Origin: Yuukianura sp. NJ FZ-2021
Lineage: Eukaryota
Direction of reading: 5' to 3'
Assembly (NCBI GenBank): GCA_046563655.1
Contig: JAJCTO010000009.1
Coordinates: forward strand, 434,001 to 498,000
Length of the DNA: 64,000 nucleotides
Shown here: piece by piece, positions 1 to 64,000 of the stretch
How positions within the stretch are numbered: position 1 is the first letter of the stretch
Layout: each line of letters begins with the position of its first letter
The notes under the pieces: model-generated
Seen by the model: the letters and a program-made list of their open reading frames with translations, nothing else
Databases searched by the model: none
What the model was told of the DNA's origin: nothing
Program-made: the position numbers and the translations under genes

Positions 1-327
1 GAGCCCGAAGAAGTGATGGATGCTGCCGAGGAGGAGCCGCAGGAGGAAGTAGCTGCAGCCGAAGGAAGAGATCGGCGAGATCGGCGAAACTGTCCCCACT
101 GTGGAAGCGAGCGGCATACCGATGTGATGTTTTGCCGCTTTCGTCATTTGCCGGAAGCAGAGGCCAGGAAACGTCATCGGAGGCGACGGCTCAACATGAA
201 TCGCCGTCGGAATCAGCGTATTCGTGCCGAGGAAGAGCGTTTGCAACGAGAAGCAGACCGTGCAGCCAGAGAAGCGGAGGAAGATGGAGCTCGTGTCCCG
301 AGGATTGCCCCGGAACCCGATCTTTAG
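1..327 (+). CDS. C-terminal part of an LTR-element ORF with a CCHC zinc-knuckle-like motif and an Arg/Glu-rich helical tail (5' partial)
   Basis: Frame is open from base 1 (EPEEVMDAA...). Contains CPHCGSERHTDVMFC = C-x2-C-x4-H-x5-C. Stop TAG 325-327 overlaps the PPT. Confidence 0.55.
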   Translation, partial: EPEEVMDAAEEEPQEEVAAAEGRDRRDRRNCPHCGSERHTDVMFCRFRHLPEAEARKRHRRRRLNMNRRRNQRIRAEEERLQREADRAAREAEEDGARVPRIAPEPDL

Positions 328-338
328 AAGGAGGAAGG

Positions 339-743
339 TGTAGAGCCCCGGTTTTCCCCCATTAGGTTAGGGTCAGTTGCCCCTTGAGGTTAGGGTGTGG
401 CCCTAGATTAGTGTTAGGTTAGTGTAGTTAGGCTTTAGTGTAGTTTAGCCTGTAGTGAGATTTGGTTTGGCGTTTTAGCGCGAGTTTCGAGTAGAGTTGG
501 CGTGGTAGAGGAGAGAGAGGCTGGTTGTGCCAGTCAGTCGGTTTTTGGTGTTTGGTTCAGCATGAGCTGAGACTTTGTATCATTGTGTACAAATAAATAT
601 CTTTTATATTTATTTGTCTCTGTGTCTTTGTGTTGTTCCTTGGTGTCCCTTTTGGTCCTCAGTTTTGTTGCATGAGTCCGGCAGTGCTCGGATCGTAGTC
701 TGGAGGCCATCTTTGGCAGTTTGGCGTAGCACGAGGTGCTACA
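339..743 (+). repeat. 3' long terminal repeat (405 bp)
   Basis: TG...CA ends (TGTAG/CTACA), preceded by the PPT, with an internal poly(A) signal. The partner LTR is outside the window. Confidence 0.75.
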
Positions 744-2303
744 ATGTTACACCAGCGACTGGACTTCAATTTGTGGAGAACCCACTTAGTTTTTTGCAGA
801 CGCATGTCTGCGATATGCTGTGGAAGACTATTGATACAAATTTGTCGGTGTCGTGTTTTTAGGGCCTTTTGCACTGGAGCACTTAAGGCGGAACAGTCGA
901 ATATGTTTCACATTGAGCTAGCTTCTAGCGCGGTCTTTGTCTTGCTAATCTAACGTAAGTTTCAGCGTAAGTAGTTTACGGCACTGATTTTGAAACCTCA
1001 GTGCGGCTTAGTATATCAAGTTACAACGTATCTGAGTAGCCTGCTCTAACATTTCTCTTTGTATCAAATTTAAGTGGAAAGTTTCCCGGCCATTTGACAA
1101 ATTCATTGTCAAACGCGTCACATGGCATCATAACACAGTTTGTATGTTACACCAGCGACTGGACTTCAATTTGTGGAAAACCCACTTTTAGTTTTTTGCA
1201 GACGCATGTCTGCGACAGGCTGTGGAAGACTATTGATACAAATTTGTCGGTGTCGTGTTTTTAGGGCCCTTTGCACTGGAGTACTTAAGGCGGAACAGTC
1301 GAATATGTTTCACATTGAGCTAGCTTCTAGCGCGGTCTCTGTCTTGCTAATCTAACGTAAGTTTCAGCGTAAGTAGTTTACGGCACTGATTTTGAAACCT
1401 CAGTGCGGGTTAGTATATCAAGTTACAACGTATCTGAGTAGCCTGCTCTAACATTTCTCTTTGTATCAAATTTAAGTGGAAAGTTTCCCGGCCATTTGAC
1501 AAATTCATTGTCAAACGCGTCACATGGCATCATAACACAGTTTGTATGTTACACCAGCGACTGGACTTCAATTTGTGGAAAACCCACTTTTAGTCTTTTG
1601 CAGACGCATGTCTGCGACAGGCTGTGGAAGACTATTGATACAAACTTGTCGGTGTCGTGTTTTTAGGGCCCTTTGCACTGGAGTACTTAAGGCGGAACAG
1701 TCGAATATGTTTCACGTAGAGCTAGTTTCTAGCGCGGTCTCTGTCTTGCTAATCTAACGTAAGTTTCAGCGTAAGTAGTTTACGGCACTGATTTTGAAAC
1801 CTCAGTGCGGGTTAGTATATCAAGTTACAACGTATCTGAGTAGCCTGCTCTAACATTTCTCTTTGTATCAAATTTAAGTGGAAAGTTTCCCGGCCATTTG
1901 ACAAATTCATTGTCAAACGCGTCACATGGCATCATAACACAGTTTGTATGTTACACCAGCGACTGGACTTCAATTTGTGGAAAACCCACTTTTAGTCTTT
2001 TGCAGACGCATGTCTGCGACAGGCTGTGGAAGACTATTGATACAAACTTGTCGGTGTCGTGTTTTTAGGGCCCTTTGCACTGGAGTACTTAAGGCGGAAC
2101 AGTCGAATATGTTTCACGTAGAGCTAGTTTCTAGCGCGGTCTCTGTCTTGCTAATCTAACGTAAGTTTCAGCGTAAGTAGGTTACGGCACTGATTTTGAA
2201 ACCTCAGTGCGGCTTAGTATATCAAGTTACAACGTATTTGAGTAGCCTGCTCTAACATTTCTCTTTGTATCAAATTTAAGTGGAAAGTTTCCCGGCCATT
2301 TGA
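744..2303. repeat. 402-bp tandem satellite, block 1 (~3.9 copies)
   Basis: Near-identical units recur with period 402 (matching ORF starts at 1140, 1542, 1944). Confidence 0.97.
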
Positions 2304-2498
2304 GTTTGAGTTTGAGTTTATTATACTGCAAGTACCCTGCATGCAGGCCATTACACTTGAGTTTGACTTACGTTAAGAAAGGATGTATTACTTTAGTTAG
2401 TTGGTAGGTCAATGAAAACAAATATTGAAAAATATGAGGCAATTTAAAAAAGGGTTACATATCTAAAATTAAGATAAAAAGTTAAAATTAAAATTATT

Positions 2499-4406
2499 TC
2501 AGACAAAAGAATTACTTAAGGTAGAGTCAAGACAGGACATGTTTGCTAGGTTTGAACTTTTTGTCGTCGTCAAGATTTGTAAATTCAGAAAATGCTTGTG
2601 AGTGGCATTCCGGAAGGGTTCAAATGGTTTGCCAATTCCAAGATCCTGAAGTTCAGTCGGTAAGGCGCAGATTATTTTGGCAATTGTAGGAATAAATGCC
2701 TTTGAATGGAAAAGTTTGTCACTCATAGAAACATAGGATCCGCTTCGTGTGGATTTTCTTTGTTTTAGACAGTTTTCAATTTGTAAGATGGTCTCCTGGA
2801 AGTATGGAATTTGATGAGACTTCATTTTAGCAAATACTTGAACCAATTCGAAGAGGTTGTGATGGGTAGGTAGTAACCATTGGAGTTCAAAGTTTAGCTT
2901 CTCCATGACACAGTCGCGTTTTCTGAATTGATAGATGAATCTTATACTTTTCCGAAAAATGTTGTTGATGCACTTAAATTGGGAGGTTTTGCAGTTTGCC
3001 CAAATAACCAGCATGTATTGCAAAATTGGAGAGATGTATGAAGTAACCATTAACTTCCTGTGTTGTTCGGAGAGAAGATTTTGAATTGGGTAGAGTGACC
3101 ACAATATTGAATTGCATTTCTTGATTATGGAGATGTGATGTTCACACCATGTTAACGTATTGTCAATTGTAAGACCGAGTGATTTGAATGATGTTACACT
3201 TGTCACACTAGTGTTTCCCACTTGAAGTTGAATTAAGCCAATTTTGTCAATTATTTTCTTTTTCCCAATCAAAAGCACTTTGGTTTTTTCCATGTTCAAT
3301 GACATATGATTGCTTTCCATCCAGTTATTAATTTTTCCAATTAATATTTCTGCTCTTTGAATTAAGGAATTCACATGGTCTGGATCATCTGCAAGCACAA
3401 TGTTGTTGTCGTCTGCAAATAGAATTGCAGACGGTTCAGTGATGATTTCCAAAATGTCATTGATCATAATAGCAAACAGTAGAGGACCAAGTACTGAGCC
3501 TTGTGGAACTGACGAAATGGTTTGACGGGAAGTTGAACTTGAATTGTGAATTTCTACATGCTGTGACCTACTGATCAGATTGGATTCAAACAATTTAGTT
3601 GAAATGTTGTACCACTGCATTTTATCAATAAGGAAACCTTTGTTGACCGTGTCAAAAGCCTTTTTGAGATCCAAGGAAATCACCAGACAGATTTTGCCAT
3701 GATTAAGGTGGGAGTATATTATGTCCATTAGTGCCAGTTGAGCCAATGTAGTTGAGTGGCGCTGTCGAAATCCAAATTGGGCCTTATTCAGTAGAGAGTG
3801 GCTGTTCAAAAACTCAGTTAATTGATAGTGAGCAACTTTTTCTAAGAGTTTACCAAGCACTGGTTGGAGGGAGATTGGTCTAGTGTCGGATGGGTGTTTT
3901 GTAACTTTCACTTTTGGCAGTGGAATAACTTTTGAATGTTGAAACAATGATGGAAACACTTTTGTTTCAAAGCTTTTGTTTACAAGATTTAGCAGTTGCG
4001 TTTTTATGTTAGGCGCACTTTCACTGTGGGAAATAATCCAGTTTGAAATGCCGAATTGATCGCTACTTCTGGATTGTTTGTTTTTCACATTCTTCCAAAT
4101 CTTGTTAAATTGATGAACTGTCACTGACTTGAGAACAAAAGTTTCAGGGGGAGTGACAATAGAAGTTGGTTTGATTGGGCAAAGTGTCGATACTGTTTGT
4201 GGTGTGGTGATTGAGGTAAAATATTCATTGATTTCATCTGCACTCATAGGGAGATCATTGAATTTTGATTTTGTTTTTGACCAGACTTTTGAAATTGCCT
4301 TAAAAGGGCCAAGTTTTTCAATGTCAAGGTTTAGGGTGTCTTTTCTATCACGTAATACAGCTGACTTCGAGTTTGAGTGCTTGATCTCTATTTTTGACAC
4401 TTCCAT
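2499..4406 (-). pseudogene. LINE ORF2, reverse transcriptase portion (frameshifted from the APE portion)
   Basis: RT motifs PLPK...RPISL, QFGFR, LDLKKAFDTV, VPQGSVLGPLLF, LFADD, SLGLTID. Overlaps the APE ORF in another frame near 4350-4400. Confidence 0.92.
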
Positions 4407-5358
4407 TTGAGTGCTGGCCCCTTAATAAAATCAGATTTTTGGTTTCTTGTGAAAGTGTAAGTGGCACAACTTTCGGTACAAATGAAACAATTTTGGTTTT
4501 TGCTGTGTCATCAAAGTTGGTTTTGAATTTCTGCATAAATTCGTGGAACTGGGAATTTAAATCCATATCACTGGTTTGGAATGTTGTGAACACATTCTTG
4601 AGGCCAAATTCCTCAAAGTCAAAATTTTTGTAGTCTCGATATGTAAACTGCACTCGTGGAATCTTTGGCTTCGTCAAGTTGAGTGTTAGAAGGGTCATCG
4701 CATGGTAAGAAATATGAGGATCGATGACACAATGATCAACTACTGTTGAATCAGAGCTGGTGAATATTAGGTCCAGTATGGACTCTCCCCTTGTTGGTTG
4801 TTCAACTAGTTGATGGAATATGGATGTTGTTTTTTTAACTAGATGACGACATTTAGGCGGAATGTACTTCTGGTTCAAGTCGAAGTCTCCAAAAACGAAG
4901 CTATTTTTTCTGCTGAGACTCAATTCATTAAAGAGTTTGTGTAATGAGTCTAAATCAGTGCTGATTATTTCAGAGGAGTAATTAGGAATACGGTAAACAC
5001 TGGAGACGAGAAAGCATTTGTTGTTGTTGAGTTGAATTGATAGGGTAATCACTTCAAAGTTACAGTTAAGAGGCACGTTGACAACTTTCACTTTTGACTT
5101 CAGGGTAGATCTAACAAGGATGCCTACACCTCCTTTTGCTTGCCATTCTCTGTCTAGGTGAAAGAATTCGAATCCTTCAATTGATCTTGGTGGGTTAGTG
5201 ATCTTCAGATGCGTTTCAGAGATACACAAGACGTCGAGATTGTAAGATTCAATCAGTATTTTTGTTAATTCACATTTAGAGTTGAATCCACAAACATTAA
5301 GTCCAGCAATTTTCAATTTTTTACAGGAAGTTGATGGAGCCGCGTCAAGATGATCTAG
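4348..5358 (-). pseudogene. LINE ORF2, apurinic-like endonuclease (APE) portion
   Basis: Motifs GLNV, LCISETHL, GGVGI, VYRIP, GDFD (usually GDFN), PTR...LDLIF, SYH (usually SDH). Frame is open right from the ORF1 stop with no ATG. Confidence 0.9.
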
Positions 5359-6108
5359 TCATTTCTGGTTTGGGTGAGAATTACTAACTCGAGGTTGAGG
5401 CAAAATTGTAGGATTTGACGTGCGTTTGAGTGCTCTGTTGATTCTTGTAGCTTTGGGTACGTCATCTCTAAGTACAAGTCTATCACCAGGTGGTGAGGTC
5501 GGCAAGTCAAATCGTTTTCCACAAACAGCGTTTCTTTCGTTTCTGGATCTGAAAACAATTTTTACGGGAGGAATTCGAGTGCCATTGAAGTTACCAAGAC
5601 GGGAGGCGGCAGAGACGAAGTTAGTGTTATTGAGTCCAGTCAATTCAGAGCAGAGATTTTCAATGTAATCGTTAAGTAGAGATTCGGTTTCATTCGTAAG
5701 TTTGTTCAGTCCATGCAGGATGAGGTTCGATTTACCAAGTTCAATCTGGATTTTTTCAATTTCCTTGTCATGTGTGGATAGTTTGGCAGTGTCCGCATCT
5801 TGTCTTGATTCAACAATAGAAACTCGGCTTTGAAGTGATGCGATTTGAGATGAGAGGTCGGTAATTTGCTGGGACAGTTTGTGATTGTCTTTTTGTAGAT
5901 CAATTCGAAGCTGATTAATGGCTGCCAGTACAGTTTCGTTGGCTATTTTCGGTTTCTTTGGGCCAAGGGAAGCAGAATTGTCGTCGACTGAAATATTGGC
6001 TTTTCGTGTTGAACTTCTTGTGTTTGGTTGATTTGTGTTCGGCAACTGAACAACGTTCGCAGTGTCTGGTGGAGTATTAATCGTGGAGTCACTGGTTAGG
6101 GAACTCAT
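5359..6108 (-). CDS. LINE ORF1 (low-complexity N-terminus, coiled coil, RRM-like region)
   Basis: Heptad coiled coil (INQLRIDLQKDNHKLSQQITDLSSQIASLQSRVSIVE) followed by SNLILHGL...RLG...PVKIVF, a typical ORF1 layout. First ATG at 6108. Confidence 0.8.
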   Translation of the reverse strand: MSSLTSDSTINTPPDTANVVQLPNTNQPNTRSSTRKANISVDDNSASLGPKKPKIANETVLAAINQLRIDLQKDNHKLSQQITDLSSQIASLQSRVSIVESRQDADTAKLSTHDKEIEKIQIELGKSNLILHGLNKLTNETESLLNDYIENLCSELTGLNNTNFVSAASRLGNFNGTRIPPVKIVFRSRNERNAVCGKRFDLPTSPPGDRLVLRDDVPKATRINRALKRTSNPTILPQPRVSNSHPNQK

Positions 6109-6279
6109 TGGGAGGATGTACAATGTCCGTCAGGCACCAAAAAATTACTTCCATTTCCGTTTGCTTGTTTGATGAGTTTCTTCCTGGATGTCCGCAAGAG
6201 CCTTTAGTCCACTGTTCGTTGATGTTGATCCGTGGAGGTCACGTATGTCAATGGAAGCACCAGTTATGTCCAAGTATTT

Positions 6280-6731
6280 TTTTTTTGGAGAGTTAATTGA
6301 CATTAGCATTTAGCTTTATCAACAGGGGTAGGGAATTTCTGGGTTGGGTTGAGGTCCTATGAGGTGGGGCGGTGGTACAGTCAGATAGTTGGCGAGAGGT
6401 TCTGAGGGAAGGACGAAAGGCTTTCTGCTAGAGCTGAACGGGCTAGGGCCCTACCACATATCACAGCTCCAGGCAAGTGACAGGAACAGCATCGTACGCA
6501 TACCGGCCCACGACCCCCCTCCACAACTGCAACTACTGACCTCTTCACACCCACCCATAACCCCCAAACTGACCTATCATCCGAACACCCCATCTGGGCT
6601 AGGAAAGTGGGAAAACCATTTCTGGAAAACGACTTTCGTGTCGGCGACGCCGGGACTCGAACCCGCGCCCGTCCAAGGTGTTAGTAGGATAGAGCCGGAG
6701 CTCTAGTCCCCCCGGCCTACGGGCCTTGGAC
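6280..6731 (-). mobile_element. tRNA-derived SINE (~450 bp) nested in the LINE 5' UTR
   Basis: 15-bp TSD TATGTCCAAGTATTT at 6265-6279 and 6732-6746. Poly(A) tail (T run 6277-6286). The minus-strand head has an A-box-like TAGGCCGGGGGG and the B box GGTTCGAGTCCC. Confidence 0.88.
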
Positions 6732-7184
6732 TATGTCCAAGTATTTCGTCCATCGTTTGTTCGGAAAGTAAAAGAACAAATACAAGCGATTAGAACCAGG
6801 TACCAACGATTAAGACAGAACGATCTGCACCTGGGTCAATCCCGTTCCGGTAGGGATACACCTCGACGTATGCGTTTGGTTTAGATGAAGGACGCAGAAT
6901 CCCAAGTCTCGTAACGTCAGATTAATGTGTTTCACAAAATATGATCACGAATGGCTCCGTCAGTCCAATTCAAATCAAAGCTTATCGATTAGTTATGATC
7001 AATCTCAAAATCAGCTGGAAAGATATCACCTTAGTCAATCCCACTCCGGCAGGGATACGACACTACGTAAGCAGTTGCTTTATTTGATGATCGATCCAGT
7101 GTAGTGGAGAATGAGTAGTGGAAGAAGGGATTGTAGATTGGGATTGCTTCAACTTGCTTCAAATTGACATTTCGGTTTTGGTGA

Positions 7185-8129
7185 CATTTGACAAATTCAT
7201 TGTCAAACGCGTCACATGGCATCATAACACAGTTTGTATGTTACACCAGCGACTGGACTTCAATTTGTGGAAAACCCACTTTTAGTGTTTTGCAGACGCA
7301 TGTATGCGACAGGCTGTGGAAGACTATTGATACAAATTTGTCGGTGTCGTGTTTTTTGGGCCTTTTGCACTGGAGTACTTAAGGCGGAACAGTCGAATAT
7401 GTTTCACATTGAGCTAGTTTCTAGCGCGGTCTCTGTCTTGCTAATCTAAGGTAAGTTTCAGCGTAAATAGGTTAGGGCACTGATTTTGAAACCTTAGTGC
7501 GGCTTAGTATATCAAGTTACAACGTATCTGAGTAGTCTGCTCTAACATTTCTCTTTGTATCAAATTTAAGTGGAGAGTTTCCCGGGAATTTCACAAATTC
7601 ATTGTCAAACGCGTCACATGGCCCATAACACAGTTTGTATGTTACACCAGCGACTGGACTTCAATGTGTAGAATACCCACTTTTAGTCTTTTGCAGACGC
7701 ATGTCTGCGAAAGGCTGTGGAAGGCTATTGATACAAATTTGTCGGTGTCGTATTTTTAGGGCCCTTTGCGGTGGAGTACTTAAGGCGGAACAGTCGAATA
7801 TATTTCACATAGAGCTGGCTTCTAGCGCGGTCTCTGTCTTGCTAATCTAACGTAAGTTTCAGCGTAAGTAGGTTACGGCACTGATTTTGAAACCTCAGTT
7901 CGGCTTAGTATATCAAGTTACAACGTATCTGAGTAGCCTGCTCTAACATTTCTCTTTGTATCAAATTTAAGTGGAAAGTTCCCCGGCCATTTGACAAATT
8001 TATTGTCAAACGCGTCACATGGCATCATAACACAATTTGTATGTTACACCAGCGACTGGACTTCAATTTGTGGAAAACCCACTTTTAGTGTTTTGCAGAC
8101 GCATGTCTGCGACAGGCTGTGGATACAAA
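7185..8129. repeat. 402-bp tandem satellite, block 2 (~2.3 copies)
   Basis: Same unit as 744-2303 (matching ORF starts at 7234, 7635, 8037), slightly more diverged. Confidence 0.96.
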
Positions 8130-11100
8130 TTGAATTATAAACGGGGTTATGAACTGCTCGGCACTCTTTTCTGTTATCGTCGAGGGAAGATTATCGTTAC
8201 AACGTATTTTAAAACAGAGAAATCCCCGCTGCTACAAGTGGCAGCTCTGGGTGACATGCAAACTTATAGTAGCCACCATAGCCTCCATGAGAAGGAGCAA
8301 ACAGATATTTTGAAAGCATTCTTGTACAAGAGAACGGTGTGATCAACAAAATGTTTATGTCTACTCATTTTCGAAAATTTGTTGAATTAGAAACGGGGTT
8401 ATGAACTGCTCGGCACTGTTTTCTGTTATCGTCAAAGGAAGATTATCGGTACAACGTATTTTACCACAGAGAAATCCCCGCTGCTACAAGTGGCAGCTCT
8501 GACTGACATGCAAACTTATAGTAGCCACCATAGCCTCCATGAGAAGGAGCAAACAGATATTTTGGAAGCAATCTTGTACTAGAGAACGGTTTGATCAACA
8601 AAATGTGTAATGTCTACTCATTTTCGAAAATTTGTTGAATTAGAAACGGGGTTATGAACTGCTCGGCACTATTTTCTGTTATCGTCAAAGGAAGATTATC
8701 GGTACAACGTATTTTACCACAGAGAAATCCCCGCTGCTACAAGTGGCAGCTCTGACTGACATACAAACTTATAGAAGCCACCATAGCCTCCATGAGACGG
8801 AGCAAACAGATATTTTGGAAGCAATCTTGTACTAGAGAACGGTGTGATCAACAAAATGTGTAATTTCTACTCATTTCCGAAAATTTGTTGAATTATAAAC
8901 AGCGCTATGAACTGCTCGGCACTCTTTCCTGTTATCGTCGATGGAAGATTATCGGTACAACGTATTTTACCACAGAGAAATCCCCGCTGCTACAAGTGGC
9001 ACCTCTGAATGACATGCAAACTTATAGTAGCCACCATAGCCTCCATGAGAAGGAGCAAACAGATATTTTGAAAGCATTCTTGTACAAGGGAACGGTGTGA
9101 TCAACAAAATGTGTAATTTCCACTTATTTTCGAAAATTTGTTGAATTATAAACGGGGTTATGAACTGCTCGGCACTATTTTTTGTTATCGTCAAAGGAAG
9201 ATTATCGGTACAACGTATTTTACCACAGAGAAATCCCCGCTGCTACAAGTGGCAGCTCTGACTGACATGCAAACTTATAGTAGCCACCATAGCATCCATG
9301 AGAAGGAGCAAACAGATATTTTGAAAGCATTCTTGTACAAGGGAACGGTGTGATCAACAAAATGTGTAATTTCCACTCATTCTCGAAAAGTTTTTGATTT
9401 ATAAACGGGGTTATGAACTGCTCGGCACTATCTTCTGTTATCGTCAAAGGAAGATTATCGGTACAACGTATTTTACCACAGAGAAATCCCCGCTGCTACA
9501 AGTGGCAGCTCTGACTGACATGCAAACTTATAGTAGCCACCATAGCCTCCATGAGAAGGAGCAAACAGATATTTTGGAAGCAATCTTGTACTAGAGAACG
9601 GTTTGATCAACAAAATGTGTAATGTCTACTCATTTTCGAAAATTTGTTGAATTAGAAACGGGGTTATGAACTGCTCGGCACTATTTTCTGTTATCGTCAA
9701 AGGAAGATTATCGGTACAACGTATTTTACCACAGAGAAATCCCCGCTGCTACAAGTGGCAGCTCTGACTGACATACAAACTTATAGAAGCCACCATAGCC
9801 TCCATGAGACGGAGCAAACAGATATTTTGGAAGCAATCTTGTACTAGAGAACGGTGTGATCAACAAAATGTGTAATTTCTACTCATTTTCGAAAATTTGT
9901 TGAATTATAAACGGGGTTATGAACTGCTCGGCACTCTTTCCTGTTATCGTCGAAGGAAGATTATCGGTACAACGTATTTTACCACAGAGAAATCCCCGCT
10001 GCTACAAGTGGCAGCTCTGACTGACACGCAAACTTATAGTAGCCACCATAGCCTCCATGAGAAGGAGCAAACAGATATTTTGAAAGCAATCTTGTACTAG
10101 AGAACGGTGTGATCAACAAAATGTGTAATTTCTACTCATTTCCGAAAATTTGTTGAATTATAAACAGCGCTATGAACTGCTCGGCACTCTTTCCTGTTAT
10201 CGTCGAGGGAAGATTATCGGTACAACGTATTTTACCACAGAGAAATCCCCGCTGCTACAAGTGGCAGCTCTGAGTGACATGCAAACTTATAGTAGCCACC
10301 ATAGCCTCCATGAGAAGGAGCAAACAGATATTTTGAAAGCATTCTTGTACAAGGGAACGGTGTGATCAACAAAATGTGTAATTTCCACTCATTTTCGAAA
10401 ATTTTTTGAATTATAAACGGGGTTATGAACTGCTCGGCACTATTTTCTGTTATCGTCAAAGGAAGATTATCGGTACAACGTATTTTACCACAGAGAAATC
10501 CCCGCTGCTACAAGTGGCAGCTCTGACTGACATACAAACTTATAGTAGCCACCATTGCCTCCATGAGAAGGAGCAAACAGATATTTTGCAAGCAACCTTG
10601 TACTAGAGAACGGTGTGATCAACAAAATGTGTAATTTCCACTCATTTTCGAAAATTTGTTGAATTATAAACAGGGTTATGAACTGCTCGGCACTCTTTCC
10701 TGTTATCGTCAAAGGAAGATTATCGGTACAACGTATTTTACCACAGAGAAATCCCCGCTGCTACAAGTGGCAGCTCTGACTGACATGCAAACTTATAGTA
10801 GCCACCATAGCCTCCATGAGAAGGAGCAAACAGATATTTTGAAAGCAATCTTGTACTAGAGAACGGTGTGATCAACAAAATGTGTAATTTCTACTCATTT
10901 TCGAAAATTTGTTGAATTATAAACGGGGTTATGAACTGCTCGGCACTCTTTTCTGTTATCGTCAAAGGAAGATTATCGGTACAACGTATTTTACCACAGA
11001 GAAATCCCCGCTGCTACAAGTGGCAGCTCTGACTGACATGCAAACTTATAGTAGCCACCATAGCCTCCATGAGAAGGAGCAAACAGATATTTTGAAAGCA

Positions 11101-14100
11101 TTCTTGTACAAGAGAACGGTGTGATCAACAAAATGTGTAATTTCTACTCATTTTCGAAAATTTGTTGAATTATAAACGGGGTTATGAACTGCTCGGCACT
11201 ATTTTCTGTTATCGTCAAAGGAAGATTATCGGTACAACGTATTTTACCACAGAGAAATCCCCGCTGCTACAAGTGGCAGCTCTGACTGACATACAAACTT
11301 ATAGTAGCCACCATTGCCTCCATGAGAAGGAGCAAACAGATATTTTGGAAGCAATCTTGTACTAGAGAACGGTTTGATCAACAAAATGTGTAATGTCTAC
11401 TCATTTTCGAAAATTTGTTGAATTAGAAACGGGGTTATGAACTGCTCGGCACTATTTTCTGTTATCGTCAAAGGAAGATTATCGGTACAACGTATTTTAC
11501 CACAGAGAAATCCCCGCTGCTACAAGTGGCAGCTCTGACTGACATGCAAACTTATAGTAGCCACCATAGCCTCCATGAGAAGGAGCAAACAGATATTTTG
11601 AAAGCAATCTTGTACTAGAGAACGGTGTGATCAACAAAATGTGTAATTTCTACTCATTTCCGAAAATTTGTTGAATTATAAACGGGGTTATGAACTGCTC
11701 GGCACTATTTTCTGTTATCGTCAAAGGAAGATTATCGGTACAACGTATTTTACCACAGAGAAATCCCCGCTGCTACAAGTGGCAGCTCTGACTGACATGC
11801 AAACTTATAGTAGCCACCATAGCCTCCATGAGAAGGAGCAAACAGATATTTTGAAAGCATTCTTGTACAAGAGAACGGTGTGATCAACAAAATGTGTAAT
11901 TTCTACTCATTTTCGAAAATTTGTTGAATTATAAACGGGGTTATGAACTGCTCGGCACTATTTTCTGTTATCGTCAAAGGAAGATTATCGGTACAACGTA
12001 TTTTACCACAGAGAAATCCCCGCTGCTACAAGTGGCAGCTCTGACTGACATACAAACTTATAGTAGCCACCATAGCCTCCATGAGAAGGAGCAAACAGAT
12101 ATTTTGAAAGCAATCTTGTACTAGAGAACGGTGTGATCAACAAAATGTGTAATTTCTACTCATTTTCGAAAATTTGTTGAATTAGAAACGGGGTTATGAA
12201 CTGCTCGGCACTCTTTCCTGTTATCGTCAAAGGAAGATTATCGGTACAACGTATTTTACCACAGAGAAATCCCCGCTGCTACAAGTGGCAGCTCTGACTG
12301 ACATGCAAACTTATAGTAGCCACCATACCCTCCATGAGAAGGAGCAAACAGATATTTTGAAAGCAATCTTGTACTAGAGAACGGTGTGATCAACAAAATG
12401 TGTAATTTCTACTCATTTTCGAAAATTTGTTGAATTAGAAACGGGGTTATGAACTGCTCGGCACTCTTTTCTGTTATCGTCGAGGGAAGATTATCGGTAC
12501 AACGTATTTTACCACAGAGAAATCCCCGCTGCTACAAGTGGCAGCTCTGACTGACATGCAAACTTATAGTAGCCACCATAGCCTCCATGAGAAGGAGCAA
12601 ACAGATATTTTGAAAGCATTCTTGTACAAGAGAACGGTGTGATCAACAAAATGTGTAATTTCCACTCATTTTCGAAAATTTGTTGAATTATAAACGGGGT
12701 TATGAACTGCTCGGCACTATTTTCTGTTATCGTCAAAGGAAGATTATCGGTACAACGTATTTTACCACAGAGAAATCCCCGCTGCTACAAGTGGCAGCTC
12801 TGACTGACATACAAACTTATAGTAGCCACCATAGCCTCCATGAGAAGGAGCAAACAGATATTTTGGAATCTTGTACTAGAGAACGGTGTGATCAACAAAA
12901 TGTGTAATTTCCACTCATTTTCGAAAATTTGTTGAATTATAAACGGGGTTATGAACTGCTCGGCACTATTTTCTGTTATCGTCAAAGGAAGATTATCGGT
13001 ACAACGTATTTTACCACAGAGAAATCCCCGCTGCTACAAGTGGCAGCTCTGACTGACATGCAAACTTATAGTAGCCACCATAGCCTCCATGAGAAGGAGC
13101 AAACAGATATTTTGAAAGCAATCTTGTACTAGAGAACGGTGTGATCAACAAAATGTGTAATCTTATAGTAGCCACCATAGCCTCCATGAGAAGGAGCAAA
13201 CAGATATTTTGAAAGCATTCCAAAATGTGTAATTTCCACTCATTTTCGAAAATTTGTTGAATTATAAACGGGGTTATGAACTGCTCGGCACTATTTTCTG
13301 TTATCGTCAAAGGAAGATTATCGGTACAACGTATTTTACCACAGAGAAATCCCCGCTGCTACAAGTGGCAGCTCTGACTGACATGCAAACTTATAGTAGC
13401 CACCATAGCCTCCATGAGAAGGAGCAAACAGATATTTTGAAAGCAATCTTGTACTAGAGAACGGTGTGATCAACAAAATGTGTAATGTCTACTCATTTTC
13501 GAAAATTTGTTGAATTAGAAACGGGGTTATGAACTGCTCGGCACTATTTTCTGTTATCGTCAAAGGAAGATTATCGGTACAACGTATTTTACCACAGAGA
13601 AATCCCCGCTGCTACAAGTGGCAGCTCTGACTGACATACAAACTTATAGTAGCCACCATAGCCTCCGTGAGAAGGAGCAAACAGATATTTTGAAAGCAAT
13701 CTTGTACTAGAGAACGGTGTGATCAACAAAATGTGTAATTTCTACTCATTTCCGAAAATTTGTTGAATTATAAACGGGGTTATGAACTGCTCGGCACTAT
13801 TTTCTGTTATCGTCAAAGGAAGATTATCGGTACAACGTATTTTACCACAGAGAAATCCCCGCTGCTACAAGTGGCAGCTCTGACTGACATGCAAACTTAT
13901 AGTAGCCACCATAGCCTCCATGAGAAGGAGCAAACAGATATTTTGAAAGCAATCTTGTACTAGAGAACGGTGTGATCAACAAAATGTGTAATGTCTACTC
14001 ATTTTCGAAAATTTGTTGAATTAGAAACGGGGTTATGAACTGCTCGGCACTCTTTTCTGTTATCGTCGAAGGAAGATTATCGGTACAACGTATTTTACCA

Positions 14101-17100
14101 CAGAGAAATCCCCGCTGCTACAAGTGGCAGCTCTGACTGACACGCAAACTTATAGTAGCCACCATACCCTCCATGAGAAGGAGCAAACAGATATTTTGGA
14201 AGCAATCTTGTACTAGAGAACGGTGTGATCAACAAAATGTGTAATTTCTACTCATTTTCGAAAATTTGTTGAATTATAAACGGGGTTATGAACTGCTCGG
14301 CACTATTTTCTGTTATCGTCAAAGGAAGATTATCGGTACAACGTATTTTACCACAGAGAAATCCCCGCTGCTACAAGTGGCAGCTCTGACTGACATGCAA
14401 ACTTATAGTAGCCACCATAGCCTCCATGAGAAGGAGCAAACAGATATTTTGAAAGCAATCTTGTACTAGAGAACGGTGTGATCAACAAAATGTGTAATGT
14501 CTACTCATTTTCGAAAATTTGTTGAATTAGAAACGGGGTTATGAACTGCTCGGCACTCTTTTCTGTTATCGTCGAAGGAAGATTATCGGTACAACGTATT
14601 TTACCACAGAGAAATCCCCGCTGCTACAAGTGGCAGCTCTGACTGACATACAAACTTATAGTAGCCACCATAGCCTCCGTGAGAAGGAGCAAACAGATAT
14701 TTTGAAAGCAATCTTGTACTAGAGAACGGTTTGATCAACAAAATGTGTAATGTCTACTCATTTTCGAAAATTTGTTGAATTATAAACAGCGCTATGAACT
14801 GCTCGGCACTCTTTCCTGTTATCGTCGATGGAAGATTATCGGTACAACGTATTTTACCACAGAGAAATCCCCGCTGCTACAAGTGGCACCTCTGAATGAC
14901 ATGCAAACTTATAGTAGGCACCATAGCCTCCGTGAGAAGGAGCAAACAGATATTTTGAAAGCAATCTTGTACTAGAGAACGGTGTGATCAACAAAATGTG
15001 TAATTTCTACTCATTTTCGAAAATTTGTTGAATTATAAACGGGGTTATGAACTGCTCGGCACTATTTTCTGTTATCGTCGAAGGAAGATTATCGGTACAA
15101 CGTATTTTACCGCAGAGAAATCCCCGCTGCTACAAGTGGCAGCTCTGACTGACATGCAAACTTATAGTAGCCACCATAGCCTCCATGAGAAGGAGCAAAC
15201 AGATATTTTGAAAGCATTCTTGTACAAGAGAACGGTGTGATCAACAAAATGTGTAATTTCCACTCATTTTCGAAAATTTGTTGAATTATAAACGGGGTTA
15301 TGAACTGCTCGGCACTATTTTCTGTTATCGTCAAAGGAAGATTATCGGTACAACGTATTTTACCACAGAGAAATCCCCGCTGCTACAAGTGGCAGCTCTG
15401 ACTGACATACAAACTTATAGTAGCCACCATAGCCTCCATGAGAAGGAGCAAACAGATATTTTGAAAGCAATCTTGTACTAGAGAACGGTGTGATCAACAA
15501 AATGTGTAATTTCTACTCATTTTCGAAAATTTGTTGAATTAGAAACGGGGTTATGAACTGCTCGGCACTCTTTTCTGTTATCGTCAAAGGAAGATTATCG
15601 GTACAACGTATTTTACCACAGAGAAATCCCCGCTGCTACAAGTGGCAGCTCTGACTGACATGCAAACTTATAGTAGCCACCATAGCCTCCATGAGAAGGA
15701 GCAAACAGATATTTTGAAAGCAATCTTGTACTAGAGAACGGTGTGATCAACAAAATGTGTAATATCTACTCATTTTCCAAAATTTGTTGAATTAGAAACG
15801 GGGTTATGAACTGCTCGGCACTCTTTTCTGTTATCGTCGAAGGAAGATTATCGGTACAACGTATTTTACCACAGAGAAATCCCCGCTGCTACAAGTGGCA
15901 GCTCTGACTGACACGCAAACTTATAGTAGCCACCATAGCCTCCATGAGAAGGAGCAAACAGATATTTTGAAAGCATTCTTGTACAAGAGAACGGTGTGAT
16001 CAACAAAATGTGTAATTTCCACTCATTTTCGAAAATTTGTTGAATTATAAACGGGGTTATGAACTGCTCGGCACTATTTTCTGTTATCGTCAAAGGAAGA
16101 TTATCGGTACAACGTATTTTACCACAGAGAAATCCCCGCTGCTACAAGTGGCAGCTCTGACTGACATGCAAACTTATAGTAGCCACCATAGCCTCCATGA
16201 GAAGGAGCAAACAGATATTTTGGAAAGCAATCTTGTACTAGAGAACGGTTTGATCAACAAAATGTGTAATGTCTACTCATTTTCGAAAATTTGTTGAATT
16301 AGAAACGGGGTTATGAACTGCTCGGCACTATTTTCTGTTATCGTCAAAGGAAGATTATCGGTACAACGTATTTTACCACAGAGAAATCCCCGCTGCTACA
16401 AGTGGCAGCTCTGACTGACATGCAAACTTATAGTAGCCACCATAGCCTCCATGAGAAGGAGCAAACAGATATTTTGAAAGCAATCTTGTACTAGAGAACG
16501 GTGTGATCAACAAAATGTGTAATTTCTACTCATTTTCGAAAATTTGTTGAATTAGAAACGGGGTTATGAACTGCTCGGCACTCTTTTCTGTTATCGTCGA
16601 GGGAAGATTATCGGTACAACGTATTTTACCACAGAGAAATCCCCGCTGCTACAAGTGGCAGCTCTGACTGACACGCAAACTTATAGTAGCCACCATAGCC
16701 TCCATGAGAAGGAGCAAACAGATATTTTGAAAGCATTCTTGTACAAGAGAACGGTGTGATCAACAAAATGTGTAATTTCCACTCATTTTCGAAAATTTGT
16801 TGAATTATAAACGGGGTTATGAACTGCTCGGCACTATTTTCTGTTATCGTCAAAGGAAGATTATCGGTACAACGTATTTTACCACAGAGAAATCCCCGCT
16901 GCTACAAGTGGCAGCTCTGACTGACATACAAACTTATAGTAGGCACCATAGCCTCCGTGAGAAGGAGCAAACAGATATTTTGGAAAGCAATCTGGTACTA
17001 GAGAACGGTGTGATCAACAAAATGTGTAATTTCTACTCATTTCCGAAAATTTGTTGAATTATAAACAGGGTTATGAACTGCTCGGCACTCTTCTCTGTTA

Positions 17101-20100
17101 TCGTCAAAGGAAGATTATCGGTACAACGTATTTTACCACAGAGAAATCCCCGCTGCTACAAGTGGCAGCTCTGACTGACATGCAAACTTATAGTAGCCAC
17201 CATACCCTCCATGAGAAGGAGCAAACAGATATTTTGGAAGCAATCTTGTACTAGAGAACGGTGTGATCAACAAAATGTGTAATTTCTACACATTTTCGAA
17301 AATTTGTTGAATTAGAAACGGGGTTATGAACTGCTCGGCACTCTTTTCTGTTATCGTCGAAGGAAGATTATCGGTACAACGTATTTTACCACAGAGAAAT
17401 CCCCGCTGCTACAAGTGGCAGCTCTGACTGACACGCAAACTTATAGTAGCCACCATAGCCTCCATGAGAAGGAGCAAACAGATATTTTGAAAGCATTCTT
17501 GTACAAGAGAACGGTGTGATCAACAAAATGTGTAATTTCCACTCATTTTCGAAAATTTGTTGAATTATAAACGGGGTTATGAACTGCTCGGCACTATTTT
17601 CTGTTATCGTCAAAGGAAGATTATCGGTACAACGTATTTTACCACAGAGAAATCCCCGCTGCTACAAGTGGCAGCTCTGACTGACATACAAACTTATAGT
17701 AGCCACCATTGCCTCCATGAGAAGGAGCAAACAGATATTTTGGAAGCAATCTTGTACTAGAGAACGGTTTGATCAACAAAATGTGTAATGTCTACTCATT
17801 TTCGAAAATTTGTTGAATTAGAAACGGGGTTATGAACTGCTCGGCACTATTTTCTGTTATCGTCAAAGGAAGATTATCGGTACAACGTATTTTACCACAG
17901 AGAAATCCCCGCTGCTACAAGTGGCAGCTCTGACTGACATGCAAACTTATAGTAGCCACCATAGCCTCCATGAGAAGGAGCAAACAGATATTTTGAAAGC
18001 ATTCTTGTACAAGAGAACGGTGTGATCAACAAAATGTGTAATTTCCACTCATTTTCGAAAATTTGTTGAATTATAAACGGGGTTATGAACTGCTCGGCAC
18101 TATTTTCTGTTATCGTCAAAGGAAGATTATCGGTACAACGTATTTTACCACAGAGAAATCCCCGCTGCTACAAGTGGCAGCTCTGACTGACATGCAAACT
18201 TATAGTAGCCACCATAGCCTCCATGAGAAGGAGCAAACAGATATTTTGAAAGCATTCTTGTACTAGAGAACGGTGTGATCAACAAAATGTGTAATGTCTA
18301 CTCATTTTCGAAAATTTGTTGAATTAGAAACGGGGTTATGAACTGCTCGGCACTATTTTCTGTTATCGTCAAAGGAAGATTATCGGTACAACGTATTTTA
18401 CCACAGAGAAATCCCCGCTGCTACAAGTGGCAGCTCTGACTGACATACAAACTTATAGTAGCCACCATTGCCTCCATGAGAAGGAGCAAACAGATATTTT
18501 GAAAGCATTCTTGTACAAGAGAACGGTGTGATCAACAAAATGTGTAATTTCCACTCATTTTCGAAAATTTGTTGAATTATAAACGGGGTTATGAACTGCT
18601 CGGCACTATTTTCTGTTATCGTCAAAGGAAGATTATCGGTACAACGTATTTTACCACAGAGAAATCCCCGCTGCTACAAGTGGCAGCTCTGACTGACATG
18701 CAAACTTATAGTAGCCACCATAGCATCCATGAGAAGGAGCAAACAGATATTTTGAAAGCATTCTTGTACAAGAGAACGGTGTGATCAACAAAATGTGTAA
18801 TTTCCACTCATTTTCGAAAATTTGTTGAATTATAAACGGGGTTATGAACTGCTCGGCACTATTTTCTGTTATCGTCAAAGGAAGATTATCGGTACAACGT
18901 ATTTTACCACAGAGAAATCCCCGCTGCTACAAGTGGCAGCTCTGACTGACATGCAAACTTATAGTAGCCACCATAGCCTCCATGAGAAGGAGCAAACAGA
19001 TATTTTGGAAGCAATCTTGTACTAGAGAACGGTTTGATCAACAAAATGTGTAATGTCTACTCATTTTCGAAAATTTGTTGAATTATAAACGGGGTTATGA
19101 ACTGCTCGGCACTATTTTCTGTTATCGTCAAAGGAAGATTATCGGTACAACGTATTTTACCACAGAGAAATCCCCGCTGCTACAAGTGGCAGCTCTGACT
19201 GACACGCAAACTTATAGTAGCCACCATAGCCTCCATGAGAAGGAGCAAACAGATATTTTGGAAGCAATCTTGTACTAGAGAACGGTGTGATCAACAAAAT
19301 GTGTAATTTCTACTCATTTCCGAAAATTTGTTGAATTAGAAACGGGGTTATGAACTGCTCGGCACTATTTTCTGTTATCGTCAAAGGAAGATTATCGGTA
19401 CAACGTATTTTACCACAGAGAAATCCCCGCTGCTACAAGTGGCAGCTCTGACTGACATACAAACTTATAGTAGCCACCATAGCCTCCATGAGAAGGAGCA
19501 AACAGATATTTTGGAAGCAATCTTGTACTAGAGAACGGTGTGATCAACAAAATGTGTAATGTCTACTCATTTTCGAAAATTTGTTGAATTAGAAACGGGG
19601 TTATGAACTGCTCGGCACTCTTTTCTGTTATCGTCGAGGGAAGATTATCGGTACAACGTATTTTACCACAGAGAAATCCCCGCTGCTACAAGTGGCAGCT
19701 CTGACTGACACGCAAACTTATAGTAGCCACCATAGCCTCCATGAGAAGGAGCAAACAGATATTTTGAAAGCAATCTTGTACTAGAGAACGGTGCGATCAA
19801 CAAAATGTGTAATTTCCACTCATTTTCGAAAATTTGTTGAATTATAAACAGCGCTATGAACTGCTCGGCACTCTTTTCTGTTATCGTCGAAGGAAGATTA
19901 TCGGTACAACGTATTTTACCACAGAGAAATCCCCGCTGCTACAAGTGGCAGCTCTGACTGACACGCAAACTTATAGTAGCCACCATAGCCTCCATGAGAA
20001 GGAGCAAACAGATATTTTGAAAGCATTCTTGTACAAGAGAACGGTGTGATCAACAAAATGTGTAATTTCCACTCATTTTCGAAAATTTGTTGAATTATAA

Positions 20101-23100
20101 ACGGGGTTATGAACTGCTCGGCACTATTTTCTGTTATCGTCAAAGGAAGATTATCGGTACAACGTATTTTACCACAGAGAAATCCCCGCTGCTACAAGTG
20201 GCAGCTCTGACTGACATACAAACTTATAGTAGCCACCATTGCCTCCATGAGAAGGAGCAAACAGATATTTTGAAAGCATTCTTGTACAAGAGAACGGTGT
20301 GATCAACAAAATGTGTAATTTCCACTCATTTTCGAAAATTTGTTGAATTATAAACGGGGTTATGAACTGCTCGGCACTATTTTCTGTTATCGTCAAAGGA
20401 AGATTATCGGTACAACGTATTTTACCACAGAGAAATCCCCGCTGCTACAAGTGGCAGCTCTGACTGACATGCAAACTTATAGTAGCCACCATAGCCTCCA
20501 TGAGAAGGAGCAAACAGATATTTTGAAAGCATTCTTGTACAAGAGAACGGTTTGATCAACAAAATGTGTAATGTCTACTCATTTTCGAAAATTTGTTGAA
20601 TTAGAAACGGGGTTATGAACTGCTCGGCACTATTTTCTGTTATCGTCAAAGGAAGATTATCGGTACAACGTATTTTACCACAGAGAAATCCCCGCTGCTA
20701 CAAGTGGCAGCTCTGACTGACATACAAACTTATAGTAGCCACCATAGCCTCCATGAGAAGGAGCAAACAGATATTTTGGAAGCAATCTTGTACTAGAGAA
20801 CGGTGTGATCAACAAAATGTGTAATTTCCACTCATTTTCGAAAATTTGTTGAATTATAAACGGGGTTATGAACTGCTCGGCACTATTTTCTGTTATCGTC
20901 AAAGGAAGATTATCGGTACAACGTATTTTACCACAGAGAAATCCCCGCTGCTACAAGTGGCAGCTCTGACTGACATGCAAACTTATAGTAGCCACCATAG
21001 CCTCCATGAGAAGGAGCAAACAGATATTTTGAAAGCATTCTTGTACAAGAGAACGGTGTGATCAACAAAATGTGTAATTTCCACTCATTTTCGAAAATTT
21101 GTTGAATTATAAACGGGGTTATGAACTGCTCGGCACTATTTTCTGTTATCGTCAAAGGAAGATTATCGGTACAACGTATTTTACCACAGAGAAATCCCCG
21201 CTGCTACAAGTGGCAGCTCTGACTGACATGCAAACTTATAGTAGCCACCATAGCCTCCATGAGAAGGAGCAAACAGATATTTTGAAAGCAATCTTGTACT
21301 AGAGAACGGTGTGATCAACAAAATGTGTAATGTCTACTCATTTTCGAAAATTTGTTGAATTAGAAACGGGGTTATGAACTGCTCGGCACTATTTTCTGTT
21401 ATCGTCAAAGGAAGATTATCGGTACAACGTATTTTACCACAGAGAAATCCCCGCTGCTACAAGTGGCAGCTCTGACTGACATACAAACTTATAGTAGCCA
21501 CCATAGCCTCCATGAGAAGGAGCAAACAGATATTTTGGAAGCAATCTTGTACTAGAGAACGGTGTGATCAACAAAATGTGTAATGTCTACTCATTTTCGA
21601 AAATTTGTTGAATTAGAAACGGGGTTATGAACTGCTCGGCACTCTTTTCTGTTATCGTCGAGGGAAGATTATCGGTACAACGTATTTTACCACAGAGAAA
21701 TCCCCGCTGCTACAAGTGGCAGCTCTGACTGACACGCAAACTTATAGTAGCCACCATAGCCTCCATGAGAAGGAGCAAACAGATATTTTGAAAGCAATCT
21801 TGTACTAGAGAACGGTGTGATCAACAAAATGTGTAATGTCTACTCATTTTCGAAAATTTGTTGAATTAGAAGCGTGGTTATGAACAGCTCGGCACTCTTT
21901 TCTGTTATCGTCGAAGGAAGATTATCGGTACAACGTATTTTACCGCAGAGAAATCCCCGCTACTACAAGTGGCAGCTCTGACTGACATACAAACTTATAG
22001 TAGCCACCATAGCCTCCATGAGAAGGAGCAAACAGATATTTTGAAAGCAATCTTGTACTAGAGAACGGTGTGATCAACAAAATGTGTAATGTCTACTCAT
22101 TTTCGAAAATTTGTTGAATTAGAAACGGGGTTATGAACTGCTCGGCACTCTTTTCTGTTATCGTCGAAGGAAGATTATCGGTACAACGTATTTTACCACA
22201 GAGAAATCCCCGCTGCTACAAGTGGCAGCTCTGACTGACATACAAACTTATAGTAGCCACCATTGCCTCCATGAGAAGGAGCAAACAGATATTTTGAAAG
22301 CATTCTTGTACAAGAGAACGGTGTGATCAACAAAATGTGTAATTTCCACTCATTTTCGAAAATTTGTTGAATTATAAACGGGGTTATGAACTGCTCGGCA
22401 CTATTTTCTGTTATCGTCAAAGGAAGATTATCGGTACAACGTATTTTACCACAGAGAAATCCCCGCTGCTACAAGTGGCAGCTCTGAGTGACATGCAAAC
22501 TTATAGTAGCCACCATAGCCTCCATGAGAAGGAGCAAACAGATATTTTGAAAGCATTCTTGTACTAGAGAACGGTTTGATCAACAAAATGTGTAATGTCT
22601 ACTCATTTTCGAAAATTTGTTGAATTAGAAACGGGGTTATGAACTGCTCGGCACTCTTTTCTGTTATCGTCGAAGGAAGATTATCGGTACAACGTATTTT
22701 ACCACAGAGAAATCCCCGCTGCTACAAGTGGCAGCTCTGACTGACACGCAAACTTATAGTAGCCACCATAGCCTCCATGAGAAGGAGCAAACAGATATTT
22801 TGAAAGCAATCTTGTACTAGAGAACGGTGTGATCAACAAAATGTGTAATGTCTACTCATTTTCGAAAATTTGTTGAATTAGAAACGGGGTTATGAACTGC
22901 TCGGCACTCTTTTCTGTTATCGTCGAAGGAAGATTATCGGTACAACGTATTTTACCACAGAGAAATCCCCGCTGCTACAAGTGGCAGCTCTGACTGACAT
23001 ACAAACTTATAGTAGCCACCATAGCCTCCATGAGAAGGAGCAAACAGATATTTTGAAAGCAATCTTGTACTAGAGAACGGTGTGATCAACAAAATGTGTA

Positions 23101-26100
23101 ATGTCTACTCATTTTCGAAAATTTGTTGAATTAGAAACGGGGTTATGAACTGCTCGGCACTATTTTCTGTTATCGTCGAAGGAAGATTATCGGTACAACG
23201 TATTTTACCGCAGAGAAATCCCCGCTGCTACAAGTGGCAGCTCTGACTGACATACAAACTTATAGTAGCCACCATTGCCTCCATGAGAAGGAGCAAACAG
23301 ATATTTTGAAAGCATTCTTGTACAAGAGAACGGTGTGATCAACAAAATGTGTAATTTCCACTCATTTTCGAAAATTTGTTGAATTATAAACGGGGTTATG
23401 AACTGCTCGGCACTATTTTCTGTTATCGTCAAAGGAAGATTATCGGTACAACGTATTTTACCACAGAGAAATCCCCGCTGCTACAAGTGGCAGCTCTGAC
23501 TGACATGCAAACTTATAGTAGCCACCATAGCCTCCATGAGAAGGAGCAAACAGATATTTTGAAAGCATTCTTGTACAAGAGAACGGTGTGATCAACAAAA
23601 TGTGTAATTTCCACTCATTTTCGAAAATTTGTTGAATTATAAACGGGGTTATGAACTGCTCGGCACTATTTTCTGTTATCGTCGAAGGAAGATTATCGGT
23701 ACAACGTATTTTACCGCAGAGAAATCCCCGCTGCTACAAGTGGCAGCTCTGACTGACATACAAACTTATAGTAGCCACCATTGCCTCCATGAGAAGGAGC
23801 AAACAGATATTTTGAAAGCATTCTTGTACAAGAGAACGGTGTGATCAACAAAATGTGTAATTTCCACTCATTTTCGAAAATTTGTTGAATTATAAACAGG
23901 GTTATGAACTGCTCGGCACTATTTTTTGTTATCGTCAATGGAAGATTATCGGTACAACGTATTTTACCACAGAGAAATCCCCGCTGCTACAAGTGGCAGC
24001 TCTGACTGACATGCAAACTTATAGTAGCCACCATAGCCTCCATGAGAAGGAGCAAACAGATATTTTGAAAGCAATCTTGTACTAGAGAACGGTGTGATCA
24101 ACAAAATGTGTAATGTCTACTCATTTTCGAAAATTTGTTGAATTATAAACGGGGTTATGAACTGCTCGGCACTCTTTTCTGTTATCGTCGAAGGAAGATT
24201 ATCGGTACAACGTATTTTACCACAGAGAAATCCCCGCTGCTACAAGTGGCAGCTCTGACTGACACGCAAACTTATAGTAGCCACCATAGCCTCCATGAGA
24301 AGGAGCAAACAGATATTTTGAAAGCAATCTTGTACTAGAGAACGGTGTGATCAACAAAATGTGTAATGTCTACTCATTTTCGAAAATTTGTTGAATTAGA
24401 AACGGGGTTATGAACTGCTCGGCACTCTTTTCTGTTATCGTCGAAGGAAGATTATCGGTACAACGTATTTTACCACAGAGAAATCCCCGCTGCTACAAGT
24501 GGCAGCTCTGACTGACATACAAACTTATAGTAGCCACCATTGCCTCCATGAGAAGGAGCAAACAGATATTTTGAAAGCATTCTTGTACAAGAGAACGGTG
24601 TGATCAACAAAATGTGTAATTTCCACTCATTTTCGAAAATTTGTTGAATTATAAACGGGGTTATGAACTGCTCGGCACTATTTTCTGTTATCGTCAAAGG
24701 AAGATTATCGGTACAACGTATTTTACCACAGAGAAATCCCCGCTGCTACAAGTGGCAGCTCTGACTGACATGCAAACTTATAGTAGCCACCATAGCATCC
24801 ATGAGAAGGAGCAAACAGATATTTTGAAAGCATTCTTGTACAAGAGAACGGTGTGATCAACAAAATGTGTAATTTCCACTCATTTTCGAAAATTTGTTGA
24901 ATTATAAACGGGGTTATGAACTGCTCGGCACTATTTTCTGTTATCGTCAAAGGAAGATTATCGGTACAACGTATTTTACCACAGAGAAATCCCCGCTGCT
25001 ACAAGTGGCAGCTCTGACTGACATGCAAACTTATAGTAGCCACCATAGCCTCCATGAGAAGGAGCAAACAGATATTTTGAAAGCAATCTTGTACTAGAGA
25101 ACGGTGTGATCAACAAAATGTGTAATGTCTACTCATTTTCGAAAATTTGTTGAATTAGAAACGGGGTTATGAACTGCTCGGCACTCTTTTCTGTTATCGT
25201 CGAAGGAAGATTATCGGTACAACGTATTTTACCACAGAGAAATCCCCGCTGCTACAAGTGGCAGCTCTGACTGACATACAAACTTATAGTAGCCACCATA
25301 GCCTCCATGAGAAGGAGCAAACAGATATTTTGAAAGCATTCTTGTACAAGAGAACGGTGTGATCAACAAAATGTGTAATTTCCACTCATTTTCGAAAATT
25401 TGTTGAATTATAAACGGGGTTATGAACTGCTCGGCACTATTTTCTGTTATCGTCAAAGGAAGATTATCGGTACAACGTATTTTACCACAGAGAAATCCCC
25501 GCTGCTACAAGTGGCAGCTCTGACTGACATGCAAACTTATAGTAGCCACCATAGCCTCCATGAGAAGGAGCAAACAGATATTTTGAAAGCAATCTTGTAC
25601 TAGAGAACGGTGTGATCAACAAAATGTGTAATTTCTACTCATTTTCGAAAATTTGTTGAATTATAAACGGGGTTATGAACTGCTCGGCACTATTTTCTGT
25701 TATCGTCAAAGGAAGATTATCGGTACAACGTATTTTACCACAGAGAAATCCCCGCTGCTACAAGTGGCAGCTCTGACTGACATGCAAACTTATAGTAGCC
25801 ACCATAGCCTCCATGAGAAGGAGCAAACAGATATTTTGGAAGCAATCTTGTACTAGACAACGGTGTGATCAACAACATGTGTAATGTCTACTCATTTTCG
25901 AAAGTTTGTTGAATTATAAACGGGGTTATGAACTGCTCGGCACTCTTTTCTGTTATCGTCGAGGGAAGATTATCGGTACAACGTATTTTACCACAGAGAA
26001 ATCCCCGCTGCTACAAGTGGCAGCTCTGACTGACATACAAACTTATAGTAGCCACCATTGCCTCCATGAGAAGGAGCAAACAGATATTTTGAAAGCAATC

Positions 26101-29100
26101 TTGTACTAGAGAACGGTGTGATCAACAAAATGTGTAATTTCCACTCATTTTCGAAAATTTGTTGAATTATAAACGGGGTTATGAACTGCTCGGCACTATT
26201 TTCTGTTATCGTCAAAGGAAGATTATCGGTACAACGTATTTTACCACAGAGAAATCCCCGCTGCTACAAGTGGCAGCTCTGACTGACATGCAAACTTATA
26301 GTAGCCACCATAGCCTCCATGAGAAGGAGCAAACAGATATTTTGAAAGCATTCTTGTACAAGAGAACGGTGTGATCAACAAAATGTGTAATTTCCACTCA
26401 TTTTCGAAAATTTGTTGAATTATAAACGGGGTTATGAACTGCTCGGCACTATTTTCTGTTATCGTCAAAGGAAGATTATCGGTACAACGTATTTTACCAC
26501 AGAGAAATCCCCGCTGCTACAAGTGGCAGCTCTGACTGACATACAAACTTATAGTAGCCACCATTGCCTCCGTGAGAAGGAGCAAACAGATATTTTGAAA
26601 GCAATCTTGTACTAGAGAACGGTGCGATCAACAAAATGTGTAATTTCCACTCATTTTCGAAAATTTGTTGAATTATAAACGGGGTTATGAACTGCTCGGC
26701 ACTATTTTCTGTTATCGTCGAAGGAAGATTATCGGTACAACGTATTTTACCGCAGAGAAATCCCCGCTGCTACAAGTGGCAGCTCTGACTGACATACAAA
26801 CTTATAGTAGCCACCATTGCCTCCATGAGAAGGAGCAAACAGATATTTTGAAAGCATTCTTGTACAAGAGAACGGTGTGATCAACAAAATGTGTAATTTC
26901 CACTCATTTTCGAAAATTTGTTGAATTATAAACAGCGCTATGAACTGCTCGGCACTCTTTCCTGTTATCGTCGATGGAAGATTATCGGTACAACGTATTT
27001 TACCACAGAGAAATCCCCGCTGCTACAAGTGGCAGCTCTGACTGACATGCAAACTTATAGTAGCCACCATAGCCTCCATGAGAAGGAGCAAACAGATATT
27101 TTGAAAGCAATCTTGTACTAGAGAACGGTGTGATCAACAAAATGTGTAATGTCTACTCATTTTCGAAAATTTGTTGAATTAGAAGCGTGGTTATGAACTG
27201 CTCGGCACTATTTTCTGTTATCGTCGAAGGAAGATTATCGGTACAACGTATTTTACCGCAGAGAAATCCCCGCTGCTACAAGTGGCAGCTCTGACTGACA
27301 TACAAACTTATAGTAGCCACCATTGCCTCCATGAGAAGGAGCAAACAGATATTTTGAAAGCATTCTTGTACAAGAGAACGGTGTGATCAACAAAATGTGT
27401 AATTTCCACTCATTTTCGAAAATTTGTTGAATTATAAACGGGGTTATGAACTGCTCGGCACTATTTTCTGTTATCGTCAAAGGAAGATTATCGGTACAAC
27501 GTATTTTACCACAGAGAAATCCCCGCTGCTACAAGTGGCAGCTCTGACTGACATGCAAACTTATAGTAGCCACCATAGCCTCCATGAGAAGGAGCAAACA
27601 GATATTTTGAAAGCATTCTTGTACAAGAGAACGGTGTGATCAACAAAATGTGTAATTTCCACTCATTTTCGAAAATTTGTTGAATTATAAACGGGGTTAT
27701 GAACTGCTCGGCACTATTTTCTGTTATCGTCGAAGGAAGATTATCGGTACAACGTATTTTACCGCAGAGAAATCCCCGCTGCTACAAGTGGCAGCTCTGA
27801 CTGACATACAAACTTATAGTAGCCACCATAGCCTCCATGAGAAGGAGCAAACAGATATTTTGAAAGCATTCTTGTACAAGAGAACGGTGTGATCAACAAA
27901 ATGTGTAATTTCCACTCATTTTCGAAAATTTGTTGAATTATAAACGGGGTTATGAACTGCTCGGCACTCTTTTCTGTTATCGTCGAGGGAAGATTATCGG
28001 TACAACGTATTTTACCACAGAGAAATCCCCGCTGCTACAAGTGGCAGCTCTGACTGACACGCAAACTTATAGTAGCCACCATAGCCTCCATGAGAAGGAG
28101 CAAACAGATATTTTGAAAGCAATCTTGTACTAGAGAACGGTGTGATCAACAAAATGTGTAATGTCTACTCATTTTCGAAAATTTGTTGAATTAGAAACGG
28201 GGTTATGAACTGCTCGGCACTATTTTCTGTTATCGTCGAAGGAAGATTATCGGTACAACGTATTTTACCGCAGAGAAATCCCCGCTGCTACAAGTGGCAG
28301 CTCTGACTGACATACAAACTTATAGTAGCCACCATTGCCTCCATGAGAAGGAGCAAACAGATATTTTGAAAGCATTCTTGTACAAGAGAACGGTGTGATC
28401 AACAAAATGTGTAATTTCCACTCATTTTCGAAAATTTGTTGAATTATAAACGGGGTTATGAACTGCTCGGCACTATTTTCTGTTATCGTCAAAGGAAGAT
28501 TATCGGTACAACGTATTTTACCACAGAGAAATCCCCGCTGCTACAAGTGGCAGCTCTGACTGACATGCAAACTTATAGTAGCCACCATAGCATCCATGAG
28601 AAGGAGCAAACAGATATTTTGAAAGCATTCTTGTACAAGAGAACGGTGTGATCAACAAAATGTGTAATTTCCACTCATTTTCGAAAATTTGTTGAATTAT
28701 AAACGGGGTTATGAACTGCTCGGCACTATTTTCTGTTATCGTCAAAGGAAGATTATCGGTACAACGTATTTTACCACAGAGAAATCCCCGCTGCTACAAG
28801 TGGCAGCTCTGACTGACATGCAAACTTATAGTAGCCACCATAGCCTCCATGAGAAGGAGCAAACAGATATTTTGAAAGCATTCTTGTACAAGAGAACGGT
28901 GTGATCAACAAAATGTGTAATTTCCACTCATTTTCGAAAATTTGTTGAATTATAAACGGGGTTATGAACTGCTCGGCACTATTTTCTGTTATCGTCAAAG
29001 GAAGATTATCGGTACAACGTATTTTACCACAGAGAAATCCCCGCTGCTACAAGTGGCAGCTCTGACTGACATGCAAACTTATAGTAGCCACCATAGCCTC

Positions 29101-32100
29101 CATGAGAAGGAGCAAACAGATATTTTGAAAGCATTCTTGTACTAGAGAACGGTGTGATCAACAAAATGTGTAATTTCCACTCATTTTCGAAAATTTGTTG
29201 AATTATAAACGGGGTTATGAACTGCTCGGCACTATTTTCTGTTATCGTCAAAGGAAGATTATCGGTACAACGTATTTTACCACAGAGAAATCCCCGCTGC
29301 TACAAGTGGCAGCTCTGACTGACATACAAACTTATAGTAGCCACCATAGCCTCCATGAGAAGGAGCAAACAGATATTTTGGAAGCAATCTTGTACTAGAC
29401 AACGGTGTGATCAACAAAATGTGTAATGTCTACTCATTTTCCAAAATTTGTTGAATTAGAAACGGGGTTATGAACTGCTCGGCACTATTTTCTGTTATCG
29501 TCAAAGGAAGATTATCGGTACAACGTATTTTACCACAGAGAAATCCCCGCTGCTACAAGTGGCAGCTCTGACTGACATACAAACTTATAGTAGCCACCAT
29601 AGCCTCCATGAGAAGGAGCAAACAGATATTTTGGAAGCAATCTTGTACTAGAGAACGGTGTGATCAACAAAATGTGTAATGTCTACTCATTTTCCAAAAT
29701 TTGTTGAATTAGAAACGGGGTTATGAACTGCTCGGCACTATTTTCTGTTATCGTCAAAGGAAGATTATCGGTACAACGTATTTTACCACAGAGAAATCCC
29801 CGCTGCTACAAGTGGCAGCTCTGACTGACATACAAACTTATAGTAGCCACCATAGCCTCCATGAGAAGGAGCAAACAGATATTTTGGAAGCAATCTTGTA
29901 CTAGAGAACGGTGTGATCAACAAAATGTGTAATTTCCACTCATTTTCGAAAATTTGTTGAATTATAAACGGGGTTATGAACTGCTCGGCACTATTTTCTG
30001 TTATCGTCAAAGGAAGATTATCGGTACAACGTATTTTACCACAGAGAAATCCCCGCTGCTACAAGTGGCAGCTCTGACTGACATGCAAACTTATAGTAGC
30101 CACCATAGCCTCCATGAGAAGGAGCAAACAGATATTTTGAAAGCATTCTTGTACAAGAGAACGGTGTGATCAACAAAATGTGTAATTTCCACTCATTTTC
30201 GAAAATTTGTTGAATTATAAACGGGGTTATGAACTGCTCGGCACTATTTTCTGTTATCGTCAAAGGAAGATTATCGGTACAACGTATTTTACCACAGAGA
30301 AATCCCCGCTGCTACAAGTGGCAGCTCTGACTGACATGCAAACTTATAGTAGCCACCATAGCCTCCATGAGAAGGAGCAAACAGATATTTTGAAAGCATT
30401 CTTGTACAAGAGAACGGTGTGATCAACAAAATGTGTAATTTCCACTCATTTTCGAAAATTTGTTGAATTATAAACGGGGTTATGAACTGCTCGGCACTAT
30501 TTTCTGTTATCGTCAAAGGAAGATTATCGGTACAACGTATTTTACCACAGAGAAATCCCCGCTGCTACAAGTGGCAGCTCTGACTGACATGCAAACTTAT
30601 AGTAGCCACCATAGCCTCCATGAGAAGGAGCAAACAGATATTTTGAAAGCATTCTTGTACAAGAGAACGGTGTGATCAACAAAATGTGTAATTTCCACTC
30701 ATTTTCGAAAATTTGTTGAATTATAAACGGGGTTATGAACTGCTCGGCACTATTTTCTGTTATCGTCAAAGGAAGATTATCGGTACAACGTATTTTACCA
30801 CAGAGAAATCCCCGCTGCTACAAGTGGCAGCTCTGACTGACATACAAACTTATAGTAGCCACCATAGCCTCCATGAGAAGGAGCAAACAGATATTTTGAA
30901 AGCAATCTTGTACTAGAGAACGGTGTGATCAACAAAATGTGTAATTTCCACTCATTTTCGAAAATTTGTTGAATTATAAACGGGGTTATGAACTGCTCGG
31001 CACTATTTTCTGTTATCGTCAAAGGAAGATTATCGGTACAACGTATTTTACCACAGAGAAATCCCCGCTGCTACAAGTGGCAGCTCTGACTGACATGCAA
31101 ACTTATAGTAGCCACCATAGCCTCCATGAGAAGGAGCAAACAGATATTTTGAAAGCATTCTTGTACAAGAGAACGGTGTGATCAACAAAATGTGTAATTT
31201 CCACTCATTTTCGAAAATTTGTTGAATTATAAACGGGGTTATGAACTGCTCGGCACTATTTTCTGTTATCGTCAAAGGAAGATTATCGGTACAACGTATT
31301 TTACCACAGAGAAATCCCCGCTGCTACAAGTGGCAGCTCTGACTGACATGCAAACTTATAGTAGCCACCATAGCCTCCATGAGAAGGAGCAAACAGATAT
31401 TTTGAAAGCATTCTTGTACAAGAGAACGGTGTGATCAACAAAATGTGTAATTTCCACTCATTTTCGAAAATTTGTTGAATTATAAACGGGGTTATGAACT
31501 GCTCGGCACTATTTTCTGTTATCGTCAAAGGAAGATTATCGGTACAACGTATTTTACCACAGAGAAATCCCCGCTGCTACAAGTGGCAGCTCTGACTGAC
31601 ATGCAAACTTATAGTAGCCACCATAGCCTCCATGAGAAGGAGCAAACAGATATTTTGAAAGCATTCTTGTACAAGAGAACGGTGTGATCAACAAAATGTG
31701 TAATTTCCACTCATTTTCGAAAATTTGTTGAATTATAAACGGGGTTATGAACTGCTCGGCACTATTTTCTGTTATCGTCAAAGGAAGATTATCGGTACAA
31801 CGTATTTTACCACAGAGAAATCCCCGCTGCTACAAGTGGCAGCTCTGACTGACATACAAACTTATAGTAGCCACCATAGCCTCCATGAGAAGGAGCAAAC
31901 AGATATTTTGGAAGCAATCTTGTACTAGACAACGGTGTGATCAACAAAATGTGTAATGTCTACTCATTTTCCAAAATTTGTTGAATTAGAAACGGGGTTA
32001 TGAACTGCTCGGCACTATTTTCTGTTATCGTCAAAGGAAGATTATCGGTACAACGTATTTTACCACAGAGAAATCCCCGCTGCTACAAGTGGCAGCTCTG

Positions 32101-35100
32101 ACTGACATACAAACTTATAGTAGCCACCATTGCCTCCATGAGAAGGAGCAAACAGATATTTTGGAAGCAATCTTGTACTAGAGAACGGTTTGATCAACAA
32201 AATGTGTAATGTCTACTCATTTTCGAAAATTTGTTGAATTAGAAACGGGGTTATGAACTGCTCGGCACTATTTTCTGTTATCGTCAAAGGAAGATTATCG
32301 GTACAACGTATTTTACCACAGAGAAATCCCCGCTGCTACAAGTGGCAGCTCTGACTGACATACAAACTTATAGTAGCCACCATAGCCTCCATGAGAAGGA
32401 GCAAACAGATATTTTGGAAGCAATCTTGTACTAGAGAACGGTGTGATCAACAAAATGTGTAATTTCCACTCATTTTCGAAAATTTGTTGAATTATAAACG
32501 GGGTTATGAACTGCTCGGCACTATTTTCTGTTATCGTCAAAGGAAGATTATCGGTACAACGTATTTTACCACAGAGAAATCCCCGCTGCTACAAGTGGCA
32601 GCTCTGACTGACATGCAAACTTATAGTAGCCACCATAGCCTCCATGAGAAGGAGCAAACAGATATTTTGAAAGCATTCTTGTACTAGAGAACGGTGTGAT
32701 CAACAAAATGTGTAATTTCCACTCATTTTCGAAAATTTGTTGAATTATAAACGGGGTTATGAACTGCTCGGCACTATTTTCTGTTATCGTCAAAGGAAGA
32801 TTATCGGTACAACGTATTTTACCACAGAGAAATCCCCGCTGCTACAAGTGGCAGCTCTGACTGACATGCAAACTTATAGTAGCCACCATAGCATCCATGA
32901 GAAGGAGCAAACAGATATTTTGAAAGCATTCTTGTACAAGAGAACGGTGTGATCAACAAAATGTGTAATTTCCACTCATTTTCGAAAATTTGTTGAATTA
33001 TAAACGGGGTTATGAACTGCTCGGCACTATTTTCTGTTATCGTCAAAGGAAGATTATCGGTACAACGTATTTTACCACAGAGAAATCCCCGCTGCTACAA
33101 GTGGCAGCTCTGACTGACATGCAAACTTATAGTAGCCACCATAGCCTCCATGAGAAGGAGCAAACAGATATTTTGAAAGCATTCTTGTACAAGAGAACGG
33201 TGTGATCAACAAAATGTGTAATTTCCACTCATTTTCGAAAATTTGTTGAATTATAAACGGGGTTATGAACTGCTCGGCACTATTTTCTGTTATCGTCAAA
33301 GGAAGATTATCGGTACAACGTATTTTACCACAGAGAAATCCCCGCTGCTACAAGTGGCAGCTCTGACTGACATACAAACTTATAGAAGCCACCATAGCCT
33401 CCATGAGACGGAGCAAACAGATATTTTGGAAGCAATCTTGTACTAGAGAACGGTGTGATCAACAAAATGTGTAATGTCTACTCATTTTCGAAAATTTGTT
33501 GAATTAGAAACGGGGTTATGAACTGCTCGGCACTATTTTCTGTTATCGTCAAAGGAAGATTATCGGTACAACGTATTTTACCACAGAGAAATCCCCGCTG
33601 CTACAAGTGGCAGCTCTGACTGACATACAAACTTATAGAAGCCACCATAGCCTCCATGAGAAGGAGCAAACAGATATTTTGGAAGCAATCTTGTACTAGA
33701 GAACGGTTTGATCAACAAAATGTGTAATGTCTACTCATTTTCGAAAATTTGTTGAATTAGAAACGGGGTTATGAACTGCTCGGCACTATTTTCTGTTATC
33801 GTCAAAGGAAGATTATCGGTACAACGTATTTTACCACAGAGAAATCCCCGCTGCTACAAGTGGCAGCTCTGACTGACATACAAACTTATAGAAGCCACCA
33901 TAGCCTCCATGAGAAGGAGCAAACAGATATTTTGGAAGCAATCTTGTACTAGAGAACGGTGTGATCAACAAAATGTGTAATTTCCACTCATTTTCGAAAA
34001 TTTGTTGAATTATAAACGGGGTTATGAACTGCTCGGCACTATTTTCTATTATCGTCAAAGGAAGATTATCGGTACAACGTATTTTACCACAGAGAAATCC
34101 CCGCTGCTACAAGTGGCAGCTCTGACTGACATGCAAACTTATAGTAGCCACCATAGCATCCATGAGAAGGAGCAAACAGATATTTTGAAAGCATTCTTGT
34201 ACAAGAGAACGGTGTGATCAACAAAATGTGTAATTTCCACTCATTTTCGAAAATTTGTTGAATTATAAACGGGGTTATGAACTGCTCGGCACTATTTTCT
34301 GTTATCGTCAAAGGAAGATTATCGGTACAACGTATTTTACCACAGAGAAATCCCCGCTGCTACAAGTGGCAGCTCTGACTGACATGCAAACTTATAGTAG
34401 CCACCATAGCCTCCATGAGAAGGAGCAAACAGATATTTTGAAAGCATTCTTGTACAAGAGAACGGTGTGATCAACAAAATGTGTAATTTCCACTCATTTT
34501 CGAAAATTTGTTGAATTATAAACGGGGTTATGAACTGCTCGGCACTATTTTCTGTTATCGTTAAAGGAAGATTATCGGTACAACGTATTTTACCACAGAG
34601 AAATCCCCGCTGCTACAAGTGGCAGCTCTGAGTGACATGCAAACTTATAGTAGCCACCATAGCCTCCATGAGAAGGAGCAAACAGATATTTTGAAAGCAT
34701 TCTTGTACAAGAGAACGGTGTGATCAACAAAATGTGTAATTTCCACTCATTTTCGAAAATTTGTTGAATTAGAAACGGGGTTATGAACTGCTCGGCACTA
34801 TTTTCTGTTATCGTCAAAGGAAGATTATCGGTACAACGTATTTTACCACAGAGAAATCCCCGCTGCTACAAGTGGCAGCTCTGACTGACATACAAACTTA
34901 TAGAAGCCACCATAGCCTCCATGAGACGGAGCAAACAGATATTTTGGAAGCAATCTTGTACTAGAGAACGGTGTGATCAACAAAATGTGTAATGTCTACT
35001 CATTTTCGAAAATTTGTTGAATTAGAAACGGGGTTATGAACTGCTCGGCACTATTTTCTGTTATCGTCAAAGGAAGATTATCGGTACAACGTATTTTACC

Positions 35101-38100
35101 ACAGAGAAATCCCCGCTGCTACAAGTGGCAGCTCTGACTGACATACAAACTTATAGAAGCCACCATAGCCTCCATGAGAAGGAGCAAACAGATATTTTGG
35201 AAGCAATCTTGTACTAGAGAACGGTGTGATCAACAAAATGTGTAATGTCTACTCATTTTCGAAAATTTGTTGAATTAGAAACGGGGTTATGAACTGCTCG
35301 GCACTATTTTCTGTTATCGTCAAAGGAAGATTATCGGTACAACGTATTTTACCACAGAGAAATCCCCGCTGCTACAAGTGGCAGCTCTGACTGACATGCA
35401 AACTTATAGTAGCCACCATAGCCTCCATGAGAAGGAGCAAACAGATATTTTGAAAGCATTCTTGTACAAGAGAACGGTGTGATCAACAAAATGTGTAATT
35501 TCCACTCATTTTCGAAAATTTGTTGAATTATAAACGGGGTTATGAACTGCTCGGCACTATTTTCTGTTATCGTCAAAGGAAGATTATCGGTACAACGTAT
35601 TTTACCACAGAGAAATCCCCGCTGCTACAAGTGGCAGCTCTGACTGACATGCAAACTTATAGTAGCCACCATAGCCTCCATGAGAAGGAGCAAACAGATA
35701 TTTTGAAAGCATTCTTGTACAAGAGAACGGTGTGATCAACAAAATGTGTAATTTCCACTCATTTTCGAAAATTTGTTGAATTATAAACGGGGTTATGAAC
35801 TGCTCGGCACTATTTTCTGTTATCGTTAAAGGAAGATTATCGGTACAACGTATTTTACCACAGAGAAATCCCCGCTGCTACAAGTGGCAGCTCTGAGTGA
35901 CATGCAAACTTATAGTAGCCACCATAGCCTCCATGAGAAGGAGCAAACAGATATTTTGAAAGCAATCTTGTACTAGAGAACGGTGTGATCAACAAAATGT
36001 GTAATGTCTACTCATTTTCGAAAATTTGTTGAATTATAAACGGGGTTATGAACTGCTCGGCACTATTTTCTGTTATCGTCAAAGGAAGATTATCGGTACA
36101 ACGTATTTTACCACAGAGAAATCCCCGCTGCTACAAGTGGCAGCTCTGACTGACATGCAAACTTATAGTAGCCACCATAGCCTCCATGAGAAGGAGCAAA
36201 CAGATATTTTGAAAGCAATCTTGTACTAGAGAACGGTGTGATCAACAAAATGTGTAATGTCTACTCATTTTCGAAAATTTGTTGAATTAGAAACGGGGTT
36301 ATGAACTGCTCGGCACTATTTTCTGTTATCGTCAAAGGAAGATTATCGGTACAACGTATTTTACCACAGAGAAATCCCCGCTGCTACAAGTGGCAGCTCT
36401 GACTGACATACAAACTTATAGAAGCCACCATAGCCTCCATGAGAAGGAGCAAACAGATATTTTGGAAGCAATCTTGTACTAGAGAACGGTGTGATCAACA
36501 AAATGTGTAATGTCTACTCATTTTCGAAAATTTGTTGAATTAGAAACGGGGTTATGAACTGCTCGGCACTATTTTCTGTTATCGTCAAAGGAAGATTATC
36601 GGTACAACGTATTTTACCACAGAGAAATCCCCGCTGCTACAAGTGGCAGCTCTGACTGACATACAAACTTATAGAAGTCACCATAGCCTCCATGAGAAGG
36701 AGCAAACAGATATTTTGGAAGCAATCTTGTACTAGAGAACGGTTTGATCAACAAAATGTGTAATGTCTACTCATTTTCGAAAATTTGTTGAATTAGAAAC
36801 GGGGTTATGAACTGCTCGGCACTATTTTCTGTTATCGTCAAAGGAAGATTATCGGTACAACGTATTTTACCACAGAGAAATCCCCGCTGCTACAAGTGGC
36901 AGCTCTGACTGACATACAAACTTATAGAAGCCACCATAGCCTCCATGAGAAGGAGCAAACAGATATTTTGGAAGCAATCTTGTACTAGAGAACGGTGTGA
37001 TCAACAAAATGTGTAATTTCCACTCATTTTCGAAAATTTGTTGAATTATAAACGGGGTTATGAACTGCTCGGCACTATTTTCTGTTATCGTCAAAGGAAG
37101 ATTATCGGTACAACGTATTTTACCACAGAGAAATCCCCGCTGCTACAAGTGGCAGCTCTGACTGACATGCAAACTTATAGTAGCCACCATAGCATCCATG
37201 AGAAGGAGCAAACAGATATTTTGAAAGCATTCTTGTACTAGAGAACGGTGTGATCAACAAAATGTGTAATTTCCACTCATTTTCGAAAATTTGTTGAATT
37301 TATAAACGGGGTTATGAACTGCTCGGCACTATTTTCTGTTATCGTCAAAGGAAGATTATCGGTACAACGTATTTTACCACAGAGAAATCCCCGCTGCTAC
37401 AAGTGGCAGCTCTGACTGACATGCAAACTTATAGTAGCCACCATAGCATCCATGAGAAGGAGCAAACAGATATTTTGAAAGCATTCTTGTACAAGAGAAC
37501 GGTGTGATCAACAAAATGTGTAATTTCCACTCATTTTCGAAAATTTGTTGAATTATAAACGGGGTTATGAACTGCTCGGCACTATTTTCTGTTATCGTCA
37601 AAGGAAGATTATCGGTACAACGTATTTTACCACAGAGAAATCCCCGCTGCTACAAGTGGCAGCTCTGACTGACATGCAAACTTATAGTAGCCACCATAGC
37701 CTCCATGAGAAGGAGCAAACAGATATTTTGAAAGCAATCTTGTACTAGAGAACGGTGTGATCAACAAAATGTGTAATTTCCACTCATTTTCGAAAATTTG
37801 TTGAATTAGAAACGGGGTTATGAACTGCTCGGCACTATTTTCTGTTATCGTCATAGGAAGATTATCGGTACAACGTATTTTACCACAGAGAAATCCCCGC
37901 TGCTACAAGTGGCAGCTCTGACTGACATGCAAACTTATAGTAGCCACCATAGCATCCATGAGAAGGAGCAAACAGATATTTTGAAAGCATTCTTGTACAA
38001 GAGAACGGTGTGATCAACAAAATGTGTAATTTCCACTCATTTTCGAAAATTTGTTGAATTATAAACGGGGTTATGAACTGCTCGGCACTATTTTCTGTTA

Positions 38101-41100
38101 TCGTTAAAGGAAGATTATCGGTACAACGTATTTTACCACAGAGAAATCCCCGCTGCTACAAGTGGCAGCTCTGAGTGACATGCAAACTTATAGTAGCCAC
38201 CATAGCCTCCATGAGAAGGAGCAAACAGATATTTTGGAAGCAATCTTGTACTAGAGAACGGTTTGATCAACAAAATGTGTAATGTCTACTCATTTTCGAA
38301 AATTTGTTGAATTAGAAACGGGGTTATGAACTGCTCGGCACTATTTTCTGTTATCGTCGAAGGAAGATTATCGGTACAACGTATTTTACCACAGAGAAAT
38401 CCCCGCTGCTACAAGTGGCAGCTCTGACTGACATACAAACTTATAGTAGCCACCATAGCCTCCATGAGAAGGAGCAAACAGATATTTTGAAAGCATTCTT
38501 GTACAAGAGAACGGTGTGATCAACAAAATGTGTAATTTCCACTCATTTTCGAAAATTTGTTGAATTATAAACAGGGTTATGAACTGCTCGGCACTATTTT
38601 TTGTTATCGTCAATGGAAGATTATCGGTACAACGTATTTTACCACAGAGAAATCCCCGCTGCTACAAGTGGCAGCTCTGACTGACATGCAAACTTATAGT
38701 AGCCACCATAGCCTCCATGAGAAGGAGCAAACAGATATTTTGCAAGCAATCTTGTACTAGAGAACGGTGTGATCAACAAAATGTGTAATGTCTACTCATT
38801 TTCGAAAATTTGTTGAATTAGAAACGGGGTTATGAACTGCTCGGCACTATTTTCTGTTATCGTCAAAGGAAGATTATCGGTACAACGTATTTTACCACAG
38901 AGAAATCCCCGCTGCTACAAGTGGCAGCTCTGACTGACATACAAACTTATAGAAGCCACCATAGCCTCCATGAGAAGGAGCAAACAGATATTTTGGAAGC
39001 AATCTTGTACTAGAGAACGGTGTGATCAACAAAATGTGTAATGTCTACTCATTTTCGAAAATTTGTTGAATTATAAACGGGGTTATGAACTGCTCGGCAC
39101 TCTTTTCTGTTATCGTCGAGGGAAGATTATCGGTACAACGTATTTTACCACAGAGAAATCCCCGCTGCTACAAGTGGCAGCTCTGACTGACATACAAACT
39201 TATAGAAGCCACCATAGCCTCCATGAGAAGGAGCAAACAGATATTTTGAAAGCAATCTTGTACTAGAGAACGGTTTGATCAACAAAATGTGTAATGTCTA
39301 CTCATTTTCGAAAATTTGTTGAATTAGAAACGGGGTTATGAACTGCTCGGCACTATTTTCTGTTATCGTCAAAGGAAGATTATCGGTACAACGTATTTTA
39401 CCACAGAGAAATCCCCGCTGCTACAAGTGGCAGCTCTGACTGACATACAAACTTATAGAAGCCACCATAGCCTCCATGAGAAGGAGCAAACAGATATTTT
39501 GGAAGCAATCTTGTACTAGAGAACGGTTTGATCAACAAAATGTGTAATGTCTACTCATTTTCGAAAATTTGTTGAATTAGAAACGGGGTTATGAACTGCT
39601 CGGCACTATTTTCTGTTATCGTCAAAGGAAGATTATCGGTACAACGTATTTTACCACAGAGAAATCCCCGCTGCTACAAGTGGCAGCTCTGACTGACATA
39701 CAAACTTATAGTAGCCACCATAGCCTCCATGAGAAGGAGCAAACAGATATTTTGGAAGCAATCTTGTACTAGAGAACGGTGTGATCAACAAAATGTGTAA
39801 TTTCCACTCATTTTCGAAAATTTGTTGAATTATAAACGGGGTTATGAACTGCTCGGCACTATTTTCTGTTATCGTCAAAGGAAGATTATCGGTACAACGT
39901 ATTTTACCACAGAGAAATCCCCGCTGCTACAAGTGGCAGCTCTGACTGACATGCAAACTTATAGTAGCCACCATAGCCTCCATGAGAAGGAGCAAACAGA
40001 TATTTTGAAAGCAATCTTGTACTAGAGAACGGTGTGATCAACAAAATGTGTAATGTCTACTCATTTTCGAAAATTTGTTGAATTAGAAACGGGGTTATGA
40101 ACTGCTCGGCACTATTTTCTGTTATCGTCAAAGGAAGATTATCGGTACAACGTATTTTACCACAGAGAAATCCCCGCTGCTACAAGTGGCAGCTCTGACT
40201 GACATACAAACTTATAGAAGCCACCATAGCCTCCATGAGAAGGAGCAAACAGATATTTTGGAAGCAATCTTGTACTAGAGAACGGTTTGATCAACAAAAT
40301 GTGTAATGTCTACTCATTTTCGAAAATTTGTTGAATTAGAAACGGGGTTATGAACTGCTCGGCACTATTTTCTGTTATCGTCAAAGGAAGATTATCGGTA
40401 CAACGTATTTTACCACAGAGAAATCCCCGCTGCTACAAGTGGCAGCTCTGACTGACATACAAACTTATAGAAGCCACCATAGCCTCCATGAGAAGGAGCA
40501 AACAGATATTTTGGAAGCAATCTTGTACTAGAGAACGGTGTGATCAACAAAATGTGTAATTTCCACTCATTTTCGAAAATTTGTTGAATTATAAACGGGG
40601 TTATGAACTGCTCGGCACTATTTTCTATTATCGTCAAAGGAAGATTATCGGTACAACGTATTTTACCACAGAGAAATCCCCGCTGCTACAAGTGGCAGCT
40701 CTGACTGACATGCAAACTTATAGTAGCCACCATAGCATCCATGAGAAGGAGCAAACAGATATTTTGAAAGCATTCTTGTACAAGAGAACGGTGTGATCAA
40801 CAAAATGTGTAATTTCCACTCATTTTCGAAAATTTGTTGAATTATAAACGGGGTTATGAACTGCTCGGCACTATTTTCTGTTATCGTCAAAGGAAGATTA
40901 TCGGTACAACGTATTTTACCACAGAGAAATCCCCGCTGCTACAAGTGGCAGCTCTGACTGACATGCAAACTTATAGTAGCCACCATAGCATCCATGAGAA
41001 GGAGCAAACAGATATTTTGAAAGCATTCTTGTACAAGAGAACGGTGTGATCAACAAAATGTGTAATTTCCACTCATTTTCGAAAATTTGTTGAATTATAA

Positions 41101-44100
41101 ACGGGGTTATGAACTGCTCGGCACTATTTTCTGTTATCGTCAAAGGAAGATTATCGGTACAACGTATTTTACCACAGAGAAATCCCCGCTGCTACAAGTG
41201 GCAGCTCTGACTGACATGCAAACTTATAGTAGCCACCATAGCCTCCATGAGAAGGAGCAAACAGATATTTTGGAAGCAATCTTGTACTAGAGAACGGTTT
41301 GATCAACAAAATGTGTAATGTCTACTCATTTTCGAAAATTTGTTGAATTAGAAACGGGGTTATGAACTGCTCGGCACTATTTTCTGTTATCGTCAAAGGA
41401 AGATTATCGGTACAACGTATTTTACCACAGAGAAATCCCCGCTGCTACAAGTGGCAGCTCTGACTGACATGCAAACTTATAGTAGCCACCATAGCCTCCA
41501 TGAGAAGGAGCAAACAGATATTTTGAAAGCATTCTTGTACAAGAGAACGGTGTGATCAACAAAATGTGTAATTTCCACTCATTTTCGAAAATTTGTTGAA
41601 TTATAAACGGGGTTATGAACTGCTCGGCACTATTTTCTGTTATCGTCAAAGGAAGATTATCGGTACAACGTATTTTACCACAGAGAAATCCCCGCTGCTA
41701 CAAGTGGCAGCTCTGACTGACACGCAAACTTATAGTAGCCACCATAGCCTCCATGAGAAGGAGCAAACAGATATTTTGGAAGCAATCTTGTACTAGAGAA
41801 CGGTGTGATCAACAAAATGTGTAATGTCTACTCATTTTCCAAAATTTGTTGAATTAGAAACGGGGTTATGAACTGCTCGGCACTATTTTCTGTTATCGTC
41901 AAAGGAAGATTATCGGTACAACGTATTTTACCACAGAGAAATCCCCGCTGCTACAAGTGGCAGCTCTGACTGACATACAAACTTATAGAAGCCACCATAG
42001 CCTCCATGAGAAGGAGCAAACAGATATTTTGGAAGCAATCTTGTACTAGAGAACGGTGTGATCAACAAAATGTGTAATTTCCACTCATTTTCGAAAATTT
42101 GTTGAATTATAAACGGGGTTATGAACTGCTCGGCACTATTTTCTGTTATCGTCAAAGGAAGATTATCGGTACAACGTATTTTACCACAGAGAAATCCCCG
42201 CTGCTACAAGTGGCAGCTCTGACTGACATGCAAACTTATAGTAGCCACCATAGCCTCCATGAGAAGGAGCAAACAGATATTTTGAAAGCAATCTTGTACT
42301 AGAGAACGGTGTGATCAACAAAATGTGTAATGTCTACTCATTTTCGAAAATTTGTTGAATTAGAAACGGGGTTATGAACTGCTCGGCACTATTTTCTGTT
42401 ATCGTCAAAGGAAGATTATCGGTACAACGTATTTTACCACAGAGAAATCCCCGCTGCTACAAGTGGCAGCTCTGACTGACATACAAACTTATAGAAGTCA
42501 CCATAGCCTCCATGAGAAGGAGCAAACAGATATTTTGGAAGCAATCTTGTACTAGAGAACGGTTTGATCAACAAAATGTGTAATGTCTACTCATTTTCGA
42601 AAATTTGTTGAATTAGAAACGGGGTTATGAACTGCTCGGCACTATTTTCTGTTATCGTCAAAGGAAGATTATCGGTACAACGTATTTTACCACAGAGAAA
42701 TCCCCGCTGCTACAAGTGGCAGCTCTGACTGACATACAAACTTATAGAAGCCACCATAGCCTCCATGAGAAGGAGCAAACAGATATTTTGGAAGCAATCT
42801 TGTACTAGAGAACGGTGTGATCAACAAAATGTGTAATTTCCACTCATTTTCGAAAATTTGTTGAATTATAAACGGGGTTATGAACTGCTCGGCACTATTT
42901 TCTGTTATCGTCAAAGGAAGATTATCGGTACAACGTATTTTACCACAGAGAAATCCCCGCTGCTACAAGTGGCAGCTCTGACTGACATGCAAACTTATAG
43001 TAGCCACCATAGCCTCCATGAGAAGGAGCAAACAGATATTTTGAAAGCAATCTTGTACTAGAGAACGGTGTGATCAACAAAATGTGTAATTTCCACTCAT
43101 TTTCGAAAATTTGTTGAATTATAAACGGGGTTATGAACTGCTCGGCACTATTTTCTGTTATCGTCATAGGAAGATTATCGGTACAACGTATTTTACCACA
43201 GAGAAATCCCCGCTGCTACAAGTGGCAGCTCTGACTGACATGCAAACTTATAGTAGCCACCATAGCCTCCATGAGAAGGAGCAAACAGATATTTTGAAAG
43301 CATTCTTGTACTAGAGAACGGTGTGATCAACAAAATGTGTAATTTCCACTCATTTTCGAAAATTTGTTGAATTATAAACGGGGTTATGAACTGCTCGGCA
43401 CTATTTTCTGTTATCGTCAAAGGAAGATTATCGGTACAACGTATTTTACCACAGAGAAATCCCCGCTGCTACAAGTGGCAGCTCTGACTGACATGCAAAC
43501 TTATAGTAGCCACCATAGCCTCCATGAGAAGGAGCAAACAGATATTTTGGAAGCAATCTTGTACTAGAGAACGGTTTGATCAACAAAATGTGTAATGTCT
43601 ACTCATTTTCGAAAATTTGTTGAATTAGAAACGGGGTTATGAACTGCTCGGCACTATTTTCTGTTATCGTCAAAGGAAGATTATCGGTACAACGTATTTT
43701 ACCACAGAGAAATCCCCGCTGCTACAAGTGGCAGCTCTGACTGACATACAAACTTATAGAAGTCACCATAGCCTCCATGAGAAGGAGCAAACAGATATTT
43801 TGGAAGCAATCTTGTACTAGAGAACGGTTTGATCAACAAAATGTGTAATGTCTACTCATTTTCGAAAATTTGTTGAATTAGAAACGGGGTTATGAACTGC
43901 TCGGCACTATTTTCTGTTATCGTCAAAGGAAGATTATCGGTACAACGTATTTTACCACAGAGAAATCCCCGCTGCTACAAGTGGCAGCTCTGACTGACAT
44001 ACAAACTTATAGAAGCCACCATAGCCTCCATGAGAAGGAGCAAACAGATATTTTGGAAGCAATCTTGTACTAGAGAACGGTGTGATCAACAAAATGTGTA

Positions 44101-47100
44101 ATTTCCACTCATTTTCGAAAATTTGTTGAATTATAAACGGGGTTATGAACTGCTCGGCACTATTTTCTGTTATCGTCAAAGGAAGATTATCGGTACAACG
44201 TATTTTACCACAGAGAAATCCCCGCTGCTACAAGTGGCAGCTCTGACTGACATACAAACTTATAGAAGCCACCATAGCCTCCATGAGAAGGAGCAAACAG
44301 ATATTTTGGAAGCAATCTTGTACTAGAGAACGGTGTGATCAACAAAATGTGTAATTTCCACTCATTTTCGAAAATTTGTTGAATTATAAACGGGGTTATG
44401 AACTGCTCGGCACTATTTTCTGTTATCGTCAAAGGAAGATTATCGGTACAACGTATTTTACCACAGAGAAATCCCCGCTGCTACAAGTGGCAGCTCTGAC
44501 TGACATGCAAACTTATAGTAGCCACCATACCCTCCATGAGAAGGAGCAAACAGATATTTTGAAAGCAATCTTGTACTAGAGAACGGTGTGATCAACAAAA
44601 TGTGTAATGTCTACTCATTTTCGAAAATTTGTTGAATTAGAAACGGGGTTATGAACTGCTCGGCACTATTTTCTGTTATCGTCAAAGGAAGATTATCGGT
44701 ACAACGTATTTTACCACAGAGAAATCCCCGCTGCTACAAGTGGCAGCTCTGACTGACATACAAACTTATAGTAGCCACCATAGCCTCCATGAGAAGGAGC
44801 AAACAGATATTTTGGAAGCAATCTTGTACTAGACAACGGTGTGATCAACAAAATGTGTAATGTCTACTCATTTTCCAAAATTTGTTGAATTAGAAACGGG
44901 GTTATGAACTGCTCGGCACTATTTTCTGTTATCGTCAAAGGAAGATTATCGGTACAACGTATTTTACCACAGAGAAATCCCCGCTGCTACAAGTGGCAGC
45001 TCTGACTGACATACAAACTTATAGTAGCCACCATAGCCTCCATGAGAAGGAGCAAACAGATATTTTGGAAGCAATCTTGTACTAGAGAACGGTGTGATCA
45101 ACAAAATGTGTAATTTCCACTCATTTTCGAAAATTTGTTGAATTATAAACGGGGTTATGAACTGCTCGGCACTATTTTCTGTTATCGTCAAAGGAAGATT
45201 ATCGGTACAACGTATTTTACCACAGAGAAATCCCCGCTGCTACAAGTGGCAGCTCTGACTGACATGCAAACTTATAGTAGCCACCATAGCCTCCATGAGA
45301 AGGAGCAAACAGATATTTTGAAAGCAATCTTGTACTAGAGAACGGTGTGATCAACAAAATGTGTAATTTCCACTCATTTTCGAAAATTTGTTGAATTATA
45401 AACGGGGTTATGAACTGCTCGGCACTATTTTCTGTTATCGTCAAAGGAAGATTATCGGTACAACGTATTTTACCACAGAGAAATCCCCGCTGCTACAAGT
45501 GGCAGCTCTGACTGACATGCAAACTTATAGTAGCCACCATAGCCTCCATGAGAAGGAGCAAACAGATATTTTGAAAGCATTCTTGTACTAGAGAACGGTG
45601 TGATCAACAAAATGTGTAATTTCCACTCATTTTCGAAAATTTGTTGAATTATAAACGGGGTTATGAACTGCTCGGCACTATTTTCTGTTATCGTCAAAGG
45701 AAGATTATCGGTACAACGTATTTTACCACAGAGAAATCCCCGCTGCTACAAGTGGCAGCTCTGACTGACATGCAAACTTATAGTAGCCACCATAGCCTCC
45801 ATGAGAAGGAGCAAACAGATATTTTGGAAGCAATCTTGTACTAGAGAACGGTTTGATCAACAAAATGTGTAATGTCTACTCATTTTCGAAAATTTGTTGA
45901 ATTAGAAACGGGGTTATGAACTGCTCGGCACTATTTTCTGTTATCGTCGAAGGAAGATTATCGGTACAACGTATTTTACCGCAGAGAAATCCCCGCTGCT
46001 ACAAGTGGCAGCTCTGACTGACATACAAACTTATAGTAGCCACCATTGCCTCCATGAGAAGGAGCAAACAGATATTTTGAAAGCATTCTTGTATAAGAGA
46101 ACGGTGTGATCAACAAAATGTGTAATTTCCACTCATTTTCGAAAATTTGTTGAATTATAAACAGGGTTATGAACTGCTCGGCACTATTTTCTGTTATCGT
46201 CAAAGGAAGATTATCGGTACAACGTATTTTACCACAGAGAAATCCCCGCTGCTACAAGTGGCAGCTCTGACTGACATGCAAACTTATAGTAGCCACCATA
46301 GCCTCCATGAGAAGGAGCAAACAGATATTTTGAAAGCAATCTTGTACTAGAGAACGGTGTGATCAACAAAATGTGTAATGTCTACTCATTTTCGAAAATT
46401 TGTTGAATTAGAAACGGGGTTATGAACTGCTCGGCACTATTTTCTGTTATCGTCAAAGGAAGATTATCGGTACAACGTATTTTACCACAGAGAAATCCCC
46501 GCTGCTACAAGTGGCAGCTCTGACTGACATACAAACTTATAGTAGCCACCATTGCCTCCATGAGAAGGAGCAAACAGATATTTTGGAAGCAATCTTGTAC
46601 TAGAGAACGGTGTGATCAACAAAATGTGTAATTTCTACTCATTTCCGAAAATTTGTTGAATTATAAACGGGGTTATGAACTGCTCGGCACTATTTTCTGT
46701 TATCGTCAAAGGAAGATTATCGGTACAACGTATTTTACCACAGAGAAATCCCCGCTGCTACAAGTGGCAGCTCTGACTGACATGCAAACTTATAGTAGCC
46801 ACCATAGCCTCCATGAGAAGGAGCAAACAGATATTTTGAAAGCAATCTTGTACTAGAGAACGGTTTGATCAACAAAATGTGTAATGTCTACTCATTTTCG
46901 AAAATTTGTTGAATTAGAAACGGGGTTATGAACTGCTCGGCACTATTTTCTGTTATCGTCAAAGGAAGATTATCGGTACAACGTATTTTACCACAGAGAA
47001 ATCCCCCGCTGCTACAAGTGGCAGCTCTGACTGACATACAAACTTATAGAAGTCACCATAGCCTCCATGAGAAGGAGCAAACAGATATTTTGGAAGCAAT

Positions 47101-50100
47101 CTTGTACTAGAGAACGGTTTGATCAACAAAATGTGTAATGTCTACTCATTTTCGAAAATTTGTTGAATTAGAAACGGGGTTATGAACTGCTCGGCACTAT
47201 TTTCTGTTATCGTCAAAGGAAGATTATCGGTACAACGTATTTTACCACAGAGAAATCCCCGCTGCTACAAGTGGCAGCTCTGACTGACATACAAACTTAT
47301 AGTAGCCACCATAGCCTCCATGAGAAGGAGCAAACAGATATTTTGGAAGCAATCTTGTACTAGAGAACGGTGTGATCAACAAAATGTGTAATTTCCACTC
47401 ATTTTCGAAAATTTGTTGAATTATAAACGGGGTTATGAACTGCTCGGCACTATTTTCTGTTATCGTCAAAGGAAGATTATCGGTACAACGTATTTTACCA
47501 CAGAGAAATCCCCGCTGCTACAAGTGGCAGCTCTGACTGACATGCAAACTTATAGTAGCCACCATAGCCTCCATGAGAAGGAGCAAACAGATATTTTGAA
47601 AGCAATCTTGTACTAGAGAACGGTGCGATCAACAAAATGTGTAATTTCCACTCATTTTCGAAAATTTGTTGAATTATAAACGGGGTTATGAACTGCTCGG
47701 CACTATTTTCTGTTATCGTCAAAGGAAGATTATCGGTACAACGTATTTTACCACAGAGAAATCCCCGCTGCTACAAGTGGCAGCTCTGACTGACATGCAA
47801 ACTTATAGTAGCCACCATAGCCTCCATGAGAAGGAGCAAACAGATATTTTGAAAGCAATCTTGTACAAGAGAACGGTGTGATCAACAAAATGTGTAATTT
47901 CCACTCATTTTCGAAAATTTGTTGAATTATAAACGGGGTTATGAACTGCTCGGCACTATTTTCTGTTATCGTCAAAGGAAGATTATCGGTACAACGTATT
48001 TTACCACAGAGAAATCCCCGCTGCTACAAGTGGCAGCTCTGACTGACACGCAAACTTATAGTAGCCACCATAGCCTCCATGAGAAGGAGCAAACAGATAT
48101 TTTGGAAGCAATCTTGTACTAGAGAACGGTGTGATCAACAAAATGTGTAATGTCTACTCATTTTCCAAAATTTGTTGAATTAGAAACGGGGTTATGAACT
48201 GCTCGGCACTCTTTTCTGTTATCGTCGAAGGAAGATTATCGGTACAACGTATTTTACCACAGAGAAATCCCCGCTGCTACAAGTGGCAGCTCTGACTGAC
48301 ATACAAACTTATAGTAGCCACCATAGCCTCCATGAGAAGGAGCAAACAGATATTTTGAAAGCAATCTTGTACTAGAGAACGGTGTGATCAACAAAATGTG
48401 TAATTTCCACTCATTTTCGAAAATTTGTTGAATTATAAACGGGGTTATGAACTGCTCGGCACTATTTTCTGTTATCGTCAAAGGAAGATTATCGGTACAA
48501 CGTATTTTACCACAGAGAAATCCCCGCTGCTACAAGTGGCAGCTCTGACTGACATGCAAACTTATAGTAGCCACCATAGCCTCCATGAGAAGGAGCAAAC
48601 AGATATTTTGGAAGCAATCTTGTACTAGAGAACGGTTTGATCAACAAAATGTGTAATGTCTACTCATTTTCGAAAATTTGTTGAATTAGAAACGGGGTTA
48701 TGAACTGCTCGGCACTATTTTCTGTTATCGTCAAAGGAAGATTATCGGTACAACGTATTTTACCACAGAGAAATCCCCGCTGCTACAAGTGGCAGCTCTG
48801 ACTGACATACAAACTTATAGAAGCCACCATAGCCTCCATGAGAAGGAGCAAACAGATATTTTGGAAGCAATCTTGTACTAGACAACGGTGTGATCAACAA
48901 AATGTGTAATGTCTACTCATTTTCCAAAATTTGTTGAATTAGAAACGGGGTTATGAACTGCTCGGCACTCTTTTCTGTTATCGTCGAGGGAAGATTATCG
49001 GTACAACGTATTTTACCACAGAGAAATCCCCGCTGCTACAAGTGGCAGCTCTGACTGACACGCAAACTTATAGTAGCCACCATAGCCTCCATGAGAAGGA
49101 GCAAACAGATATTTTGAAAGCAATCTTGTACTAGAGAACGGTGTGATCAACAAAATGTGTAATGTCTACTCATTTTCGAAAATTTGTTGAATTAGAAACG
49201 GGGTTATGAACTGCTCGGCACTATTTTCTGTTATCGTCAAAGGAAGATTATCGGTACAACGTATTTTACCACAGAGAAATCCCCGCTGCTACAAGTGGCA
49301 GCTCTGACTGACATACAAACTTATAGTAGCCACCATTGCCTCCATGAGAAGGAGCAAACAGATATTTTGAAAGCATTCTTGTACAAGAGAACGGTGTGAT
49401 CAACAAAATGTGTAATTTCCACTCATTTTCGAAAATTTGTTGAATTATAAACGGGGTTATGAACTGCTCGGCACTATTTTCTGTTATCGTCAAAGGAAGA
49501 TTATCGGTACAACGTATTTTACCACAGAGAAATCCCCGCTGCTACAAGTGGCAGCTCTGACTGACATGCAAACTTATAGTAGCCACCATAGCCTCCATGA
49601 GAAGGAGCAAACAGATATTTTGAAAGCAATCTTGTACTAGAGAACGGTGTGATCAACAAAATGTGTAATTTCCACTCATTTTCGAAAATTTGTTGAATTA
49701 TAAACGGGGTTATGAACTGCTCGGCACTATTTTCTGTTATCGTCAAAGGAAGATTATCGGTACAACGTATTTTACCACAGAGAAATCCCCGCTGCTACAA
49801 GTGGCAGCTCTGACTGACATGCAAACTTATAGTAGCCACCATAGCCTCCATGAGAAGGAGCAAACAGATATTTTGAAAGCAATCTTGTACTAGAGAACGG
49901 TGTGATCAACAAAATGTGTAATTTCCACTCATTTTCGAAAATTTGTTGAATTATAAACGGGGTTATGAACTGCTCGGCACTATTTTCTGTTATCGTCAAA
50001 GGAAGATTATCGGTACAACGTATTTTACCACAGAGAAATCCCCGCTGCTACAAGTGGCAGCTCTGACTGACATGCAAACTTATAGTAGCCACCATAGCCT

Positions 50101-53100
50101 CCATGAGAAGGAGCAAACAGATATTTTGAAAGCATTCTTGTACTAGAGAACGGTGTGATCAACAAAATGTGTAATTTCCACTCATTTTCGAAAATTTGTT
50201 GAATTATAAACGGGGTTATGAACTGCTCGGCACTATTTTCTGTTATCGTCAAAGGAAGATTATCGGTACAACGTATTTTACCACAGAGAAATCCCCGCTG
50301 CTACAAGTGGCAGCTCTGACTGACATGCAAACTTATAGTAGCCACCATAGCCTCCATGAGAAGGAGCAAACAGATATTTTGGAAGCAATCTTGTACTAGA
50401 GAACGGTTTGATCAACAAAATGTGTAATGTCTACTCATTTTCGAAAATTTGTTGAATTAGAAACGGGGTTATGAACTGCTCGGCACTATTTTCTGTTATC
50501 GTCAAAGGAAGATTATCGGTACAACGTATTTTACCACAGAGAAATCCCCGCTGCTACAAGTGGCAGCTCTGACTGACATACAAACTTATAGTAGCCACCA
50601 TTGCCTCCATGAGAAGGAGCAAACAGATATTTTGAAAGCATTCTTGTACAAGAGAACGGTGTGATCAACAAAATGTGTAATTTCCACTCATTTTCGAAAA
50701 TTTGTTGAATTATAAACGGGGTTATGAACTGCTCGGCACTATTTTCTGTTATCGTCAAAGGAAGATTATCGGTACAACGTATTTTACCACAGAGAAATCC
50801 CCGCTGCTACAAGTGGCAGCTCTGACTGACATGCAAACTTATAGTAGCCACCATAGCCTCCATGAGAAGGAGCAAACAGATATTTTGCAAGCAATCTTGT
50901 ACTAGAGAACGGTTTGATCAACAAAATGTGTAATGTCTACTCATTTTCGAAAATTTGTTGAATTAGAAACGGGGTTATGAACTGCTCGGCACTATTTTCT
51001 GTTATCGTCAAAGGAAGATTATCGGTACAACGTATTTTACCACAGAGAAATCCCCGCTGCTACAAGTGGCAGCTCTGACTGACATACAAACTTATAGAAG
51101 CCACCATAGCCTCCATGAGAAGGAGCAAACAGATATTTTGGAAGCAATCTTGTACTAGACAACGGTGTGATCAACAAAATGTGTAATTTCTACACATTTT
51201 CGAAAATTTGTTGAATTATAAACGGGGTTATGAACTGCTCGGCACTCTTTTCTGTTATCGTCAAAGGAAGATTATCGGTACAACGTATTTTACCACAGAG
51301 AAATCCCCGCTGCTACAAGTGGCAGCTCTGACTGACATGCAAACTTATAGTAGGCACCATAGCCTCCGTGAGAAGGAGCAAACAGATATTTTGAAAGCAA
51401 TCTTGTACTAGAGAACGGTTTGATCAACAAAATGTGTAATGTCTACTCATTTTCGAAAATTTGTTGAATTAGAAACGGGGTTATGAACTGCTCGGCACTA
51501 TTTTCTGTTATCGTCAAAGGAAGATTATCGGTACAACGTATTTTACCACAGAGAAATCCCCGCTGCTACAAGTGGCAGCTCTGACTGACATACAAACTTA
51601 TAGAAGCCACCATAGCCTCCATGAGAAGGAGCAAACAGATATTTTGGAAGCAATCTTGTAGTAGAGAACGGTGTGATCAACAAAATGTGTAATGTCTACT
51701 CATTTTCGATTTGTTGAATTATAAACGGGGTTATGAACTGCTCGGCACTCTTTCCTGTTATCGTCGATGGAAGATTATCGGTACAACGTATTTTACCACA
51801 GAGAAATCCCCGCTGCTACAAGTGGCAGCTCTGACTGACATGCAAACTTATAGTAGCCACCATACCCTCCATGAGAAGGAGCAAACAGATATTTTGAAAG
51901 CAATCTTGTACTAGAGAACGGTGTGATCAACAAAATGTGTAATGTCTACTCATTTTCGAAAATTTGTTGAATTAGAAACGGGGTTATGAACTGCTCGGCA
52001 CTATTTTCTGTTATCGTCAAAGGAAGATTATCGGTACAACGTATTTTACCACAGAGAAACCCCGCTGCTACAAGTGGCAGCTCTGACTGACATACAAACT
52101 TATAGAAGTCACCATAGCCTCCATGAGAAGGAGCAAACAGATATTTTGGAAGCAATCTTGTACTAGAGAACGGTTTGATCAACAAAATGTGTAATGTCTA
52201 CTCATTTTCGAAAATTTGTTGAATTAGAAACGGGGTTATGAACTGCTCGGCACTATTTTCTGTTATCGTCAAAGGAAGATTATCGGTACAACGTATTTTA
52301 CCACAGAGAAATCCCCGCTGCTACAAGTGGCAGCTCTGACTGACATACAAACTTATAGAAGCCACCATAGCCTCCATGAGAAGGAGCAAACAGATATTTT
52401 GGAAGCAATCTTGTACTAGAGAACGGTGTGATCAACAAAATGTGTAATTTCCACTCATTTTCGAAAATTTGTTGAATTATAAACGGGGTTATGAACTGCT
52501 CGGCACTATTTTCTGTTATCGTCAAAGGAAGATTATCGGTACAACGTATTTTACCACAGAGAAATCCCCGCTGCTACAAGTGGCAGCTCTGACTGACACG
52601 CAAACTTATAGTAGCCACCATAGCCTCCATGAGAAGGAGCAAACAGATATTTTGGAAGCAATCTTGTACTAGAGAACGGTGTGATCAACAAAATGTGTAA
52701 TTTCCACTCATTTTCGAAAATTTGTTGAATTATAAACGGGGTTATGAACTGCTCGGCACTATTTTCTGTTATCGTCAAAGGAAGATTATCGGTACAACGT
52801 ATTTTACCACAGAGAAATCCCCGCTGCTACAAGTGGCAGCTCTGACTGACATACAAACTTATAGAAGCCACCATAGCCTCCATGAGAAGGAGCAAACAGA
52901 TATTTTGGAAGCAATCTTGTACTAGAGAACGGTGTGATCAACAAAATGTGTAATTTCCACTCATTTTCGAAAATTTGTTGAATTATAAACGGGGTTATGA
53001 ACTGCTCGGCACTATTTTCTATTATCGTCAAAGGAAGATTATCGGTACAACGTATTTTACCACAGAGAAATCCCCGCTGCTACAAGTGGCAGCTCTGACT

Positions 53101-55935
53101 GACATGCAAACTTATAGTAGGCACCATAGCCTCCGTGAGAAGGAGCAAACAGATATTTTGAAAGCAATCTGGTACTAGAGAACGGTGTGATCAACAAAAT
53201 GTGTAATTTCTACTCATTTCCGAAAATTTGTTGAATTATAAACAGCGCTATGAACTGCTCGGCACTCTTTCCTGTTATCGTCGATGGAAGATTATCGGTA
53301 CAACGTATTTTACCACAGAGAAATCCCCGCTGCTACAAGTGGCACCTCTGAATGACATGCAAACTTATAGTAGGCACCATAGCCTCCGTGAGAAGGAGCA
53401 AACAGATATTTTGAAAGCAATCTTGTACTAGAGAACGGTTTGATCAACAAAATGTGTAATGTCTACTCATTTTCGAAAATTTGTTGAATTAGAAACGGGG
53501 TTATGAACTGCTCGGCACTATTTTCTGTTATCGTCAAAGGAAGATTATCGGTACAACGTATTTTACCACAGAGAAATCCCCGCTGCTACAAGTGGCAGCT
53601 CTGACTGACATACAAACTTATAGAAGCCACCATAGCCTCCATGAGACGGAGCAAACAGATATTTTGGAAGCAATCTTGTACTAGAGAACGGTGTGATCAA
53701 CAAAATGTGTAATTTCTACTCATTTCCGAAAATTTGTTGAATTATAAACAGCGCTATGAACTGCTCGGCACTCTTTCCTGTTATCGTCGATGGAAGATTA
53801 TCGGTACAACGTATTTTACCACAGAGAAATCCCCGCTGCTACAAGTGGCAGCTCTGAATGACATGCAAACTTATAGTAGGCACCATAGCCTCCGTGAGAA
53901 GGAGCAAACAGATATTTTGAAAGCAATCTTGTACTAGAGAACGGTGTGATCAACAAAATGTGTAATGTCTACTCATTTTCGAAAATTTGTTGAATTAGAA
54001 ACGGGGTTATGAACTGCTCGGCACTATTTTCTGTTATCGTCAAAGGAAGATTATCGGTACAACGTATTTTACCACAGAGAAACCCCGCTGCTACAAGTGG
54101 CAGCTCTGACTGACATACAAACTTATAGAAGTCACCATAGCCTCCATGAGAAGGAGCAAACAGATATTTTGGAAGCAATCTTGTACTAGAGAACGGTTTG
54201 ATCAACAAAATGTGTAATGTCTACTCATTTTCGAAAATTTGTTGAATTAGAAACGGGGTTATGAACTGCTCGGCACTATTTTCTGTTATCGTCAAAGGAA
54301 GATTATCGGTACAACGTATTTTACCACAGAGAAACCCCGCTGCTACAAGTGGCAGCTCTGACTGACATACAAACTTATAGAAGTCACCATAGCCTCCATG
54401 AGAAGGAGCAAACAGATATTTTGGAAGCAATCTTGTACTAGAGAACGGTGTGATCAACAAAATGTGTAATTTCCACTCATTTTCGAAAATTTGTTGAATT
54501 ATAAACGGGGTTATGAACTGCTCGGCACTATTTTCTATTATCGTCAAAGGAAGATTATCGGTACAACGTATTTTACCACAGAGAAATCCCCGCTGCTACA
54601 AGTGGCAGCTCTGACTGACATGCAAACTTATAGTAGCCACCATAGCATCCATGAGAAGGAGCAAACAGATATTTTGGAAGCAATCTTGTACTAGAGAACG
54701 GTGTGATCAACAAAATGTGTAATTTCCACTCATTTTCGAAAATTTGTTGAATTATAAACGGGGTTATGAACTGCTCGGCACTATTTTCTATTATCGTCAA
54801 AGGAAGATTATCGGTACAACGTATTTTACCACAGAGAAATCCCCGCTGCTACAAGTGGCAGCTCTGACTGACATACAAACTTGTAGAAGCCACCATAGCC
54901 TCCATGAGAAGGAGCAAACAGATATTTTGGAAGCAATCTTGTACTAGAGAACGGTGTGATCAACAAAATGTGTAATTTCCACTCATTTTCGAAAATTTGT
55001 TGAATTATAAACGGGGTTATGAACTGCTCGGCACTATTTTCTATTATCGTCAAAGGAAGATTATCGGTACAACGTATTTTACCACAGAGAAATCCCCGCT
55101 GCTACAAGTGGCAGCTCTGACTGACATGCAAACTTATAGTAGCCACCATAGCCTCCGTGAGAAGGAGCAAACAGATATTTTGAAAGCAATCTTGTACTAG
55201 AGAACGGTGTGATCAACAAAATGTGTAATGTCTACTCATTTTCGAAAATTTGTTCAATTAGAAGCGTGGTTATGAACAGCTCGGCACTATTTTCTGTTAT
55301 CGTCGAAGGAAGATTATCGGTACAACGTATTTTACCGCAGAGAAATCCACGCTGCTACAAGTGGCAGCTCTGACTGACATACAAACTTATAGTAGCCACC
55401 ATTGCCTCCATGAGAAGGAGCAAACAGATATTTTGAAAGCATTCTTGTACAAGAGAACGGTCTGATCAACAAAATGTGTAATTTCCACTCATTTTCGAAA
55501 ATTTGTTGAATTATAAACGGGGTTATGAACTGCTCGGCACTATTTTCTATTATCGTCAAAGGAAGATTATCGGTACAACGTATTTTACCACAGAGAAATC
55601 CCCGCTGCTACAAGTGGCAGCTCTGACTGACATGCAAACTTATAGTAGCCACCATAGCCTCCATGAGAAGGAGCAAACAGATATTTTGAAAGCATTCTTG
55701 TACAAGAGAACGGTGTGATCAACAAAATGTGTAATTTCCACTCATTTTCGAAAATTTGTTGAATTATAAACGGGGTTATGAACTGCTCGGCACTATTTTC
55801 TGTTATCGTCAAAGGAAGATTAACGGTACAACGTATTTTACCACAGAGAAACCCCGCTGCTACAAGTGGCAGCTCTGACTGACATACAAACTTATAGAAG
55901 TCACCATAGCCTCCATGAGAAGGAGCAAACAGATA
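8130..55935. repeat. 253-bp tandem satellite array, ~189 head-to-tail copies (candidate centromeric/pericentromeric satellite)
   Basis: Period 253 throughout with a limited set of recurring substitutions. Starts at TGAATTATAAACGGGG and ends mid-monomer at ...GAGCAAACAGATA. Confidence 0.99.
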
Positions 55936-56215
55936 AGCTATAGTCATCTTGAAGGGAATTTCCACTTTTTCAAAATTGCACCCCCCCCCCTTTTTTTTTC
56001 ATCCCCCCCCCCCTCCCACACCCCTCACTGGGAAAAAAAAAACTAAAAAGTTAATAGTTTAATGAAATAATTAAAAGGTCACAAAAAGGAAAAAAGTGTT
56101 ACTATAGAAACACAAAAGTACTCCAAAGGAAATGTTTGTTTTTGAAAAAGAAAAAGAAAAAGACAAGGTCAAATTTTAGAAAAGGAGGCCATTCCGAGTT
56201 TGAACTTTGTTCAAG

Positions 56216-57004
56216 ATGGTCGCCTCAAGAATGGCTCCTCTCTTGTTCTGTTTCTTTTGTCTGCTCCACTTCGTTTCAAGCCGACCGTGGTGCCAATTGC
56301 TGAACAGCGCATGTTCAGATTGCGTTTCTGCTGGATGTTTCTTTGGAGTTCTGCTTGAGGATGGAAGAGCTGTTTGCTTCGCTGGAGGATTCCTGGGAGG
56401 TCTCCCACTTGCTTTTTCTGTGGGGCCAAGAACCAACTGTCCATCGCCAACTCCAGCGCCATCTACTACAACAACTTCAGATGGAAGAATTTCCTTGGAA
56501 CTAAAGCTTCTCTTGTCCATTGCGCATGAGCAAACTTCTACTTCGACACAATCAAGCACTTCAACTACTCCGAAGCTTCCAACCACTTCTGCGCATGACA
56601 ACTTTGGAACTTTTTTGCTTCTTTTTGGATTCTTAGGTAACTATTACAAGTTACAATTGCACAAATCAACGAAAAATTTGTACTCTAATTAGAATTTTGA
56701 TTTTATTTCAGTTTTCATGCTGATTCTGATTGCTGTTTGGATTCTACTACGCAAAAGGCGATGTCAAGTTCGGAGAGGTCAAAGGTCACTGGAGATTTTT
56801 TCATTGGAAAATCCAAACTATACTGGAATCGAATCACCCGAGCCATCTCTAGGCGAGCAGTCTCCGGAATCTAGCGTCAACACTTCTCCAGAAAACTCGC
56901 CAGTTGCTGTTCTTCCCAAAAGAGGGCGCTTTAGTGCAGATGGTGTCTACCGGACATTTTTTGGACGCAGGTCAATTCTGCCAACAAGATACAAGCCTTT
57001 CTAA
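56216..57004 (+). CDS. Type-I membrane glycoprotein: signal peptide, 6-Cys PSI-like domain, Ser/Thr mucin stalk, TM, cytoplasmic NPxY; exons 56216-56636, 56712-57004 (237 aa)
   Basis: GT-AG intron 56637-56711 joins the two ORFs in frame, giving one continuous TM helix (FLLLFGFLVFMLILIAVWILL) followed by RKRR. AATAAA follows at ~57073. Confidence 0.75.
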
Positions 57005-57136
57005 CACAATTCATTTCTAATTCTATTGTTACTCAGTTATTGTACTAATTTTTCTAAAAGTTATCATTTTGAAATAAAGTTTATTGTTGTTTATTTTTGA
57101 CAATCAGTTTGTTTTTAGCCTTTGTCGAGCGTAGAC

Positions 57137-58191
57137 ATGGAAACTAAGCAAAAATATACAAATTTGGAAAATGTAAAGAGTTTTTCAGGCCTTTCTACAT
57201 TTCTACGCGGAGAAGCAAATAAATCCAAAAAAACAAAAGAACTTCAAACGTTGCCAAGTTATAGTTTGTTCAAGCCAGTAAAATTAAAGTACATTGAGCG
57301 TCAAACTTTTGTTCCATTTCCATTCCACACGTTTGGCATGGACTTAATGTCTGTCCAGAACGTGTCACGGAAAAACAAGGGAATCAACTGGATTCTTATT
57401 ACAGTTGATCTCTTTTCACGTAAGCTCTACACTGCATTTTTAAAGAAAAAGAATGCAGTGTCTGTGGAGGAAGGAATCCGGAAGGTCTTTCAAGAATCTG
57501 GCCAACGTCCACACTTTGTCCTTGTAGACAGGGTATGTACCCCAGTCCCCCCCCCCCCAATTTAAATATTATTTATATACGTCAATTTCTTTGAAACAAT
57601 AGGGACGAGAGTTTTACAATAGGAAGGTTCAGACTCTCTTTCAGACATTGAATTTCAAAATGTATTCGGTGCACTCCATGAACAAATGCAGCATATGCGA
57701 ACGTGTACAGTTGACCTTGAGAACCAAACTCGCTCGTGTCCAAAACCAGACTGAGACCCCGGGCAAGTTTCTGGACGTGTGGGATCAGCTAGTTAAAAAT
57801 TACAACAATACTTATCATTCGAGCATCAAGATGGCGCCCAATGACGTCACCGTCGAAAACAGTGACGTAGTTTTTCGTAACCTTTATGGCAAAACTATTG
57901 AAACTCAAAAGCGTATAAAACCACGATACAAGGTCGGTGACCAGGTCAGAATATCCACTGCAAGGGTCACGTTCACAAAGGCTTCTACTGTTGAAAAGTG
58001 GTCACGTGAGATTTTTCGTATCATTGCCGTTCACAAGTCCAACGTGGCTTACTATTTCTTGGAGGATCTTCAAGGAGAACCCATAATTGGTAAGTTGCCC
58101 CCACCCCCACCGCATGTCAAATGTTTAAAACAATAACTTTGTTGATTTTCCAGGAACATTTGTGCAAGAGGAGCTCAACAAAGTATCTTAG
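57137..58191 (+). CDS. Maverick retroviral-like DDE integrase; exons 57137-57532, 57603-58089, 58154-58191 (306 aa)
   Basis: Motifs FGMDL...TVDLFSRK, D-R-G-R-E-F-Y-N (restored by intron 57533-57602), ICERVQLT, YNNTYHSSIKMAP, YKVGDQVRIS, WSREIF and GEPIIGTFVQEELNKV (restored by intron 58090-58153). Confidence 0.92.
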
Positions 58192-58193
58192 CC

Positions 58194-59264
58194 ATGTCAG
58201 TCTACTTTGCCCCCGTGTCTAGGTATATTATATTAGACAGTTCTCTAAACAGTGCCCAATTTCCCGAAAACAAGCCAAATGACTTCAGAGGAAAGTTGAT
58301 GCCTATTGTTGACGGTGCAAAGGAGCCCTTGGAAGTTGCCATTGACAGTATGACTTATACTCCTGGGCCCAAGCCAGAACGCAACATTTTTGGACATAAT
58401 GTGGGCGATAATGTTATCAACGTTACTGAACACTTGGAATCTACTGCAACTTTTAGAAAAATAGATGGGATAATAAAGTTTTTTGGCCATGTCAACAAGG
58501 AATTGAAAAAACTTCAGAAACAAATTACAATTACATACTCAAACCGAGTCTTTTCTCTGTCAAATGAAGAAAAGGGGCACACAGTAGCCATGACAGAAGT
58601 CTATGCTCTCGCCTTTGGATTTGACACAAATACGTTTCCTAACGGAGTTACTCATGGTCATGAGTATACCGAACGCATTTTTAATGAGATTGATCCGACG
58701 ATAAACATGGTACTAAGTATTTTTCAAGACAAGGAAAACTTGGCAACAGTGGCAGAACCAAAGCAGAAAACTGTCGACGGGCTTGTTGAAGTCTTAAACG
58801 CCGCCTTGACCCCATTTCAAATTACATTCAAGTACTCTGAAAAAGAATCCTTGTTGACTTATACGCGTGAATCTACGCACAATTACATTACACGCCTCTC
58901 CCCCTTATTGGGCCAAATATTTGGACTTCCCCCTGGAACTGCATTTCATGATCACACCCAAACACAACCAGCAAAAGCAGAGATTGACCTTGGGGTCACG
59001 TCACAGCATATGCTTGTTACTTGCGATCTCGCCTCCTATTCCCAAGTTGGCCAGCTTTCACTTCCCTTGATTGGATTGTTTAAGCAAGAGGGAAAGGAGG
59101 GAACTCCTGTCCATCTGGTTATCAACAACCCCCGCTACTTTCCAGTAAAAAGGGAGCAACTGATTGATTCTACCCGCATTCAGCTTTTGGACGAGTACCA
59201 GGCACCTCTCTCTGAAGGTCACGGGCCAACCCTACTCGCTCTCCATGTCCGAAGCAACCCCTAG
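58194..59264 (+). CDS. Putative minor capsid (penton-like) protein, 356 aa
   Basis: N-terminal ILDSSLNSAQFPENKPNDF and C-terminal YFPV...IDSTRIQLLDEY...TLLALHVR resemble Polinton minor capsid termini. Position after the integrase fits. Confidence 0.75.
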   Translation: MSVYFAPVSRYIILDSSLNSAQFPENKPNDFRGKLMPIVDGAKEPLEVAIDSMTYTPGPKPERNIFGHNVGDNVINVTEHLESTATFRKIDGIIKFFGHVNKELKKLQKQITITYSNRVFSLSNEEKGHTVAMTEVYALAFGFDTNTFPNGVTHGHEYTERIFNEIDPTINMVLSIFQDKENLATVAEPKQKTVDGLVEVLNAALTPFQITFKYSEKESLLTYTRESTHNYITRLSPLLGQIFGLPPGTAFHDHTQTQPAKAEIDLGVTSQHMLVTCDLASYSQVGQLSLPLIGLFKQEGKEGTPVHLVINNPRYFPVKREQLIDSTRIQLLDEYQAPLSEGHGPTLLALHVRSNP

Positions 59265-59924
59265 GTATTACGACATTGACCCCTCCCGACCACGTCTTCC
59301 CGAGTTGTTTATCGAGGACTACGTTGGAGATGTTCCTCCAAGGGCGGAACATAAAGTTTTGTGTAAGTTTCCAATCTACGTTTCCGAACAAGCACGCTTG
59401 GACACCTTTTACGCACACGGTTACGAGTGGCCCCTTAAATTCATTTCCCCGCTGGATGCTGCCAAGGGTGGTTTTTACTGCTTAAAACGGGGTGATCGTG
59501 TCTGCTGCGTCTACTGCAATTTACACCTTTTTGATTTTATGGAAGGAGATTCAATTGAAGAAGAGCACTCGAGATCCAAAAACACTTGCCCATTCCTAAG
59601 AGGAGTTCCAAATATAAACATTCCAATTCAGTGCAACAGCCAGAACGAGGTTCGAGAAAAGGTAGAGGATTTTATCAGTTTTGCAAAAAAAAGAGCCGCT
59701 TTCGCCGCCAGCCGTTTGACGCCAAGTGCACAGAAAAGCTGGATTCAATACTGAAGCATCTCAGCGCCGACCGCACCTGTAAAGTTTGTGCCAATAGTGA
59801 AGTTGACACGATTTTTCTCACTTGCTGCCACTATGTGACTTGCTACTATTGTTCTGAAAAATGTGAAAAGTGTCCCTTGTGCCGTGCTACCATAATGGGA
59901 CGCATCCGAACCTTTACTGCATAA
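59245..59924 (+). CDS. iap: Inhibitor-of-apoptosis protein (one BIR + C-terminal RING), split over two frames
   Basis: BIR: ARLDTF...WP...AKGGFY...DRVCCVYC...EEH...CPFL (59245-59754). RING: CKVC...FLTCCHYVTC..C...CPLCR in the -1 frame, ending 59924. Confidence 0.85.
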
Positions 59925-60028
59925 GAGAAGCGGATGACCCCGGTGACTTTAGTCTGTGTTTAGTTCTCTTCGTGGACACACGTATGCGACAAGTTCTCTG
60001 TGACAAAATATCGTGCAAGTTGAAACCC

Positions 60029-60337
60029 ATGGATACTTCTGAAGAGCAGGTCCAGGCAGGTGGCGGACTAGGTCAGACGCCAGTACCGTTTTACCTTCCG
60101 CTGCAGCGTGTTGTGTCTTCTAGTGCTCGTGGTAGAAAGGGAAAGGTCAAGAGTAAACGTAAAGGAAGTGCAAGTGGTGTGAAGCGAAAGAAACGTACAT
60201 TTCAAAAAGGGAGCGGGAAAGTTAAAAGAGTGTCTCAAGAAGGAAAAGGAAAAAGGCGCAAACCCAAGAAATCCAAGCCAGTCAAAAGAAAGCGTTCGAC
60301 CAAGTCAGTCGCATCTAGTAGTTGCTCCAGGCAGTGA
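60029..60337 (+). CDS. Small Lys/Arg-rich protein with QxGxG motifs (putative DNA-condensing core protein, 102 aa)
   Basis: QAGGG, QKGSG and QEGKG motifs plus a highly basic tract. Lies directly upstream of the major capsid with a TGATG stop/start overlap. Confidence 0.65.
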   Translation: MDTSEEQVQAGGGLGQTPVPFYLPLQRVVSSSARGRKGKVKSKRKGSASGVKRKKRTFQKGSGKVKRVSQEGKGKRRKPKKSKPVKRKRSTKSVASSSCSRQ

Positions 60338-61701
60338 TGGAAATTTTAGGAAAAAGCCGCAAAACCTACCAAAGTTCGCTGGATCCCTTTCTAATTTGGG
60401 ATCAGGATGTCAGTCTTCAAGAAACACGTTACTTGCAAGTCACTCCGCTTTCGTCACTCGCTGACGAAGGACCTATTGTTTTTAGAATTCCCAAGTCAAA
60501 ACTCTATTATCACTTGGGTGATTCATATTTGTATATAAAGTCAAAAGTTGTAAATGCTGATGGAACCACTTTGGCATCTACCGACAACGTAGCTCCTTCA
60601 AATTTGTTCTTCTACAGTCTCTTTTCAAACTGTTCAGTGGACATTAATGGAACACGTGTAAATGACAGTGCCGGAAAGTATCATTACAGGGGAGTGTTGC
60701 CTTTAATACTCGGTGTAGGAGAAGCCAACAAGTCCACGCGTATGTCTGAACAGTTTTGGTATCCAGATACCAAGGTCGATAGTTTCACCGACGCGACCAA
60801 TGAGGCATTCAAACTCCGCAAGTCATTTTCGGCTGGTTCCAAGGCATTTGAGGTCATGGGCCGCCCAGCCTCTTCAATTTTTGAGACTGGCAGGGTTCTA
60901 CTGCCTGACAATGAACTTGAGGTCACATTTACGAGAAACTCGAGCAGCATTTACTTGGATTCAGATACAACAACCAAGACTGGGCAGACTGGAATTCCAT
61001 GGAAGGCATCAATTCTCGAGTGTATTTTGTTTGTAAAAACATACCAAATTAACCCAGAAATCCGTAACCGTCACGAGCAGGCTCTTCAGCGTGGGTTAAA
61101 AGCCGTCTATCCGCTAAATGAACTAGAGATTCGCCCAATTTCGATTCCAGTTGGTCAGATCAAGTTTAACACTACAGTCAACTACTCAAACAGAATTCCC
61201 AATTTCATAGCTGTGGCTCTTTTGGATGCCGAGGCCTACAATGGAAAACTGACAAAGAGTTTTCAAAATTTTGGAAGCAATGGACTTGTGTCTATAACTG
61301 TTACGTTCTCCGAGAGTTCGTTTGTCTACCAAAGACTAGATTTTGACTTTGAAGGTGGCAACTATCTCCGAGCGTATAATGCCCTGTTTAATGCTTTGCC
61401 TCCAGGAAGTACTTCTAGCAACGGTATAAGTCGAAGTGACTATACTAATGGCAATACAATTTTTATTTTTGAAATAAATGACGCCCCGAGTAGCCAGGCC
61501 TTTCTACCACAGCTTGTTGGCGACTTGAAGGTTAGAATTTAAAAAAAAATACCAATAAAACCAAAGTCACGTTTTGTTTTTTTCATTTAGTTGGATCTTG
61601 AGTTTAAGACTGCAACCACGAAAATTATACAGCTACTCGTTTTTGGGAAACAAACCAACATTTTAACAATTGACAAGAACCGAACCGTCAAGCTCAGCTA
61701 G
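60337..61701 (+). CDS. Maverick major capsid protein (double jelly-roll type); exons 60337-61530, 61591-61701 (434 aa)
   Basis: Motifs PIVFRIP...YLYIKSKVV...NLFFYSLFSNCSVDING...YHYR...LLPDNELEVTFTRN...YNG...F. Intron 61531-61590 restores the C-terminus GDLKLDLEF...LLVFG...ILTIDKNRTV. Confidence 0.88.
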
Positions 61702-61702
61702 G

Positions 61703-62236
61703 ATGGACACGGAACAAGTAGAATACGCTCTTCGCGGAATAGCGTCATGCGCTAGCCCATGGATCCAGTCTTTTGTTGTTGCCAACGATGAAATTTGTCA
61801 ATTAAATTTACGCGCCCCATTTGCAGTTATCCAAAATGTAGACTTTTCGTCACAAAATGGAACGCACTGGGTCTTGTGGATCACTCTCGGTAAACGTCTC
61901 ATCTTTTTTGATTCGTTCGCCTGCACTCCCCAACACTACAACCTAAATTACCCAACCAAGTTTCGACGAATTTCCCAAGTGAATTCAGTGCCACTTCAGT
62001 CTGAATCCAGCTCCAAGTGCGCCGAGTTTTGTTTATATGTAGCTTATTGTATTTTTAGAGGACAGACGTTTGATTGCGTTCTGAATACGTTTAACACTAC
62101 AGATTTAAAGTTTAACGATTTAATGGTTAGTTTGTTTTTGAAAAATTTTTTACTAAATTTATCTCAAAAAAAGTGTTTTATTGATAGGAAAAGTAAATGT
62201 ATTCAGAATTCAAAACCAAAACTTGAGTGGAAATAA
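61703..62236 (+). CDS. Adenain-family cysteine (maturation) protease, 177 aa
   Basis: NVD...GTHWV, FFDSF and LQSESSSKCAEFC give the catalytic H-D-(Q)-C in order. AATAAA overlaps the stop. Confidence 0.92.
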   Translation: MDTEQVEYALRGIASCASPWIQSFVVANDEICQLNLRAPFAVIQNVDFSSQNGTHWVLWITLGKRLIFFDSFACTPQHYNLNYPTKFRRISQVNSVPLQSESSSKCAEFCLYVAYCIFRGQTFDCVLNTFNTTDLKFNDLMVSLFLKNFLLNLSQKKCFIDRKSKCIQNSKPKLEWK

Positions 62237-62402
62237 AAATCTACCCTCGCTAACATAACCTCAACTCTGTGTTCTAGTACCTTTATTGCCCTTTCGTGAG
62301 GGTAAAGTTGAACTTCGACGGGAGTTGCATTTTTTGTAGTCATTTGCATTTTGGTCTGCAGAGGGAGAGGTCGATCACATTTTGTAGTGCAATAGAGTAA
62401 TA

Positions 62403-62705
62403 ATGGAGAACATTTTGTCTGAAAAGAACAAGGAAATTGAGACGTGGAAATTTATTGTCCGGTGCAATGAGGGAAGCATCTCCTACCTCAAAGACACAGT
62501 ATACGAACTACGCTTGGATTTGGAAGAAGCTAAACTTCGAAACGAGGCACTCAAACAGGAACTGGAGGCGGTACGATCTCTGCTAAAGGATCACAAACCC
62601 AGCTCTTTGGAGAAGCTCTTTGAGAACTTGAGCATTAGGCCTCTTTCTCCGCCTCCACTCCCTCCCATGCTCCCGACTCAACTCTTTTCCAGAAACAACA
62701 ACTAA
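62403..62705 (+). CDS. Hypothetical coiled-coil protein (100 aa)
   Basis: ATG-initiated ORF with a leucine heptad and a Pro-rich tail; no recognised family. Confidence 0.45.
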   Translation: MENILSEKNKEIETWKFIVRCNEGSISYLKDTVYELRLDLEEAKLRNEALKQELEAVRSLLKDHKPSSLEKLFENLSIRPLSPPPLPPMLPTQLFSRNNN

Positions 62706-62894
62706 ATTTACAACGAGTTAAAATTTTCAACAAGTGAAAGTGACCTTAGATTACAATAATTAATAGATGAGGCTCACGACTTTGTTTTACTCTTTTCTAG
62801 AAACAACAACTAAATTTTCAACAAGTTAAAGTTTTCAACAAGTGAAAGTGACCTTAGATTACAATAACCAACAGACGAGGCTCACGACTTTGTT
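62681..62894. repeat. Two-copy 108-bp tandem duplication between convergent genes
   Basis: ACTCTTTTC(C/T)AGAAACAACAACTAAATTT...GAGGCTCACGACTTTGTT begins at 62681 and again at 62789. Confidence 0.9.
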
Positions 62895-62953
62895 GTAAGA
62901 CAGGTTTTATTTACAGAATTTTGAAAAATAATAAAAAACGCACTTTCACTCAA

Positions 62954-63968
62954 TTATTGAAGCTCTTCAATTGGTGGACACTCTTGTAGAATCTCCTCAA
63001 AAACTGCAATCATGGCTCGAAGCTCCGCCTTGCTGAGTTGAATCTTGGGTCCTGCATAAAACATTTGACGTTTGAAATATTTCATAGTTTATTTGAGATT
63101 ATGTTACCATGGTAGTCGGCGTATTCTTGACTTGCTCCTGGAGAATTAATGTAAAAGCTGTAGAATCCTCCATTGGCATGAAACATTGGGCGAAGACGAA
63201 ATGTTGCGCTTTCAGTCATGAAAATGGATGCATCGTTCCAAAACTCTGCTTTCGTAGGTTTCAAATCCTGTGGCGGAAACACTGGAACTCCAGTTCGAAT
63301 TCCTTCTTCAATTTTAGGGAGAAGCTCCTCTTTCACAAAGTTAATTACTGCCTCAACTTCGCTAATCAGAATTTGCACAATTGACGGCTTTGTCCCAACA
63401 TTATCCTTCCGGAGAAATACTTTGAGAACCTTGAAAATAATAAACGGTTAGAATTTGGAACAAACATTTCTTGATAAATTAAAAAATAGTACATCGTTGT
63501 AGCTATCCAGTCCGAGGCGAATCAAAATCTTGCTAGACAGAGCAATCTTTTTTGTTATTGGATCTGCAAAAAATGCTTCCTTATTGTACGCACTGTACGG
63601 CACGCAGCGAATCCTTTCCATGAATGCAAAATGGTTTGAAGAGTTGGGGCCACGAAAGGTCATGGGAAGCTTTTCATAACCTTGCTCTTCTCCCTGTCCC
63701 CCGGTAATGAGTTCCCTTGCACGCTTCATCCCTGGTACGTTTTGCTGCGGTAACTGCGAAATCAATTCACCGACACTTCGGGTCATGTCACCTTCACCAA
63801 CCAAAACACAACTGGCCTTTACTTGCACCAGTTTGACCCTTTTATAGTAGATGGATGGGTCATAAAAGGTATACACACTGCCAAATTCTCGCCAGTGTGT
63901 GTCTAACCTTTGGTCAGTGAGGATGTCAAAAAGAGATGCGAGTGGAAAGTGTCTAGTGACGTTGGAGT
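62954..63968 (-). CDS. Spliced hypothetical protein, C-terminal half possibly tandem PC4-like ssDNA-binding repeats; exons 63968-63493, 63429-63108, 63051-62954; 5' partial
   Basis: GT-AG introns 63492-63430 and 63107-63052 join three segments in frame, ending GPKIQLSKAELRAMIAVFEEILQECPPIEELQ*. The PC4 resemblance is only a by-eye pattern. Confidence 0.6.
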
Positions 63969-64000
63969 CTTATCATACATTTATAGATGAACAAAAACAA

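Follow-up and report, generated by a model that had tools for sequence, protein, structure and literature searches.

Introduction

In vertebrate Mavericks, the integrase (int), minor capsid, PW, major capsid and protease (pro) genes lie on one strand and face a convergent module (Barreat & Katzourakis 2021, PMC8097293). Cargo regions flanking the core modules have been described for both vertebrate and nematode Mavericks (PMC8097293; 10.1101/2022.07.12.499685). In the nematode elements, intron-bearing and probably host-derived cargo separates the integrase from the left end, and a membrane protein, the fusogen MFUS-1, is also encoded. Adintoviruses are animal-associated and combine an adenovirus-like hexon, penton and adenain with an rve integrase, of which a chromodomain is named as typical in a Buck-lab preprint (10.1101/2024.03.25.586562). 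Homologues of Bcl2 and IAP have been reported from adintoviruses (Starrett et al. 2021, PMC8502044), and leafhopper adintovirus genomes are drawn with IAP genes in a 2026 preprint (10.64898/2026.07.28.741253).

Here we describe one end of a 64-kb window (the whole stretch of DNA analysed), which very probably holds, beside a satellite array, the arm with the integrase and virion-protein genes of an endogenous, adintovirus-like dsDNA virus (Maverick/Polinton) integrated in an animal genome. This kind of element and its cargo are already described in the literature. Thus, while an IAP is present as an accessory gene outside the core set, as claimed in a preliminary description of the locus, such genes are not new in kind, IAPs being known from adintoviruses and cargo regions being in print.

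Results

Gene order and architecture

The plus-strand genes of the element follow the order integrase, penton, IAP, small basic protein, capsid and protease (Table 1), and the core module is tightly packed, with stop/start overlaps or gaps of 1-2 nt. A convergent minus-strand gene faces this module and runs off the end of the window. The order and orientation of the modules are the same as in vertebrate Mavericks, which likewise have an accessory region outside the integrase (PMC8097293). However, intact vertebrate Mavericks are described in that source as intronless, whereas here the integrase gene has two introns, the capsid gene one and the protease gene possibly one, and the core module is interrupted by the IAP gene, which separates the minor capsid gene from the ORF at the PW position. 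The core-gene introns are 60-70 nt long with canonical GT..AG ends and are exact relative to homologue alignments, as seen for the integrase exons and for capsid exon 2, which matches the contiguous C-terminus in the related locus L019. The order integrase, penton-like ORF and capsid recurs in loci L018, L019, L036 and L044, with the protease also present in L018 and L044. The preliminary identification of a Maverick/Polinton morphogenetic and integrase module with an embedded IAP was right, with capsid, integrase, protease, BIR and RING all confirmed, and the frames of the integrase, penton-like ORF, capsid and protease are indeed open once their GT..AG introns are removed.

Table 1. Positions of the features in the window
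Feature	Position	Strand	Remarks
253-bp satellite array	8130..55935	.	TRF; context, not part of the virus
Probable Maverick arm: integrase and virion-protein genes	55936-64000	plus module, then convergent minus-strand gene	abuts satellite
Low-complexity C/T/A runs	55936..56215	+	left-most 280 nt; upstream of membrane gene
Type-I membrane protein gene, two exons	56216-56636, 56712-57004	+	237 aa; open spliced frame
rve integrase, three exons	57137-57532, 57603-58089, 58154-58191	+	306 aa
Penton-like (minor capsid) ORF	58194..59264	+	356 aa; begins 2 nt past integrase stop
IAP	59245..59924	+	BIR frame 59245-59754 (169 aa); RING frame open 59559-59924
Lys/Arg-rich ORF	59984..60337	+	117 aa; open frame; stop overlaps capsid ATG
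Double-jelly-roll major capsid protein, two exons	60337-61530, 61591-61701	+	434 aa
Adenain/Ulp1-type (clan CE) cysteine protease	61703..62236	+	H, D, Q, C all in 61703-62125
Coiled-coil/Pro-rich ORF	62403..62705	+	100 aa; open frame; last gene of plus-strand module
108-bp tandem repeat, two copies	62681..62896	.	where convergent modules meet
Minus-strand gene, 3' part, three exons	63968-63493, 63429-63108, 63051-62954	-	299 aa

Core proteins

Exon 1 of the integrase gives a weak Pfam rve match (E 0.0029), while all 12 of the 12 matches to exon 2, at 32-41% identity, carry PF00665. The exon ends abut exactly in the homologue alignment (A3), where the D, D and E of the catalytic triad fall on near-invariant columns, as the preliminary description had proposed. 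The protein terminates after an SH3-like domain and lacks the chromodomain that several relatives in the alignment have, and that is described as typical of adintoviruses.

The major capsid protein was confirmed as a double jelly roll on three lines of evidence. A search of 1.84 billion representatives yielded 4055 homologues at E<=1e-3, none more than 35% identical (best E 6e-70); an AF2 model built from 81 sequences reached a pLDDT of 92.7; and Foldseek matched this model to the capsids of iridovirus, PBCV-1, mavirus and Sputnik in the PDB (E 8e-10 to 2e-8). In BFVD the top matches were a Cotesia bracovirus protein (5e-22), which is a Maverick-type protein, and a MELD virus.

The protease, encoded by 61703-62125 possibly joined to a 9-nt second exon (143 aa; 177 aa if unspliced), has no direct Pfam match. 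Homologues occur in 9 of 82 related loci, next to homologues of the integrase, and among them an ORF of L002 (BLASTP 2e-8) and the homologue in L044 match Peptidase_C5 themselves (E 2.7e-4 and 1.9e-6, respectively). The H, D, Q and C residues are invariant in the alignment (A5), in agreement with the catalytic residues claimed earlier, and the A5 profile matched Chlamydia Dub1 (0.02) and adenain 1avp (0.06) in the PDB.

The penton-like ORF has no Pfam match and no PDB sequence match. Its residues 266-354 align with the integrase-adjacent ORFs of L044, L036 and L019 (hhalign probability 68%, E 4.9e-5), its N-terminus is weakly similar to the L044 ORF (BLASTP E 0.09), and its place in the gene order is that of the minor capsid gene on the vertebrate Maverick map (PMC8097293). 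The hhalign match and synteny give moderate support to its identity as the penton, and so to the minor capsid gene first noted here. The Lys/Arg-rich ORF that follows the IAP gene matches no Pfam family and occupies the PW position of the vertebrate Maverick map, between penton and capsid genes; it may encode a putative core or DNA-condensing protein.

The IAP gene and its two frames

The BIR-RING IAP previously noted inside the structural cluster does lie between the penton and capsid genes, and both domains are strong (Pfam BIR, E 3.6e-13; RING, zf-C3HC4_3, E 1.7e-11), but they do not form one frame in the present copy. The BIR frame, whose start overlaps the penton stop, ends at 59752-59754. 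The RING frame opens no earlier than 59559 and offers no ATG of its own ahead of the RING; an 8-A run (59685-59692) lies in the zone where the two frames overlap. With the domains split in this way, the present copy as written is predicted to encode a BIR-only product. A phmmer search of the PDB returned NAIP (1e-12), the BIR of cIAP1 (2e-11) and DIAP1 (1e-9), and the Zn ligands of both domains, read in the sequence, are kept. These are the CX2CX16HX6C BIR ligands and C-terminal C3HC4 RING of baculovirus, entomopoxvirus and cellular IAPs (cIAP1, DIAP1, XIAP), although the gene described here has just one BIR, has its two domains out of frame with each other, and is carried by a Maverick instead of a large DNA virus.

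An unbroken gene, in which an atypical short linker intron or ribosomal or transcriptional slippage on the 8-A run would yield BIR-only and BIR-RING isoforms, appears unlikely. Candidate GT..AG introns of 62-65 nt, sized like the others of the element, do yield open BIR-RING models, yet the only candidates available have weak signals and a normal, exon-like GC (0.39-0.48, versus 0.18-0.42 in the seven other introns), and they are open in two frames, unlike the others. The 8-A run sits in the frame overlap and is the sole such run within the coding regions of the element, but the 98 nt past it fold worse than shuffles (z +1.89), which argues against a stimulatory structure, and in another copy this very run has a different length, as would be expected of a plain homopolymer indel. 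The undecayed RING domain is more readily accommodated by an unbroken gene, and non-standard translation has been raised for adintovirus late genes in the Buck-lab preprint (10.1101/2024.03.25.586562).

Also in favour of an unbroken gene, a nearby BIR and RING pair in L044 (contig JFJP01038084.1) likewise falls in two frames, where a 55-nt GTAAGA..TAG intron is possible. This locus shares with the element the integrase (30-35% identity), the penton-like ORF, the Peptidase_C5 protease and a capsid protein of the same family (profile E 5e-98). However, its IAP lies ~1.3 kb downstream of the protease rather than inside the structural module; the RINGs are 40% identical over 55 aa, and the BIR gave no tblastn match at 1e-3. 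The L044 IAP is possibly a neighbouring host gene rather than part of that element.

Left end and membrane gene

The large satellite array reported beside the element was borne out by TRF (period 253; 19.9 and 168.8 copies; 96-97% matches). The array is 47.8 kb long and directly abuts the element; similarity to the satellite stops at 55935, and none was found with the element interior. The low-complexity stretch that follows is possibly a terminus or a promoter. One read contig is unbroken over 55982-58818. This speaks against a long terminal repeat in that interval with an exact duplicate elsewhere, though weakly, as the contigs are not strict unitigs. The satellite/element junction is bridged by none of the read contigs listed.

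The first gene after the satellite, between the element end and the integrase, has a 75-nt GT..AG intron. Judged by eye, its product combines a signal peptide, Cys-rich and Ser/Thr/Pro-rich stretches, a TM segment encoded across the exon junction, and a tail carrying NPNY and YRTF. This topology and the gene's place agree with the receptor-like first gene of the preliminary description; by its position it is a putative member of the element. The protein had no Pfam match at E<=10, no Atlas match and no tblastn match in the 82 related loci, nor was the gene found beside the integrase there. Its slot resembles that of the nematode cargo (10.1101/2022.07.12.499685), but MFUS-1 is described there as an 866-aa gB-like class III fusogen, whereas the present type-I protein has 237 aa, is mucin-like and is not detectably related to it in fold or family.

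It is rather improbable, if the least so of the alternatives weighed here, that the element stops near 57005-57136 or is truncated, leaving between satellite and provirus a membrane gene that belongs to the host, or what remains of one. The gene has its own AATAAA (57074-57079) ahead of the integrase ATG, the gap to the integrase is a loose 130 nt as against 1-2 nt within the core module, and beyond position nothing ties this gene, with no family and no homologue in the related loci, to the element. Against this, it is directly adjacent to the element on the same strand and has the same short, AT-rich type of intron. Moreover, in run X3 depth was 1.8-3.1 in the membrane-gene bins, 5.7 and 4.5 in two of the four integrase-gene bins, and 14-44 from 58342 rightward; these data are thin, and the low depth over both genes is consistent with one unit. 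The other two integrase-gene bins in X3 had depths of 23.5 and 44, attributed to diverged sibling pieces.

Right end, completeness and sibling copies

The last plus-strand ORF has coiled-coil Pfam matches that are all sub-threshold, and read contigs break at the 108-bp tandem repeat. The minus-strand gene has an open spliced frame with 63- and 56-nt GT..AG introns, continues beyond the window and is positioned as the PZ end of a replication/packaging module. It matched nothing in Pfam, PHROGs, the PDB, the Atlas, a search of 5.8 billion proteins or the 82 related loci, for which reason the presence of a right arm is something we infer. Read contigs identical to the window extend 4,999 nt past its end.

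The element had been called apparently intact, which goes beyond what one arm can show. Within the 64-kb window, Pfam and other family searches found no pPolB, the PolB of adintoviruses being described with an OTU domain, and no packaging ATPase was found. There is no inverted repeat within 55700-64000 or against 1-8400, no target-site duplication was seen in the window, the BIR and RING frames differ, and the integrase has no chromodomain.

The same organism carries several diverged copies. Among the listed integrase differences of the sibling pieces in the reads, 17 of 26 are synonymous, and a copy in run X3 is ~1-1.5% diverged. These data are evidence of a family that was under selection until recently; the wider claim of recent activity goes further than this evidence. 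A complete, recently active and infectious Maverick, with the IAP and surface glycoprotein as a working host-manipulation kit, is the least probable of the alternatives we considered. It would fit the four uninterrupted core genes with their catalytic residues, the mostly synonymous differences, the close second copy or allele, the undecayed BIR and RING domains, and contigs that run 5 kb past the window at similar depth. However, the RING frame of the present copy is out of register with the BIR and without its own start, the right arm and TIRs are unseen in the window, and the membrane gene is a putative member of the element. In addition, the capsid gene of the close X3 copy contains a length difference of 1 nt, and a contig of that copy leaves out 60250-60360; some siblings, at least, are thus damaged.

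Discussion

Taken together, we favour an endogenous, adintovirus-like Maverick arm. From the published architecture, pPolB and the packaging ATPase would be expected in its minus-strand module. The lineage has probably resided in nuclei long enough for the core genes to gain their precise spliceosomal introns. The membrane gene, in a known cargo slot next to the integrase, would most simply be a host-derived accessory gene, while the IAP appears to derive from the capture of a BIR-RING gene that became part of the late operon. By analogy with the IAP family, its role in a productive cycle would be to keep the infected cell from dying through caspases.

Architecture of the element

The 253-bp satellite occupies positions 8130-55935 of the window (19.9 + 168.8 copies, 96-97% matches), and similarity to it stops at 55935; from 55936 to the window end the composition shifts to a GC content of 0.39-0.44 with densely packed ORFs. 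Left of the satellite, a 402-bp tandem repeat forms two blocks (744-2303 and 7186-8123) that flank minus-strand ORFs of 256, 336, and 640 aa at 2499-6129. By eye these ORFs are LINE-like, with an endonuclease-like part and a reverse transcriptase bearing a FADD motif, and the whole looks like a retrotransposon that was inserted into a second satellite. Gene models for the element were checked by joining the exons in a script and counting stops.

Gene models of the Maverick arm in window coordinates
Feature	Position	Strand	Length
Membrane gene	56216-56636 + 56712-57004	+	237 aa
Integrase	57137-57532 + 57603-58089 + 58154-58191	+	306 aa
Penton-like ORF	58194-59264	+	356 aa
IAP, BIR frame	59245-59754	+	169 aa
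IAP, RING frame	open 59559-59924	+	
Basic ORF	59984-60337	+	117 aa
Capsid protein	60337-61530 + 61591-61701	+	434 aa
Protease	61703-62125, possibly + 62188-62196	+	143 aa
Coiled-coil ORF	62403-62705	+	100 aa
Minus-strand gene	63968-63493, 63429-63108, 63051-62954	-	299 aa, 5' part past window

Stops and starts within the core module overlap or are 1-2 nt apart, with the penton stop falling within the IAP start region and the capsid ATG overlapped by the stop of the basic ORF. The introns are 56-75 nt long, bounded by GT..AG, and AT-rich, with a GC content of 0.18-0.42 versus 0.435 in the exons. Introner insertions are described in dinoflagellate Maverick-like proviruses (PMC11957031); the possibility that the introns here are copies of one such mobile element was rejected, as the intron sequences have no similarity to one another. 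A 108-bp repeat, present twice with 92% likeness, lies at 62681-62896, exactly at the ends of the convergent transcription units, with AATAAA signals on both strands nearby.

In vertebrate Mavericks, as described in PMC8097293, the genes form two modules, ppolb-atp-pm-pz and int, minor capsid, PW, major capsid, and pro, which are located on opposite strands and face the centre, flanked by accessory regions; introns are absent from intact copies, and the terminal inverted repeats measure 46-1447 bp. By that map, the window holds exactly the second module and the tail of a convergent gene, which places the expected right arm beyond 64000. Contigs built from the reads, identical to the window where they overlap it, go on for 4,999 nt past its end. 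Using Pfam, we detected no pPolB in the window and no FtsK/A32-type packaging ATPase in 55936-64000; the ATPase was found in two related loci fetched through integrase similarity, L001 and L002, and weakly in a third, L044 (contig JFJP01038084.1). There is no inverted repeat inside 55700-64000 and none joining 1-8400 to 55700-64000; Mavericks/Polintons have terminal inverted repeats with a 6-bp target duplication, of which the window has room for one end only. A search of L044 also returned no terminal inverted repeat. The preliminary description had called the element apparently intact, a claim left unsupported with pPolB, the packaging ATPase, and the inverted repeat all unfound within the window.

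Identification of the core virion genes

We used the definition of Mavericks/Polintons in PMC5499653. The Pfam rve match to integrase exon 1 was weak and under the cut-off (E 0.0029). For exon 2, 12 of 135 candidate proteins reached E<=1e-3, with 32-41% identity, PF00665 being present in 12/12 and Chromo in 2/12. In the integrase alignment (A3), exons 1 (ending in ..VDR) and 2 (starting with GREF..) meet exactly at the D-x-G-R/K-E-F of the homologues, and the D, D, and E residues sit on near-invariant columns, so that the gene encodes the rve integrase with a D,D,E triad that characterizes Mavericks/Polintons. The closest integrase homologue (41% identity) is P0154, a protein of 465 aa encoded on an ENA contig of 3.5 Mb; its integrase part is joined to DUF5679 and to a phospholipase A2-like domain of the parvovirus type. 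PLA2X genes are described for adintoviruses, and the P0154 fusion recalls them. The integrase of the element ends 11 residues past its SH3-like domain and is devoid of a chromodomain, as is the fetched protein P0156; the domain is present in the proteins P0159 and P0160 and in L001. This differs from the Adintoviridae integrase as given in 10.1101/2024.03.25.586562, which has a C-terminal chromodomain; the same preprint also lists for this family a hexon recognisable by BLASTp with reference adintoviruses and a PolB with an OTU-like N-terminus.

The capsid protein had no match in Pfam, a word-indexed protein search, phage records, or IMG/VR, and a bait protein, P0012, had none among metagenome or viral contigs. 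A full HMMER search of 1.84 billion representatives returned 4055 relatives at E<=1e-3, the best with 35% identity (E 6e-70). An AlphaFold model built with an alignment of 80 relatives, picked among 150 listed of the 4055, reached a pLDDT of 92.7, versus 29 for single-sequence AF2, and in Foldseek it falls among double-jelly-roll capsid proteins, with matches to Singapore grouper iridovirus (8e-10), mavirus (7e-9), Sputnik (2e-8), and also PBCV-1. The best BFVD matches were to Cotesia sesamiae Mombasa bracovirus (an uncharacterised protein, 5e-22), to a protein of a MELD virus, and to LO7 of an adomavirus; the bracovirus region is known to hold a Maverick. By its modelled fold, this is the double-jelly-roll major capsid protein of a Maverick/Polinton. 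As exon 2 aligns with the unbroken C-terminus of the homologue in related locus L019, the capsid intron is real and lineage-specific. Three other protein alignments (A1, A2, and A4) were too variable for pattern scans.

In all, 82 related loci were fetched with integrase alignments (2 from IMG/VR and 80 from metagenome or WGS data). A tblastn search of these with the window proteins returned integrase exon 2 in all 82, the protease in 9, the capsid protein in 5, and the RING in a single locus. The penton, the BIR, the basic and coiled-coil ORFs, and the membrane and minus-strand genes had no match in them; against 165 fetched proteins, the window proteins gave chance-level matches only. The protease had no direct Pfam or PDB match and did not match the long capsid-family protein P0076. 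It did match a 146-aa ORF (BLASTP 2e-8; H, D, Q, and C invariant) scoring as Peptidase_C5 (2.7e-4) in L002, a bona fide Polinton-type genome with DNA_pol_B_2 (2.7e-42), rve, and an A32 ATPase, as well as an ORF of L044 (BLASTP 1e-9; Peptidase_C5 1.9e-6). A two-sequence protease profile gave weak clan CE matches in the PDB, to Chlamydia Dub1 (0.02) and adenain 1avp (0.06). These matches point to an adenain-like cysteine protease, as expected of a Maverick/Polinton.

The penton-like ORF had no match in Pfam or the PDB. In L044, L036, and L019, the ORFs next to the integrase resemble one another, and a profile of them aligned with the last 90 residues of the penton-like ORF (hhalign probability 68%, E 4.9e-5); its N-terminus had a weak BLASTP match to the L044 ORF (E 0.09). 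The order integrase, penton-like ORF, capsid, with the protease too where seen, is kept in L018, L019, L036, and L044. From the profile match and the conserved gene order, the ORF is probably the penton (minor capsid) protein, for which a single jelly roll would be expected. In L019 (10600-12328), two tandem penton-like ORFs of 353 and then 209 aa lie between the integrase and capsid genes, the second carrying another copy of the N-terminal motif, in agreement with the duplicate pentons of the Buck-lab preprint 10.1101/2024.03.25.586562.

An IAP gene is embedded in the structural module

The BIR was detected by Pfam (3.6e-13), matched NAIP, cIAP1, DIAP1, and XIAP in the PDB, and has a CX2C..H..C pattern that can be read in the sequence. 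The C-terminal RING is of the C3HC4 type (zf-C3HC4_3, E 1.7e-11), and the zinc ligands are kept in both domains. The two lie in different frames: that of the BIR stops at 59752-59754, and that of the RING lacks an ATG ahead of the domain. Weak candidate GT..AG introns are present in the linker, and the stretch shared by both open frames includes an 8-A run, the only one in the coding regions of the element. It is nonetheless unlikely that an odd intron or slippage bridges the frame change: the intron candidates have exon-like GC, are open in two frames, and are unlike the other introns, the run is not followed by a stable RNA fold, and a second copy, in sequencing run X3, has another length for the same run. 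Most likely, the frame difference is a homopolymer frame break private to this copy.

In L044, too, BIR (2.4e-12) and RING (1.6e-11) occupy different frames; they are found at 10071-11151, approximately 1.3 kb downstream of the protease, and are followed by ORFs with eIF-5/eIF-2B domains. This pair may be cargo or a neighbouring host gene.

Membrane gene and minus-strand gene

By eye, the predicted membrane protein has a signal peptide, six cysteines, Ser/Thr/Pro-rich stretches, a single transmembrane segment encoded across the two exons, and NPNY and YRTF motifs in its tail. No relatives were found in the Atlas, in Pfam at E<=10, or by tblastn of the 82 loci, and a rough hydropathy screen of 26 loci for membrane proteins encoded upstream of the integrase was too noisy to use. 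The gene sits between the outer end of the element and the integrase, the cargo slot of nematode and vertebrate Mavericks, a likeness in position alone. The minus-strand gene gave chance-level matches in the Atlas and none in the PDB, a longer-protein search, Pfam, PHROGs, or the 82 loci. Its assignment as the part of pPolB after a DTDS motif, suggested by a motif resemblance, was dropped.

Copies of the element in sequencing reads

The stretch is covered by three runs of one sample (X1, X2, and X3), none of them RNA. Contigs from X1 and X2 are identical to the window over 55982-58818 (depth 49), 59280-62753 (depth 73), and 62854 onward (depth 63), and extra diverged contigs cover parts of the integrase (~84% identity) and 58789-59309 (6 differences, depth 186). 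A contig of the penton end, at ~3-4x the depth of its neighbours, stops at 59280-59309. Among the integrase differences listed, 17/26 are synonymous (9/15 in exon 1 and 8/11 in exon 2), the two contigs carrying 29 and 21 in all; this mostly synonymous pattern fits divergence under selection. In the 99% contig, 2/5 penton differences are synonymous.

Run X3 contains a version that is ~1-1.5% diverged from 58789 rightward, with length differences at 58919, in the 8-A run, and at 61269, and one contig omits 60250-60360. Its depth is zero on the satellite and 1.8-3.1 in the membrane-gene bins (56004-57005); of the integrase-region bins (57006-58341), two are at 5.7 and 4.5 and the other two at 23.5 and 44. 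At 59280-59309, 35-64 nt into the IAP coding region, contigs of all three runs start or end, which implies that the read graph branches just inside the IAP. Sibling copies may differ in what comes after the penton.

Discussion

Our analysis bears out the structural arm as that of a genuine Maverick, well preserved and carrying an IAP within it. The preliminary description had further proposed a host-manipulation kit of two genes, IAP and surface glycoprotein, which finds no support, as the BIR and RING frames differ and the membrane gene is tied to the element by position alone; nor do the window and the available data support its infectious cycle. We consider it very improbable that this is a still-infectious invertebrate adintovirus-like lineage that goes beyond described Mavericks in three ways, namely spliced core virion genes, an IAP in the late operon whose RING is gated by slippage or length variation at the 8-A run so that BIR-only and BIR-RING forms alternate, and a cargo-slot membrane protein, mucin-like and of type I, with a role like that of adenovirus E3-type proteins in surface functions or immune evasion.

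The accessory genes had also been placed outside the core Maverick set. Homologues of Bcl2 and IAP have been observed in adintoviruses (Starrett et al. 2021, PMC8502044), IAP is among the ORFs of eight leafhopper adintovirus genomes (2026 preprint 10.64898/2026.07.28.741253), and a Maverick-encoded gB-like fusogen with host cargo is described in the preprint of Widen et al. (10.1101/2022.07.12.499685); a search of the literature on Maverick/Polinton IAP or BIR domains and adintovirus apoptosis returned nothing more specific. No new question is opened, since both host cargo and homologues of IAP have been published for such elements. The practical gain is in annotation: for related elements missed by Pfam, the locus supplies clean models of the capsid protein and the penton, of the basic ORF at the PW position, and of a protease only ~143 aa long. 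Taken together, the locus is a well-preserved case of an animal Maverick that has taken an anti-apoptosis gene and spliceosomal introns into its structural module, and these acquisitions support the view of Mavericks as DNA viruses of the nucleus that exchange genes with the host.

Follow-up and report, generated by a model that had tools for sequence, protein, structure and literature searches.

The end of the window (the whole 64-kb stretch of DNA that was analysed), from ~56.1 kb onward, contains an integrated Maverick/Polinton-like (adintovirus-like) element, of which the left part is present, and we consider it quite probable that this element carries short spliceosomal introns, relies on host U2-type splicing, and has inherited its capsid intron along the element lineage. 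Maverick elements of this lineage would thus depend on the host splicing machinery, and their genes would be easily missed by intron-blind gene finders. The features of the element are given below, where i1 to i6 denote the segments read as introns, and L001 to L004 are relatives of the element.

56216..56636, + strand: membrane-protein exon 1, an ORF with a signal-peptide-like N-terminus, an S/T-rich region and the first half of a TM helix
56637..56711, + strand: putative intron i1, 75 nt, phase 1, GTAACT...TTTCAG, GC 0.24, one in-frame stop
56712..57004, + strand: membrane-protein exon 2, the rest of the TM helix, RKRR and a tail with NPNY
57137..57532, + strand: integrase exon 1, 132 codons, with both catalytic D residues of the rve core
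57533..57602, + strand: intron i2, 70 nt, phase 0, GTATGT...CAATAG, with a C12 run inside
57603..58089, + strand: integrase exon 2, starting GREFYN (catalytic E) and ending ...YYFLEDLQGEPII and then base 1 of the codon split by i3
58090..58153, + strand: intron i3, 64 nt, phase 1, GTAAGT...TTCCAG, with a C-rich 5' part
58154..58191, + strand: integrase exon 3, (G)TFVQEELNKVS, then stop
58194..59264, + strand: orf356, uninterrupted, 356 codons, with a conserved counterpart preceding the basic protein and capsid genes of L004
59245..59924, + strand: IAP-like gene, BIR frame 59245-59754 and overlapping RING finger frame 59559-59924
59984..60337, + strand: basic protein gene, K/R-rich, at the same position in L004 and L001
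60337..61530, + strand: major capsid protein exon 1, 398 codons, predicted double jelly-roll fold
61531..61590, + strand: intron i4, 60 nt, phase 0, GTTAGA...ATTTAG, GC 0.22, two in-frame stops
61591..61701, + strand: capsid exon 2, 36 codons plus stop
61703..62236, + strand: cysteine-protease-like gene, uninterrupted, with blocks G.HW..W, FDS[FY] and Q..S..C..FC
62403..62705, + strand: coiled-coil-like ORF, 100 codons, codon usage 0.17 bits/codon
62954..63051, - strand: gene X last exon, 32 codons including the stop, 0.28 bits/codon
63052..63107, - strand: putative intron i5, 56 nt, phase 1, GTAACA...ATGCAG, GC 0.25, joining two frames
63108..63429, - strand: gene X exon b, 107 codons plus 1 base, 0.27 bits/codon
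63430..63492, - strand: putative intron i6, 63 nt, phase 0, GTACTA...TTCAAG, GC 0.22, one in-frame stop
63493..63969, - strand: gene X exon a, 159 codons, running past the window end, 0.19 bits/codon

The sequence-only reading had proposed six introns here, each restoring a frame, and all six segments indeed run from GT to AG at the coordinates given, each read along the strand of its gene, and the removal of each reopened the frame. Three of them (i1, i4 and i6) are multiples of three that contain in-frame stops, and the other three are not multiples of three, each joining ORFs in different frames. With GC contents of 0.22-0.25, i1, i4, i5 and i6 fall in the lowest 1.2-1.6% of 60-nt exon windows, the mean of the exons being 0.43. 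Pairwise similarity scores among the six ranged from 8 to 15; shuffled controls averaged 9.5, with 13 as their 95th percentile and 18 as the highest score. A seventh candidate (62126-62187, GC 0.18) was rejected, as its read-through product is homologous to the protease tails of relatives; because this segment proved to be coding, an AT-rich GT...AG segment is not by itself diagnostic.

The 12 integrase homologs (E 9e-21 to 3e-11, all with PF00665) each gave two tblastn HSPs in different frames, the second beginning at 57603, and for 4 of them the HSPs meet at 57532|57603 with no residue missing or repeated. At the junction VDR|GREF, the GREFYN of exon 2 aligned column for column with the G[KR]EF of all 12 homologs. 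Pfam rve matched residues 80-132 of exon 1 over profile positions 20-74 of 102, ending at the exon end, with an E value (0.0033) short of the cut-off. At the second junction, the TFVQEELNKVS of exon 3 aligned with the conserved [FY]..EL.K tail of the homologs, after GEPII-(G), and the G encoded by the codon that i3 splits is present in 10/12. The exon-wise alignment showed no gap at either junction, and the homologs P0003, P0008 and P0009 end at the same point as exon 3. An unspliced integrase RNA would encode neither the catalytic E nor the C-terminal module.

Capsid exon 1 had 4040 homologs at E<=1e-3, and its AF2 model (pLDDT 90.1) identifies it as a double jelly roll, with Foldseek matches to the SGIV and PBCV-1 capsids, vaccinia D13 and the mavirus MCP. 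Its best BFVD match was a protein of Cotesia sesamiae Mombasa bracovirus (E 4.6e-21), a genome reported to contain a Maverick insertion. Exon 2 directly follows exon 1 without a gap at GDLK|LDLEF in 29 of 30 full-length homologs, and without splicing the product would lack its last 36 residues. The restoration of three conserved motifs, which had been claimed for the catalytic block, the integrase C-terminal tail and the capsid C-terminus, thus holds in each case. By simple arithmetic, the chance that GT and AG fall exactly at both ends of a junction fixed by homology is ~1/256 for each of i2, i3 and i4. By the colinearity of their flanking exons with homologs that are intronless, these three of the six introns are confirmed, which upholds the proposal that core genes of a Maverick/Polinton-like element, its integrase and double jelly-roll capsid, contain short GT-AG introns.

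The rest of the element is laid out as in a virus. The order orf356, basic protein, capsid and protease is kept in relatives on four metagenomic contigs. Only 2 nt separate the integrase gene from orf356 and 1 nt the capsid gene from the protease gene, and the basic-protein stop overlaps the capsid start in TGATG at 60335-60339. orf356 matched L004 by tblastn (E 1.7e-15) but no Pfam or PHROG family, and its structure model reached a pLDDT of 32.5; it may be regarded as a candidate minor capsid protein. The protease-like gene, with an AATAAA at its end (62232), had tblastn matches in L003 (E 2.5e-15) and L001. No family was found for the window's own protein in Pfam or PHROG; the L003 homolog gave a sub-threshold match to RickCE_cat (E 0.0011). 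Downstream, a 108-bp direct repeat in two copies (62681-62896) overlaps the end of the coiled-coil-like ORF. The IAP-like gene was identified by Pfam (BIR, 2.8e-13; zf-C3HC4_3, 1.7e-11) and is absent from L004 by synteny. Its two frames overlap around an A8 run at 59685-59692, and enumeration of frames and GT-AG pairs revealed no intron-like AT-rich segment in the overlap, so it is either a frameshifted gene or an assembly error. In the ~6.1 kb of coding sequence, this frame change and the six GT-AG segments are the sole ORF-breaking features; either this copy of the element is not wholly intact, or the assembly is wrong at that point.

To judge from frame restoration, low GC and matching codon usage, i1, i5 and i6 are probably real introns as well. 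Removal of i1 fuses the two halves of a hydrophobic stretch, followed by RKRR. The gene concerned, which lies to the left of the integrase gene, has no Pfam family and is followed by an AATAAA at 57073; it probably encodes a small type-I membrane protein carried as cargo. The codon usage of its exon 1 matched that of the element core genes weakly (0.06 bits/codon), and a frame on the opposite strand outscored it. Each gene X exon is the best of six frames under element codon usage, with values (0.19-0.28 bits/codon) like those of core genes, and a minus-strand AATAAA (62906-62911) lies past the last exon; searches for homologs and for Pfam and PHROG families of gene X found none.

One could envisage instead that only i2, i3 and i4 are introns. 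A cargo gene and a decaying gene X would then have suffered ordinary nonsense or frameshift mutations at i1, i5 and i6, flanked by GT and AG through coincidence. Homology and family searches found no homolog that spans these three junctions, and other GT-AG pairs would also restore the frame (9 listed for i1, 10 for i5 and 7 for i6). In addition, the IAP-like gene offers an example of a frame break without an intron in the same copy, and the protease tail that of an AT-rich GT...AG segment that is coding. However, this explanation requires three lesions that each fell inside a 56-75 nt stretch of extremely low GC, bounded moreover by GTA... on the 5' side and by a T-rich ...YAG or AAG on the 3' side. 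It also has to accommodate a gene X whose pieces keep element codon usage in the predicted frames, including the change of frame across i5, and a single continuous hydrophobic helix rebuilt by the removal of i1. We therefore regard it as unlikely, and favor the reading of all six segments as introns.

The sequence-only reading had attributed the introns to gain by this copy during long nuclear residence, a view that on its own terms would fall if introns in core genes were usual in the clade. Comparison with relatives argues against it, and within its clade the locus is not exceptional. L001 and L002, metagenomic relatives with ~35% identity to the window, have a capsid intron at the codon and phase of i4. 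The two introns (93 nt in L001; 416 nt, not a multiple of 3, in L002) are unrelated in sequence to each other, and the protease gene is also intron-bearing in both relatives. L003 has instead an 82-nt capsid intron ~20 codons upstream of the i4 site. The capsid exons of L001 and L002 (434 codons) are under strong purifying selection (dN 0.154, dS 3.4, dN/dS 0.045). The junction is interrupted in 7 of 150 capsid homologs, and the interrupted state was found in 7/11 members of the window's starred clade (the window counted) versus 1/66 outside it. Given the shared codon and phase, the low dN/dS and the clustering in the clade, we infer that the capsid intron is a lineage trait, inherited along the element lineage and kept through DNA-based replication rather than gained in situ by the window copy. 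Because the interrupted state requires at least three changes on the starred branches and six on the best tree, and 13 of 500 label shuffles were equally good, the tree does not discriminate between one ancient gain followed by losses and recurrent gain at an AAG|GT site. The expectation that such genes are hidden from ORF-based callers was borne out: among the database proteins of relatives, P0013, P0016, P0018, P0043 and P0107 either end or lose similarity right at the capsid junction, and P0019 carries there a 27-residue V...Q read-through insert.

These observations also bear on the idea that the locus consists of Maverick genes domesticated by the host, which are no longer mobile and acquired introns as host genes do, in the manner of Gin-1 and Gin-2 from Ginger1. 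The portion of PMC2836005 consulted documents that host genes derived from integrases gained introns once domesticated, and neither terminal repeats nor a polymerase (nor an ATPase) were seen in the 64-kb window. Yet the viral gene order and packing described above are kept, the same gene order recurs on four metagenomic contigs, and two of these share the capsid intron site with unrelated intron sequences. Furthermore, the neighbors of the locus are a LINE and a 48-kb satellite array; no host genes were found in the window. Domestication is accordingly a very improbable explanation. Least probable of all is that the six segments are unspliced junk, inserted into an array of dead pseudogenes, given three junctions exactly colinear with homologs with GT and AG at both ends, no further stops or frameshifts in the coding sequence outside the IAP-like gene, and purifying selection on intron-bearing relatives that includes an exon 2 out of frame unless spliced.

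Under the preferred reading of an intron-bearing element, its densely packed genes would be transcribed in the nucleus, and several of them would need the host U2-type spliceosome to yield full-length proteins. Introns might be retained for enhancement of export or expression, or for escape from the silencing of intronless transcripts, although both are speculation.

The element resembles animal Mavericks/Polintons (polintoviruses, adintovirus-like) in its rve-type integrase with a C-terminal [FY]..EL module, its double jelly-roll capsid gene, the cysteine-protease-like gene beside the capsid gene and its tight viral packing; it differs in having introns in at least the integrase and capsid genes. 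In the part of the source available to us, intact vertebrate Mavericks are described as having "intronless ORFs" (PMC8097293). The nematode study, as far as its accessible text goes, calls Maverick core genes "intronless" and describes a 2-5 kb cargo region, from the left end to the integrase, "with genes with introns" (bioRxiv 10.1101/2022.07.12.499685). Like the elements so described, the window has an intron-bearing gene with different codon usage between the left edge and the integrase; unlike them, its introns extend beyond the cargo, its cargo consists of a small membrane protein and an IAP-like gene, and there is no WASP protease or KRMA kinase. Dinoflagellate Maverick-Polinton-like proviruses, in the excerpt consulted, carry introners, and thus likewise have spliceosomal-type introns inside otherwise complete virus-like elements (PMC11957031). 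Introners, however, form families of near-identical mobile copies, whereas the six introns of the window are mutually dissimilar and those of L001 and L002 are unrelated. Ginger1 is similar in having the integrase-type gene of a DNA transposon interrupted by introns (1-4, mostly GT-AG, in the section seen of PMC2836005). Ginger1 elements are, unlike the window element, cut-and-paste transposons without capsid genes. Adenoviruses, polyomaviruses and adomaviruses, all nuclear viruses with dsDNA genomes, rely on the host spliceosome to express structural genes, by leader-to-body and alternative splicing. In contrast, the introns of the window are short, internal to coding sequence and like those of host genes. 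Part of the capsid lineage is related, with adomavirus LO7 among the BFVD structural matches of the window capsid.

The window is eukaryotic DNA whose composition shifts at about 56.1 kb, and from there to the window end it is densely occupied by genes. Translation with the standard code gave the following map, in which i1 to i6 are the six GT-AG segments considered as introns.

Genes and features of the element, with the proposed introns (coordinates, strand, description)
56216–57004, +, small type-I membrane protein, with i1 (56637–56711)
57137–58191, +, integrase, with i2 (57533–57602) and i3 (58090–58153)
58194–59264, +, orf356, a 356-codon gene without an assigned family
59245–59924, +, IAP-like gene, whose BIR (2.8e-13) and RING (1.7e-11) parts occupy two frames that overlap
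59984–60337, +, K/R-rich basic protein
60337–61701, +, capsid gene, with i4 (61531–61590)
61703–62236, +, cysteine-protease-like gene
62403–62705, +, coiled-coil ORF
62681–62896, no strand, 108-bp repeat, two copies
62954 to beyond 64000, −, gene X, with i5 (63052–63107) and i6 (63430–63492)

The genes are tightly packed, with TGATG at the boundary of the basic-protein and capsid genes and 1–2 nt separating integrase from orf356 and capsid from protease. AATAAA occurs 69 nt past the stop of the membrane-protein gene, on that of the protease gene and, on the minus strand, about 43 nt past that of gene X. Two Maverick/Polinton hallmarks are present, a retrovirus-like (rve, DDE) integrase and a double jelly-roll major capsid protein. 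A protein-primed family B DNA polymerase was not recognised in 56.1–64.0 kb, where gene X extends past the window edge, and an FtsK/HerA-type packaging ATPase was not found within the window; in L003, a metagenomic contig with a related element, the ORF after the protease gene gave weak P-loop matches only (ATPase_2, E 0.0022; Adeno_IVa2, E 0.14). Inverted repeats of at least 18 nt were absent from 55800–64000, a stretch able to hold one element end only, and no Rfam family was detected in the window. The order orf356, basic protein, capsid, protease is common to the window and its relatives; orf356, a candidate for the minor (penton) capsid protein, is kept in synteny there, has no Pfam or PHROG family, and was modelled from a two-row alignment with a pLDDT of 32.5, too low for use. 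The element is Maverick/Polinton-like, of a lineage with introns in core genes, as the evidence below details.

Several repeats surround or punctuate the element. Three quarters of the window is a satellite array (8130–55935; 253-bp unit, about 189 copies, 96–97% match) that has a local 325-nt period at 12896–13486 and stops about 280 nt before the element's first gene. A LINE-like retrotransposon on the minus strand (2499–6129; coiled-coil ORF1, Exo_endo_phos 9.5e-07, RVT_1 4.7e-31) has 401–402-bp tandem repeat arrays on either side (744–2303 and 7186–8123). At the element's left edge lies a C11 run (56003–56013). The 108-bp direct repeat at 62681–62896 (two copies, 92% identity) starts within the final codons of the coiled-coil ORF and sits between the convergent plus- and minus-strand gene blocks.

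The sequence-only reading had called the six segments introns that each restore the frame. All six indeed have GT and AG termini when read on the strand of their gene, and removal of each reopens the frame. Three are multiples of 3 (i1, 75 nt; i4, 60 nt; i6, 63 nt), with 1, 2 and 1 in-frame stops, and the other three (i2, 70 nt; i3, 64 nt; i5, 56 nt) connect ORFs lying in different frames. The GC contents of i1 to i6 are 0.24, 0.37, 0.42, 0.22, 0.25 and 0.22, compared with 0.433 in 6760 nt of exon sequence; GC as low as that of i1, i4, i5 and i6 was seen in just 1.2–1.6% of 5837 60-nt exon windows. The GC of i2 and i3 is ordinary (18% and 41% of exon windows are as GC-poor), and both carry C-rich runs. 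When frame-compatible GT-AG pairs were compared, it was the pairs originally chosen that enclosed an AT-rich stretch, with a T-rich tract before the AG. Removal of i2, i3 and i4 (3/6) left products colinear with intronless homologs; for the other three (i1, i5 and i6) no homologs were found.

Membership of the six in an introner family was rejected within the window, where their pairwise local scores (8–15) were compared with those of shuffles (mean 9.5, maximum 18). Two smaller resemblances were recorded. A C-run is common to both integrase introns and absent from the other four, being a C12 run in i2 (57547–57558) and a C-rich start in i3 (58098–58112). An identical 11-nt string, GGTTAGAATTT, lies over the i4 donor (61530–61548) and again in i6 (63446–63464), on the opposite strand of that gene, and is probably shared by chance.

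The integrase introns were examined by aligning exons 1–3 as separate rows against 12 homologs. Exon 1 matched the Pfam rve profile below threshold (E 0.0033; 18.1 bits, cut-off 32.6), and the match ended at the last residue of the exon, at profile position 74 of 102; because it stops there and GREFYN opens exon 2, the catalytic E lies two residues past i2. A search with exon 2 returned 12 longer homologs, all carrying PF00665, with which the D, D and E columns of the integrase aligned. In tblastn each of the 12 produced two HSPs, one upstream in frame 3 and the other in frame 1, beginning exactly at 57603. For four of them (P0001, P0004, P0005 and P0006) the residues were continuous across 57532/57603 (e.g. 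257/258), with none lost, and for the remaining 8 the first HSP ended 1–15 codons before 57532 or 3 codons beyond it. Exon 1 ends in ...VLVDR and GREFYN follows in the next column, where all 12 homologs have G[KRLT]E[FY], so the DxGxEF motif is restored as proposed. Exon 2 ends in ...YYFLEDLQGEPII, and the column after it is G in 10 of the 12 homologs, matching the split codon G/GA at i3. The C-terminus, also claimed to be recovered by splicing, aligned as TFVQEELNKVS in exon 3 under tails of the SFYEPELQKTS type, and P0003, P0008 and P0009 end on the same residue as exon 3.

Capsid exon 1 gave no match in a word-based homolog search; full HMMER returned 4040 proteins at E≤1e-3, mostly of about 436 residues, the top hit having 35% identity. 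Modelled with AF2 from a 51-row alignment, exon 1 reached a pLDDT of 90.1, and Foldseek matched the model at probability 1.00 with the capsid proteins of SGIV and PBCV-1, with vaccinia D13 and with the mavirus MCP, at TM up to 0.58. In BFVD it matched virophage, adomavirus and MELD-virus capsid proteins, the top match being a Cotesia bracovirus protein (E 4.6e-21). The third motif said to be restored was the capsid C-terminus, and here too the alignment bore this out: exon 1 ends in ...LVGDLK, and for 29 of 30 full-length homologs exon 2, LDLEFKTATT..., takes up the column directly after it. Nothing in the homologs corresponds to the 20 codons of i4 (VRI-stop-KKIPIKPKSRFVFFI-stop). These alignments establish the exon-intron structure of i2, i3 and i4.

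DNA of relatives was sought with two capsid homologs. P0027 had no match among viral or metagenome contigs; P0013 led to four contigs of one metagenome, L001 (its own contig) to L004. At the capsid junction L001 reads ...GKVK/GTATGA...TTGTAG/IELTFQDAL..., a 93-nt intron, and L002, 79% identical to P0013, reads ...GKVK/GTATGC...GCACAG/IELEFTDIL..., a 416-nt intron that is not a multiple of 3. Both occupy the same codon boundary in the same phase as i4 of the window, and the two introns have no sequence similarity to each other. Across 434 exon codons, DNA identity between L001 and L002 is 73%, dN is 0.154, dS 3.4 (saturated) and dN/dS 0.045. As exon 2 of L002 is out of frame unless spliced, the low dN/dS shows that the protein was under selection while the intron was present. 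Among the six introns, i4 is the one whose position recurs in relatives with exons evolving under purifying selection, and its conservation is thereby established. L003 (31% identity to P0013) has no intron at the i4 site, and carries an 82-nt phase-1 segment, GTAACA...TTATAG, about 20 codons upstream of it. In the protease gene, L001 and L002 have a GT-AG segment just before the G.HW block, which neither the window nor L003 has.

The 416-nt length of the L002 intron (L002 1425–1840) is due to two 156-bp units of 92% identity, which look like a small repeat inserted or duplicated inside the intron. An 8-residue insert in the homolog P0017, VCNSEFEG, starts like the read-through of the L002 intron (VCNSIE-stop, L002 1425–1445); this resemblance hints that P0017, as a further relative, may preserve an intron that is partly retained or shortened.

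To follow the interruption beyond these contigs, 150 listed capsid homologs were sorted with profiles of both junction sides, and 30 of the 150 were not classifiable. The junction is contiguous in 102. Two have inserts there: that of P0017 is the 8-residue one just described, and the 27-residue insert of P0019 opens with V and closes with Q, the pattern expected of a translated GT...AG. Four (P0013, P0018, P0043 and P0107) end within 6 residues of the junction. A further 12 were scored as diverging, of which 11 have a normal exon-2-like tail by their printed tails and one, P0016, an unrelated 23-residue tail. For a quick IQ-TREE analysis the window and P0107 were combined with 75 of the 120 classifiable homologs, those ranked best, which gave 77 rows, all truncated at the junction. 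The window fell in a clade of 11 rows (SH-aLRT 97), 7 interrupted and 4 not (P0014, P0015, P0020 and P0024); outside this clade 1 of 66 rows was interrupted. The interruption label required 6 changes on the tree and at least 3 on starred branches, and 13 of 500 shuffles were equally good; as the tree is unrooted, these changes do not separate gain from loss.

Evidence for the other three introns came from codon usage and protein architecture. No relatives of gene X were found by longer-homolog search, among PDB sequences, in Pfam at E≤5 or in PHROGs, and two of its exons in the ESM Atlas gave low recognition (1410 and 1580), with uninformative best matches (0.91 and 0.89). A codon-usage model was trained on 1378 codons of the element's core genes, which themselves scored 0.14–0.32 bits/codon. 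Each gene X piece scored best of six frames in its predicted frame (0.19, 0.27 and 0.28 bits/codon), and the agreement includes the frame change across i5. We consider it very probable, for i5 and for i6 alike, that the segment is a real intron. Upstream of gene X exon a, 63970–64000 on the minus strand is T-rich with ...GATAAG beside the first codon; from its base composition and ending it looks like the acceptor side of one more intron, truncated by the window edge. The membrane protein has no detectable relatives. Its exons scored 0.06–0.08 bits/codon, and the opposite-strand frame scored 0.12 for exon 1; the low score would fit a cargo gene of other origin. Removal of i1 joins ...FLLLFGFL to (V)FMLILIAVWILL-RKRR, producing one helix of transmembrane length followed by a stop-transfer signal, and i1 is likely to be a real intron.

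Two further introns were considered and rejected. In the protease-like gene, the segment 62126–62187 (GTTAGT...GATAG, GC 0.18) is coding, because its read-through VSLFLKNF aligns with VVNFVKNI of L003 and VENFVNSL of L001. The window's protease-like protein had no PDB or Pfam match, and the L003 homolog had a sub-threshold RickCE_cat match (E 0.0011). The window and L001–L003 share G.HW, FDS[FY] and Q..C blocks, which may correspond to the catalytic triad of an Adenain/Ulp1-like (clan CE) cysteine protease. In the IAP-like gene, the BIR frame and the C-terminal RING frame overlap over 59559–59754, a stretch of normal GC with an A8 run, and none of 25 frame-compatible GT-AG pairs that might join them encloses an AT-rich segment; the frame break is either a real frameshift or an assembly error. 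The IAP-like gene is accessory, since L004 has no such gene between orf356 and its basic-protein gene.

The earlier reading had also regarded the introns as gained by this element and as hiding its genes from ORF-based discovery. Introns in core genes of a Polinton-like element were upheld. Gain by this copy was not supported, since the i4 position shared with L001 and L002 points to inheritance along the element lineage, within which the locus is not exceptional. The concealment was confirmed, in that public protein sets hold this lineage's capsids cut at the intron; searches that allow for splicing would therefore alter counts and trees as well as the choice of which elements are called intact or degraded. 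A capsid intron conserved under purifying selection implies nuclear Pol II transcription and a need for the spliceosome: transcripts would be made by Pol II in the nucleus and their short introns removed by the host spliceosome, and unspliced RNA would be expected to yield truncated, inactive integrase and capsid proteins. The introns might conceivably aid export or expression, or shield the transcripts from small-RNA silencing of intron-poor genes; passages of a study of C. elegans ERI-6/7 targets describe such silencing of genes with few introns (PMC11414722). The intron-bearing lineage offers a way to ask whether mobile elements are shielded by their introns against silencing directed at intronless RNA. 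We put forward tentatively, as a reading that falls a little short of probable, that animal-type Maverick/adintovirus-like elements as a clade kept a capsid intron at one fixed codon through deep divergence (down to about 35% protein identity), with lineage-specific integrase and protease introns, obligate spliceosome dependence, and genes truncated or missed by intron-blind surveys, the introns perhaps being kept for nuclear export or shielding from intronless-RNA silencing. The main value of the finding lies in how such elements are found and in their nuclear, spliceosome-dependent expression.

Passages from earlier surveys describe intact vertebrate Mavericks as having 'intronless ORFs', 'in agreement with' Kapitonov and Jurka 2006 (PMC8097293), nematode Maverick core genes as 'intronless', with introns in cargo left of the integrase (bioRxiv 10.1101/2022.07.12.499685), and protist endogenous viruses as ones that 'do not contain introns' (PMC10120064); in the Cafeteria virophage-like elements (EMALEs) no gene contains an intron (PMC8547959). 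Gene calling in these four surveys relies on prokaryotic-style ORF finders. Extracts from other papers report dinoflagellate Maverick-Polinton-like proviruses populated by introners (PMC11957031) and Ginger1 transposase genes with 1–4 introns (PMC2836005). In the literature searched for Mavericks, Polintons and adintoviruses, we found no description of conserved spliceosomal introns in animal Maverick capsid or integrase genes. Introns in some invertebrate Polintons may reportedly be on record already, in Kapitonov and Jurka 2006 and in Repbase. Unlike the surveyed Mavericks, Polintons and Polinton-like viruses, which were assumed or reported to be intronless, the element in the window has both its integrase and its capsid gene split by short introns.

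Follow-up and report, generated by a model that had tools for sequence, protein, structure and literature searches.

A candidate two-exon gene for a small type I membrane protein beside the integrase of a Maverick/Polinton-like element

In the 64,000 nucleotides of Yuukianura sp. NJ FZ-2021 analyzed here (referred to as the window), the integrase gene of a Maverick/Polinton-like element is directly preceded by a two-exon gene model on the plus strand (56216-56636 and 56712-57004, joined via a single 75-nt GT-AG intron), whose translation is predicted to yield a small type I membrane protein. The reading that is tentatively preferred, and that should be seen as a possibility falling somewhat short of probable, places this gene in the accessory (cargo) region of the element and assigns to its product a lineage-specific use in the interaction with the host.

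The stretch 56216-57004 contains two plus-strand open reading frames, and in-script splicing of the two exons gives a frame of 714 nt that encodes 237 aa without any internal stop (Table 1). The start ATG at 56216 lies in a good context (caagATGG) and is preceded by an in-frame stop at 56201, five codons upstream. The presumed splice donor (tag/GTAACT at 56637) and acceptor (TTTCAG/ at 56711) lie within the region that encodes the predicted membrane helix, which spans the exon junction and is whole only after splicing. Retention of the intron would end the frame and leave a hydrophobic run of about 12 residues.

Table 1. Features of the window in order of position, with the evidence or remark that goes with each.
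Feature	Position	Strand	Basis or remark
253-bp satellite array, about 189 units, 48 kb	8130..55981		ends about 234 bp upstream of the ATG
Exon 1, 421 nt	56216..56636	+	signal peptide, six-Cys module, Ser/Thr stalk, first half of membrane helix
Predicted signal peptide, residues 1-22	56216..56281	+	judged by shape: hydrophobic core, V-S-S before R23
Six-cysteine module, Cys26 to Cys75	56291..56440	+	translation; without Pfam or PDB match
Ser/Thr/Pro-rich stalk, residues 77-128	56444..56599	+	S/T 24/52
Predicted membrane helix, residues 130-153, split by intron	56603..56749	+	uncharged 24-residue run
Intron, 75 nt, phase 1, GTAACT...TTTCAG, GC 0.24	56637..56711	+	canonical GT-AG sites
Exon 2, 293 nt including TAA stop	56712..57004	+	second half of membrane helix, 84-residue cytoplasmic tail
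RKRR basic stop-transfer cluster, residues 154-157, then Cys158	56750..56761	+	translation
LENPNY (hydrophobic-x-NPxY), residues 172-177	56804..56821	+	overlaps YTGI (YxxPhi), residues 177-180
AATAAA polyadenylation-like signal	57073..57078	+	69 nt past the stop
Integrase gene, three exons, introns 57533-57602 and 58090-58153, spliced 306 aa without stop	57137..58191	+	rve match in exon 1, below the Pfam cut-off
356-aa ORF	58194-59264	+	ORF list; nothing in Pfam
IAP gene: BIR (3.6e-13) and C3HC4 RING (1.7e-11)	within 59164-59924	+	Pfam; different reading frames in this copy
Lys/Arg-rich (basic) ORF	about 60030-60337	+	translation
Major-capsid-like gene, two exons, 60-nt intron 61531-61590, spliced 434 aa	60337..61701	+	ESM Atlas
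177-aa ORF	61703-62236	+	ORF list; nothing in Pfam
Coiled-coil ORF	62403-62705	+	translation
Minus-strand ORFs	63082-63969	-	translation

The first-pass annotation of this DNA had listed a signal peptide, a cysteine pattern, a Thr/Ser stalk, a transmembrane segment, an RKRR cluster, an ENPNY motif and several SP sites. All of these are present in the translations and in the spliced model, and the spliced translation likewise has the type I membrane architecture that had been claimed. The cysteines of the predicted ectodomain occupy positions 26, 33, 36, 41, 54 and 75, corresponding to the spacing C-x6-C-x2-C-x4-C-x12-C-x20-C, and a scan of the translated sequence found this part of the protein to be devoid of N-x-S/T sequons. 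The putative membrane helix reaches a Kyte-Doolittle peak of 3.12 over 19 residues. As for the proposed NPxY signal, the motif stands in a hydrophobic-x-NPxY context, 19 residues past the end of the helix (residue 153) in the predicted cytoplasmic tail near the membrane, as is characteristic of such signals. The tail additionally carries two further YxxPhi motifs beyond YTGI as well as four S/T-P sites at residues 182, 191, 199 and 203.

A real gene is probably present at this locus. In a test with 20000 residue shuffles, the observed membrane helix was equalled by none, the S/T cluster by 2, the N-terminal hydrophobic core by 58 and the cysteine cluster by 155, while NPxY arose in 134; as the features were picked after the sequence had been seen, these counts are indications only and not clean probabilities. 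The order and clustering of the protein features are unusual. Codon usage was scored after training on 1618 codons, drawn from eight ORF stretches in the adjoining element, with the minus-strand stretches 63082-63447 and 63448-63969 left out (the chosen frames contained stops). It supports exon 2, whose sense frame scores 0.101 and thus best of all six frames, and is ambiguous for exon 1, whose sense frame scores 0.081 versus 0.159 in one antisense frame; the eight element stretches themselves range from 0.06 to 0.20. Overall, the coding evidence is moderate.

The locus might alternatively hold no functional gene at all, but just an ORF that arose by chance or has decayed in T-rich DNA, with a translation that resembles a membrane protein by accident, which is considered unlikely. 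The window offers some precedent for such an accident in four chance stop-to-stop ORFs of 120-137 aa inside its tandem repeats and in an antisense ORF of 154 aa that overlaps exon 1, which is why ORF length by itself is not decisive. The weak codon score of exon 1, below that of one antisense frame, the absence of detected homologues (see below) and the low confidence of the single-sequence AlphaFold2 models (pLDDT 49 for the 140-aa query and 58 for residues 23-80) would agree with this view as well. An accident would, however, have to account for many independent signals that are ordered correctly on one strand: the start context, the signal peptide, an even number of clustered cysteines and the stalk all line up, a phase-correct canonical intron then completes the helix, and the basic anchor, the sorting motifs, the stop and AATAAA follow. 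The top rank of the sense frame of exon 2 among its six frames also argues for a gene.

The virus-like neighbourhood described in the first-pass annotation is borne out by a putative intron-bearing rve integrase, a capsid-like ORF of the double-jelly-roll kind and an IAP gene combining BIR and RING. In exon 1 of the integrase, rve is matched with an E-value of 0.0029 and 18.3 bits, below the Pfam cut-off of 32.6 bits, the domain being split by an intron. In the ESM Atlas, the clusters closest to the capsid-like ORF bear the names DJR-like_dom, F54H12.2-like and Major capsid protein (scores 0.97-0.98), a feature-based lead without E-value in which 14-16% of the cluster members carry the name DJR-like_dom. 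It is this cluster lead that points to the double-jelly-roll major capsid protein of a Maverick/Polinton, whereas the sequence searches gave no match for the ORF.

The genes follow each other in the order integrase, 356-aa ORF, basic ORF, capsid and 177-aa ORF, of which we tentatively take the 356-aa ORF to be the minor capsid protein and the 177-aa ORF to be the protease, labels that go by position. The IAP gene sits inside this core module, with the 356-aa ORF on one side and the basic ORF on the other. The order agrees with the module of integrase, minor capsid, PW, major capsid and protease of vertebrate Mavericks, which, in the accessible part of the source, also have a second module on the other strand that points inward and accessory regions that flank the core modules (PMC8097293). 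In the window, the core genes for the integrase and the capsid-like protein contain short canonical GT-AG introns (60-70 nt), and removal of each one restores the open frame; the same part of that source reports intact vertebrate Mavericks as intronless (PMC8097293). Between the coiled-coil ORF and the minus-strand genes, there is a direct repeat of 108 bp with two units that are 92% alike (62681-62894).

The membrane-protein gene is somewhat more likely than not to be part of this element. Its position upstream of the integrase, which the first-pass annotation had regarded as element-encoded territory, is indeed where Mavericks reportedly carry accessory or cargo genes, and for nematode Mavericks intron-bearing cargo genes are placed between the left inverted repeat and the integrase, as far as the available portions of the two sources go (PMC8097293; bioRxiv 10.1101/2022.07.12.499685). 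The gene stop and the integrase ATG are separated by 132 nt on the same strand, so that there is little room for a terminal repeat between them, and the gene's 75-nt intron falls into one short size class with the three introns of the integrase and capsid-like genes (60-70 nt). The window holds only one end of the element, which runs past base 64000, and neither a terminal inverted repeat nor a target duplication could be placed within it; the 234 bp of unique DNA that lead from the satellite to the ATG (55982-56215) likewise have no inverted partner within the window.

Further information came from the contigs of three DNA runs of one sample, which were aligned to the window and of which run X1 may be the window's source. 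In run X1, one 2837-nt contig without differences bridges 55982-58818 and takes in the gene together with the integrase and the beginning of the gene that follows. In the listed 24 of the 158 contig pieces, diverged copies (about 80-90% alike) cover the integrase parts 57102-57277, 57655-57784 and 57897-58006, with a similarity that starts at about 57102-57104, a short way before the integrase ATG, and the membrane-protein gene is covered by exact pieces only. On these listed pieces, the gene is therefore not visibly shared among the other Maverick copies of the sample, which fits a variable accessory gene and a flanking host gene alike. Run X3 contributes pieces that are 95-99% alike over 58789-64000; it leaves 56205-56473 without cover and 56474-57011 at very low depth, where missing cover proves nothing. 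A loose end at 56714 in run X1 is uninterpretable. As to the other element copies of the sample, some are about 80-90% alike over the integrase (within 57102-59309), and copies in run X3 are about 98-99% alike over the right-hand genes (59280-64000). There are thus hints of mosaic element copies with different left modules.

Against this background, the gene may also be a host gene or remnant that merely adjoins a Maverick inserted beside it, in which case the true element end would lie between the gene stop and the integrase start; we rate this as a minor possibility. It would be in keeping with the failure to find an inverted repeat in the window and with the onset of similarity to the diverged integrase copies, no diverged piece extending over the gene among those listed. 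Moreover, the gene has its own AATAAA and a 132-nt spacer, as opposed to the packed arrangement of the next element genes, where only 2 nt separate the integrase stop from the following ATG. Yet these same 132 bp would be the most that is left for a terminal repeat plus the integrase promoter, and a position between a 48-kb satellite and a transposon would be an unusual one for a functional host gene. Strand and short-intron class are the same as in the element genes. Homologues were found in no other organism, which is unexpected for a conserved host gene, with the caveat that the lineage is poorly covered in databases.

The satellite on the left side of the gene consists of 253-bp units that are about 97% alike between neighbours and has no similarity to the 8 kb of the element that lie in the window or to a 402-bp repeat farther upstream. 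It may represent host heterochromatin or else a terminal repeat of the element that has expanded. The 402-bp tandem repeat (744-8123) runs on both sides of an inserted LINE, a non-LTR retrotransposon on the minus strand (2499-6129) with a coiled-coil ORF1, an endonuclease and an RVT_1 match at 4.7e-31.

The search for relatives left the protein an orphan. With the product of exon 1 (140 aa) as query, a word-based search of 5.8 billion proteins returned no match and hmmscan against Pfam-A no family at a maximum E-value of 10, a nominal limit given that the HMMER filters drop most matches above about 0.1. For neither exon product did Pfam report any family at E<=10, CD164/endolyn (MGC-24) and adenovirus E3 included. 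A phmmer search against 1.84 billion representatives gave two matches to the exon 1 product at E<=0.001, both of which were set aside as bacterial repeat or low-complexity proteins. A sequence search of the PDB with the same query yielded only rows at E 0.27-1.1, and the ESM Atlas held no usable match. The exon 2 product found no match among longer proteins, and its single row in the PDB (E 0.55) was judged compositional. Viral contigs and metagenome contigs contained no locus related to the membrane protein or to the capsid-like ORF. As a control, the element's own capsid-like ORF was run through the word-based search, the PDB and Pfam and also gave no match; the orphan status is consequently weak evidence of novelty, since the libraries cover the lineage poorly. 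The kinship with CD164- or PTTG1IP-like proteins that had been suggested in the first-pass annotation found no backing, as neither the word-based search, Pfam and phmmer nor the search of longer proteins with exon 2 returned a homologue. Residues 35-59 (56318-56392) show weak similarity, below threshold, to individual repeats of beta-lactamase inhibitor protein II and likewise to a bacterial repeat protein; AlphaFold2 renders these residues, which make up the second half of the cysteine-rich head, as a low-confidence beta hairpin.

In integrin-beta proteins, a PSI head is paired with a tail that bears a tyrosine signal. A PSI-like domain had been ascribed to the head of the window protein as well. 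This label could not be upheld. According to the accessible text of the source, PSI domains have seven conserved cysteines and two CXXC motifs (PMC9604360), versus six cysteines and a single CXXC (Cys33-x-x-Cys36) in the present head, in which the place of the second motif is left without a second cysteine. Pfam gave nothing at E<=10, and no PSI chain came up in the PDB, either by sequence or by fold. For the latter, Foldseek was run against the PDB with the low-confidence model and returned no match at E<=0.001 and nothing below E 3.9, with no PSI chain in 50 rows.

Conceivably, the head could still be a true but degenerate PSI domain and the gene a captured and shortened host PSI receptor of the PTTG1IP or integrin-beta type, although we regard this as improbable. 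The first four cysteines are spaced in a PSI-like manner, including the one CXXC, and PTTG1IP, as described in the portion of the source at hand, is a 180-aa protein in which a signal peptide and a PSI domain are combined with a membrane helix as well as basic and tyrosine sorting signals (PMC5551380). The unmatched PSI profile in Pfam and the deviating cysteine and CXXC counts argue against such an origin. The two phmmer matches were both to bacterial repeat proteins, and the weak PDB similarities are confined to the repeats of beta-lactamase inhibitor protein II over residues 34-59, a hairpin motif and not a PSI domain. The 50 Foldseek rows contain no PSI chain either, although the models are too poor to decide on the fold. 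In its layout, the window protein does resemble PTTG1IP (PBF), since a signal peptide, a small cysteine-rich head, one helix, a basic stretch and a tyrosine sorting signal follow in the same order. PBF has N-glycosylation sites at N45 and N54, whereas the head of the window protein has no sequon, and the window protein adds a mucin-like stalk and NPxY, leaves the PSI profile unmatched and shows no sequence homology. It may be likened to the PTTG1IP family in layout, but is not assignable to it.

To return to the preferred reading of an accessory gene of the element, the closest parallel is provided by the cargo genes of nematode Mavericks as far as the available text describes them. Like these, the gene directly precedes the integrase on the outer margin of the integrase-capsid-protease module, bears an intron and shows low or absent conservation between copies. 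Unlike the known cargo, which in the same text comprises proteases and kinases, it would encode a small membrane protein, and in the window the core genes of the element bear introns, too. Nematode Mavericks also carry MFUS-1, a glycoprotein-B-like fusogen that is described in the accessible text as a type I protein with signal peptide and one membrane helix and to this extent resembles the product predicted here. However, MFUS-1 has 866 aa and a class III fusogen fold. With 237 aa, a head of roughly 50 residues and no detectable relation to it, the window protein is too small for a fusogen of this type. A literature search that extended to the main text of Maverick papers, to the degree that this was accessible, retrieved no small mucin-like type I membrane protein in Mavericks; supplementary gene tables may list such ORFs.

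A functional analogy is offered by adenovirus, a virus of the same capsid lineage as the Mavericks. Its E3 proteins (RID, CR1) are small accessory type I membrane proteins that remove host surface receptors and possess tyrosine-based sorting signals in their tails. NPxY and YxxPhi tail signals engage PTB-domain adaptors and AP-2 for clathrin uptake. The window protein is like the E3 proteins in being a predicted small accessory type I membrane protein with tyrosine motifs in the tail and, by this comparison, may work likewise, even though it has no match to any E3 family in Pfam.

If the gene is expressed and spliced as modelled, its signal peptide would direct the product into the ER, where three disulfides could steady the head of roughly 50 residues and the Ser/Thr stalk may be O-glycosylated in a mucin-like fashion. 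The single helix and the basic anchor would then fix the protein in the membrane, with possible palmitoylation of the cysteine next to the anchor. In the tail, the overlapping hydrophobic-x-NPxY and YxxPhi motifs together with the two further YxxPhi motifs could recruit PTB-domain and AP-2 clathrin adaptors, by which the protein would cycle between the cell surface and endosomes. On this route, a host surface molecule might be pulled down or mimicked in the manner of the adenovirus E3 membrane proteins.

Judged from these short motifs, a manipulation of the host cell in adenovirus E3 style, next to the element-borne IAP, would be the most plausible function, and a role as virion component is unlikely. 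The first-pass annotation had thought of egress, superinfection exclusion or an immune decoy, each of which is a conjecture. A more far-reaching version would have it that this animal Maverick lineage acquired or made de novo an E3-style surface glycoprotein that is taken up with clathrin via NPxY/YxxPhi and is used together with the IAP to manipulate the host cell, for example by receptor removal or a block of superinfection. We consider this version a long shot. The gene is an orphan with one exact copy in one sample and, as a candidate, establishes nothing yet.

Should the far-reaching version prove true, Mavericks would gain their first described host-surface modulator in this protein, and such "transposons" would run a virus-like host-interaction programme. 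Mavericks are increasingly viewed as endogenous viruses, whose accessory regions house genes for host interaction and genes that move horizontally. A membrane glycoprotein with endocytic signals beside an element-borne apoptosis inhibitor would strengthen the case for an infection-style programme in some animal Mavericks.
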